The notes under the pieces were generated by a model, which saw nothing but the letters and a program-made list of their open reading frames with translations, had not been told where the DNA came from and did not search any database. From positions 38,208,001 to 38,272,000 of the forward strand of contig CP068257.2 of assembly GCA_009914755.4 (NCBI GenBank): 64,000 nt of DNA, in the 5' to 3' direction. The position numbers were made by a program, and so were the translations under genes. The stretch is from the human T2T-CHM13v2.0 reference genome, Homo sapiens. The number at the start of each line of letters is the position of its first letter. The first letter of the stretch is position 1. Below are positions 1 to 64,000 of this stretch, piece after piece.

Positions 1-329
1 CTGAACTGCTGCTGCTGGCTTTAAAGTTGAAGAAAAAGGGTCACAACCAAGGAATGTGGCAGCCTCTAAAAGACGAAAACAGCTGTCATTTTACAGCTTG
101 GAAGAAAACAGAGACCTTGGTCCTTTGGCCAAAAACAAACTGAATTCTCACAACTCAAACAGGAAATAAGTCATTCCCTAGAGCCTCCCAAAAGGAATGC
201 AACCTTGCCCACACCTTGATTTTAGTCTCAGGAGACCATATCAGCCTCTGATCTACAGAACTGTAGGATAATAAATTAGTGCTATTTTAAGGCATTAAGT
301 GTGTGACAACTTGTCACAACTGCAATAGA

Positions 330-1385
330 CAACTAATATAACCTCCATTACTATCATCCCATCAAAGCCAGCATCATCTCTCCCCTGCAATAGTCAACTG
401 ATTGCTTCTACTCCATAAAATAATCAGAGTGATATTTATTTATTTATTTATTTATTTATTTATTGCGATGGAGTCTCACTCTGGCGCCCAGGCTGGAATG
501 CAGTGATGCGATCTTGGCTCGCTGCAACCTCCACCATATGGGTTCAAGTGATTCTCCTGTCTCAGCCTCCTGAGTAGCTGGGACTACAGGTGCCCGCCAC
601 CACACCTAGCTAATTTTTGTATTTTTGTTAGAGATGGGGTTTCACTATGTTGGGCAGGCTGGTCTTGAACTCCTGACCTCAAAAAATCCACCCGCCTCAG
701 TCTCCCAAAGTGATAGGATTACAGGCGTGAGCCACGATGCGCAGCCCAGAGTGATATTTTAAAACGTAAATCAGATCATGCCATTCTCCTGCTCAGAAGC
801 CTCTAAAAGTTTACCAATACATTAAATAAAACCCAAATTTTTGGCCATGACCCATAAATCTCTGCATGTCTGATGCTTGCATGTCTGCGTAAATTAACAC
901 GATCTTGCATTCTTCCATTCTTTTCTCTTGTTTTACTCCAGCCAAACTGGTCTTCTTGCAAAATTCTCAAACACACCAAGCTCCTCCCTGTCTCAGGGCT
1001 TTTATCCTTTTAGCACCCTTGCCCTTGAATCTTCACTCCTTCCCCAGATGCTCACCAGGTTTGTTTCCTCATTTTATTCAGGTCTGTGTTTCCATGGTTC
1101 CTCCATCAGCGGAACTCTGACAACCGTATATAAAATCACTCCATGTCCCACTCCTGTCACCTCTATTTCTTCACCTGCTGCATTGTTCTTGGTAGCATTT
1201 ATTTGTGTTTGAAATGAGTATCATGGATTCATTTCTTTACTAGTTTATTGTATGTCTCTGTTCCCAAAAGCTAGCTTCATGAGGGTCCCTGAAAATTCTG
1301 TCTCGTGTGTTGCTGTATTATGTGTTTCTGGCTAGACAGCTCCTGGCATATAAGAAGGGTTCAATATGTTTTTGTTGAATGAATA
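330..1385 (+). mobile_element. L2 LINE 3'-end fragment (plus orientation), interrupted by the Alu at 438-746
   Basis: Sequence either side of the Alu matches the remembered L2 3' region ('...cagccagagtgatcttttaaaaacgtaaatcagatcatgtcactcccctgc...'). The fragment ends in the L2/MIR-type 3' terminus '...cctggcatataagaagggttcaatatgtttttgttgaatgaatagg'. The 5' boundary (~330) is approximate. Confidence 0.5.
438..746 (-). mobile_element. Full-length Alu SINE (minus orientation) flanked by a 13-bp TSD
   Basis: (TTTATTT)n is the reverse complement of the A-rich tail. 'gagtctcactctggcgcccaggctggaatgcagtg...cctcagcctcctgagtagctgggactacaggtgcccgccaccacacctagctaattttt...gtgagccacgatgcgcagcc' is the reverse complement of the Alu consensus. 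A perfect direct repeat 'cagagtgatattt' lies at 425-437 and 747-759. Confidence 0.95.
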
Positions 1386-2888
1386 GGTAAAGGGCAGAGT
1401 GTGGCTAGGGTGTCTGAGCCTTTGATTCAATGAATCCATCTCTTCCATGCCTCACATGTTTGGCAGAGGGAGTAAAGAGAGACACTGAATTTTCTAAATG
1501 ATTAATTCTTTATCAGGCTGATCACCACATCTGTGAGTTCACTGGGTGCAGGGTCTCTGTAGAGCTACAGAAGGCAGTACTGCTGAATGAGTCTGCTGGC
1601 ACATTGTGTATTTCCCAACACAGCAGAATTAGGGTCCCTGAGACAAGTCAAACGAGGAGCATTTGAAGGCCTGGTCAGCTGCTGCCTCAGGACTTTGGGG
1701 CTCAGGCGTTTAAGAGTTCATGACATTTTTCTTGCTTCTTTGGTTTTCTGCTGAACCTACATGCTTCTCAAATATGATGATTACTGGAAGAAGATTCTCC
1801 CCTCTTTCCACTCACAATGTGAGCTGGTCCCATGCTGTCACCACCTGGGGGAGAGGTCACCAAGCATGATCTTCTGATTAAGTCAGGCATCCAGCATCTC
1901 TCATTTCTGATGACATCACTAAAATGTTGACAAGGGCATATGATGCTAAAAAATACTTATTTATAGAACAAACCCCTTTGTTTAGGGAGGTGAGTCTGGC
2001 AGATGTGTCCTTGGGCCTGTGAGGAGGACTTTTCCATTTTGCCGCTTACTTCTTCCCACCTGTGCTTCAGGACCCAGTTTGCACAGTAGAACTCCACCTT
2101 CTTTGTTCACGTCATGAGTTTGTAAGTTTGACCAAATAGTGCTTTGTTCTGGTCAAGTCCAGGATCAAGCAGCATTTTCTAGTGCATGTTGACTTTAGGA
2201 TTTCATATGTCGTGATCTACAACTCAGGAGCCATGCTGAGCTGCATTCAAAAAGTGCCTTGTGATGGGTAACAATAACCCTTGACATTTATTGGAGACAA
2301 CTATGTGCCAGACTCTGTGTGAGAACAGCACTATATAGGCACAGTCCCTTCTCTTCCATTCTCTTTCCACCAGCTTCATTCTGGCTTCTGTTCCCATCAC
2401 AGCACTGAATCAGCTCAGGTCAAGGTTACCCATGACCACCATCTTGTCAAGATCCAAGAGAATCACATGGGTCCCCTCCCTCGCCTCAGCATTTGATTCA
2501 TTTGACCACTTGCTTCTTTTTTTCCCGCCATTTTTTCTATTTCAATAGGTTTTGGGGGAACAGGCAGTGTTTGGTTACATGAATAAGTTCTTTCATGGTG
2601 AGTTCTGAGATTTTGATGCACACATCACCCAAGCAGTGTACACTGTGGGCAGTGCATAGTCTTTTATCCCTTGTCATCCCCCATTGTTTTCCCCAAGTCC
2701 CCCAAGTCCAATGTATCATTCTTATGCACTTGCATCCTCATAGGTTAGCTCCCACATGAGTCAGAACATATGATGTTTGGTTTTCCATTCCTGAGTGACA
2801 TCACTTAGAATAATAGTCTCAAATTCCGTCCAATTTGCTGCAAATGCCATTATTTTGTTCACTTTTGCAGTTGAGTATTATTCCATAG

Positions 2889-2975
2889 TGTGTGTGTGTA
2901 TATATATATATTTATCATATATGTATGACATATATATATAACATTTTCTTTATCCTTTTTCTATATATATATATA
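2889..2975. repeat. Compound (TG)n(TA)n microsatellite with a ~35-bp tandem duplication, embedded in the L1 3' region
   Basis: 'gtgtgtgtgtatatatatatatttatcatatatgtatgacatatatatataacattttctttatcc' is followed by a second copy of 'tatatatataacattttctttatcc'. It sits where the L1 consensus has 'gtgtatatgtaccacattttctttatcca'. Confidence 0.9.
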
Positions 2976-4380
2976 ACATTTTCTTTATCCACTTGTTGAT
3001 TGGTGGGCATTTGGGCTTGTTTCATATTTTTGCAATTGCAAATTGTGATGCTATAAACGTGTGTGCAAGTATCTTTTTTGTATAATGACTTCTTTTCCTC
3101 TGGGTAGACACCTAGTAGTGGTACTGCTGAATCAAATGGTAGATCTACTTTTAGTTCTTTAAGGAATCTTCACACTGTTTTCCACAGTGGTTGTACTAGT
3201 TTACATTCCCACCAACAGTGTGAAAGTGTTCCCTTTTCACGGCATCCATGCCAACATCTATTTTTTTAAATTTTTTTGATTATGGCCATTCTTGCAGGAG
3301 TAAGGTGGTATTGCATTGTGGTTTTGATTTGCATTTCCCTGATTATTAGTGACGTTCAGCATTTTTTCATATGTTTGTTGACTGTATATCATCTTTTGAG
3401 AATTGTCTATTCATGTTCTTAGCCCACTTTTTGATGGGATCGTTTATTTCTTTTCTTGCTGATTTGTTTGAGTTCTTTGTAGATTCTGGATATTAGTTAT
3501 TGTTGGAGGTATAGATCGTGAAGATTTTCTCCCACTCTGTGGGTTGTCTATTAACTCTGCTGATTATTTATTTTGCTGTGCAGAAGCTTTTTAGTTTAAC
3601 TAAGTCCCATCTATTTGTCTTTGTTTTTGTTGCATTTGCTTTTGGGTTCCTGGTCATGGGGTCTTTGCTTAAGCCTATGTCTAAAAGAATTTTTCCAATG
3701 TTATCTTCTAGAATCTTTATGGTTTTAGGTCTTAGATTTAAGTCTTTGGTCCATCTTGAGTTGATTTTTGTATAATGTGAGAGATGAAGATCCAGTCTCA
3801 TGTCTCTACATGTGGCTTGCCAATTATCCCAGCACCGTTTATTGAATAGGGTGTCCTTTCCCCACTTTATGTTTTTGTTTGCTTTGTGGAAGATCAAAGT
3901 ATCTGGATTTATTTCTGGGTCATCTATTCTGTTCCATTGGTCCATATGCCTATTTTTATACCAGTACCATGCTGTTTTGGTGACAAGTATTCGGCTTTAT
4001 TTCTTGGTTCTCTATTATGTTTCATTGGTCTATGTGCCTATTTTTATACCAGTACCATGCTGTTTTGGTGTCTATGGCTTTATAGTTTGAAGTCAGGTAA
4101 TGTGATACCTCCAGATTTGTTCTTTTTGCTTAGTCTTGCTTTGGCTATGTGGGCTCTTTTTTGGTTCCATATGAATGTTAGGATTCTTTTTTCTAGTTCT
4201 GTGAAGAATGATGGTGGTAGTTGATGGGAATTGCATTGAATTTTTAGATTGCTTTTGGCAGTATGGTCATTTTCACTATATTGATTCTAACTGTTTATGA
4301 GCTTGGGATATGTTTCCATTTGTTTGTGTCATCTATGATTTATTGCAGCAGTGTTTTGTAGTTTTCCTTGTAGAGGTCTT

Positions 4381-4926
4381 TCATGTCCTTAGATATATTC
4401 CTAAGTATTTTTTTTTTTTTGCAGCTATTGTGAAATGGGTTGAGTTCTTAATTTGATTCTCAGCTTGGTCACTGTTGGTATATAGCAGAGCTACTGATTT
4501 GGGTACATCGATTTTGTATCCTGAAACTTTGCTGAATTTGTTTACCAGTTCTAGGAGTTTCTTTGATGTGTCTTTAGGGTTTTCTAGGTGTATGATCATA
4601 TCATCAGCAAATAGCAACAGTTTGACTTCCTGCTTACAAATTTGGATGCCCTTTATTTCTTTCTCTTGTCTGATTGCTCTGGCTAGGACTTCCAGTACTA
4701 TGTTGAATAGAAACAGTGAACGTGGGCATCGTTGTCTTGTTCCAGTTCTCAGGGGGAAAGCTTTCAACTTTTGCCCATTCAGTATTATGTTGGCTGTGGG
4801 TTTGTCATAGATGGCTTTTATTACATTGAGGTATGTCCTGTATATGCTGATTTTGCTGAGGGTTTTAATCGTAAAGAGATGCTGGATTTTGTCAAGTGCT
4901 TTTTCTGCATCTATTGAGATGATCAT
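4381..4926 (-). pseudogene. L1 ORF2 reverse-transcriptase domain remnant (181-aa ORF with FADDM motif); non-functional fragment
   Basis: The translation '...[14 protein letters not shown]...[16 protein letters not shown]...[14 protein letters not shown]...[12 protein letters not shown]...' matches the L1 ORF2p RT motifs. Stop codons flank it, and further ORF2 pieces on the same strand (3568-3945, 5933-6127) are separated by stops. Confidence 0.85.
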
Positions 4927-7399
4927 GTGATTTTTTGTTTTTAATTCTGTTTATGTGGTGTATCACATTTATTGACTTGTGTATGTTAAACCATCCCTGC
5001 ATCCCTGGTATGAAACCTACTTAGTCGTGGTGGATTGTCTTTTTGATATGCTGTTGGATTCTGTTCACTAGTGTTTTGTTGAGGATTTTTGCATCTATGT
5101 TCATCAGGGACATTGGTCTGTAGTTTTTTTTGTTATGTCCTTCCCTGGTTTTGGTATTAGGGTGATACTGGCTTCATAGAATAATTAGGAAAGATTCCCT
5201 CTTTCTCTATCTTTTGGAATTCTGTCGGTAGGATTGGTACCAATTCTCCTTTGAACATCTGTTAGAGTTCAGCTGTGCATTTGTCTGTCCCTGGACTTTT
5301 TAGTAGGCAGTTTAAAAATTACCATTTCGATCTCACTGCTTGTTATTGGTCACTGCTTGTTATTGATCTCTGTTAAGAGATTCCATATCTTCCTGGTTTA
5401 ATCTAGGAGGGTTGTGTATTTCCAGGAATTTATCCATCTCCTCTAGGTTTTCCAGTTTATGTGCATAAAGGTGCTCATAGTAGCCTTGAATAATCTTTTC
5501 TATTTCTATAATCCTTTCTATTTTTATTTCTTTCCTATATCAGTTGTAATATCTCCCATTTCATTTCTAATTGAGCTTATTTGGATCTTGTCTTTTCTTT
5601 TCTTGGTTAATCTCACTAATGGTCCATCAATTTTATTTATGTTTTCAAGGAACCAGCTTTTTGTTTCATTTATCTTTTGTGATTTTTTTTTGTTTCTGCA
5701 AATTTGGTTGTAATCTGATCTTCAGTATTTCTTTTCTGCTGTGGGGTTTGGGTTTGGATTGTTCTTGTTTCTACAGTTCCATGAGGTGTGACCTTGAATT
5801 GTCTATTTGTGCTTTTTCAGACTTTTTAATGTAGGCATTTAATGCTATAAACTTTCCTCTTAGCACTGCTTTTGCTGTATCCCAGAAGTTTCGATAGTTT
5901 ATGTCACTATTATTGTTCAGTTCAAAGAAATTTTAAATTTCCATCGTTATTTCATTGTTAACCCAATGATCATTCAGGAGCAGGTTATTTAATTTCCTTG
6001 TATTTGCATGGTTTTGCAGGTTGCTTTTGGAGTTAATTTCAAGTTTTATTCCACTGTGGTCTGAGAGAGTACTTGTTATAATTTCAATATTCTTAAATTT
6101 ATTAAGACTTGTTTTGTGGCCTATCATATGATCTAGCTTGGAGAATGCTCCATGTGCTGATAAGTAGAATGTTTATTTCGCAGTTGTTGGGTAGAATGTT
6201 CTTTAAATATCTGTGAAGTCCATTTGTTGTAGGGTATAGTTTAAGTCCATTGTTTCTTTGTTGACTTTCTGTCTTGATGACCTGTCTAGTGCTATCAGTG
6301 GGGTATTGAAGTCTCCCACTGTTATTATGTTGCTGTCTATCTCATTTCTTAGGTTTAGTAGTAATTGTTTTATAAATTTGGAGGTTCCAGTGTTAGGTGC
6401 ATATAAATTTAGAATTGTGATATTTTTCTGTTAGACTAGTCCTTTTATCATTATATAATATCCCTGTTTATCTTTTTTAACTGCTGTCGCTTTAAAGTTT
6501 GTTTTGTTGGATACAAGAATAGCTATTCCTGCTTGCTTTTGGTGTCCATTTTCATGGAATATCTTCTTCCACTTCTTTATCTTAAGTTTATATGAATCCT
6601 TATGTTTTAGGTGAATCTCCTGAAGACAGCAGAAACTTGGTTAGTGAATTCTTAACCATTCTGCCTTTCTATATCTTTTAAGTGGAGCATTTAGGCCATT
6701 TACATTCAATGTTAGTATTGCAATGTGAGGTACTGTTCTATTCATCATGCTTCATCATGCTATTTGTTGCCTGAACACCTTGTTTTTTTTTTTTCTCATT
6801 GTGTTATGTTATAAAGGGAGTAGCAAATTCTCTCAGCATTTGTCTGGAGAAGACTTCTTGCAAGCTCTGTTTATTTTTTAAAAATTCCTTTTTCTTTGTC
6901 TCTGACGGATTGGATTAATTCAAAACCTTGTGTTTGAGCTCTGAAGTTCTTTCTTTTTCTTTGATTCTATTGCTGAGACATTCCAGTGCATTTTGCATTT
7001 CTCTAAGTGTGCCCTTGATTTCCAGAAGTTGTAATTGTTTTTTTATTTATGCTATCTATTTCACCAAAGACTTTTCCTTTCACATTCTGTATCATGTTTT
7101 TGATTTCTTTAAGTTTGACCACTTGCTTCTTCTGAGCCACCTTCTTTGTTGGCTCTTATGTTGCCTCATTTTCTTGATTTTCCTGCTACTTCAAATTGCT
7201 TTCTTTAGTGCTTGTTTTTATAAGATTGCATGTTGGAGGACCATTTCCCTTGTCCTTGTTTTCCTGTTTGTTTACACTCTCTGTGTAGGTAATATTTTAT
7301 GGTCCAATGATTTTACATACCACCTATATGCTAACAGCTTCCCAGTTTATCTTAGCCTTGTATATAAAATGCCCCCTTGACATCTCTATTTTGATGTCT

Positions 7400-7830
7400 A
7401 CTAGGCTGCTCAAAGCAAAATGTCCAAAACAGAACTTTTGATCCTGTATAAAATATGGAGAAAAATCTGGAAGTAGATCTTAATTCTTTTCTTTCCTTCA
7501 TTGTGACATACAAATCCACAGTAAGTCCTGCCAACTCTACCTTGATACTACCTTTCCTCAGCTCATCCACTAGGCTCATCCCCATGGCTCCCATGCAGGT
7601 CCAAGCCACCATCACCTCTTGTCTAGAAAACTACCCTAGACTCTTTATGGTCTCGTTGCTTTCACTCTACCTCCAGTACGTGTCATTCTCTTAGCAGCAA
7701 GAAGAGTCTTTAAAAATGTAAATCAGATAATATTATTTCCTTATTAAAACTATCCAGTGGCTTCCCATTATACATAAAGAAAAAAATCCTCCAAGATTTC
7801 TTAACCTGGGTGTGCCTAATTATTCTGACT
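7400..7830 (+). mobile_element. L2 LINE 3'-region fragment (plus)
   Basis: '...accatcacctcttgtctagaaaactaccctagactc...cagcaagaagagtctttaaaaatgtaaatcagataatatt...ccagtggcttcccattatacataaag' matches the remembered L2/MIR core ('...cagccagagtgatcttttaaaaacgtaaatcagatcatgtcactcc...caatggcttcccat'). Confidence 0.5.
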
Positions 7831-8055
7831 TCAGTTATCCCCCCAACCCTTGCCCACCCCATCAGCACACATATGCACTAGATGACCATGTTGCAGCTTC
7901 TCTGGTCTACCTGCCTTCCCCACATTGGTTGACCTTCTTTCCGTCTCATGACCTTTGCATTTGCTGATCCTCTGCCTTCAGCACTGTTTCCACACATCTT
8001 CACACCATTCAGGTCTCAGAGGTATGTCACCTCCTTAGAGAGAGCCTCTCTTCCT

Positions 8056-8195
8056 TGCCTGATAAGTAAACTGAGGCTCAGAGAGGTCCAGTAACTTGCA
8101 TGAGGCTACCATGCTAGTAAGTAACATATGTGTAATCTGAGCCTTGAGGTTCTGATGCTACATCCTGTGTCTTGACCACTATTTTATCTGTCTTT
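8056..8195 (-). mobile_element. MIR SINE fragment (minus)
   Basis: 'aactgaggctcagagaggtccagtaacttgca...ctagtaagtaaca...gagccttgaggttctgatgcta...cttgaccactat' matches the reverse complement of the MIR core ('...gaaactgaggctcagagaggttaagtaacttgcccaaggtcacacagctagtaagtggcagagc...'). Confidence 0.6.
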
Positions 8196-8959
8196 ACTCA
8201 CCCATAATAGTGGCAAGAGAACACAGCACAGTGCAGGGCTTGCTGGGGGCCACACCTGCAGAAGATACAAAGAATGGAGGAAAGAAAAGGAGCAGAAGAA
8301 GGAGGAAGTGAGCCCATAGCCCATAACATTTTTTGGCAGCAGTAGCAGAGCCCAGTAACAGAACAATTGGATGTTGAATAAAATGAAGAGTGAGCCATTA
8401 ACTCCTCAGTACAGCCAAGGTTAAGATATCAGGTCATGATCCAGAGATGAGAAGATCAGGCCTGCAAAACCAACCTGCTGTGCCAGCTAGAAAAGTATTA
8501 TTTATTTCCTAGGGAACTAAAATAAGAATAAAAACCCAACTTGTACTTGTGTCCATGATTAGTATCTTATTCCTGATTTAACAACTCACTTGATATTCTC
8601 AGTAATTTATTGCAGCATGAGTGTTATTCTCAAGTAAGTCCTTTAGTTCACTATTACTATTAAAATAACTGCAATGGATATTGGTTGAAATAGAAATATC
8701 TGAAAATGGTGGATTGGGATTGAGCAGGAGAGAACGATGGAAATAATAATAAGAAGAGTGGACATCAACTGTCCTGTTAGGTCATTTAGGTGTTCCTTTT
8801 GGGTACATCTCTACAGCAATCTTCTGGGGAGAAAGAAAGACAGGAGGCCCCTATGATGGGGCCAGGGAAGAGGATAGTAATTACATAAGCACATTGAGAC
8901 ACCGATATAATCTTCAGTGCATATACTGACTTTAATACTGTCTTCCCAAATTCATGTCC

Positions 8960-9372
8960 ATTCAGCATCTGTGAATGTGACTTTATTTGGAAATAGGGTC
9001 TTTGCAGATGCAATCAAGTTAAGATGAAGTCATTAGGGGGAACCCTAGATCCAACATGAATAGTGTCCTTAAAGAAGGAGAAATTGGAAATAGAGAGACA
9101 CATACACAGGGAGAATGCTGGGTGAAGACAGACAGAGGTGAAGATTGGAGTAATGCGTATACAAGCCAAGGAGCACCATAGATTGCAGTCACCACCAGAA
9201 GCTGGAAGAGACAAGGAAGGATCCTGCCCTGGAGGCTTCAGAGAGAACGTGTTCCTGCTGACACTCATTTCAGACTTCTGGCCTCCAGAACAGCGAGAGC
9301 ATAAATGCCTGTTTTTATAAAGCAGGCAGTTTGTGGTCATTTGTTAAGGCAGCCCTACGATTTAATACAGCA
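8960..9372 (+). mobile_element. MLT1-type MaLR solo LTR (plus)
   Basis: It begins 'ctgtgaatgtgactttatttggaaatagggtctttgcagatgcaatcaagttaagatgaagtcattaggg'. It ends '...gacttctggcctccagaacagcgagagcataaatgcctgtttttataaagcaggcagtttgtggtcatttgttaaggcagccctacgatttaatacagc'. Both match the remembered MLT1 consensus start and end. Confidence 0.7.
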
Positions 9373-10104
9373 AATCTAAATAATTGGCTATCACAGATGA
9401 TTACTATAAGTAAAATTTCCGCAGAATTGCTTTTTCTTCTGTTGACATAGCATATTTTTATTTTAAAAACTAGTTTTTAGGAATCTATATGAACAGACAG
9501 TACATTCACGTGGTTCCAAAATTAAAAACAAAGCAGGGAATGACATGAAAAGCCCTCCTCCTTCCCCGGCTCCTGTTTCCCCTCTTCACAGACATTTTTA
9601 AAATTCATTTCTTGTGTATTCTTCCAGGAGAATCATGTGCATCTACAAACAATTCAAGGACATATTCTTCCCCTGTTTTTAAAACACAAATTATAGCATA
9701 TCATACTCTGCTTTGCACCTTGCTTTTTTTCCACTCAAGTATATATCCTGGTAAACTTTCCACATAAGTCTATGCAGAGCATCTTGACACATTTTTACAG
9801 CTGTAAAACTTTCCATTGTATGATTAGAATGATAATATATCCAGTTGGTCCTCTCATGAAGGCAATTTAGATGGCTTCCAATATTTTGCTATTATATACA
9901 AAGCTGCAAGACGTCACTTTATATATATAAATGCTTCTTGATTCATGATGGGGCTATGTCCCGGTAAACCATCATAAGTCAAAAAATCCTAAGTCAGACC
10001 ATGGCAAGTCAGGGATGGTCTGTGTGTCATTTTATGTATTTGTGATTATATATGTAGGAAAGAATTCCACAAAAGTGAAATAGAATCCTAAGGGCATATG
10101 CATT

Positions 10105-11450
10105 TGTTGTTTTTAAAAATATATTTTATTGTGGTAAAATATACATAACAAAATTTGCCATTTTAATGATTTTTAAATGTACAGTTCAGTGGTATTAAGT
10201 ACATTGATATTGTTGTGCAACCATCACCAACCTCCATCTCCAGAATATTTTCATCTTCCCTAATTGAAATTCTGTACCCATTAAACACTAATTTCCCATT
10301 CCCCAGCACCTATCAGCCATAATGCGACTATCCATCTCTATGAATTTGACCACTCTAGGTATCTTACGCAAGTGGAATCATACAATATATTCCTTTTGTG
10401 TCTGGCTTATTTCACTATGTAAATGTCTTCAAGCTTCATTCACGTAACATGTGTCAGAATTTCCTTCTTTTTAAAGGCTGAACTATAGTCCATTGTTTGT
10501 ATACACACATTTTGTTTAACCATTCATCCATCGATAGACATTTGAATCATTTCCACCTTTCGATTACTGTGAATAACGCTGCTGTGAACATTAGTGTACA
10601 AACATTTGTTCTAGTCCATGCTTTCACTTCTTTTGGATATATTCCCAGAAGTGGACTTGCTGGATCGTACAGTAATTCTATGTTTAATTTTTAGAAGAAT
10701 CACCATATGGTTTCCACAGTGGCTACACCATTTTACATTCTCACCAGCAATGGTGGGAACTCTGATTTCTCTACATCCTACATCCTCACCAATACTTGTT
10801 AATTTCTGGGTTTTCTTTTTGGATAATAGCTATCTTAATGGGTGTGAAGTCGTATGTTATCTTAGTCATCTTGAGCTGTTATAACAAATATATTATAGAA
10901 AGAGTGACTTAAACAACAAACATTTATTGCTTTGGTTCTGGAAGCTGGGAAGTCCAAGATCAAGGTGCTAGCATGTTTGGTGTCTGGTAAAGACACTCTT
11001 CCTGGTTTACAGATGACTCACTTCTCTGTGTATTCTCACAAAGCAAAGAGGAGAGAAAGAGAGAGAGAGAGAGCGAGTGAGCTCATGAGTCTATCCTCAT
11101 CAGGACACTAGTCCTATTCATGAGGGCTCCACCCTCATGACCTAATCACCTTCCAAAGTTACCATCTCTTATTATACACTGAAGTTAGTATTTCAACATA
11201 TGCATTTTCTGGGGACACACATTCAGTCCAGAACAAATCTCGTGATTTTGATTTGCATTTCCCTAATGATTAGTGATTTTGGGCGTCTTTTTATTTGCTT
11301 ATTGGCTATTTGTATATCTTATTTGGAGTAATGGCTAAATTAAAGTCTTTTGCCCATTTTTTGATGGAGTTTTTTTTTGTTGCTGAGTTCCCCGTGATTA
11401 TTTTCTATATATTTAATATTATAGTATTTTTGTGCTATTTTTGATTTAAA
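10105..11450 (-). mobile_element. Old L1 (L1M/L1PB-like) 3' fragment in minus orientation, split by the nested MLT1 insertion at 10862-11229
   Basis: 'ttttattgtggtaaaatatacataacaaaatttgccattttaatgatttttaaatgtacagttcagtggtattaagtacattgatattgttgtgcaaccatcacc...' is the antisense L1 3'UTR/ORF2 end. '...ccacagtggctacaccattttacattctcaccagcaatgg...' is antisense ORF2. The L1 sequence resumes at 11230 ('...ctcgtgattttgatttgcatttccctaatgattagtgatttt...'). Confidence 0.75.
10862..11229 (-). mobile_element. MLT1-type MaLR solo LTR nested inside the old L1
   Basis: '...ctgttataacaaa...ttctggaagctgggaagtccaagatcaaggtgc...ggacactagtcctattcatgagggctccaccctcatgacctaatcacc...atatgcattttctggggacacacattcagtcca' is the reverse complement of the MLT1 LTR. 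Contiguous L1 sequence lies on both sides. Confidence 0.7.
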
Positions 11451-12842
11451 AATTTATGACAGATACTATTTTTCTGCCTTACTTTAAATATAATTTATCC
11501 TTTTCTTTCCAACTCAGAGACACCTCCGTTATTCTACTACTCTGTAATATGGGGAAAACTAAGATATCACCCAATATCCATCTGTTCTATTAAGAGATGT
11601 CCTATCTGTTAAGCCAAAAGTTCCATCTTCTTGGTATAAAATTTTCAGCTCATTTACTTAATTAACGGTTAATTCGATTCACTGAGCACTACTCTTGGGG
11701 TTGACAAAACAAAAATGAATTAGTAGTTGTTACTGTCTCTGCAGAACTTGCACATGAATAAATGAATGATCATAACAGAGTGCAGTAACGGTTGTCCTGG
11801 GCAAACACAGATAATCTCTGGCATAATTTAAATCAAGAATGCTTGAACTCTATTGCATGAATCAGAAGACTTAGAAAAGTATTGCCCTATTGGATAATCA
11901 TTGATGAAAATCAGAACAAAGGCCATGTGCCATCTGTTCATCCCAAAATCATAGCCTTCCTATTGACTTCAGCTGCAAAGTGATACAGAAAGTGTGGCAT
12001 GAATCTCACAAAGAGAACATTGATAGAACAGAGACTATTATCGATCTACTTAAATTTTTCTTTAACATCTAGTGTATGCCCTATATTGTGCTAAGGCAAT
12101 GGTAGAAATTGCTTCTGTGATCTCCTCCCTGTCAGCCCCATAGTAATGTCCACCTCTGAGGGAACGACTAACAAAAATATGGCATGTAGCACCAATGGAA
12201 GACATCACTAGCTGATGGTGGCCTTTCTCACTTAGTCTAGTAGTAGTTTCTGAACCCACGGCTGGAGGAGAACAATACCAATCAATAGAGTTGGCCTTGG
12301 AATTTAAATTTGCTTGCAATTTTGGCTGTCAAGGGTCTCTATGTATAAGAAATTCAGCAGTCTCTCTTAATGTCTGCTGCTTTGAGAAGAAGAAGAAAGT
12401 TTGGGGCTCCAGGGAGTGAAATCAGAGAACATGCTCCTCTTTGGGCCTGGATACTGGTGAGTCAAGGTCACCATCTCTTTTGTCTATCTTCTTAAATTTA
12501 TAATTTCTCTCTTTTTTCATATTGCATGTTAAGTAAAAGATTCAATGTGCTTGGTTGACCCTGAAAAGAAAGAGTTGTTGGGAGCAGGCTTTGATTTGAC
12601 TGATGTGTTAACTCATGTGTACATGTCCTATTCATCTTCACATCCTCAGTTCCTGTAATAGTCTTTAGGACATAGTAAGGGCTCAGAGAACATGAGCTGG
12701 ATGAATGATTGAAGCTATAGGACAGTCTTGGATCTACTCACTTGGTTAAATAAAAATCCAGGTAGACTGCAGCTCCAACTATCAAGTGACCAATGCCTAG
12801 GCAAGGGAGAAAACTCTCAGATATGATTCCTACTTGGGAGCC

Positions 12843-13300
12843 ATTCATTCATCCATTAACAAATGCTGAACTTGCATGTTCTCTAAGGTAGGCTGTAGGT
12901 GCTGGGTCCCTAGGGGCAGACAAGAGCATGAGCCCCTCCTGCAAGGAACTTTGGTGAAGTGGAGAAGACATATCTTGGACACATAAATAGAAAATTATAA
13001 ACTGTGATAGATATTATAGTTGGATAAAAAGAGTGCAGGAAGGACATAGTATAGATTGGGTTTAAGGATCCATAAGTGTAGAGATGGAGTAGAGCTTTGA
13101 ACTTGTTCATTGCCCCGCAGTCTGTCAGGGTGCTTCTCCCTGACACCTGTCCCTCAGGGGAAGGACCCTGCACCTGGTCATCAGCTGCTTGAGTGGCATC
13201 AGAGGCTCCGAGTTCGTGCAATGCAGTGCTCCTCTCTGTGAGCACGTGGTCTGTTGCCCAACACACTCCACTGGGCAGAGTCATAGGGAGTCCTTTCTAA
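12843..13300 (-). mobile_element. L2/MIR-type 3' end fragment (minus)
   Basis: 'cattcattcatccattaacaaatgctgaacttgcatgttctctaaggtaggctgtaggtgctggg...' is the reverse complement of the L2/MIR 3' terminus ('...cagtgcctggcacatagtaggtgctcaataaatatttgttgaatgaatgaatg'). The extent is approximate. Confidence 0.4.
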
Positions 13301-14804
13301 CATCGTTAAAGTCTTAGCTACTGAGACTTCGGTTCAAAAGAGGCAGTGAACTAAATATTTAGGAGAGCTCAGAATTGAAATTGATGGTCAGAGCCTAAGA
13401 AGCCTCCTGCTTCATAGTTATAAAATTGAGTATAGTTTCCAATTCATAAAAATATACACTCAAAAAGCCTTAATAATTTTCATTTGCTTCTTGCAAGGTT
13501 TACAAATGGTTTAACTCAATTTCAGCCCTCAGAGCTTGGATTTCCAGCAATTCCATAAAGATAGGGACCTCATTCTATTCATTTTAAAGCTTTAATGTCT
13601 TTTTTTTCATTTTATAAAATAATAGGCTGTATTCCAAATCTTGATAAGGCCCTGGAATTCTTATTCTATTCCAATGGATTTCCTTCGTTGAGTGTTTTCT
13701 CTTTATTAATCTCTCTCTCTCTCTCTGCAGAATACAGAATTTACACCCTAAAGAAAGTTAGAACCTTTCTTCTGTTTACTAACACACCCCATGAAGTATC
13801 CAGTTAACTCTAGGATAAGACAAAGAAGACTTATCATTGATGAGAATCAGAACAAAGGCCAATTTAGAATCGTTTAGAATCATTGTTACAAATAATGACA
13901 TTATTAGAAACGAAGTGTTAACATATGTGTTAGTAATACCCCTTTGCATGAGTATACTATGGATCCCACAGCAGTCAACATTTGCACCATCGAATCTGCT
14001 TGTTACCTACTTTTGCTCCCTGATATCTGATGTTTGTGGCTCATTCATTGCTTAATTGACTTTGAGCATATTTCCCAAATGTTCTTCTCAATCTTGTCTT
14101 TGCAGCAGAAGGGAGAAGCTGTGTGTCCCTGGGATTCTGGGGGCTCACCAAAGTCCACAATGGCTACCGAAAGTACAACATTTTTGTGAAATCTCATGCT
14201 TTAGCTGAACATTTTGCCTGCAATTTGTGTTCTAATCATATTCCTACGTGTTTTAATACAAAATTTCTCTTTTCCCCTAAACCTTTAAGTAGCATCAGTG
14301 CCTTGGGATGCTGTGTCAAGTGCATGGACTCTGCAGTTGTGTGTCTGAGATTCCTCAGTATTTGGTGAATCATTAGCCCAGCAGAGCAGCACAGTATCAA
14401 AGGAAGGGGTTTAGCACAGGATTTATTGAGTGTTCCATGCATGAAGACGAGGACCACAGCCTAATCCTCTCTTCCTGCTCAGGGGCCTAGCAACCTGTTG
14501 CCCCGATTGTGGACACAGTTCTAGTCCTACGTCCCCCCATGTGGTTCTTCACTTGTGTCCTCACAAACTAATGGATGGGAGTAAATCCATGAGAAAAGGA
14601 GGCCACCTAAGCCTAGCTCAGCCAGGATGCTCTGTTTCGTTTTTTAGTGTTTATTAGGAAACATCTGTTTCCTAATATAAGGCAGCAAATGCAGCTTTTT
14701 AGGTCTCCTTCCACATCTCCAAACGCCCTCTCTCTCCTGAGGTTTCCTTCATCACCCCAGCAAGTGATGGTCTCTTCCCTTCTTCACTTCCAAGTAGCAA
14801 AAGC

Positions 14805-14855
14805 AAAACAACAAAGCAAACAAAAACAAAAACAAAAACAAAAAACAAAGAGAAA
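14805..14855. repeat. (CAAAAA)n-like A-rich microsatellite
   Basis: 'caaaacaacaaagcaaacaaaaacaaaaacaaaaacaaaaaacaaag'. Confidence 0.8.
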
Positions 14856-17800
14856 GAATTAGATGGAAAATGATGGAATGAGAAAATCATTATTTTGCAA
14901 CTGCTGCTGTAACTGAGTCAGGTGAAGACCCTGGGAGGAGCAGTTGTTGGGAACGGGCTGGTTACATGGTCTCAGAGCGTCACTCCCTCCCTATTTGTTA
15001 ATTACAAGGGAAAACATTTCCTCTCAGTGGAGAGGTCCAACACTTAGCCCAGCCGTCTATCGACATCACCATCATGGGAGAAGCTGACATCACGGGCTGC
15101 CCACTGTGATGCGAGGGGGAGGGCACGCCGTCAAATATTTAGCATTCTGGCCCAAAGCCCTTAACTGGAATCTAAGGTTAGTGAGGACACAGTCAGACAA
15201 ATACAGACTTAGCACATTCTACAAAATGACTGGCCTGGACTCTTAAAAAATATGTTACAATAAATAAACCAACAAAACAAAAACATAGGCAAAGGATCTG
15301 TTCTAGGTAAAAAACACTAAAGAACGATGAAGATTGAATACATTGCATGATCCTTGAGAAGGTCTTGGAAAACTGGGACATTGGAATATAGACTGTGCAT
15401 TTGGTAATATTATTGATCAATGTTAAATTTCCTGGGTGGGATAATGATATTCAAGTTATATAGGAAAAATATCCTTTTTCCTAGAAGAAACATTTGTGTA
15501 AAATGAAACATAAAAGTATCACAATGACTGCAACTTACTTTTGAATGATTTGGAGACTGAGAGAGGAAGAAAGGGAGAGAGAGCAAGAGAGAAGAAAGGG
15601 AAGGAAGGGAGAAAGCAAATGTGGAAATGTGGAAAAATGTTAACAACTGGTGAATTGAGGTCAAGGGTGCATAGGTGTTGATTGTAATCATTGACTTTTT
15701 TCAGAGGTTTGAAGTTTTTCAAATTTTTGCAGAAAAAAATTAGCATAGCAATATACCTATCTACGACTCTTGCTGGGCAATTTCAATCTTGTGCTACAGT
15801 TACTTATGGGTTCTACTGTCCCTAATTTGTGGGTTGTTCGCCTAATTAGGATAGGTTCCTAGCTCCCTACATTATAAAGCACCTGCAGAGGTTAATGCAT
15901 GGCTCTTCAAATAATAAATAAATGCCACTCACATGAATGCTGAGAACTAATATTGCGTATCCATACACTGGATGGAGAGGTGGAATTCCAGCCTTGCTGG
16001 GGCAATGAAGTGGGTCACTTCCTGCTGAAAAGGGGAAGGAATTTTAACCCTCATGGGTCACGAAGACCTTGTGAGTCCTCCAAGTTTGCAAGCCCCACAT
16101 TTAGGAGGCCGCACTTGGCCTTGAAGGCCTGACCTTCATCTACACAAGATGGTGGGGTGTTATCTTTTTTGTGTCTTGTGTGAGGGAACTGCACAAATCA
16201 ATTGGAAATAATGCAATGATAAGGCTTCTATAATAGAGAAGGAATAATGCACAAAGCTTCAGGTGATACGGTGTTTACCAAGTTATGTTTTAAAAATACA
16301 GGGCATGAGTGATAGGAATGAAATGCACATTTAATTTAGAGCAATCAGAATTTTCAAAATCATATATTTATTTAAGGTTCAGGAGCATTGCCTGGTTTTG
16401 TCATTTTCATTTGATTTGGGAAGCATGGATTTATCTTATAAAGGGGCTTGGTGCTGTGGTGGAGGGGCCCTAAACCTTCCTATCAGGACAATACAGTTTT
16501 GGGGTTTTTACTATCTTCTCCATGGTATACTGTTTTTCTGAACCCATCCTCGATGGTGAAGGAGGGATACAGAGTTTTTTCACTGAAGGGTCAGGTTGAT
16601 CAGGGAAGAGGAGTGCAGAGCTGAAAGAAGTGAGGCTGGGACTTTGTGCAGCTTGGGGTTCCTTCTACCCTCCATGGGAGACGTGTGAGGATGCAGGTCT
16701 TGAGAGGAGGCTGTCACACGTGGAGTTTCCTCACGATGACCTGTGCTCCTTTCCCACCCTCCCCGCTTACAGGACAGCCTCTTTCAAGGTCCTGAATTCA
16801 CTGACCCCACGCTCCCTCGGAGGCCCCTGAGCTCCCCTACAAGGACCGAGTTAGTCCCTTCGTGGGTTCCCTTCATGAATCTTGATTTCTGAGTGCCTCC
16901 AGGCTGGGCTGGTGGTGGATAGAGACTGTCACTGCCACTGAGGCCCCAGGGGGAAGGGTGCAGGCGGTTCCACAGTGAGTGTGAAGGAGATGCCTCACCT
17001 CCAGTTCCATCTCGCAAGCAGCCTGATGGGCAGCTGCCTGCTTCCTGTCACCTGCAAAGCAGGTACGCCTTGCCAGGGTGAGCACTGTTTCTTCTCGGAG
17101 GCAACACAGTCAGCCTCACACAACGAAGCGAAAAGATTCTCACTCCTGCTGCACGGCATTGGTGTCAACCCTCGCAAACAAGCCCTGCGTCGTTCCCTGG
17201 AGCTTTTGGCATCTTCCCAGGACGGGCTTCCCTTACAAATGCCTCCTCACTGGCTGCAGATGAGCCTGTCTTTGCCACACAGGGAGGAGGACGCTGCTCT
17301 AAGACGATTTTACCTCCAAACCTTCCCCAGCAATTAGAGCAGTGGCGGTGATTTCCAGTTCAGACACTTCAATATATTAGAAGTTATCATAGAGTAAGAC
17401 CCTCGCCCCACACTCAATCCTGTGCACGACTCTTTGTCTTTGTTTTTCTGTTTTGGTTCCATGTTGATGTTTTGACTCTACTCTGGGCATGGAGAGATTC
17501 TCCTCTCCTCCCTGTTTGCATGGGCCAGTGGGGGAGGGGCAATGGGCACGCTGTTTTCTCTGTCATTCTGGGTCCCAGTGATTGAATTATTTGAATATTT
17601 TGGCATTATATTATTATTTTTTGAACAGGGAACACATCTGCATGATTCAAAATTGAAACAATATAAAAGGTGCACAACCTCAATGTCCAATCTCCGCCCT
17701 CATGCCCTGCTCAGCCCAGGAAGCTGCCCCCATACAGTGCACCGGCCCCGCTTCTTGGGCTTTGTTTAGCCAGTGGGAGATGCAGACAGGGCATGGGGTT

Positions 17801-18275
17801 GAGCCAGACGAGGGAACCCAGCGGGTTCCATAACCTCCCCCTCCTGTTCCCTCTCTGCCTCACCATTGTTGGTGTCAGCTACATTCTCACATTCACCCCA
17901 TTCTCTGGGGTGGCCTCCTGGGTGAATCCCCTTCTCATGGGACTCCGGTAACTGTTTCTGTTCCTCAGGCAAGGGGGCGATGGGAGGAGGATGGGGTGAT
18001 GGAAACGGCTTTCTGAAGCTGTTAGTCCCTGGCTGTTTAACTTCCTCTATGGTTCTCTTACTCCTGCTTGCAGACGTGGTGTGTCATCTCTACACTGACG
18101 GGTATTGATTGGGTATATCATCTCTACATTCAACTCTCCAGTTAAACCATCTGAGTGGCCTAACAGTTTGTAGTCAGGCCCTGTATGACACACTTACCAC
18201 TCCTTATACTTTATAGGTAACTGCTGTTACTAGTTTTTCCTTATGTAAACATGAAACTTTTGCATATATATATTC

Positions 18276-18486
18276 TTTTTCTTTTTGGTGACAGGGCCTC
18301 ACTCTGCCGCCAAGGCTGAGTGCAGTGGCACACTCGTGGCTCACTGCAGCCTTGACCTCTTGGGCTCAAGTGATCCTTCTACCTCAGCCTCCTGAGTAGC
18401 CAGGACTAAAAGGGCACAACACCATGCTCAGTTAATTTTTGTATTTTTTGTAGAGACAGGGTTTTGCCATGTTGCCTGGGCTTGCA
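18276..18486 (-). mobile_element. 5'-truncated Alu (minus)
   Basis: After a T-rich tail comes 'gtgacagggcctcactctgccgccaaggctgagtgcagtggcac...cctcagcctcctgagtagccaggactaaaagg...ttaatttttgtattttttgtagagacagggttttgccatgttgcctgggc'. The left-monomer end is missing. Confidence 0.85.
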
Positions 18487-20265
18487 TAAGTATTCTTATT
18501 TCCCCCTTTCTTACATGAAAGATAGCACGCTTTTCACTGAACAATATATCCTGAAGGTATATTCCTAATACTGCATAAAGTGCCTCACCTTTCTTTCCTC
18601 TCTCCCTCCTTCCTTCTCTCCCTTCTTTTTGATGTTTGCATAGTGTTCCATTTTGCAGGTTTTCTAGAGTTTGCTCAATAAGTCCTCTGTTGATGGACAC
18701 TTTCTCCCTTTTTATTAACCAACATAGTCAATGGCACAATGAACAGATGTGTTTCACTTCTGTGCAGGCATACGTATAATGTCAATTCCTAGAAGTGGGG
18801 AAATGCATTTAAAATTTTTATCAATATTTCCAAGGGCTCATAATTTGCTGCTGACATCTCTCCTGCCCCTCTGAGCTCATCTTCTGAACTGCCAAGAGAG
18901 TTCCTTCTTAGAACACTTCAAAGCAATCCGTGGCTTCCTGTTACCCAAGCCACCTTCCTAGAGAGGGATAGGTGGTGTTTTTCACTCTCTCATTCCAAAT
19001 TCTCTTCGGCCTCAGCGGCTCCTGCCTCATCTATGTACCATGCCCTCTCTCCACAGCTGCTGGCAGATAACAGAACACTGGGATTGTCAGTTCTTCTGTA
19101 TCTTAGCTCGCTGTGGTCACCGAGTCTGCAGTACTCCCTTCCCCATCGCTCATCCTCATCCTTCACCCCATTCCTCCTATAGCTCTAGATGATGAAACAC
19201 AGTGTAACGTTATGTATTACACATATTAAACTATCGTGTAACTCTGGATGACGCTAAGCCCCAGCTCACATGGGTTTCCCTGACCCTCGCAGGCCATCTG
19301 GCTGCTCCTTAGCTGCCTGTGTTATGAAGCCACAGCAGATCGCACTCACCCATCCACACATAAATTGTCCTAAAAAGTCATGAGTCTTTAAGGAAAACAA
19401 TTGAGGCTTACTTTCATTTTCTAGCAAGGAGCCTGGTACAGAGTGGACGTTCTAGAAATTGATGTTGTCATTGCTTATTTGCTTGTTTTTAAAATAGTGC
19501 ATTTTCCATTTCTTGCCTAACAGTTGTCTAACCTCTTTATTTCCAGAAGACTAGAGACCAAAGATATAAACAAATGATCTAATCAAGTTGAGAAAGATCA
19601 CAAATTGGAGTGAAAGGCCGAGAAGAAAACCGGACTCTTGTGTCCTCCATCTGTGTGGAGGGCACTGTAATGCCCTGGGGAGCTTGCGGGTCTGGGTCTC
19701 AGTCTGGCTCCAGACTTTGCTGAATTAGGGAAGTTTTCTGTTCTCATCAGCTCTCTGCGTACATGGTCGTGTGTGTGTTTTGTCATCTGGAGCTGTAGGT
19801 GGCTTGTCCTCTGCTCAGCTAATGTGATTCCACTAAGTGGGAGAGGGAGTCTGTGATGGGGCTGTGGCATCCCCAAATCTACCTTCTTGGGGGATTCAGT
19901 AGCAGGTGATTTGGGATTTAGAGAGGAAAATAGGTTTGGAGAGTGGTAAGGAAGGAGGGAGTGCAAGAGACGATAACAGTGTAGGGGAAGGAAGAGGAAG
20001 GGAGGAGGAGAAGGAGAGAGGTCTGTGGCTGATGCGGCCGCCACTCATCTGGGGTGTCATCCACACTTTTTGCGTTTAGCAACTCAATTTGAGTGATGCC
20101 ACAACACAGGAATATCTAGAATATGAGGTTTCCTATTAAGGGCCAGGCTAAGGTCCAAGAACATATTTCATTAATTTACCCGAGAAAGCATTCCTTTTCA
20201 CTGGCTAAGAGACTTGTGCTCTATTCCGGAAGGGAAGTAAAGATGAAAATCAGATATGTGCTTGG

Positions 20266-20537
20266 GGCTGGGCACCATGGCTCACATCTGTAATCCCAGC
20301 CCTTTGGAAGGCCGAGGCAGGTGGATTGCTTGAGGCTAGGAGTTTGAGACCAGCTCGGGCAACACAGTGAAACACTGTTTCATCAGTAGTCTCAGCTACT
20401 TGGGAGGCTGAGGTGGGAGGATCACGTGATCCTAGGAGGTTGAGGCTTCAGTGAGCCATGATCATGCCACTGCACTCCAGCCTGGGCAACAGAGTGAGAC
20501 CCTATCTCAAAAATAAGTAAATAAATAAAAATAAAAA
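20266..20537 (+). mobile_element. Alu (plus) with an internal deletion, flanked by a 10-bp TSD
   Basis: 'ggctgggcaccatggctcacatctgtaatcccagccctttggaaggccgaggcaggtgg...cagcctgggcaacagagtgagaccctatctcaaaaataagtaaataaataaaaataaaaa'. The direct repeat 'atgtgcttgg' lies at 20256-20265 and 20539-20548. The middle A-rich linker region is partly missing. Confidence 0.9.
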
Positions 20538-20764
20538 CATGTGCTTGGTGAGCCCAGAATCAAGCAAAGCGAATTTCATCATTTCATCCAATATTCTACC
20601 TGGGATTGTCTTTGTTATCTTGAGACTTTGGTGTCTGAGGTAAAAAAGACTTTGGTGTCTGTGGGTTTGGGCGGGTCCATTGACTGTCTCTTTACTGAAT
20701 ATCTACCATGGATCTGGTCAGTGCTTGGTGCTGGGGACACAGAGGTGGAGCGAGCACAGTCTCA

Positions 20765-21262
<498 letters not shown>

Positions 21263-23379
21263 TCAAAGTCACGCAGTCCCCAAAGCCCGGGAAGACCTGT
21301 GAGTCTGACTGACTCCGCCCTCTCCCTCTTCATGAGGATGCCTTTGGGACCAACAGTTGTGTGGCATAAGGCCTGGGATGGTCTCTAACCCAGGAGACAC
21401 CCTCAGTCTGGTGCTGGGTCTGTGGAGTTATGAGCGCTTGGGAAAAGGCTGTAGCCCTTGCTTCTCTGAGGATGTAGTGGTGGCGATGGAGGAGGGGGAG
21501 GAGGAGAGGACATTTGAGGACAGGAGGACCAGGCCAGGGATGGGATCCACACTGAGGGCACCACTCACGTACACAGAGGCCCTGGTCTGTTTAGAACTCT
21601 TGTCCCCTCCTTCTGAGGAATGAGCATCTTTGACAATAGTGCGTTGGTGCTGTCTTTTGCTTCAACATTTGCAAAACTTGCTCCTCAACCCCTTGGCCTG
21701 CAAGGTTGGAGTCCTGAGGAGTTTTTGGTTCTGTTACTATGAACTGTGTTTGTGGGCCCGTGGAGGAGCTGAAAGCTCAACCTACACTGGGGTCTTTCAA
21801 ATGAATTTTCTTTTCCTTTCTGTATTTGACCCAGGTTTTAATTTATTCATGGCAGATGACCTCACAGCATGTTGCCCATCTGGCAGAGCTACCTTGGAGC
21901 AATTTTAATCCGCGGAGCTTAAAGCCTTTTGATCTCCCTCATACTTTCCATTCTCAGAGGCTGAGTAATTCAAGTAAGACGTACCAGTTCAATTTTCCTC
22001 CCAGGGAAAGAAAGGAAATGACCTTTCTGGAAAAAAGTAGGAGAATATCTCAGAGGGAGGTTTTGGGGAGAAAAAAATCACAAGGTTACAAATAACTCAA
22101 CAAGGGCAGTAGAAAATCATTGTCCTCCACCACAAAGCTCTGCCAACATGATGACTGTAAAGTCACGATGGCAAGAGAACCCTTTCTTTCCCCTTCCTGG
22201 GAACAATTTTATTTGACCTCTAGACACTTTTTGCGAGTGGCAAAAATCCATCTGGACTTAGAGGTGAGCAGCAGAAGCTATTTCCACCTGCATTCGGAAA
22301 GCCAAGCTCTATGGGGACAGGGCAGGAGCAAGCTGAGAAAGACATTCCTGTGTAGAGTTCCAAAGTCTTCCAAAAATGACCAAGACCAACCAAGAGCCTG
22401 CGGACACCTTCCCCTTCTGCGGGGGTCTGATGCCCTTCCTTTCAAAGATGTTAATAATTCAGTCCACAGATGGGCCGCTGTCTTATGCGAAATAACTTGC
22501 ACTCCTTAAATCCAGAGCAGCGGCAGGCAGGTGTTGGGTGTGGCTGCCCTTGCACCCAAGTTTTCCAAAATAAGAAGAGAAGAGTGTTGGCAAAGGTATA
22601 TTTTTTATCTTCACCCCTTTTCTCAACTTCAAGAAATAATTATTGAGGCCTTTTAAAAACACATTAATTCCCTTGTCTGAATAGAGATTGAAATTTGTTA
22701 ACTGATAATTAATGTCTCTTTACCTTTTAATTAAAAGTTAACTGCTAGTGGAAAGTGCCAAGGATACTCCTTGGGCTGTGCCCAGGCCGTTCGTGCACTC
22801 TGTGTTTTGCTGGCCTGCTGGGGCTCAGAACTGGAGGCAGTGGAGGGTCTCAGGGTGGTGTATGTATGCATGGGACAGGTTAGGGACTGGTGGAGCTTGA
22901 AATAAAAGCCATTTCTTTTATGTAAAATTCACGGTAAGGCTGAAACAGTTAAATATGAATACCACCCCAAAGTCAACCACCCTGCCAATTACCAATCCCT
23001 GTCCGCCACCTCCTGCTTGCTGGAGACCAAGGCTTTGTGTTGTCTTTGGGGGACGATGGCTGAGAATCGCTTTCTCCAGTGTCTTCTGTAAGCAGAAGAC
23101 TGCTTGGCCACCAGCTCTACCGCTCCATTGGGATGATGCCTCCTTTTGTCCTTCCTATTGTCACTTAACCACCTTTCTTTGAACTGTCACAGATGGTGCT
23201 TAATTAAAATTTCCCCCAAGGATACTTTCTTAGCACTATCGTTTCTACCTTAGTTAATGCCATGTGCTATATTCTGTCCAAAGTTGAGGTGGGGTGGGGA
23301 TACCGTGCTCTTAGGTAGAAGTTATTTTTTCATTGTATTTTGCATAGTCTGAGTTTAATTTGCATCCCTGTAGGATTCA

Positions 23380-23640
23380 TATTTATTGAGCACTTACTAT
23401 GTGCTAGAGCCCTTGAGTGTTATGTGAGCCATATGAAATAAGATATTCAACTGTTTGTCCTACAGATCCAGACATTTCATATGGCTCAATCTAACATCTG
23501 ATTTCACTTAATCCTTACAATAAGTCTATGGGAGAGGTGCCATTGAATTCATTTTTTGGATGGTGAGGAGCCGTGGTCCATGGATGTGAAGGTATTTCTA
23601 AGGCTGCATGGTTAGGAGGCCGGCAGAGGCCATTGTCTGA
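23380..23640 (-). mobile_element. MIR/L2-type SINE/LINE 3'-end fragment (minus)
   Basis: 'ttcatatttattgagcacttactatgtgctagagccc' is the reverse complement of the MIR terminus '...cagtgcctggcacatagtaagcgctcaataaatg'. The rest is diverged. Confidence 0.45.
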
Positions 23641-25576
23641 TGCTAAATCGCTTGCACTCTTTTGTATCTTGCTCTGGGTCTCAGGACCCTCACTGTGAAT
23701 TTCAAAAGGCTTGGACTAAAACCCAGTGCTTTTCAATAAGATGCAGTCTTGTTCTCTGAGGAGGCATGTGACATAAAGGTGGGTGGTTTAGTGTCATGAA
23801 GACTGGGGAGGAGACCCTTTGGCTTATAGTAGGTGGGGTAGAGGGTAGAAGCCCCCTGCAGTGTGAGTCAGACTGACTGATGACCAAGCATTTTGCTCCA
23901 AATGCCTTTTGCTTCCTGTTTAGAAACATGGGCCCACATGAACCCCACATTTCTTCAGACAGTGGAATCCAATCACTCAGCCTTCAATAAGTCCCAACAG
24001 ACGAGGGCGGTACTTTGCTTCGATGGCTGCCTGGTGGGATGACCTGCCCCTTTTGGGAACATGCTGGCCCCGCCCGGCTTAGGACTGGCTCCTGGGCCAT
24101 GATTCTGTTGTGTGCTCACATCCCCCAGGTGGGGATGATCCAGCCGTGGGTGGGCACCTGGCCTAGCTGGGCTGTGGGAAATCTGACCACGTGCACACAT
24201 GGGCCCTACCACATGTGAACTCAGGGGCTGTGGATGGTCATCGTCTACCTACCCTGTGGCCTTGAGGGACTGAGAAGGCCAGTTTGCAAAGAGAGAGGGT
24301 GGAAGCTCACCATTGATTCCTCCTGGTTTCCCAGGGGCCTTCCTCGTGGGTCACCTGACTTCCTGTCCTTGGCTTCCATGAACCAGCCCTGTCTCCTTGC
24401 AACCCCTCCTCCTCTTTGGCTTAAGCCTGTTGGGAATGTTTGCTGTTTTTTGAAACTAGAATAAGCCTAAGCAAGATAACTCTATCGGGTCTACCCTTGC
24501 ACGAGTATAAGAGAAATGTGGAAAATGAACCACACTTCAGAGCCCCTTTAGAAGATAAAAAGTGAAACTTAATGCAAATGTGAAGATGCTCATCTTAGAC
24601 TCCACAGGAGATTAATATTTTTAGAGTAGAAAACTTTAGCTGTCATTGTTCAAGATGAATTTTCCATAATTATGAAGGCAAATTATCTGTGAATCTGGAA
24701 GCTATCATTATTTAAAACAAGTTCAATCAGACAATTTCCTGGTTTCCCAAATTTTACGATTTTTTTCTTGCAACCCTTTTTTGAAATTGGTCTTGTCATT
24801 TGTCTTGAAATGCAAACAATATTTACCTGTTGTGCAGCTAGTTTTAATAAAATGGAAATGCATCATCAGAACTGAAATTCATTTTGAAGTAAGAACCTGG
24901 GTGCTTTCTTACTTAATAGTTATGTATTAGATAACTATTACCTATGAATGCTTGTCAATTTTGTGTATTTTTCTTGGGCAAGAAGAGCAGCTATTTTCCT
25001 TGTATGCAGATTGTCATAGCTTAAATGTTCCAGCTTAATTATCTCCAAGGCTTTATCTTTGGAAAAGTCACTGAACTACTTGGAAATAATGGTTTCAGCG
25101 TCGACTAATAAAATTATACATGAAAAAATTTATCTTCTGATGCTGAAAGGAATCATGACAGCATCAGACATTTACTCTACTCTTCTTTTATTTTTATAAT
25201 TGTAAGTATTAGATCCCATCATCTTGAAAAAGTAATACACTTAATTTATGAGGAAACAAATGGACTGAGTCTGTTGCACAATGAGAACCAGATGCTCAAC
25301 TCCTCAAACAAGTAGGAAAATTCTTTGAGATTTGAGAATTTCCTGAAATATTTTTGCCAGAGTTGACTTTCAAGGTGAATCATCCATAGTCAGATAACTC
25401 GGAGCACTTGGCAACCATAGCCCGGCCCCTGCAGAGCCCTGCTGTACCTCGGGTCTCGGTCTCAGCTCTTCATATCTCGATCCACTTCATTCATTCAGTC
25501 ATTTGCTCACACCTCTGGGGGCCAAGGGAAGGGTTTGTTCAGTCGAGTCAGATTTCTTGTGGTCCAAAGCCTCATG

Positions 25577-25657
25577 TTGGCAGTGTATATGTGTGTGTCT
25601 GTATGTGTGTGCCTGTGTGTGTGTGTATGTGTGGGGCGTGTGTGTGTGTGGGGGCAT

Positions 25658-25688
<31 letters not shown>

Positions 25689-25690
25689 TT
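25577..25690. repeat. Imperfect (GT)n microsatellite followed by a short (GA)n
   Basis: 'gtatatgtgtgtgtctgtatgtgtgtgcctgtgtgtgtgtgtatgtgtggggcgtgtgtgtgtgtgggggcatgtgtgtgtgtgtgtgtgtgtgtgagagag'. It produces the mutually overlapping poly-(HT)/(CV) ORFs at 25408-25808 on both strands. Confidence 0.9.
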
Positions 25691-27884
25691 GGAAGGCAGG
25701 GGAATGGATTGGTTGGGAAGTAGTCTGTGCTGGCAGCTCTGTGTGCCCAGACACCCCGATACATCCATGTCTATGCAAAGACCATCTCTCAAGCACCAGG
25801 CCTTTTAGCGGCTGCTATGGTAGCCTCACTCTTTCATTTCTGAGTTGTGGGGCTTGGGCACTGTGCTCCCCACACGTGTCCATGTGCTGATCACTGGAAC
25901 CTGAGGATGTGGGGCCTTACATGGTGAAAAGGGACTATGGAGGCATGATTAAGTTAGGGATTTTGTGATGAGAAGATTTTCTGAATTATCTCGGTGGGCC
26001 CACTGTAGTTACAAGGGTCCTTAAGATGGAAGAGGGGACAGGAGGGTGAGAGAAGGGGATGAGACAGCCGAGGCAGATGTGGGAGTGACACCGGGCACAA
26101 ACCCAGGAAAGACCAGGGACATAGATTCTCTCCTGCAACCTCCACAAGGAATGCAGTCCCCCTGACACATTTTAGGCTGCTGACATCTGGAACTAAGAGA
26201 TATGGGATTTGTGTTGTTTTAAGGCACGAAGTTTGCAGTGAATTGTTACAGCAGCAATGAGAAATCAATACAGACAGTCCACTAAACCTCAGCTCATTTT
26301 GTATTTAAAAATGGGGCTAATTATGCCCAAATCATGATGGGATGAAGTGTTGTAAGGCTTGCGAACATGCTTTAGAAACTGAAACAACATACTTGGCAGT
26401 GGAAACTTTTATCGTGTGATCTTGTGATCTTTCTTTGATGCCAAGGGGCCATCAGGTATAGCCCTGGAGCCAAATCATGGGGCATTGATCACTTGATTTG
26501 TGTTTTTTGTGCCAATGCCATCCCATTGTTCAGTGGGGCTTACTGTATGTTCAAACAGCCAGCAGCCAAGGACAAGGGCAAACACACACACACAAAGATG
26601 ACAGAGGCTGAGACAGGCTGGCCAGGCAGAATCGCACTGTGGGGAGCTGAGGCTTTGGAGCAGACTGCCTGGACCTGCAGCTCAGCCTCCAGCTGCCAGC
26701 CCTGGCTGTGGGCAGTGCTTTCCAGTTGCCAGCCTTGGTTTCCTGAATAAGAAGTGCTGAGTACAGTGGCTGCTCCATAGGAATTGACAATTGTTATTAC
26801 CCACCCTGCATACATCCCCTGCTCCAGGGCACGACCTGTCATTCCCACCCTGGTCCAAGGTTTTCAGCACCCGCCTTCTCCCAGTTCTGCTGAGCTTGAG
26901 GCTGTGGAGGTGGCTGGCTGGTGGGGGACGGAACAGGGCCACCAGCTTCTCCAGGGGAAAGGCTATCCTCTTAGTGCGCATTGCAGATGTGAAAAAGAAA
27001 TGCCATCTTCCCAAATAAAATTAAATACAACCCAGAGGCCCCAGGACTGACCCTGGAAGGAGAATTAAGCTTTCTTTCCTTTTCCAGAGGACTCCGTCTT
27101 CCCTTGAGGTCTCTGTCTGGAACCCAGCTGCCCGTGTGGGCCTTTGGGTACATCGTTCCCTCTCTGCCATCTGTAGAAAAAAATCATCCTTTCCTGCAAT
27201 CTCTGCTGCTTTGGCAGGAAATTCATGTGCAAAAGACATCTAAAATGGCTGGATGGCATCACAAGGGGAATCAACCCAGAAGGAACAGGATCCTAAACAT
27301 TTGCATCTCAAGAGAGGGCTGGCAGCGGAGGCTCGCAGGGCCTGTCCTGTTTCCCGTGGAGTTTGACCTCATCTATTCTGGCTGTTAGACTGTGATGAAG
27401 ATGCAGACACTCCAGGATTCAGCAGCCTGGGGCTTAAAAAATAATGTCACGCTCCCTTGCAATGATCGGTTTTGGTCACTTCATCCCTCTTGGCCTCGGG
27501 GCTGGAAATGAACAGCTGTCCAAGAGACCTCCAGGAATCCCTGGGAGTCTCAGAAGGGTGGCTCCTGGGCTCATGCATGAGTGAGTTCTTGTGTCTCTTC
27601 TCTCTTTCCTCTCTGGCTCTGGCTCATTCTTATCCACAGCTGCTGCCTGCCAGTCATGTGCCACAGGTTCACCATGGCCAACTGCCACCATGAAAAGCAG
27701 CATCCAAGCTGAGGAGCTCTCTTGGGATGTGCTCAGGGAATCAGACCCTCCAGGTGCTGCCTCCTTCCCTTGGCAGGAACAGACCCTGCTCTGGTTCTGA
27801 GCTACTCTCTGCCAGGCAGCTCCCAAAGCAGCACTGCTCTGCATTCAGCCTTGCTACGTCTCCTTCAGATGGGCGCACTAGATA

Positions 27885-28160
27885 CTGAGTGATGATCATG
27901 CCTTGTCTAGGATCTCACCAAGACAGTTCATGAAAGAGACAGTGCAGCTCATGGAGGAGATGGTGCAGCTCACAGAGAGGATGGTGCCATCATGGAAAGC
28001 ATGGGGCAGTCATGGAGATGACGGAGTAGCTCATGGAGAAGATAATGCCATCATGGAAGGCATAGTGCAGTCATGGAGATGATGGTGCAGCTCATGGAGA
28101 AGATGGTGCCATCATGAAAGGCATGGTGCAATCATGGAGTAGACAGTGCAGCTGGGCCAA
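27885..28160. repeat. Minisatellite: ~3.4 tandem copies of a 61-bp unit that is itself built from three ~20-bp subunits
   Basis: The unit 'gctcatggagaagatggtgccatcatggaaggcatggtgcagtcatggagatgatggtgca' recurs starting at ~27968, 28029 and 28090 with point differences. The subunits are 'gctcatggagaagatggtgc', 'catcatggaaggcatggtgc' and 'agtcatggagatgatggtgc'. Confidence 0.8.
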
Positions 28161-29853
28161 GATTCTCCCTGACTAAGCTCTTCTCAGGCACCTCTGAGCC
28201 GTCGTCTTAACTAGGCCTCCAGCTTGGCTTGTGAAAACTGCAGACTCTCAGCACAAATGATTTGCCTCCTACATTAAGAGACTTAAATAAACACTTGCAT
28301 GGCTGTGTTTATTTAAACAGCTCAAGGCTGTGTCCCTGGGATGACAATGACTCCAGCCCCTAAAATTCCTGCTTGTGAAAGCTCATTGCTGACAGAAGGA
28401 TCTACCATTTGTTCCAGCCAACACCTGGTGGCAGGCAGATAGGCCCTGAGCCCCATTTAAGAGCAGTTCCTTTAGAAAGCTTGCAATTGTAAATCTTTTC
28501 TCTGCCCATTTGAGATGTAAATCTTCTACCACCTAGAACTGTCTTCTCAAGGACCTGTGAGCTGACTCACTGAAATGCAAACATTCAGGGAGATAACTCC
28601 ACTCCTGTCCCCATGCGATGGCGAGGCCCTGACTTTGGTGGGCACCTTGCTCTTATTTGCACCACCACCTCCTGTCCTAAAGACATGAGACGTTTGTCTC
28701 TCCTCTGGATAAGTGCCTATTAACCAACCCAGGTGTCCTGGTCACATGAACCAGTCCAGCCTAGCACCTGGCACTGCCTTTCCCTCAGCACACTCCAGTC
28801 TGTAAAAGTCTCCTTATGGTTGTTTTGGCAAAGTTGAGCTTAGTTAATGCTAGACCCCTTCTCTACTGCAATAGTTACTGCTGAATAAAGTCTATCCTTA
28901 CCACTTTAACTAGTGTTGGGCTTTGTTTCTCTTTCATAAGCTCATGGAGAAGACAATGCAGTTCCATCAAGTTTCTGGCTCTTACACTGCTAACAGTCAG
29001 CTCTGGGGTCCCTGAGAGGGACAGACTCACACCACCCGCTTCATCCAGGTGCCGTCAACGTTCCTGGTTCCTCTTTGGTTCCTCCTCACTGCAAGAAGTC
29101 TCACTCTACCTGAAGCCTCAAATCAGAGCCCCTTCACATGCGGATACGGTGAACAGATCTTAGCCATCGTGGGATCAGGAGCTCAGGAGTTTGAGATCAG
29201 ACTTGACAACATAGTGAGACCTTATCTCACTATGTTCCTGAAGTCAGGGACTAGGGATCCAGTCTTTTGTTATCTCCTTGTTTCCCATGCTTCTGGGTCC
29301 AGAGAGAGAGAGATTCCCTTTTGTCTGTTTTGGGAATATACAGTCTGGGTTTCCTGACTTCCTGGGCGAGTGACCCCAGAGCTATCCTGGCACAATACGA
29401 TAACCATCCCCCAGAGAGACAGGATGGCTCCAGCCACAGATGGGTGACTCATCCCTGGCAGGTGTCCCCGGGCCAGGGCTTGGGCAGCCAGTACCAGTGC
29501 CCGTGGATCCCCTCCCCACCGCCATTAACTTACTAGTTCAGCCCAGCTTTCTCCCGTAAGAATTCTCCATGCCTAGTAGGACGATCCAGGGCGTCATAAG
29601 ATGCAGCTCTTCTTCTTCAGACTGAGGCCCCTGATTACCTTACTTCTCTCCCTCGCTGTGCAACCTGGTCTCCTGCCTCGCAGGTGCTGACCTAGCTGTC
29701 TCTTCCTAACTCCTCTAATCTGATGCATGATTTGCTTACTCACAATCTAATATCTTTTCTGTAACTTGTCTCTGGGCCTCTTTCCCTCTTCTGCACTCAG
29801 TGATTCTTGGGGAGACCTTTTGGGTAATCTCCCCTGACTCTTCTCCTCTATGT

Positions 29854-30190
29854 CTTTTTTTCTTTTCTTTTGTTTTTTTCTTCTTCTTTTTTTTTTTTTT
29901 TTTGTTGAGACAGGGTCTTTCTGCGTAGCCCAGGCTGGAGTGCAGTGGCATGATCATGGCTCACTGCAGCCTTGACCTCCCGGGCTCAAGAGCTCCTCCC
30001 GCCTCAGCCTCCTGAGTAGCTGAGACTGCAGGTGTGCGCCACCGCACCCTGCTAATTTTTTTAAATTTTTAGTAGAGATAAGGTCTCACTATGTTGCCCA
30101 GGTTGGTCTCAAACTCCTGAGCTCAAATGATCCTCCTGCCTTAGCCTCCCAAAGCGCTGGATTTACGGGCATGCGCCACTACACCCAGCC
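29854..30190 (-). mobile_element. Full-length Alu (minus) with a degenerate T-rich tail, flanked by an 8-bp TSD
   Basis: '...tttttttttttttttgttgagacagggtctttctgcgtagcccaggctggagtgcagtggcatgatcatggctcactgcagcc...ctcccaaagcgctggatttacgggcatgcgccactacacccagcc'. The direct repeat 'tctatgtc' lies at 29846-29853 and 30196-30203. Confidence 0.9.
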
Positions 30191-31555
30191 TTGTTTCTAT
30201 GTCTTGACCCCACTCTCCCATCAGTCTCTTCTTGTCCCTGGTTCTCTCAATGCAAATTTTCCACACAAAGAGTGCACTCACCTTCCACAGCCTCTCCTCC
30301 CTCTCCACTACAGAACCCTTCCCTTCTCCCAAAGTGAATGTCCCTTCCTGCAGCTATTTATCCATCTCTGGTCCTCTGGACTGGTATTCTTGAATGTTTC
30401 TGCCCCACTCCTATGGTAGTTCTAGTTTTTTATGAAGTTTCAGGTATTTTTTCTGTGACCCTAGAGATCAGGGATGCCAGGACCTCAAAGAATGATATGT
30501 CCCTATGGACAATATGAAAGGCATTACAATTACTGTTAAAGGATATGTGTTTAATGCAGAGTGGACAGTGAGCTTGTCCACACCCGAATGTCTTGGGTAG
30601 GGATGATGCTATAGATGACATTCTGGCTTTTGGAATATTCAGGCCAAAGTAGGGTCATTGAATTAAATGTTGTAACCCCGAATATCTTTGGATGAAATTC
30701 ACAGGAACGTGGTTGCAAAAGCTATTTTTTAGAAGAGAAATAAAAGTGGTTTTTTTTGGCCAATTTCTCTTTACGATGAAAATGCTTTTGCCTTTTGGGA
30801 TCCAAATATATGCTGGCATTTATGCATTTTTCAGCTTCGTTCTCCACAGCTGTGCCTTGGTTGAAACAGCTCATGCATGTGGCTGGTAACCCTGGCGCCG
30901 CCCTGGTGGAAACCTTGCCACACAGTAGGACTTGTAGGTCCCCACCTCGCTGCAGCTTAATTAGGGAATTACATTTTTCTGAAGACTTTTGGTTGACTGA
31001 ATTTAATAGACTGAGGAGTTTTTTAATGTTATTATATTGGTAATAAGTTCTTCAGTATGATTTAATATTTGAAATTATTTAAAGCAAGGATTCATATTAA
31101 CAGGAATGAACTTATCACCTTTTATGCTAATGTTTTACGGTCTTGAAATAACTGAAATGATATGAATCTTTTGCAGGACATCAATTCTGGATATCGTTTT
31201 TGCTTTCATTTGGAAAGATGTTGGCATAGTTTCACAGTATTTTATTGACGAAAGCATTAAGTCTACATAGGAGTAACTATTAATAGTTCTTCTTTTGTGA
31301 CCCATTTGAATGCTGTACAATTTCACCCAGTAGCCACTGGGAGTGTACTGTGGTGGGTTTACTTTACATCTACCCCTTTCTCTAGCTTCCACCCATAACA
31401 CACAAACATAGGCACACACGTACACACTTTTGTCTTGTTTGATTGTCTGACATAATTCTTAATACAGGAAAATGACCATTTTTGAGTATGGAAGACAAAT
31501 GGTTTCTACCATATTGATATATCCAAGGTGGTGGGGGAAAACCATGATGAAACTT

Positions 31556-31612
31556 TTTTTTTTTTCCCCCAGAGACAGGGTCTCATTCTGTCACCCAGGC
31601 TGGAGTGCATCT
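31556..31612 (-). mobile_element. Short Alu 3'-end fragment (minus)
   Basis: 'tttttttttttcccccagagacagggtctcattctgtcacccaggctggagtgcat'. Confidence 0.6.
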
Positions 31613-33484
31613 GCTCTATGTCCAGGATCATAGAGCAGAGGCATAGGAGGGAGGGTCTAGTAATTACATCTTCTTTGCCTTTAGTTTCTATGAAATAAAT
31701 GGATTGTGGTTTTTACCTTTTTTTTTTTTTGCATGCCTAGTAATTTTGGATGCCAGATGTGAATTTCATATTTTGGGGTACTAAATTTTATCATATTCCC
31801 TTAAAGAGTGTTGGATTACTTACTTTTCTTGCATGCAACTAAGTAACCTTTGGACAAGTCTGATTCTGCTGAGGTTTGATCTGAGGCTTTGTCATGGTGA
31901 GTCAAAGACTACGTTAATTCTAATAAGAAGACGGGTGGAGCCTCTACCCCATGCCTGAGTGTTTTGAGGTTGCTTCTTTTTGGCTGGTGGGAAGATGAGT
32001 GATTCCAATTCCATGGGAGCTCTGGGAATTATTCATGGAGCTTTTTCTTGAGCTTGGATGGTTTCCTTCATTTTGGCTTCAGGGAATTTTCTCGCACAGA
32101 TCGGTATTCAAAGACTCAAGGAAATGCTCTGAAGACCTCTGCAGCTCTCTCTCTGCAGCTCCCTTCTTTTTGCTATTGAGTCTTGCAAAATTAGTCTCCC
32201 TGGTGTCCCCTGGTGGAGGTGATGACCTCATTGCCTTTTCCAGATTTACATGGTATACCCACTCTAGTATGCCTCTGTCATACCTCTGTTGACATAGAGT
32301 GGGCCCGTGTTCCAGGTGATGCTACTCAGTGTCCTGTATCAGTGGGTCACACACGGAGCCTCAGGTGGTGCTGCTGCATTTGGATCGATAGAGGCTTGTG
32401 GATTGGAAAGGAAACGCACACTAGAATATGTGTCAATTCCAGTCAAGGTGGATTATTGCCTCTTCTGGGGTAGAAGGACTTTAATGACCTCAATTTGAAA
32501 CCAAAAGCTGGTCTCCTTGAAAGCTGGTGCCATGTCAGGGGCTCAGACCTTCTGATCCTCCTTCCTGGCTGTGAAAGGAAGGGAGGTATTTTCCAGGTCA
32601 CTGACCACATACCATGTACCTGGAGCCATGTTGCTCTCCTCTAGCAAAGATGCAGCAGATGCAGTTGGGGCTGCCACTCGACTGAGTTTGAAGCACTCCA
32701 CTGACATCCTTCAGGCTGTCTGGTTTCTGTAGAGCCCACACTGGTGAATTAAATGAAGATGGGGTTCATCACCACCCCAGCTTCTTGTGGGTATGTAAGA
32801 GTGACCTTAATCTCTGCCATTTCATTGGGATGTGATATTACTTTTTATTTATTATTTTGGCTGGAGCAAGGACAGTTCAGAGCTTCTACTTAGCCTTCCC
32901 AACTAAGAACACTCTTATGCCACAAGCCATGAGTCTAATATGGATGTTCTGTCAACTGTCCAATACATCTATTTCCAGTCCATCCACTTTGTACCTGTGC
33001 CAGGATCCCATCTATACTCGACCCCTGGATGCCCCTTCTCTAACAGGAAGGCCAACGCTTTGGATCCCCCTTTCCACTTGGATTCTACAGTTAAAAATCT
33101 TCAAGATGTTTGAGTGTTCTCCTTCCCTGGTGCATTGTTACTCAAGGAGATGTCTATGGGTCCTTTTGAGGAAGAACTAGGAAAATTACTACTGCATACA
33201 GTAGGCTTGATGTTGGTAGATCCTTTCTCCTGGGGACTTGGCTTTCTGTCAATTGCTTCTGGATCTGAAAACTGGTTCAGATCTAAAAATAGAGCAAGGA
33301 ATCTTGACTTCTTATTGAGATGTTGGCTCTCAGCCCCTTGATTGTCCATCTTTGGTTTCTTGTATAGATTTATAGATCTTTGTATAGGTGTGTTTGTATA
33401 GCTCAGGTTTTCTCAATCTTGGCACCATTAACATTTTGAGCCAGATCATTCTTTGCTGTCAGGGGCAGTCCTGAATACTGTAGG

Positions 33485-35750
33485 TGTAGTAGTCCATTCT
33501 CATGCTGCTATAAAGAAATACTCGAGACTGATATTTTATAAAGAAAAGAGGCTTAATTGACTCACAGTTCTGGATGAGTTGGGAGGCCTCAGGAAACTTA
33601 CAATCATGGCAGAAGGCACCTCTTCACAGGGTGGCAGGAGAGAGAATGAGTGCCAAGCAAAGAGGGAAAAGCCCCTTATAAAACCATCAGATCTCATGAG
33701 CACTCACTCACTATCACAAGAACAGCATGGGGGTAACTGCCCCCAAGATTCAACTACCTCCCACCAGGTCCTTCCCATGACATGTGGGAATTAGGGGAAC
33801 TACAATTCAAAATAAGATTTGGGTGGGGAAACAGCCAAACTATACCATGCCTCCCCTGGTCCCTCCCAAGTCTTATGTCCTTACATTTCAAAACACAATG
33901 ATGCCTTTCCAACAGTTCCCCAGAGTCTTAACTCATTCCAGCATTAACCCAAAAGACCAAGTCCAAAGTCTCATCTGAGACAAGGCAAGTACCTTCTGCT
34001 TATGAGCCTGTAAAATCAAAAGCAAGTTAGTTACTTCCTAGATACAATGGAGGCACAGGCACTGGGTAAATATACCTGTTCCAAATTGGAGAAATTGGCT
34101 AAAACAAAGGGGCTACAGGTCCCATGCAAGTCTGAAATCCAATAGAGCAGTCATTAAAGTTTAAAGTTCCAAAATAATCTCCTTTGACTCCATGTGTCAC
34201 ATCCAGGTCACCTCGTTGCAGGAGGTGGACTCCCACAGCCTTGGGCAGCTCCACTCCTGTGGCTTTGTGGGGTACAGAACTTCCTCCCAGTTGCTTTCAC
34301 AGACTGGGGTTGAGTGTCTGCAGCTTTTCCAAGTGCACAGTGCAAGCTGCTGGTGGATCTACTATTCTGGGGTCTGGAGGACAGTGGCTCTCTTCTCACA
34401 GCTCCACCAGGCAGTGCCCTGTGAGGACTCTGTGTGTGGGCTCTGGCCCCACATTGCCTTTCCACACTGCCATAGCAGAGATTCTCCATGAGGACTCTGC
34501 CCCTGCAGCAGATTTCTGTCTGGACATCCAGGTGTTTCCATACATCCTCTGAAATCTAGGTGGAGGTTCCCAAACCTCAGTTCTTGTCTTCTGTGTACCT
34601 GCATGACAGACACCAAGTGGAAGCTGCCAAGGCTGGGGGCTTGTGCCTCTGAAGCAATGACTCGAGCTCTACCTTGGCCCCTTTTAGACATGGCTGGAGC
34701 AACCGGTATACAAGACACCAAGTCTCGAGGCTGCACACAGCAGGGGGCGGCCCTGGACCCAGCTCAAGAAACCATTTTTCCCTCCTAGGCCTCTGGGTCT
34801 GTGATGGGAGGGGCTGCTGTGAGGGTCTCTGATATGCCCTGGAGACATTTTCCCCATTGTCTTGGCAATTAACATTTGGCTTCTAATTATTTATGCAAAT
34901 TTCTGCAGCCAGCTTGAATTTCTCTCCAGAAACTGGGTTTTTCTTTTCTATTACATCACCAGTCTGCAAATTTTCCAAACTTTTTTGCTTTGTTTCTTCT
35001 TGAATGCTTTGCCGCTTAGAATTTTTTTCTGCCAAATACCCTAAATCATCTCTCAAGTTCGAAGTTCCACAGATCTCTAGGGTAGGGGTAAAATGCTGCC
35101 AGTCTCTTTGCTAAAGCATGACAAGAGTTACCTTAACTCCAGTTCCCAACAAGTTCCTCATCTCCATCTGAGACCCTCAGCCTGGACTTCATTGTCCATA
35201 TCGCTACCAGCATTTTGGTCAAAGCCATTCAACAAGTCTCTAGGAAGTTCCAAATGTTCCCACATTTTCCTATCTTCTTCTGAGCCCTTCAAACTCTTTC
35301 AAACTCTGCCTGTTACCCAGTTCCAAAGTTGCTTCCACGTTTTCAGGTATCCTTATAGCAGCACTCCACTCCTGGTACCAATTTACTGTATTAGTCCGTT
35401 TTCACACTGCTATGAAGAAATATATCCAAGACTGGGTATTTTAAAAGAAAAGAGGTTTAATTGATTTGTAGTTCTGCATGGCTGGGGAGTCCTCAGGAAA
35501 CTTACAATCATGGTGAAGGCACCTCTTCACAGGGCAGCAGGAGAGAGAATGAGTGCCAAGCAAAGGGGGAAAAGCCCCTTATAAAACCATCAGATCTCAT
35601 GAGAACTCATTCACTATCCTGAGAACAGCATAGGGGTAACTACTCCCAAGATTCAACTACCTCCCACTGGGTCCCTCCCATGACATGTGGGAATTATGGG
35701 AACTACAATTCAAGATAAGATTTGGGTGGGGGCATAGCCAAAGCATATCA
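33485..35750 (-). mobile_element. Full-length THE1/MST-type MaLR retrotransposon-like element (minus): 3' LTR 33485-33847, internal region 33848-35386, 5' LTR 35387-35750
   Basis: Both LTRs begin with 'tgta(g/t)tagtcc(a/g)tt(c/t)tca...ctgctat(a/g)aagaaata...gactg...tattttataaagaaaagagg(c/t)ttaattga...tcaggaaacttacaatcatgg' and end '...catgacatgtgggaattagggg(a)actacaattcaa(a/g)ataagatttgggtgggg...agccaaa...ata(c/t)ca'. That is the reverse complement of the THE1-type LTR ('TGATATGGTTTGGCTGTGTCCCCACCCAAATCTCATCTTGAATTGTAGCTCCCATAATTCCCACGTGTTGTGGGAGGGACC...TATAAATTACCCAGTCTCGGGTATGTCTTTATTAGCAGTGTGAGAACGGACTAATACA'). The two LTRs are ~363 bp and differ by roughly 10% by eye. The internal region looks MaLR-like. 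Confidence 0.8.
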
Positions 35751-35759
35751 GCAGGATAT

Positions 35760-37900
35760 TTAGCAGCATCCCAGCTCTCTACACGCTGGATATCATTTAC
35801 GTCCTCTTAGTTCAGATGGTAATAACTGAAAATATTTTCCCTCAGCTGTGACAACAAAAATGTCTCCAGACATTGCCAGTGCCTCCCTAGGGAGAGAAGA
35901 GGAAATGCCCTGCTCCTCCTTTGGGAACCACAAGGGTAGATTGAGGGCTTTACTTGTTGGCTGCCCTCTGTCTTGTTGGTATGGGTGCTGTGTTCTATTA
36001 ACATCTATTACCATAGCTTGGTGTAAGGCCAGCCTGCTGCCTGCCCTTTTATGATTATTGCACCCACCTTGCTTTTGATGGGTGATTGTTGCCACCCAGC
36101 CTCTATTATTTCTAGATCCTGCCATGCCTGTTGCTATCAGGGAGCCTGGTTCTGTAGTGGCTTCCCCTATGCCCAGTCCTGTCCTGCAGATGATGGACAC
36201 CACTGTGTTACTCATTACTTTTGAGGTCCCTCTATTAGCACGTCCCTTGTTGCTTTGGTAAAGGCAATGCCCTCATCGCACTTTTCCAGACTTTCATGGT
36301 GTATCCACTGTGGCATGCTCTCAACTCTAGGCCCTTGGTTCCCACATCCACTTGTTGCCATGGCGGGTCTGGCATTTTGGCCTCAGTCAATATGGGCACC
36401 ATCTTCTTCAATGTTCCAAAAGCCACCCTAGCAGCTTTTAGGTATCTTCTCCTGAGGTCTTTCCTAAAGTGTTAAGTCCTGTATCATCAGATAGTTTTCC
36501 TGTATCAATGAACTTTCTCTTGCCCAACTTCATTTTCTGCTCCTGCTCCTGCTCCTGCTAGTGCCTTCCTGCCTTGATCTGATGCTTAATTCCAGTCTTC
36601 TACACATTCTTTGTACATGTTGGCCAAGTCCTGAAGGTCCTTTGGGGAGAGCCCTTTCCTCCACTATCAGGCTTAGAACTCTTCCCCACAAGCTTATGGG
36701 TGATTCTAGCTTAGTCATGAGTTTGTTGGGCATGAGGGAAGGTGAGAATTCTCTTGGGATAGGTGTGTATTATCCTACCAGACAGAGACTCTGCATCATC
36801 TTCAAGCACCAGGGGCACTAGCCTTCGACAGGGAGAAGGCCAATCTTGCAAGCCCAGAGGCATCAGAGGGATCTGGGAATTTGAGATCTTCAAGCACACC
36901 CACCCATGACTCAGCATCCATTTCTGTTTCAATCAGGCCCTGACCTTGGCCCAGCACACCTGCTGACACTGAGGATTTAGATTTGTGTGGTGTTCTGCTA
37001 GGCTCATGATAAGGCTTGGGCCTTTCTTCAGGTTCCTCTGCCTGCAGCCCACAGGAAATAAGAGTCTTCTTTACTTTTATAAAATAAGCCAGAGCTTCCA
37101 AAATGGGCCTGGGTTTCATACTTAGCCTTGAGTTCCTAATGAATCACCCCCAGCCTTGCTTTATTTCTGTCTATAGCCTTGATTTCCGCAGCAGCAGCTA
37201 AATGATTTCATTGTCTTTATAACTACCCTTTCCCCCATATTTCTTGGCTATCTGACTCAGCCACGTCATGGTTCCCACATCGTGCATGCTTTCCACAGGT
37301 ATAGCACCCCACTTCCCCAGGGTGAGCGCCCTAACACCTGCACACTGCTGCACTTCAGTGGGGCTCCATGCTGCACCTGCACGCTGCACTGAGGGTCCAC
37401 ACTTTCAGCTGGCTGGCAGGTGATCCAGATCCAAGCCCTGTGCCAAGGTCTGCTTTCCTCCCACTGCTCCTGATGTGACTGTCAGGTCAGTTTCCTGGAA
37501 GCTGCCTCTAAGGTGGAGATGAGAATGCAGGGTGATACTGAGCCATGCCTTGTAATGATACTGTGTGGCAGTGAATGGGGCAGGATGGGGCAGAGACAGA
37601 ACTCAGGCCATGATTGAGGCAGAGCAATGCCTCCGTGGATCCTACAACAAGCTTTGGAGATGGAATGGAAGATTCTGCAGAGTTGTTCCAAATTGGGACC
37701 AGGGGGCCAGGCCTTTTTTGGATATGTTCTGCCCCCTGCATAGCTCCCTTTGGCTGACAGCAATCTCTTTAGGGGCTCAGAATTGAGAGTTGGGTCCATC
37801 ACCAACACTCTCAGCAGGTGGGACAATGAGTACTTCAGTCCCCAGAGGGTGGGGGATTGGGGTGGTCCACTATGGAGTCCAGCACAGAAACCAACTTTAG
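35760..37900 (-). mobile_element. Possible ERV/MaLR internal-region remnant (minus): a chain of consecutive short minus-strand ORFs
   Basis: Head-to-tail minus-strand ORFs lie at 35793-36215, 36235-36426, 36530-36733, 36711-36932, 36802-37119, 37198-37389 and 37482-37826. That is the pattern expected from one decayed long reading frame. The region is bounded at high coordinates by an MLT1 LTR in the same orientation (37912-38275). I did not recognise the protein. This call is inference. Confidence 0.3.
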
Positions 37901-37911
37901 CTCTTGGTCAG

Positions 37912-38275
37912 AGGTCTTAGTCACCTCAGGATGCCTTAAAAGAATACCACAGTCGGGAGGGTCAGCAACAGAAAATTACATTCTAACAGTTCTGGACGCT
38001 GGAAATCCAAGGTCAAGGTGCCAGGGCTGGCTCCTTCTGAGATCTCTCCCCTTGGCTTTTTCTCCCTGTGTCTCCACAGGGCCGTCCCCCTGTGCATGTC
38101 TGTGTCTCAAGCTCTTCTTCTTATAAGGACACCAGTCATAATAGATTAGGGTCCAACACTTATATACCTCATTGAACCTTAAACCTCATTAGAGGCCCTA
38201 TCTCCACATGCAGCTGTGTTGGGGGGCGGGCCTTCAGCATATGAATTTTGCAGGGACACGATCTGGTCTGTAGCT
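37912..38275 (-). mobile_element. MLT1-type MaLR LTR (minus)
   Basis: '...ttctaacagttctggacgctggaaatccaaggtcaaggtgccagggctggctcc...cttcttataaggacaccagtcataatagattagggtccaacac...ctatctccacatgcagctgtgttggggggcgggccttcagcatatgaattttgcagggacacgatctgg' is the reverse complement of the MLT1 LTR. Confidence 0.7.
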
Positions 38276-39399
38276 GTAGACGAGCAGGCTGGTTCTGCAG
38301 AAAGAATCATGGATCTGAAATTTTGGGAACAATTACTGAAAAGTGAATTGGAGGAGTTCACCTGTGTGGAGAGTGGAGACAGGGAAAATAATTAAGGACT
38401 CAACCAAGCCCAATTCTGAAAGCTGTCAGGCTGCTGAGAATCGAGAGGTCCTTTCAGCCAGCCCACAGTGCGGCCTTCAGAGCTGCAGTGGCACTTCGAA
38501 GACAAACACCCACTGACCTTTTCATCAAAGAGAGGGGCTGCAGAGGTGACACGCAGGCTCTGCAGGCCAGGCAGCCAGTCCTCATCGGCAGGACAGGCTT
38601 GGGCATTTAATTGGGCTGAAAGGAACTATGAGTTATAAAATGACCTTTCCATCCATACATAGGGAATAATTTAAGCCTTAAGAATAGGAGCGGCTTCAGT
38701 TATGTTCGTAGCACTTGGAATTAGAAGGTGTGACAAGACAGAGATCCGTAGGAGCATCACGAATGGATTTTACCTGTCCCTGTATGTCTCCCATATTCTT
38801 CCTTTCTCTCCTGTTGGCTGGTGCCTTTTGGAAGAGTCACTTCACCTAGGTGTGAAGATGGGATGGAAGGTTGCATGCATAAAACCCAAATTATTTCAGA
38901 TTAGAGGGAGACATAGAGGGTAAAGGAAAGAGAGAGAGAGAGAGAAAGAAAATACAAGTTATGCATACCAGGTTCTCAATAACTTCAAGAAATAAAAAAA
39001 CATACACACCTACTATACAGAGTGGCTAATTAAGAGTGACCAGTAGTGTGGAGAAGATATGGGGTATGATGTAGAGGCATAATGATGTTTGTGCAATATT
39101 AGTTGCTAAAATCCTGGAAGACCATAGCCAAATATTTCTGTTAATTATTATTTTTTCTTCAGAAAGGCAGTAAAACCCAATTATCTAGGTTTAAAACAGG
39201 TGTGTTTTGTGGGAAGATTTTTTAACATTTTAGAAAACTGGACTAAAATTTGACAGCCGATTTTAAAATACCCTTTTTTCTCATTTTCAAAAGAGAAAAT
39301 TCTTACCTGTTGGCATGGGAAAGAGAATTTAATTTCACAGAACAAAAGAGCTTTCTTTCCTACAGCAACATTCACACTTAGTGACCGCTGGGTATTTAT

Positions 39400-39530
39400 T
39401 TATTCAGAAGTGGTTTCAGGTGCCGACTCAGTGCTGGGCATCATGCCAGGCATGGCAATGAAAAAATAAGCGGGGTGATGTGGCCTGGCCTCTCCCTCTC
39501 TCAAGAGGCTTAAAGTCCAGAAGGTGGGAG
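39400..39530 (-). mobile_element. L2/MIR 3'-end fragment (minus)
   Basis: 'tatttatttattcagaagtggtttcaggtgccgactcagtgctgggcatcatgccaggc...ctctcaagaggcttaaagtccagaaggtgggagacaag' resembles the reverse complement of the L2 3' end ('...cattcattcaacaaatatttattgagcgcctactatgtgccaggcactgtgctaggtgctgggg...tccctgccctcaaggagcttacagtc'). Confidence 0.4.
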
Positions 39531-40739
39531 ACAAGGCTTGAGTAAACAAGCACACATACTCATGCATCCTTACAACAAGTACATCCTTCCAGGAGGGGTT
39601 TAAAGAATTAGGCTGCATGTCCATATCTGTGGATAGAACCTGCATAGCCTCCCGGCTCGGGGCCACATCACATCCAGTGGTTGGCAGCAGGCTAGAGTCT
39701 GCAGGAAGATTCAAGCTCAGGGCAGCAGGGAAGGAGGTGAGGAGTCAAAGACAGGAGCCCCTGGGTTCACCCATCGGGCCAGGGATGCTGAGGCTCCCCA
39801 TGTAGACACCCAGAGTGTATAGTTGGCATCGGGCTGGGAAGCAGTGAAGGTAGAAGAAGGGAGCCTCGCCATGAAGGCCAGGCTGTGCAGTCTCCGTTCC
39901 AAGGAGGATGACCACCTTCTTCATCTGTGCTGGATTAAAACAGCGCTATGTCTGCAAAGGCAAGGAAATGAAGCAGAAGGTAGGTTCTTTTTCAAAGTCC
40001 CCCACACCTCCAGAAACTACACACAAATGATGCATTTGGTATGCAAGTCTGATGAAAAGCCCTAGGTCATTAATATATAGTGTCCCTATAAATAATCTCA
40101 AAGACAGCTTGGGCCAACTCTGCCCCTTCAGGCAGGATCATGCTTCTAAGAAGATGAAAATAATCTGTCCTTATTATATATATACATTTCCATAAATTAT
40201 AGAACCACATGTCTGTATTTTAATTCAGCCAGGCTGAAGTTTTCCCCAAGATCTAATATACGAAGCTGTAGATCTAATTCTTCTGAAGTTCCTTCAAAAT
40301 TTATTTCCCAGCTCAATATATTTCATGTAGATATTTTTGCTTAGGTTGGCAGATGCAAGGCTTGAATACTTGTATATTACCAGTGGAGAAAATCAGACAC
40401 TGAGCAATGGAACAACTTCGCCAAGGTCATACAGAAAATGATTTCTCACATCTAGGATCCAAGTTCTAAGCTTCTGGTTCAGAACCCCATTGGTCACGTA
40501 AGAGTGTTTGGCTAACCTGAGAAAAGTCGAATGATGGGGCACGTTGAAGCTATTGACATACATGTGTAAAAGTAAACCACAGCCAAGCGGGCCTGAAAAG
40601 GAGGTGGAAAGGGAGAGAGTATCACTGTGTCAAGCAGCACGTCTCAAACCTGACTGCTCATCGGAACCACAGGAAAAGGTTGAAAGATTGCTCATTGACT
40701 GTCCTTGTCCCTGGATATGCTATGAAGAGGTCCAGCTAG

Positions 40740-40848
40740 TCTTTGGCGTTCTTGATCTGGTAACTGGTCTTATTGGGGTAGTACTGTCCCACGAGGATGA
40801 ATGGGAGGAGATGTCGTCCCAGGGCCCATCTGTGGGAGAGGATGCAAT
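40740..40848 (-). other. Candidate minus-strand terminal coding exon (splice acceptor plus an in-frame stop); product not recognised
   Basis: On the minus strand, 'tcctctcccacag' (a polypyrimidine tract followed by CAG) is followed by an open frame '...WALGRHLLPFILVGQYYPNKTSYQIKNAKD*'. The frame ends at a TAG at 40736-40738. The local sequence retains CpGs (gacgacatc, tcgtggg, aacgcc). No homology check was possible. Confidence 0.2.
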
Positions 40849-41169
40849 GTGTGTTCAGGCTGGGGTGCCTCTTGACAGCTAGCATGCTTGCATTTGAGAC
40901 CTGGTGGGTTGCACACTCAGACCTGTCTTGTGTCACTGGCGAGCACCGATTTCCCAGGGCAGCTTGACCCTCCCTTTGTAGCAATACTGAACGTTCATTT
41001 TGTGTTCTCTATAACAGGACAACTCCACGACTCATTAACAGGAGATAGTTATTTTGCTAAAGATATCCTGGGGAAATAAGTAGGATGAAATTGCATACCA
41101 CAAGGCCTTGAGAAAAATCCCCCTTAAGGTAATTCTATCCTTTCCCTGAAATTTCTCTGTGTGCTTGTG

Positions 41170-41566
41170 ATGGCGTCTGTGTTCGTTTCCTGTGGCTACC
41201 AGAATCAAGTACCAAGACTGCGTGGCTTAAGCAACCAAAATGTATCCCCTGGCAGTTCTGGAGGCTGAAAGTGTGAGGTCAAGGGGCAGCACGGTTGGTT
41301 CCTCTGAGACCTCTCTCCTTTGCTTGTAGATGCCATCTTCTCCCTGTATCCTCACAGCGTTGTCCCTCTGCGAGTGCCTGTGCCCTAATCTATTCTTCTT
41401 ATAAGGACACCAGTCCTATTGGATTCGGGCCCACCCTAGTGACCTTGTTTTAACTTAATCACCTCTTTAAAGACCTTTTCTCCAAATAAGGTCACATTTT
41501 GAGATATTGAGGGTTAGGACTTGAATGTATGAATTCTGGAGGAAGGCAATCAGCTCAGACCATAAC
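41170..41566 (-). mobile_element. MLT1-type MaLR LTR (minus)
   Basis: '...gcgtggcttaagcaaccaaaatgtatcccctggcagttctggaggctgaaagtgtgaggtcaagg...cttcttataaggacaccagtcctattggattcgggcccaccctagtgaccttgttttaacttaatcacctctttaaagacc...gggttaggacttgaatgtatgaattctgg'. Confidence 0.7.
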
Positions 41567-43302
41567 CCATTCTCCCCAATAGTCTTCATAGTCCCTTGGT
41601 TGGTCCCAAAGAATTGCTGAGTCTACCCAGCAAAGCCTCAGCCCAGCCCTGCACCTCCAATCCTGCCCCTCTACTTGGAGCCTCAGCACTAACTGCTGTG
41701 CTGCCAACCTCAGGCTGCTGCAGCCCTTGATGTGTCTTTGTGTTGTTAGAAAATGCAGGTCTGCTCCAGAGCCAGCCAGCAGAGCACAGGCTGATTCTCC
41801 ACATGCCCTCTGCACAGCCTGGAGGACCACAGCAGGGACCCCATGGAGGCTCACACTGGGAGACCCCTTCTACACCTCCAGGCTGTGGGGGTCCAGCCCC
41901 CAACAGGGCAGGAGGCCCCTGGGGAGGGTGTGGTTTTTGCCCCTGAGAAATCACAGGTGTCTCCTAGTATAGATAAGCAAGCACCCTTCTTCCAATCTGT
42001 CAATCTGTCCTACATCGCAGATGACACTATGGCTCCAGTTCCTCACCCTGCCCTCCTCCTCCTTCTCTCCCACTACTAACCACCTGGGCAACCCTAAAGG
42101 CATCCCACGTCGGCCTTCCCAAGCGTGGCATTGGGGGCAAGGAGGAGGAGGGGAGTGAGAGAAGGAGGATGCTGTCTTCATTAGTTTGCAAATGATTTGT
42201 GTGGTCAGGATATGTAAATAAATAATTTATATACATATAAAAGAAACGAATATAACACACATATTTTATATAATATATATATAATGTTCATTTCTGTCGC
42301 TCTGTGAAATATAGGTTATTTTATAATAACTCATGTATGAGACTCTGTCTTGCTGGCTGGTGTTCCCACGCTGTGGGCGAGGGTGCTGACCAGCTGGTGC
42401 TCCTGGCCAAGGCCTCTGAGGGCAGCCTGTGCTCGCCGGTGCCCATTTGGGGGCGCATGGCCTTCTGCTTGCTGTCCAAGGTGGACCTGAGGATGTGGTC
42501 GCATCGGTGACCTGGGCATGTAAGGAGGGCAGTCCAGGTCAGAGGGCGTGGGGCTGCTGAGCTGAGGAGAGAGGGTTGATGGGCTGGAGTCTGGTGGCCT
42601 GCTCTGCACAGGGAGACGAGGGGTGCTGGGGACGGGTGGCAAGACGCTTCAATCTTCTCGCCAGACCCGCTCAGTCCTGTACCGGGACTGGCAGAGTAAC
42701 AGATGTGAATGTGCCTTCAGTCTGCACAACGCTTTTTTGGGACAGTTGAGGGCCCACTCTGATGCCTTGAAGACTCTTCAGAGCCTCACGATGTTGGGAC
42801 TGAACAAAGGATGGAACCTCTTCCCGGAAAAGCTGAACAGGACTAAGGCAAGGAGACCTTCAACCAGGCCAGGGCCAATGCCCAGGCTCCTTCCTGGCCC
42901 CACTGTGGTTGTGAGGAGGGCACATCAGCAAGGCTGCTGGAGCCGCTCGCCTCCTTTGTTGAGGTCGTGGGGACCCATTCCCATGTCCCAGTCCATCTAC
43001 TCTTATCCTTCCAGCTCAGGGTACAAGCAGGGCGACAGATATGGGATAGGGGAGACACAGCAGAGATATTAAAGTCCTTGGGCTGAGTTTTGTGTTATAA
43101 AGGGCAAGGGAAACACAGCTCCTGGGAAAACCTGAAAGTGCGTGAGCGGGCACGCAGGTATTTTCAGAGCTCCTCTTCCCTTAGAAAAACAATCCTTCCC
43201 ATTGACATTTGAAAGGTATTTTACATGCATGTAAATCTTGCACTCATTGAAAAACGCACAATGGCATCCCTGTGATGATCTTTGAAACTTTAGCTTTTAC
43301 TT

Positions 43303-43372
43303 TTTTCTTTTTTTTTTTTTTTAAAAGAGACAGGGTCTCGTTCTGCTGCCCAGGCTGGAGTGTATTACTTTT
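43303..43372 (-). mobile_element. Short Alu 3'-end fragment (minus)
   Basis: 'ttttttcttttttttttttttaaaagagacagggtctcgttctgctgcccaggctggagtg'. Confidence 0.6.
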
Positions 43373-43504
43373 TAAAGAAATCGAGCATTTCCTTCCATCC
43401 TGGCGGAATTTGGAGCAGCGACCTAACGTGCCGTTCTCTTTTGCACCACTAGGTGGCCCCTGGTGCTCTCAGATGTCGGCCAGGCTTGCAGACAGGTGAA
43501 TGCA

Positions 43505-43650
43505 TCTCATTGGCTCCAGGGAGGCATGATGCCACCGGGCAGCTCTTTTTAAGAGAAAAGCCAGAACCGGTGGAGCAGCGACCCCTGAGCAGTGTTCTCT
43601 GTGCTGAGCGGCGGGACTGAGCTGTTGAGTTAGAGCCAACATGAGTGAGG
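43505..43650 (+). promoter_or_regulatory. Candidate core promoter plus first coding exon: an inverted CCAAT box (ATTGG), a TATA-like element, then ATG-AGT-GAG immediately followed by a consensus GTGAGT splice donor
   Basis: 'ctcATTGGctcc' lies at 43508-43513 and 'cttTTTAAGAGaaaag' at ~43546-43555. 'gagccaacATGAGTGAG|GTGAGTgatg' has its ATG at 43641-43643 and the donor GT at 43650-43651, and the ATG has an A at -3 (Kozak-compatible). The read-through frame is only 25 codons long (ATG to a TAG at 43716-43718), which supports exon-intron rather than a single-exon ORF. The motif 'ggagcagcgacc...gttctc' is duplicated at 43412 and 43570. Confidence 0.3.
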
Positions 43651-44837
43651 TGAGTGATGCTTCGACCTGGAGAGGGAAACTTAGGAGTGAGAAGGGACCT
43701 CGGCTGAAGGATTAGTCTCAGGAAATGTGAGGGACTTAGCAGTGCTGAGGAACAAATTAATCCTGTAATTATTTGCTTGGAGAACTGACAGGATTAATCT
43801 CTTGGTTTGAATGGTAAGTGCAGAAATTGGTTAAGTTTGCAACTTCTACAATTAGCCTGAGGAGGAGAAAGGTTTGCTTTCTGATTGAATGGTGACTTTG
43901 AAAAGTGCTTTGGGTTTTAGAGCTCAGAAGAGAAAGCCAAATGTTTTATTCTCTTACGAAGATGCGTGTCTTTGCATGATTCCCGCGGTGATACCTTTCA
44001 GAATGTGAGTGGGCAGGTGGTCATCTGGTGAATGCAAGCCATGGAAGGGAAGGGGACAAGGTGGGGAAAGGGCTGGCCGTTGGGTGGCATTTCATGGCTC
44101 AGTTGTACAAACTACCTCTGCAGTTAATCAGAGCACCAGGGAAAGAAATGCAAAAAGTAGTAGGAACTGGGAAACATCCGTGTGTATAGATCTGTGGCTC
44201 TAAGACCGGAGGCGGCCCCGGCAGAAGAAGAGCTACGATTTTGCAAATCCAAAGTCACTTCTCTAAACTTGTTTATACAGAATGTGTTTTACTGGGGCCA
44301 ACTGACAGCACGTTTGTTTTTCTAAAATCATCTTCTCCTTTTTTCTCATCTATGAAGCAGATTAGCGGTGGTACAACACCATTCTCTAATTCAACTCAAT
44401 AACCGAGCCAAATGCATCTTCATTTCCTCTTGGTTGGCACTTAAATAATTACTTTTAAAGATCTTTTATCTTCTCTGTCTCTTTTTGACAGATGGATGAT
44501 TCTTTTCTTGGAAGTCTAGGATAAAATTAACAACTTCAGAAATAAAATGCCTCCTCCCTGCTTTTATCTCTCTGATGGGTGATTTTTGATGTAAACATGA
44601 CAAGAAGAAGAGCAAAGCACTATAAAACTTAGAAATGGGGTTTAGGACAAAGCCAGGGGTTTGAGGCAGGGAGAGACCAACTGTGGGGTGGAAGATGGGA
44701 ATTCTCCCACCACCACAATCAATGGTACCTGTAACAGCAGCTAACACTTGCCTAATGGTCTGTGTGCCGACAGTGTCAGGCTGTCTCTGCATCTGTCACC
44801 TTCTTTGAACCTCTCAACAACTCCGTGCAGTGGGCAC

Positions 44838-44985
44838 CATTATTATTCCCAATTGACAGATGAGGACACTGAGGCACAGAGATGGGAACTAAGTGGTTTG
44901 AGGTCACCAGCTAAAGAACAGTAGAGCCAAGACTTGGGCTGCAATGCTGGGTGGTTGACTGCCGGGTGAATCTTGATGTCTAAAT
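44838..44985 (-). mobile_element. MIR SINE fragment (minus)
   Basis: 'cattattattcccaattgacagatgaggacactgaggcacagagatgggaactaagtggtttgaggtcaccagctaaagaacagtagagccaagacttgggctgcaatgctggg' is the reverse complement of the MIR core. Confidence 0.6.
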
Positions 44986-46849
44986 GTGTATGGAATTTGC
45001 TGAACAGAGGGGATGGCAGAGGTTGGAGGAGGAGAGGGGAGGTGAAGAGAAAGAAAGAAAGGAGCTGGGGCTCTGAAATAGAGATGGAATGATGAGGATG
45101 AGACCTCCATTTCCCACATGCTAGGAGGAGGGGCTTTCTGCTGGACTCTACAGATATTTCAGAAGCTTCTGTGTCCACATCAGCTCACCTTGCTTGCAAC
45201 AAGAAGGGATGGCTGCGTGGAGTGGTTTTTCTTTATATACAACTTATCCAATAAGAGTTTCCTATAGAAGAAGGACTTAGAAAGCAGCACAGCACTGAGG
45301 GGTGGCCTCTCGGGTCAAGTCAGCTACCCTGGGATTCTGGCTCAGTCATGCCGTCACTTGCTGAGGCTTCTGGCCAGCAAGGTGCTCATGAGCTCTCCAG
45401 GATGCTCAGCTCTGCTGGGCTCACTCAACTGTGCGGGTCTCCAGGGAGAAAGCGCGTGTTCCAGAGCTCACCTGTGATTAGGGTCACAGCCTGGTTCCTG
45501 CTGAACGGGTAATCAGGGCAGCTCTGTAGTCACCGCCCCGCCATGGCGCTTATCAGACACATTTGCAGGTTCTTGCAGGAGCTCTTGCCTTAGTTCCTTT
45601 AATGTGGATAAAAGCACACAAGGGGCACATCCCACTTTTCTGCCTCCCCTTGCTGCTCACAAAACCCCTCCCAGCTCTCTGCTCCTCATCCTCCCTCCTG
45701 CCCTCTTCTCCCCCTCACATCACATGAGGCCTCCTCCCTCTGACCATCAGCATGGCCACTGCTCCTGGCTGATCTCCAAGTTCCTGGGCATGTGCTCCTT
45801 GGAGAGCAGGAATTTGTCCTTTGACTAAACCTCAAATCTGCTTAAAATCTTTAGTAAAGTGCAACAGAAGCTCCTTTCTGGGTAGAGAACTCGATTCCCC
45901 CTTCATGGCACCCCTCAAGGGGTTTCTTTGGTTGGATGAATTAAATGTGGCTCCTAGTTTTAATAACTCTCAGGCAGAAATGGCTTTCAGATCATCATTT
46001 ACTTGCATGTGTGACTAATTACCAAAGAAAGCCAGAGCAATGGATTTTGCCAGACTTTCCTTGACCTTAGGATTGATTGGGGTCTGGTGGGCCAATAGTG
46101 CCTGCTGCAGTGCCAGGGCTGAGTGCCTGCTGCAGAGGCTCCGGAGCTCATTAGCTGCTTACCCAGGCCAGTGGGCAAGCCTGCTGGCTGGAGAGGACCC
46201 CAAAGTGTCATATACTCCCCGGGGCCTGCTCTGCACTTCCAGGCCTCCCCGCCTTTAAGGGAAAGGTGGAGTGGCAAAGGGAGCCTCGAACTGGCTTTAA
46301 ACTGGGCAGCTTTACAACAAGACGTCTTCTTTATTTCCTGTAACAACACTTTTTAGGGGAAATGACATGTGATAGAAAAGAACAGCTCAGGAAAGTAAAG
46401 TACAACGAGGAAAGTAAAGTCCAAATTTAGGGTAATGTGAGAGAGAGGAGGTGGTTTGTGGGGGTGTCTGATTTACATTTTGGTATTAAAATATGTCAGA
46501 TGTGCCTGGAGCAATCTATGAGATGAATTGGAAGAGAATGTAGCAGGGATCAGAATGCAGGCTTAAGTCTATCAGCTGGATCAGAAATCTTAACCATCAC
46601 AGCCTCAGTTTACAAGGTGCATTCTTTCTCCCTCATCGTACTCACCCAGGCACAAGAAAAATGACTACCTTTGTTCAGCCACTTCATAGAGCTTTTGAAA
46701 AAAGAGTTCCTGGAATAATGACAGTCAGTCCCACGTTCTCCTTTAGGTGTCTATTTTTAAGTTGCTTTTCAAAAGAACTCATTTAGGAGAGCTAGGGGCA
46801 AGGTTGGAAGGCATAAGGACAAACATCTGAGCGTGAATTTAAAAACGTG

Positions 46850-47100
46850 ACGCCCTTGCCCTGTTTAGGGTGCGGGTTGGAGACGTTCCAGGTCACGTAA
46901 TCAAATGACAGCTATTAATTGGACTTGAGACCCCTTTGGGAAAAGCCTCTTCGTAACCCCGAGTTTCACGGTCATGGGCTGGGCTTTTTTCTTGCTTTGG
47001 CGTGGATGGGAAAGTGCAACTCAGTACAAGGGCTGTGGCTCTTTCTTTCGTCTAGACATTGGCCGCAGGGCAAGGCGATGCCCATCAAAGGCATGGTTTG
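46850..47100. promoter_or_regulatory. CpG-retaining block dense in transcription-factor motifs, a candidate distal regulatory element
   Basis: 'aaacgtgacgcccttgccc...gcgggttggagacgttccAGGTCAcgtaatcaaaTGACAGctatTAATTGg...ccccgagtttcacggtc...ggcgtgg...ttcgtctagacattggccgcagggcaaggcgatgccc'. There are 11 CpGs in ~250 bp of otherwise AT-rich DNA. It holds an AGGTCA nuclear-receptor half-site, a MEIS-type TGACAG, a homeodomain TAATTG and a TGAT (PBX-like) core. Confidence 0.25.
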
Positions 47101-48107
47101 AAAAACATCAAGGACATTTAAGGGTAAATCTTTAGATACACATGTCTGTTCTTAGCACCCAAACAGAATCCATGTCGAACTTAATGTATACGTTAAAACG
47201 TACAATAATCTCTAAAGGAAGAAGAAAGCTGTAAATGGCATTTTTCTTGACAGAGATTGCAAACGGGAGGCTACATGCAGTTAACTCGTGAGGTGAGGAC
47301 ATAGAAAAAACATGAATTAAAAAAATGTTTTGCCACTGATTTTAAAATATCATACATACAACAGTGGTTTGGGGCTTACATAGTTGACTCTCACGATTGC
47401 CCAGTGGAGGGACTAAGGTTAAAACGAAACAGATCCTAAGAAGAGAAAGATTATGGCTTTGAGCTTCTTACAACGTAAGGGTAAACTCAAACAGATGCTA
47501 ATGGGTGGCTGATTAGATTTGTAAGGAGCTGTATATTTTAGACCAGTTGTTAAGCACAGATTCTGAGGGTGACTGCATAAAATGTGGGTTTTGCAAATGG
47601 TCTGCAAAACCCAGCAACAAAGGTCAAATGACAATTCAACTTCTTATGTAATTATAACCCCATTTGAGGGTGTACCTGCAGCAAGGACTCTGACAGATCA
47701 AGCAAGATCAGTTTTAGTTTCGTTGGACAACACCATGAAAGATACTCTTTCCTCTAATTGGGGATATTAAGTCCACATAGTCACCAGTTACAATCTGGGT
47801 TTGAAGTTCAACTTTTCCTAATAGAAAGGGGTCAAAATTAAGCAGGAATATGTGTTTCCCAGGGCCGATGATTGTTAAGAGTTGCCATAAAACTTGTTTC
47901 CCCAGTCATGCATTCTATGAAGAAATGCTGTGGGGTTAAAAAGTCTCAGGTTTTCTCTTTTGAATTTTAAGAATGACACAATGCAAGATGTATATTTTTT
48001 TTTCAAAAAGAAAATAAATGACTCATTATTGATTTTATTAAAGGTTTAGTGAAGTAGTACGATCAAGATGAAAAGAAAACATGTTTTTGTAATGGAAAGT
48101 TTCTTAA

Positions 48108-48436
<329 letters not shown>

Positions 48437-51400
48437 TGCGTTATTTTTTAAAATTCTAATTTCTACTCTCAGTGTTTCATTAGAGATGTGATCGGGGGAA
48501 GGCATTCACAATTTGTCTATGGTCCTTCTGTTCTTAGACCACTGGACACATTGAACTATTTGGACGCACAGAGAATATCAGGACCTAAGCCTGGGGCTTT
48601 TCATTAATTTAAAATGACTTTCTAGAAAGGTCTTCATACTGGGAGAAAAGAAGAATTTTAGGGGATGCATGCATACAGGTTTATGTTATATTTAATGATA
48701 TTTTTATGAAACACAACATTAAATATCCTGCTGTTAAAGTATTATAGGCTGCATAGTATTGATTAGAAGCATCCCAGACTGTGAACTTCCCAAAAGGGAC
48801 AATTTTATGTCATTCACAAGTCTGACTGCTGGTTGGGCACTTGGTAAATGTCCAGTTACTGAATGAATAAATAAGTTTTGGGATGTGGATTTATCAGTTG
48901 CTGTAATCAATAGGCCAGGCACCCTCTTCTCTAAATGTTGAGGCTTGTGGTTGGGATACATTTGGGAAAGATGTATTCCATCTTTTGTTCTTTACTCCTG
49001 GTTTGAAACCTGTGTTTGCCATGTAAATCCTTTTATGTGGGAAATGGGTGCATTGTTATATACGCAACATAAGTGCTCTCATGACAGTAAAAGAAAATGA
49101 GAAAAAATAAGAAGGATCTCAACAGAAGGACCTCTTGACATTTGGGAAAATGTCAGGGAAAATATGGGAACGGAGCAAGGGACGTAGAATTCTAATATCC
49201 TATGTTTCCCTGTTGTCTCCATTGAGACTAGCTCACTTCAGATAAGCTCAATGAAACTCAAGCAAAAGAGACTGTAGCCAGAGAGGCAGAGCCTGTGAAT
49301 ACCTTGGAAAGTGGTTTGCTGTATTGAAACAGAAAACCAATTTGACTGTGATTAGAAGAGAATAAGAGAGAGTCTAAGCAGATCTGTAGTAATATAGCCC
49401 CAGTGCCCAATCTCCATCAGCCCAGTTGTAAACTCTGGCATATTGTTGAAGGTAAACATCTAGCACGCGGAAAGCAAGTTCCATATTATTGCAAGGAAAT
49501 AATTTAATTATCATCTAAAATTAATTCTTAATAGCATACTCATAATATTAATTAAAATAAATAATTGATATTTGAATATTTAAATATTTTAGTAAATTTA
49601 TATTTGAAATAGGAATATATGAAAATTTATATGCAAAAAGGGATGGATTCAAATTTCTTTTCTTGGGGAGTTCGAAACTGAATTGCACGTCCATATCCCC
49701 ATGTGATTAATCTGATAGGAGCTCTGCTTTCCTATCATCCCCAGGGATGAACTATTTACCATTCTTCTTCCCATTTTTCAAATGAGGTGCAATGTGAACA
49801 ATGAATACAGAAACGTTTTCCAGTCACCTGGCACAAGGGCCTTTGGGGTATAGATATGGGAATGTTCGATAATGGATTGTTTTGTGCCACAAACAAAGCA
49901 AGCTTGCCACAGTCATCAATGGCTCAAACCTATAAATGCCACATTCATGTTGGGGCCATTCTACATGAACAATTTAGCATAAGCCACACATTCCAGGCAT
50001 GGGTCTGCTTGTATATTGTTTATGCCTCACAAAGAGCTCTGAATTTATGCTTCAGAATCTCACTGAATTTACTGCTCATTCCATTTCTGGAAGGGAAACA
50101 CTTGGCCCATATTTATGACATTGCCAGTAGAAAAATCAATCACCCACTAAATGCCATTATTTTATATTTTACTCTTAACCTGCCATTTTATAAATGAAAG
50201 GAAGACAAATTAGACTCATAAAGCAGGAAGGTAATCATCCACAAATTGAACATTTAAGGGCAAGGAAGCAAAAGCTGTGAACTGTTCCAACCATTCAAAT
50301 AAGGCAATTTTCCTCACAAAGGAGCTAGAATAGAGAGCAGGGGAGTCCCTCTCTTCAAGGTTTCTGCCCTCCATTTTAGGACAGTCTTGGACTTGGATGA
50401 GACTAAAACGTCTCCAGCCATACACGAGTCAGACCTCTTCCTCGTAGTTCAAAAGACAACTTTTGAATGTTAAATATTATTTACGACGGTTTGATAGCAA
50501 AATGGGATCCAGATTGGCTTGAGATCACGCTATTCCTGGTATAACAATCCAAGTCTGTGGTATAGTGGCATGACAAAAGACACAGTCATCTGTTCCCGTA
50601 GCACCACATCTGTGCTTTGGTCAATAATCGAATGAAGTAATGGTTATTTTAATTTTATATGACCTCTGAGAAAAGGACTCCAGAAGTTAACAAGACCCAT
50701 TAACATGTGTCTTAATCAAATAAGAGTAAAAATATAACAAGGAAACACAGAAACACAAGAGGGAGAAATAATATAATTTCTTCCTTTTTTTTCAAGATCT
50801 TTTTTTTTTTTTTCTAAAAAACAATACAAGCATCTGTTCATCAGGTGGTTAAGTTCTAGTATTTTAAAAAAAAAGCTAGTTAAAAGGTTACACCTGCTTT
50901 AAAATTTATGATTCTTATGTACAGTAGCTCCCCCTTATCTTCAGATGCCCGGTGAATGGCTGAAAGTGTGGGTGGTACCGAATCCTACGCATGCTATGCT
51001 TTTTCCATCCGATAATACCTGAAAGTGCTGCTAAGTGGCTACGGGCAGGTAGTGTAGACAGTGTGGATACGCTGGGCAGATGAATGATTCATGTTCTTAG
51101 ACAGCAAGCGGTTTCATAACGCTACTCAGTAGAGTGTGCAATTTGCAACTTATGAATTGTTTATTTCTGGGATTTTCCATTGAATATTTTTGGACTGTGG
51201 TTAGCAGCAGGTAACTCAAACCTCAGAAAGTGAAACCAAGGAAGGTTAAGGGGGAACTACTGTGTGCAATTTCTTTATTAAATAATAGCCACTGTTTCGT
51301 TAGGAGTTGTTAGAGAAATATCACTTTTTTTTTTCTTGTACCCAGCAAAATGACTAATTGTATTTAGGGTTTTCTTTTTCAAATTGTAAATTTTCTCACA

Positions 51401-52294
51401 GTTTTTTTTTTTGTTATGCAGAGAAATCTCTGATGCAATGAATGGGTCAAATTTTGAGCTGAGTGTGGCTGTGTGACAGCATCCTGGGTGCTGGTCTCCT
51501 CATCTCTGAGGGGTGACAGCATACACACAGACACTGGTGCTGCCACAAGTCTGCCCATGTCCAAGACGGGCGATGGTGTGGAGCCTTCCTTTACAGATCA
51601 TAACTCTGCATCTTCCAGAGAGTTTTAGGTGGAAATAGCAACAAGCAAAACTTCAAACCATTATGCCATAGTGAGATCTTCTCCTTAAAACAATAAGGGT
51701 GACTTGACGTGATTTTATCCTCTTGCCTTCTATGACTTTCCACAATTGTGGTTGCTCTAACAACAACTGTCTGTTTTAGCATATCAATGTTTTGGGAACT
51801 ATCTTTTCAATCTTCCTGCAGATCCATAACAGAACTATGGAATAGTGTCCACAATGACTAAGGATATCAATACTCCCAAGTTTTTGATAGTGTACCTTAA
51901 TAGGGAAAAAATTTGACCATGTATACACAACAAATTTTTATTTATTTTACAATTATGTATACATGCGAATATGCCAATATAGTAAGAGTTAATCATTAAA
52001 GGAAGGGTAAGGAAATCTGTAATTCCAATAGACTTTTTGGTAACTGTACTTCTTTTTGAGTCTAATTTGATGGCTGAGGTTTTTAAGCTTGTATTGGTGC
52101 CCATGAAGACATCCTAAGAAAAGAAGGTTTAGTTAGTGCTTCTATCGTTTCCTTGGTGTTTGTGCTGATGGTGTTAGTATTATTTTCAGTCTATGATTTA
52201 ATGCAGAATTTTTCAATTAAATCTGAATATATATTTAATTGAAATATATATTAAATATATAGTAAATAATATATATATGATTTACTATTTTAAC

Positions 52295-52580
52295 CACTTT
52301 TAAGTGTACAGTTCAGCGGTATTAATTACATTTACACTGTCGTGAAACGGGTCCACAGAACTTGTTCATCTTTCAAAGCCAAGACTCTGCACCCATTCAA
52401 CAACCACTCTCCATTACCCCGCCCCTATCCTCTGGCAAACCCATTCTATTTCTTACCTCTATCAGTTTGACTACTTTTGGTACCTCCTGTGCATGGAATC
52501 ATACAGTATTTGTCTTTTTGTGACTGGCTTATTTTACTTAGCATAATGTCTTCAAGGTTCATCTATGTTGTGGCCTGTGA
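52295..52580 (-). mobile_element. Old L1 3'-end fragment (minus)
   Basis: 'taaccacttttaagtgtacagttcagcggtattaattacatttacactgtcgtg...cattctatttcttacctctatcagtttgactacttttggtacctcctgtgcatggaatcatacagtatttgtctttttgtgactggcttattttacttagcataatgtcttcaaggttcatc' parallels the L1 antisense 3' region seen at 10160-10460. Confidence 0.7.
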
Positions 52581-53548
52581 CTATATAGGACATTTTAAAA
52601 GCCACTTACCTACTGTGGGAAGATTAGTTTAGTTAAAGGTAGATTGTATAATCTGTAAATCCTCTTAATGGAACATAAGGAACTGCAAGGTATCACATGA
52701 TGATATTCTGAGAGCAAGTCAACAGGCAGTGTGTCTGGGACAATCTCCCATTGTGGGACTCCTACTCTTTCCTACCCACCAAGTGATGATGTCATTATCA
52801 ATCCAGATATTAGCTATGAATGAAACCTAATTTTTAAATTGATCTTAGATCCTACACAAATATAAATAGAAATTCTAAAGTCTTCTTTACCATGAGTGTT
52901 TGTGGCAGTGAAGCACCTTACAACCCCAGAGGTGCCGTTGACACTGTGGTCTGTGCCAACAGCACTGCCTGGAGTTGTGCTGTGAACAACCTATGCCACT
53001 GAACATGGTGGCTCTGCCCTTCCTTGAGTTGATGTCAGCCTGCTTAAGGACGGTTGACCTTGAGAAAGGCTGTCGTTTTTATAGTTCCACTTAGAATTCA
53101 GGGAATCAGAGAAGGGCATCGTTGTCATTTCATTCAAAGCGGTCATTTTAAAATAGGGGACTGAGTGTCCAACGATGAATCTTGTGCAGAATCACAGAGC
53201 TTCTTCAGAGAAAACCTAAGTTTCCTTTCCACATTTTCCATGCTATTACATTTCTCATTTTCTGGATACAACCCAATTTCTTTTAAACCTGTCCAAATTC
53301 CACTTAGGGTTTGCACAAGTAATTTATTAAATTAAAATTGTCCTGAATATTTTTATTAGCCTTGAGTAAAAAAAGAACAGCCACAGAAATCTTGACAAAG
53401 CCATTGTTTTGTTCATCAGGTCTTCCACTCTATTTCTAGGGATTCCAGCTTCCACCCTGACACCCCCAGCCTCCCATCCCGTCACACACAGAGAAGCTGA
53501 GAAATGTTAATAATGCTTCCCTGTGGAATGTTTCATTAAGACCCTTGT

Positions 53549-54131
<583 letters not shown>

Positions 54132-55109
54132 CTAGATTGTGACGAGAGAGAGAGAGAGATTATGTCTTCTTCTATACCGTTTCATCTTCCCAGCACTATA
54201 TCATTGAACTCCCATTGATGGAGAATCAATAAGACGTGGTCCTTACCCCTTAAAGAACTTGTAGGGGGAGACAGAATCACATAAAATTAACTCTACTCTG
54301 GTGTCCACGCAGAGCTACAGGCCTATTCTCTGTATAAAGCAAGTGCCAGGATGCATGGGTTAATTTGCCATTGCTCAGAGCTGGGAAGGAGAGGAAAGAA
54401 GATGCTAATGGGTAACCTTCCCAAAGCAGCCGGGGCTTACAGAAGTAGGGGCTCAGCACACATTGATTGAAGAATAGCACTACGATAGCACTCTGCGAAT
54501 CTTAAAAGTCATACAATTTAGAGCCATGTGAGAATTTAGCAATCTTCAAGCTCATTGTATAGATACATGTCCATTATGATACTGTAGTTAATTCTGAACT
54601 CCTGCCTGGTGATAAAAATTGCTTTAAACATGTTGGACATTTTCTCATCCACATCAATGAATATTTGGGCTCTAGGGACTTGTTGCATCTTTCTTTAAAA
54701 GTGAAAAGTCTTCTGTATATTGGAAAGAGATTACATGAGGACAGTCAATTACATTTTTGAAAGTGCACACATTGGTTGGTTGTAAAATTTACATGATCCA
54801 ATTGTGAGAACTGTGTACATGGATTTAGGTATGTCTGTTATTTCCCTTTGTGAGAGTATCTATCCGTGCTTGCTCATGGTAGAGTATCATTGCACTTTGT
54901 ATCTCAGAGCTTCTAGTGGCTTCTTAACCATTATATTATTGTCTTTTCTTTGAAGTTTGCTCAGGGGATGGGCTCAACCCTGTATTTATAACTCTGCTCT
55001 CACATATGCTTAAGTCTTGTCAAAATATCTAGATAATACAGTGCCACACCTCAAATATTTCTGGAAATGTTCTATACCTCAGAAATGTGGGATATTTTAC
55101 CTCTTCTTG

Positions 55110-55432
<323 letters not shown>

Positions 55433-56239
55433 CAAGAAAGTTTCTTAAAATAGATGTAGCAATTTGTCAAGCACCTCCACCAAATACCTCCTTCAAGTTC
55501 ATAGTTATTTTTCATCCAGGTTCCTTCTTTGCCGTCTTTAAAAATGATTCATTTCATTTCTCAGGCACTATTCTATGAATTTCCATGTCATCACTTTTTT
55601 GCTGAGTTCTTGCTAGGAGCCAGAATTGGCTGAAATTCCTATGAGAGTTCCCCCACAGTTGCATTTTGGATGAGGATTTCAAATTTCACATGACAAAATA
55701 TAAATGCCGCTAAATGTAACTCCAGAGGTACAAGCAGTGGCGTCGGAGGCCCCTTCTCTGGCTCCTTAATGCCCCCATTAGTATTACAACAAGGAAAAGA
55801 GACATGGGCTGAAGAGTCAGGCAGATACTGGCAGAAGTGAGTCCAGTTAAAAACACATCATGGTTCTGTAACCCGCCCTGCTGGCCCCCTCTGCCTTCAA
55901 CCTCTTTTGAGGTAACGTAGCTCAGAGTTCAGACATCCATAAAAGCCTGTGACAGGGAGTAGGGCAGGACCAGTGACATAATTTGTGGCCCCAATGAAAA
56001 ATCAATACGATGCCCCTTGTTAAACATTGATTAGAATTTGAAGATGGGGACAGCAACATATCAGACCAAGCCAGGGCCCTTCTGAGAGTGGTCCCCCTTG
56101 GACCGCATGGGTCACTCTCTCATGAGGCCAGTCCTGGGTCAAAATGAGAAGCATCCCAATTGCTTTTTAATGAACAAATTAAAAACAAAAGAGGCAGAGC
56201 TGAAGAAACATAATTCCATTATCTTTGCAATGTCTGGAG

Positions 56240-56350
56240 ATATCTATATCTATCTATATCTATATCTATATCTGTATCTATATCTATATCTATATCTATA
56301 TCTATATCTATATCTATATCTATATCTATATCTATATCTATCTATATCTA
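56240..56350. repeat. (TATATC)n / (TATC)n microsatellite, ~18 units
   Basis: 'gatatctatatctatctatatctatatctatatctgtatctatatctatatc...tatatctatctatatctattcc'. It generates the poly-(LY) ORF at 56098-56487. Confidence 0.9.
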
Positions 56351-56574
56351 TTCCCTGTCCAAGTGGAAGCTCTCAAAATGGCCCAAGCCTGACCATGGAG
56401 GTCAGTGGGTGGAGGGTCTTTCCCACAAATCCAAGGGAGCTTTCAAGTTGGTTTGGAGGAAGCCTCCCTAGCAGCATGCTTGAATAAGAAACTATTGTGT
56501 TCAAGCATCAGCTTGGCTGGTGCTGAGGACTCTTTTGATGATGAAGTAATAAAATGGATTCAAAATCACTTGGC

Positions 56575-56662
56575 ATATGCATGTGCATGTACATCTGTGT
56601 GTGCGTGTGTGTGAGTGTGTGTGTGTGCGTGCGTGTGAGTGTGTGTGTATACGTGTATATGT
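56575..56662. repeat. Imperfect (TG)n microsatellite
   Basis: 'gcatgtgcatgtacatctgtgtgtgcgtgtgtgtgagtgtgtgtgtgtgcgtgcgtgtgagtgtgtgtgtatacgtgtatatg'. Confidence 0.85.
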
Positions 56663-59600
56663 TTAAAGGCCATATAAATGCTAAACTCTGTGTGCAAATG
56701 TCCTCGAATTCTGATTCCAACTGTCTTTATCGAGTGCTGGTTGTTTATCCAGGTGAAAGCATCCGCTGGCCAGTTTTGTCCCACGTCTTTTTCTATCAAG
56801 TCTTTGGTCCTCACTTCTTCTTCCTGAGTATGTCCGGAGGGAACAGAATGCAGATGTACTAGGCTTTTCAATTAAAGAAACATTTTTGTATGCTGGGCTT
56901 TGGAAATAAAGAGGTCTACCTTAGTAATTCCGGGATCAATATGTGCAGATAGGAAGTAATTTGGTGGTGTGACCTTTGGCCATTTGTAAGTGCCTTGTCC
57001 CTGGAAAACAATGTTTAAATTGGAATTGGGTTTGTTTTCCAGCCAATTAAATCCTTCTGGATTTCAGAGGAATTTGAAACAAAATATGGAACAAATATCT
57101 ATTATGAAGGAGGCACAGCTGTTAGATGAGTTGGTTGTTGGTATTGGTGGTCGTGTGTGCATTTTATTTTTTTTTGTGGGAGAGTAGAATTTTCACTTCT
57201 GCGGGGAGCATCTGATCAAATGGCCCATATAACTTTTACCTGTCTGCTAATCTGAGTCTCAATCCACTTCTTGGGCTGTGACAGCTGATTTAGGACAAAA
57301 CATTCCTTTTCTTCCAAAAGTATACAATCTTGGGCTTCTACTGTTTTCTGAAGCTATTTTTGTTCTAGTTGAATGTTGGGGGGAGAAACCTGGCTATTTG
57401 TTTATTATTATACCAAAAAAGAAAGTCTCCAGCTTCTGAAGCTTGGGGCACTCACTGTTAGAGAAACATGTTTGGCAGCACACAGGGCCAAATAAACTAC
57501 ACACCTGCATTTCATTACAACAGGTCATTGCGGGAACAGTGGCATTAGCCTCCATAGGAAAAGGGTTTGCATGGGGGTCTAGGAAGCCAGTTAAACACAT
57601 GAAAAACACATTGAGACACCTGGACAGAGTGATTTATGAAGCAAGAACTGTTTTCATGGTGCCAGGGTCCTGTCCTCGCAGATGCATGAAACGTACATCT
57701 GCAGTTCTGACATCACAGCGGACACGGGACTCTGAGTGATGCATTACTGAGTTCCCTGACAATGTGAAATGCATTTGTCCCGTTTTTTCCTAAAATGGCC
57801 CACCTATTTTCAAATGCAGAGTCCTGTGCGATGTCATACATTTCCACAATGTTGCTTTAAAATAAGAGAGGGCAGGAAACGTGATTCCGACTCTGCACCC
57901 AGATGGACTGAGGCATAATATGTCTGCATCGTTGATGGCAGAAAGTGGGCGTCCAAGTCAGGTTTTCCGTCTTCCAAGCCAATCTTTCCCCTTCTAGACC
58001 GGAAAGATTAAATGGCAAGTAGAACACCAAGTCAATCTGCCCAGACTCAAATTCCATTCCCTGACCCCCTCACATAGCTGTAACATGCTTGGGCATAATC
58101 CTAAGCCTCTCTGTGTCTCAAGTTTTCTCTCCATCCAGTCGGGATAAAGGCAGTAGCCACCTTGTAGTAGGCTTGTTTCCATGAGAGTGTTTAGCTGCTC
58201 TTACTATGACTGAAAAAACATAGCTGCTTGCATTTGCAGACAGAGCCTTGTGACTTGGTGCAAAGAAAGGAAAACATCTTTGCCGAACTTGGAGGTCTCA
58301 TCTATTCACTCAGCTCTAAATATGGGCTTCTCTTGAATAACCGCAGGTTTGGCCTGTGTGCTTTCTTTCTCACGCCTTTTTGTTCACTTGATGAGGATGC
58401 CGAGTGCAGCGGTACATTACGCTTGGCTCAACCGTGGCAGAGCCAATGTGGCCATGGTGAGAGATCATTCAGGATGGATGACTGCTTAGGGACTGGCAGG
58501 GCAAGAGTCTCCCAGCTGTTGCGGCATTTCATCCTGTGGTCTTTGGTCATTCTTTGGCTTTTATCTGAGTACACCCGGCATGGCATTTTACCAGCTGTAC
58601 TGGGGAGGACTGGGGGAATGGAAAGCTGGCATTACTGCTGAAAGCAAAGAAAAGATGTGTCTTTCTCTGTGGCCGGTTTCTGTAATCCGGGAAGACCCCA
58701 TGTGGGTTTTCTGATCTCATGTCAGCTTCCCTAGTTGAAGTATAAAATTGCTAGAAGAACCACATCATCCTCGGAGGGACAGGCAGGCATCCTTAGTGTT
58801 CTTGAAATGATTACATCGTCAGTTTCATTTAGTTCTAGAAGACTGGCCCTGCCTGTTGGTTTTTCCCCTAATCGTCTGTGTAAGAAAGACTTACCCTTAA
58901 ATGGGTGAGTTACAGGCAGGGCTCAGTTTCTGTCATTACACTGATCTTTCATTGACAGTTTTCCACCCTCTGTTACTCTTGGCATCGGGCTGGTCAGCCA
59001 TAACTTCTAGGGATGGGGAGAGAAATCGAATCTCTTCTATTCTTCTCTGTACTGCTTCAATCTGGCAACTTCTACGTAGACTGTGAGAATATAACCTTGT
59101 AATAAACATTTGGGTCTCTTTGCCTTTGTCCGAGAGCCCACTGTTATTTTTTTTCTAATCACAGCAGCTGCTCTAGCTAGCATCTGGCTCATATACCAGC
59201 AGCCTTTATTCTGAGACTAATCTAAGGATTCAACACCAATTCAGGAAGGCAATCAAAGAAGTGGGTTGGATGGACAAGTATTTCTTTGTGTACAGTTCAG
59301 ATGCAGAAGGTGGTAGACACCTACATTGATGCATTGTCCTAGCATCCTACAGATCCATGGGGTTGCCAAGGGTGGCTTGGTGGGGTTGGGGGGTGCAGGT
59401 GAATTTGGCTGTAGCTGGCATAAATGGAGGTGCTTGCATGTTGATTCCTGGGCCCTTTGACCCAACCTCTGGTTTGGGGAGAGGCTGCTGATTAGAGCAG
59501 ATGCACACACCTTGTAACAGGGCCACTGAGTTCTCCCAGTCTTCCATCCACATTTCTTCTTTGTCATCAGCGTTCCCTCCTCCTGTATTTTCCCTTTCTA

Positions 59601-60099
59601 GAAAAAAATATGAGCTGTGATTTGTACAAAACACACAAAATGCATCCGTTGGAATCAGAGATCCAGGAAACTTCAGCTGAAATTAACAACTTCGTAACAC
59701 AGGTAGAGCCTACGTCCTTCATGAGAAAAATGACACAAATCTCAGTATTCTTTGTTTGGAGTCTCTTGACATCCATGTGAGGTACATATTTTCTGTATTC
59801 TATTTTATTTTAATTCACCATGAAAAAGAAACTGGTCAAATAAAGAAGCCAAGGCTTTGAGGAGCAGAATCATTTATTTGTGGTGATTCAGCCATATTTA
59901 CTCCCAGTGTTTCAACTGTGAGCTCAATGCACTGTTTTCATTACTTTTACTATATTGCAAGTTGAATACAATGAAAAAAAAAGGAGAAACATCTCTTCTT
60001 AAGCCTGTTTTACCATTATTTTGCTCTCTGATTTTTCTTAGAAACCAAATCCATGCAATGTGAGTGTTTTTATCTCATTTAGTTCTCACACATTAATGA

Positions 60100-60235
60100 G
60101 GTGGGTATATTGTTATTCTCATTTAATAAAAACAGACACTGAGGCTCAGAGAAGTTAAGTGACCTGAACTGGGCCACACAGCTGCTGGGGACCAGGGCTG
60201 GGATTACCTGGGTAGTTGGATTCCAGCACACTTAT
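60100..60235 (-). mobile_element. MIR SINE fragment (minus)
   Basis: 'tattgttattctcatttaataaaaacagacactgaggctcagagaagttaagtgacctgaactgggccacacagctgctggggaccagggctgggattac'. Confidence 0.5.
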
Positions 60236-60277
60236 TTTTGAGGTTAAGTTTATTAAGGTGTAATTTACATGTGGTAA

Positions 60278-60652
<375 letters not shown>

Positions 60653-60659
60653 TAGACTA

Positions 60660-60985
<326 letters not shown>

Positions 60986-61987
60986 TTCTATCACCTGAAA
61001 AGTTTATTTGTGTGCTTATAGTCAGTCCTTTCTTTCTACCCTTGGCCCTAGAGCCCACATTCTTCACCAGCACACCTTAAATAAAAATAAGCCCAATTAC
61101 GATGCAAGGTATTTACACCGTTTTGAGTATAGCATGATCATATCAGCTTTTAAGTCAATTAAATCTCATAGTGCGACAGTTTATAAATGTTACTTTATAA
61201 TGAATAGCTGAAGTATAGAAAAGTAACAAAATGACACCAGAGTGACCTATGTTCCTGGTCCTTGTAAATTATGCCAGGATCTCTGACTGCAGGGAGGGCA
61301 TTCAATGAATGGGAACGCTTTTGATTCTGAACAGCAGCCTTAGCCAGAGCCGTTAAATGGGTTTCTGTCCTGCTCCTTCTCAAACTGACACTGAGCAAGC
61401 GCCACCTGCTCCTGCTCCAGGGGGCTATTCAACCATGTAGTCCCAGGGGAGCCAGGGCTGTGGGAGGTGTTGGTTGCTAAGAAGCAACGAGCCTGAGGCC
61501 TAGCCGCGAGCCTGAGGCCCAGCGGAGCTCCCGGTTGCCCTCCCTCTGCTCTGACCACAGCTTGTCCCTCTGCCAGGCGCTGCCCTCACAAGGCAGCCGA
61601 GAAGGACATCAGGCTGGCGGCTGGGGAAACCTCTGGCTCGGGGCTGGAGAAACAGTTCTGGGCATGTGGTTGAGGGAGGACACATCTCTTCTTTCTAGCC
61701 CAGGGAGTGTCCTACCTCCATGTGGTTTGGGGTTCAGGAGAGAATTCAGCCCATGCCCGTGGAGTCACATCCCCCTGCAGAGGGCACACACCCAAGCTGC
61801 GCTGAAGGAGATGCCCTCCCCTGTGCCCTGGGCATCCCCCAAAGCCAGGCACCCTCTCCCTCCCCTGGGACAGGACGCCAGGACAGGCCCCAGAGCCTGG
61901 GAGCCAGACTTTGCCCGGCTTTCTTTCCTGAGCGTGCTTCTATCAGCTCCTGTGGATGAGTCTGTTCTTTCCTATGTTGCTGTCTGA

Positions 61988-62765
<778 letters not shown>

Positions 62766-64000
62766 AACAAGTGACAGGTATGAAATATGTAAGATTTGAA
62801 AAGTCAGAGGGAGCTCCAAATGAACTCAACAGTGTGGGCTGGACATTTCACTGTGAAATCTGTGAAATTAGAAGAGTCCACACAGAAGTCATTAAATAGC
62901 AACTGTTCCTTAAGTTGTAATGTATATCTTTATGAAATTATATATATGGCATGTGGTTGGTTTTATAAAAGAGAGACTATATATATGTCCACCTATAAGA
63001 AGATGAAAAGAAAATATTCTGAAGTATTAACATGGATTAACTCTGATTAGTTGAATTGTAGGTGGCTTTTTGCATTTTTCCTTGCTCATTTATGTTCCAA
63101 AAATTTCACAACGGCCATATCCTACTTTTGCAAATAGAAAACAGTGTTCTTCAGCATGAAAATTGGCACAAAGAAGAATTTTTTTAAAGTAGAAAATGCG
63201 AATTTTAAAAATATAGCTGTGAAAAAAAGTATAAAATTAATTCCAATAAAATAAATCGTGGATACCTGAAAATGATGGTACGTTTATAAATGGTTTGCCT
63301 AAACTGCAGTGATGCTAATTAATTCTCTTACCATAAAGGTCAGGATAAAAAAATGACAGGAATAGAACGTAGTATTTGAGGCAGAATTTCAGCCTTTGGG
63401 TCTTCCAGAGGTGAGAATGAAAGAAGAGAGGAGGAATTAGAAAGGTTAATGCCTTTGTCATTGAAAATCCCATCACTTTTTTTTAACCAACTTTTTTTTT
63501 TGTTTTTTGGTTTTTTTTTTTTTAAAAAACCTTCTAGCTGAAGTTTTCTTTTGACATGAATTTCTACACCTTTAGGGATTAAATTAATGCTCAATTTTTG
63601 GAATGTTATTAGGAGAATTATAGATGACAAAAATATCACTGGCGAGAAATTAAATCTTTTCTGTCTCTGTCACAAAATGTAGGCATAAAAGTCTCTTCTG
63701 CTCATCAGACAAATTCAGCAACTTTGATTTTGAAGTTGCCTTTGATGATAGGTCTTCAATGTTCCTGAGAATCCATTTGCTTAATGATCGAGGTGGCCTC
63801 AAGCAGTCTTCAGCTACGTGCTTACCTGCCCGGCTGTTGATGCCATTTCACTGTGCAATCCCTGTGCTTTGCTTCTCTGTTCATTCAAAGATGGATCATC
63901 TAAGAGCCTGATTAGCCTTCGTCAAAATAACATTACATATAATACCATAGTAACAGGCCTTTTTGTTTCTTTATAAACAGGGTGATTCAGAGAAAGCAGA

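What the first reader, a model, noticed from the sequence alone, without database searches (positions are those of the whole stretch)
42330..43700. CpG-island-like block ending in CCAAT/TATA-like motifs and an ATG-AGT-GAG|GTGAGT arrangement: a candidate promoter and first coding exon (plus strand)
CpG density rises sharply over ~1.4 kb relative to the AT-rich, CpG-depleted surroundings. At the 3' edge an inverted CCAAT box (cATTGGc, 43508-43513) sits ~35 bp upstream of a TATA-like 'TTTTTAAGAG'. About 85 bp further on, 'gagccaacATGAGTGAG' is followed directly by a consensus 5' splice site 'GTGAGT'. Reading through, the frame is only 25 codons (it stops at a TAG at 43716). So if this is real, the ATG exon encodes only Met-Ser-Glu before an intron, a common layout for human first coding exons. 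A duplicated 'ggagcagcgacc..gttctc' motif (43412 and 43570) brackets the core promoter. A bidirectional promoter, with a minus-strand gene starting in the GC-rich 42340-42640 part, is also possible.
Basis: partly seen in the sequence, partly recalled or inferred. Interest (0 to 1): 0.6.

Follow-up and report, generated by a model that had tools for sequence, protein, structure and literature searches.

The report
PCP4 gene promoter and first exon

Summary
The finding is the 5' end of PCP4 (Purkinje cell protein 4 / PEP-19; human chr21q22). A published human PCP4 RT-PCR primer, AGAGCCAACATGAGTGAG|CGA, matches window 43632-43649 and then jumps to exon 2, exactly at the proposed GTGAGT donor. In twelve annotated vertebrate PCP4 loci the coding sequence starts at the orthologous ATG (window 43641). 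ATG-AGT-GAG|GTRAGT is kept from coelacanth to primates. Exon 2 begins CGACAAGG after a strong acceptor 26.5-36.6 kb downstream, beyond the window's end. The inverted CCAAT box (43509-43513), a TGATGCCAC element and the TATA-like CTCTTTTTAAGAG (43543-55) lie in a block 90-95% identical in distant mammals and 79% in tortoise. The intervening 5'UTR is only 38-62% identical.

"CpG-island-like" overstates things. The 1.37-kb block is the most CpG-dense stretch of the window, but its observed/expected ratio is 0.39 and no sub-window passes island criteria. Its upstream GC-rich half (42340-43000) aligns only in primates and one other mammal. I found no evidence for a divergent minus-strand gene. The transcription start (~43575-43585) is inferred, not shown.

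Verdict: interpretation supported, already known, low interest.

The parts
42340..43000 (.). Upstream GC-rich, moderately CpG-enriched block (GC 54-65%, CpG o/e 0.24-0.39). It is lineage-restricted and is not part of the ancient promoter. Function unknown.
   Evidence: Composition. It aligns to the Old-World-monkey-like loci (about 92%) and to L006 (about 66-71%), but has no counterpart in L001. Cattle flanks align only from 43019 onward. Its ORFs have no Pfam hits. No second copy was found in about 0.9 Mb of fetched loci.
43296..43362 (-). Poly-T run plus a truncated Alu 3' tail, lying between the upstream block and the core promoter.
   Evidence: blastn to a recalled Alu consensus: 43316-43362, minus strand, Alu positions 246-288, 81% identity. 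Sequence read.
43411..43423 (+). First copy of the exact 13-mer TGGAGCAGCGACC. It is poorly conserved (CpG>TpG in monkeys, deleted in L001).
43488..43560 (+). Conserved core promoter of PCP4. It contains E-box-like CAGGTG (43493-43498), an inverted CCAAT box ATTGG (43509-43513; minus strand AGCCAATGA), TGATGCCAC (43527-43535), and the palindromic TATA-like CTCTTTTTAAGAG (43543-43555).
   Evidence: Identity to the window over 43488-43560: monkey 99%, L006 89%, L001 95%, cattle 90%, tortoise 79%, opossum 63%, Xenopus 56%. The neighbouring 5'UTR gives 38-73% in the non-primates.
43571..43583 (+). Second copy of the 13-mer TGGAGCAGCGACC. It overlaps the inferred transcription start zone, about 25-35 bp downstream of the TATA-like element.
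   Evidence: The TSS position is inferred from TATA-like spacing only and is not shown.
43578..43640 (+). 5' untranslated part of PCP4 exon 1. Its 5' end is inferred. The Kozak context is gccAACATGA, with A at -3.
   Evidence: A published human PCP4 primer covers 43632-43649. An in-frame TGA at 43626-43628 excludes an upstream extension of the ORF.
43641..43649 (+). First coding exon segment of PCP4: ATG AGT GAG = Met-Ser-Glu, ending in phase 0.
   Evidence: Primer junction GAG|CGA. The position is orthologous to the annotated CDS start in 12 loci. PCP4_HUMAN begins MSERQGAG.
43650..43655 (+). 5' splice site GTGAGT of PCP4 intron 1.
   Evidence: GT.AGT is invariant from Xenopus and coelacanth to primates. 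The genome continues GTG where the mRNA primer continues CGA.
43650..64000 (+). First 20.35 kb of PCP4 intron 1. Exon 2 lies beyond the window.
   Evidence: Intron 1 is 26.5-36.6 kb in eight mammalian loci, and exon 2 starts CGACAAGG after a tttag acceptor. No exon 2/3 match in the window.

Best explanation
Window 43440-43655 is the core promoter and exon 1 of PCP4 (Purkinje cell protein 4 / PEP-19, 'calmodulin regulator protein PCP4'; human chr21q22.2), in a hominoid, most likely human, genome.

Proposed mechanism:
1. A non-CpG-island, TATA-like promoter is assembled on an inverted CCAAT box (the typical NF-Y site), a TGATGCCAC element and the TATA-like CTCTTTTTAAGAG.
2. Transcription starts roughly 25-35 bp downstream, at about 43575-43585.
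3. The roughly 70-nt exon 1 carries about 60 nt of 5'UTR and the codons Met-Ser-Glu.
4. Exon 1 is spliced from GAG|GTGAGT, across an intron of roughly 30 kb, to exon 2 (CGA CAA GG... = Arg-Gln-Gly...). Exon 2 lies outside the window.

Shown here: the gene identity, start codon, exon-intron junction and sequence conservation of the promoter motifs.

Inferred: the factor assignments (NF-Y, TBP) and the exact TSS.

The upstream GC-rich half of the 1.4-kb block is younger, lineage-restricted sequence. It raises the CpG count but is not needed to explain the promoter.
For: 1. Primer evidence.
- Literature search for CCAACATGAGTGAG found a human PCP4 qRT-PCR forward primer, AGAGCCAACATGAGTGAGCGA (PMC5912152).
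- Its first 18 nt occur once in the window, at 43632-43649 (0 expected by chance).
- Its last 3 nt, CGA, differ from the genomic GTG, so the mRNA is spliced at 43649|43650.
- The reverse primer encodes DIDMDAP of PCP4 and is absent from the window.

2. Protein identity. MSERQGAG...GSQS is exactly PCP4_HUMAN NP_006189.2.

3. Orthologous loci. Genomic loci encoding that protein align to window 42000-44200 at 91-92% (four loci), 75% and 70%. Their annotated CDS start coincides with 43641.

4. Downstream exons. Exon 2 starts CGACAAGG after a polypyrimidine tract and AG, 26.5-36.6 kb downstream. Exon 3 follows about 30 kb later.

5. Deep conservation of exon 1. ATGAGTGAG|GTRAGT is conserved in opossum, cattle, tortoise and coelacanth. 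Xenopus has ATGAGTGCG|GTGAGT.

6. Promoter conservation. The core promoter is 90-95% identical in Laurasiatheria-level relatives and 79% in tortoise. The 5'UTR is 38-62% identical. ATTGG is kept in 7 of the 8 aligned species (opossum has GTTGG), and the TATA-like element is 72-100% identical to the window in every aligned species.

7. RNA-level support elsewhere.
- A rodent Pcp4 primer, GTGAG|AGACAAAGTGCCGGAG, spans the same junction.
- Spliced RNA-seq contigs L019 and L020 show GAG|AGA.

8. Chromosomal location. An independent paper places PCP4 intron 2 at chr21:39.905 Mb, hg38.
Against: - No human or ape genomic record was retrieved; those look-ups timed out. Species identity therefore rests on the exact human primer match and on about 8% divergence from monkey-like loci.
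- The TSS is not demonstrated. No CAGE or 5'-RACE data were available, and no published primer lies in the predicted 5'UTR upstream of 43632.
- The TATA-like element lacks a canonical TATA core, so TBP binding is an assumption.
- NF-Y binding was not tested.
Confidence: 0.97

Rival explanations
1. The whole 1.4-kb block is a CpG-island-type, bidirectional promoter. It would also launch a minus-strand gene or lncRNA from the GC-rich 42340-42640 part.
For: The block is the most CpG-dense 1.37-kb stretch of the window. The 42340-42640 segment is 65% GC. A non-coding divergent transcript cannot be excluded with these tools.
Against: - CpG o/e is 0.34-0.39, and no sub-window passes island criteria.
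- The promoter has a conserved TATA-like element, which is atypical for bidirectional CpG-island promoters.
- The 42340-43000 block has no counterpart in one distant mammal, L001.
- Its ORFs have no Pfam hits.
- No second protein-coding gene is called within 10 kb upstream in six annotated assemblies.
- Orthologous promoters are CpG-poor, with o/e 0.0-0.59.
Confidence: 0.04
2. The upstream GC-rich block (42340-43000) is a separate, evolutionarily young regulatory element or a degraded mobile-element insertion. It sits next to the PCP4 promoter and is unrelated to the ancient core promoter.
For: It aligns only in primates and L006. In L001 the interval is replaced by about 2.5 kb of unalignable sequence. 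It is bounded by AT-rich simple sequence (42200-42330) and by an Alu tail plus poly-T (43296-43362).
Against: No second copy was found in the window or in about 0.9 Mb of fetched loci, so it is not an abundant repeat. No repeat library was available to classify it, and nothing indicates enhancer activity.
Confidence: 0.3
3. The CCAAT / TATA-like / ATG / GTGAGT arrangement is a chance constellation in non-functional DNA.
For: Each motif is short and individually common. The read-through ORF is only 24 codons. No downstream exon exists in the window.
Against: - The human PCP4 mRNA primer junction falls exactly here.
- The position is orthologous to annotated PCP4 start codons in 12 loci.
- The motifs are conserved over roughly 350 million years while the flanking 5'UTR is not.
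Confidence: 0.005

Closest known systems
Human PCP4 (PEP-19; calmodulin regulator protein PCP4, NP_006189.2), exon 1 and proximal promoter, chr21q22.2
   Same: - The start codon context AGAGCCAACATGAGTGAG is identical to the published human PCP4 primer.
- The first three codons are MSE.
- The splice junction is the same, and the three-coding-exon layout with roughly 30-kb introns is seen in orthologous loci.
   Different: Nothing detected. The only gap is that the window was not aligned to a human reference record, because no such record was retrievable here.
TATA-plus-CCAAT, non-CpG-island tissue-specific promoters (the classical NF-Y/TBP architecture)
   Same: - The inverted CCAAT box has flanks fitting the NF-Y consensus (AGCCAATGA) and lies about 65-75 bp upstream of the inferred TSS.
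- An A/T-rich element lies about 30 bp upstream of the inferred TSS.
- CpG content is low, and conservation is sharp and focal.
   Different: The A/T element is TTTTTAAGAG (TTTAAAG in opossum and Xenopus), not TATAWAWR. It is embedded in a perfect 5+3+5 palindrome, CTCTT-TTT-AAGAG. Factor binding was not tested.
CpG-island promoters (Gardiner-Garden and Frommer definition)
   Same: Local rise in GC (54%) and CpG density. It is the most CpG-dense stretch of the window.
   Different: Observed/expected CpG is 0.39, below the 0.6 threshold. No 200-bp sub-window qualifies. The enrichment comes largely from a non-conserved upstream block.
Genes whose first coding exon holds only the ATG or a few codons (for example calmodulin genes and other small EF-hand or IQ-protein genes; from general knowledge)
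   Same: A mini coding segment of 9 nt, followed by a consensus donor and a very long first intron.
   Different: This is a layout analogy only. No homology is claimed.

Membership tests
PCP4 gene, exon 1 | The mRNA sequence across the exon 1/exon 2 junction matches the genome up to the donor and then diverges. | tested here: met
   The primer AGAGCCAACATGAGTGAG|CGA matches 18/18 nt at 43632-43649, after which the genome reads GTG. Exon 2 of the orthologs starts CGA.
PCP4 gene, exon 1 | Orthologous position to the annotated PCP4 CDS start in other genomes. | tested here: met
   Window 43641 aligns to the first base of the annotated CDS in L001-L006. ATGAGTGAG|GT is also at the CDS start in L007-L012.
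PCP4 gene, exon 1 | The encoded residues agree with the PCP4 protein N-terminus. | tested here: met
   The window encodes MSE, and PCP4_HUMAN is MSERQGAG....
PCP4 gene, exon 1 | 100% identity to the human reference genome at chr21 PCP4. | not testable with these tools
   No human or ape genomic DNA could be fetched; look-ups timed out. Identity to monkey-like loci is 91-92%.
CpG island (Gardiner-Garden and Frommer) | At least 200 bp with GC of at least 50% and CpG observed/expected of at least 0.6. | tested here: not met
   GC is 54%, but o/e is 0.39 overall and 0.24-0.49 in sub-blocks. The only passing 200-bp spots in the window are 17041-17320 and 46841-47090.
TATA-box core promoter | A TATAWAWR-like element about 25-35 bp upstream of an experimentally mapped TSS. 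| tested here: inconclusive
   TTTTTAAGAG (43546-43555) is A/T-rich and conserved (72-100% identical to the window in every aligned species), but it is not a canonical TATA box. The TSS is not mapped.
NF-Y-dependent CCAAT-box promoter | A CCAAT pentamer with NF-Y-type flanks at about -60 to -100, and NF-Y occupancy. | tested here: inconclusive
   Sequence and position criteria are met. AGCCAATGA is on the minus strand at 43506-43514, and ATTGG is conserved in 7 of the 8 aligned species. Occupancy is not testable.
Bidirectional promoter | A second, divergent TSS or gene within about 1 kb on the opposite strand. | tested here: not met
   No protein-coding gene is called within 10 kb upstream in six assemblies. 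The upstream ORFs have no family hits. The upstream block is not conserved in L001. Non-coding transcripts are not testable.

The most novel reading that the evidence does not exclude
The most novel reading not excluded concerns the compact promoter module CAGGTG - ATTGG - TGATGCCAC - palindromic CTCTTTTTAAGAG. Its order and spacing are conserved from Xenopus and tortoise to primates. It could be an uncharacterised cis-regulatory code that, together with the colinear intron-1 conserved elements, specifies PCP4's restricted neuronal and endocrine expression. Alternatively, the young upstream GC-rich block could drive an unannotated primate-lineage divergent non-coding transcript.
Probability: 0.12. 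Interest if true: 0.3.

Novelty: already known. Interest (0 to 1): 0.08.

Why it matters
As a discovery it matters little. PCP4 is a well-annotated gene, and its exon 1 and promoter position are in every reference annotation.

The check is still useful in three ways.
- It corrects the 'CpG island' label. PCP4 has a CpG-poor, TATA-like, tissue-specific-type promoter.
- It documents that the roughly 70-bp core module and the 3-codon exon are ancient: tetrapod-wide for the module, sarcopterygian-wide for the exon. That could guide promoter-dissection experiments for a Down-syndrome-region gene.

Tried and rejected
- Recalled 'MSE...' proteins (SUMO3, S100B, PCP4) were run by tblastn against the window. 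No exon hits were found. For PCP4 this was later explained by exon 2 lying off-window.
- Rfam scan of the whole window: nothing.
- ORF listing: only L1- and Alu-derived or random ORFs up to 181 aa. This ruled out IFIT-like genes, which have a long second exon.
- Codon-usage log-likelihood ranking of 1020 inter-stop segments simply tracked GC content.
- A phase-0 acceptor scan downstream of 43650 gave 11 candidates, none protein-like.
- A literature search for primers inside the predicted 5'UTR found nothing.
- A search for a remembered PEP-19 gene-structure paper found only a neurogranin citation, so that memory is not used.
- Two attempts to fetch ape PCP4 loci timed out.
- Alternative PCP4 first exons from database isoforms (P0118, P0106, P0059) map next to exon 2 or into intron 2, outside the window.
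- Logan RNA contigs L019 and L020 turned out to be from a GC-rich sauropsid-like species. They confirm the splice junction but not the human TSS.
Full report
**What is in the sequence**

- cATTGGc is at 43508-43514.
- TTTTTAAGAG is at 43546-43555.
- ATG AGT GAG is at 43641-43649, followed directly by GTGAGT at 43650-43655.
- An exact 13-mer, TGGAGCAGCGACC, occurs at 43411 and 43571.
- Reading through the donor gives 24 codons and then TAG at 43713-43715.

The window is primate DNA. It holds thirteen Alu copies or fragments and L1 ORF2 fragments.

**CpG content**

- The block has 38 CpGs in 1371 bp, with GC 54% and observed/expected 0.39.
- The two 2-kb flanks have o/e 0.24-0.25, and the whole window has 0.22.
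- Only 0.24% of equal-sized windows hold as many CpGs.

So the rise is real. It still fails the classical island definition, because no 200-bp sub-window in the finding reaches o/e 0.6. The only qualifying spots in the window are 17041-17320 and 46841-47090.

The block is also heterogeneous. It consists of a GC-rich part (42340-43000), an AT-richer part with a poly-T run and a truncated Alu tail (43296-43362), and a 260-bp segment at 43440-43700.

**Identifying the gene**

Several approaches found no downstream exon in the window: ORF listing, Rfam, codon-usage scoring and a phase-0 acceptor scan.

A full-text search for the string CCAACATGAGTGAG found a human PCP4 qRT-PCR forward primer, 5'-AGAGCCAACATGAGTGAGCGA-3' (PMC5912152).
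- Its first 18 nt occur exactly once in the window, at 43632-43649, with zero matches expected by chance.
- Its last three bases, CGA, are not what follows in the genome (GTG).
- The reverse primer encodes D-I-D-M-D-A-P and is absent from the window.

The protein [62 protein letters not shown], which I recalled, is exactly PCP4_HUMAN (NP_006189.2, 'calmodulin regulator protein PCP4'). A separate paper places PCP4 intron 2 at chr21:39.905 Mb in hg38.

**Orthologous loci**

Loci encoding exactly this protein were fetched from annotated assemblies. Window 42000-44200 aligns at 91-92% to four of them, which is Old-World-monkey-like divergence. It aligns at 75% and 70% to two more distant mammals. 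In each locus the first base of the annotated CDS aligns to window 43641.

Exon 2 ([17 protein letters not shown]) starts CGACAAGG right after a long polypyrimidine tract and a 'tttag' acceptor, 26.5-36.6 kb downstream of exon 1. Exon 3 follows about 30 kb later. The window has only 20.35 kb after the donor, which is why exon 2 could not be found in it.

Further loci were fetched for opossum, cattle, a Gopherus tortoise, Xenopus laevis and coelacanth.
- ATGAGTGAG|GTRAGT stands at the CDS start in all of them, except that Xenopus has ATGAGTGCG.
- The three-codon first coding exon is therefore ancestral to sarcopterygians.
- A rodent Pcp4 primer (GTGAG|AGACAAAGTGCCGGAG) and two spliced RNA-seq contigs (L019 and L020) show the same junction at the RNA level in other species.

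**Promoter**

Multi-species alignments (A1, A2) reveal a sharply conserved block at 43488-43560. It contains CAGGTG (43493-98), the inverted CCAAT box (ATTGG at 43509-13; minus strand AGCCAATGA, which fits the NF-Y consensus), TGATGCCAC (43527-35) and CTCTTTTTAAGAG (43543-55), a perfect 5-3-5 palindrome around the TATA-like core.

Identity to the window:

| Species / locus | Core block 43488-43560 | 5'UTR 43578-43640 |
|---|---|---|
| Monkey-like (L003) | 99% | 98% |
| L006 | 89% | 73% |
| L001 | 95% | 51% |
| Cattle | 90% | 62% |
| Tortoise | 79% | 38% |
| Opossum | 63% | 46% |
| Xenopus | 56% | 41% |

- The ATG-to-donor segment (43641-43655) is 93-100% identical in all seven.
- ATTGG is kept in every species except opossum, which has GTTGG.
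- Opossum and Xenopus carry TTTAAAG in place of TTTTTAAG.
- The distance from the TATA-like element to the ATG is about 86-95 nt throughout.

Whole-window comparison shows that 43440-43694 is the strongest element shared with opossum and tortoise.

**Mechanism (shown versus inferred)**

Shown: the gene identity, start codon, donor, phase-0 junction to exon 2, and purifying selection on the CCAAT, TGATGCCAC and TATA-like module.

Inferred from established promoter biology:
- NF-Y binds the CCAAT box.
- TBP/TFIID binds the TATA-like element.
- Initiation occurs at about 43575-43585, which overlaps the second 13-mer copy.
- Exon 1 is about 70 nt long, with about 60 nt of 5'UTR and a good Kozak context (A at -3).
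- The CpG-poor, TATA-like architecture fits PCP4's tissue-restricted expression.

The orthologous core promoters are also CpG-poor, with o/e 0.0-0.59.

**The upstream half and the bidirectional idea**

The GC-rich 42340-43000 block aligns in primates and in L006. It has no counterpart in L001, where about 2.5 kb of unalignable sequence occupies the interval. Cattle align only from 43019 onward.

Its ORFs hit no Pfam family. No other protein-coding gene is called within 10 kb upstream of PCP4 in six assemblies. No second copy was seen in about 0.9 Mb of fetched sequence. It is probably young, lineage-restricted sequence of unknown origin. A divergent non-coding transcript cannot be excluded, but nothing supports one.

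The 13-mer duplicate is real but weak evidence of anything.
- P is about 0.02 under a Markov model, and 12% of real tiles in the window have some 12-mer repeat.
- The first copy is mutated in monkeys and deleted in L001.

**Verdict**

'CpG-island-like' should be toned down to 'locally CpG-enriched, non-island'. The feature is already known and of low interest.

The remaining uncertainty is the exact TSS and a formal alignment to the human reference. Neither could be obtained with these tools, because the ape and human look-ups timed out.

Noticed in passing
window 44242-44542, 56832-57104, 63557-63819; also 46363-46535: Non-coding stretches of PCP4 intron 1 align to the tortoise PCP4 locus at 62-67%, colinear at L010 2768, 14001 and 27779. 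One further stretch (46363-46535) aligns to opossum at 72%. These are candidate ancient intronic enhancers.
   Followed up: partly
window 46841-47090 and 17041-17320: These are the only two spots in the window that pass formal CpG-island criteria on 200-bp windows (GC 50-55%, o/e 0.62-0.76). One is in PCP4 intron 1, about 3.2 kb downstream of exon 1. The other is about 26 kb upstream. Their nature is unknown.
   Followed up: no
window 41178-41557 and 38000-38260: An interspersed repeat with many 63-74% matches scattered through the introns of distant mammalian PCP4 loci. It is probably an old SINE or MIR-type element and was not classified.
   Followed up: no
window 43543-43555: The conserved TATA-like element is a perfect palindrome, CTCTT-TTT-AAGAG. 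It is identical to the window in the four monkey-like loci and L006, and differs at one base (CCCTTTTTAAGAG) in L001, the two cattle/bovid loci and tortoise.
   Followed up: partly
window 27942-28153; 25590-25682; 56240-56351: A minisatellite with a 20/61-bp unit (GTGCAGTCATGGAAAGCATG-like, about 9.6 copies), a (TG)47 microsatellite and an (ATATCT)19 microsatellite.
   Followed up: no
window 3568-4926 (minus strand): L1 ORF2-like reverse-transcriptase ORF fragments of 125 and 181 aa, the longest ORFs in the window.
   Followed up: no
L002-L005, about 10 nt downstream of exon 2 (e.g. L003 40439-40492) and within intron 2 (e.g. L003 56726-56776 and 59183-59221): The alternative PCP4 N-terminal exons seen in database isoforms map to these sites, outside the window. 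The isoforms are Callithrix X2 (MKSPTSFSFAICSPGYAA), human 'isoform CRA_d' (FLGRNFNSFHVLREKKAF) and a Macaca UniRef entry (LSTKEGTNLANGK).
   Followed up: partly
L019 1-540 (Logan SRR13659269 contig): This spliced PCP4 mRNA contig comes from a GC-rich, sauropsid-like species. It carries the ATTGG and CTTCTTAAAGG promoter module upstream of the ATG in the same contig. That suggests either upstream initiation or an assembly that mixes genomic and cDNA reads.
   Followed up: no
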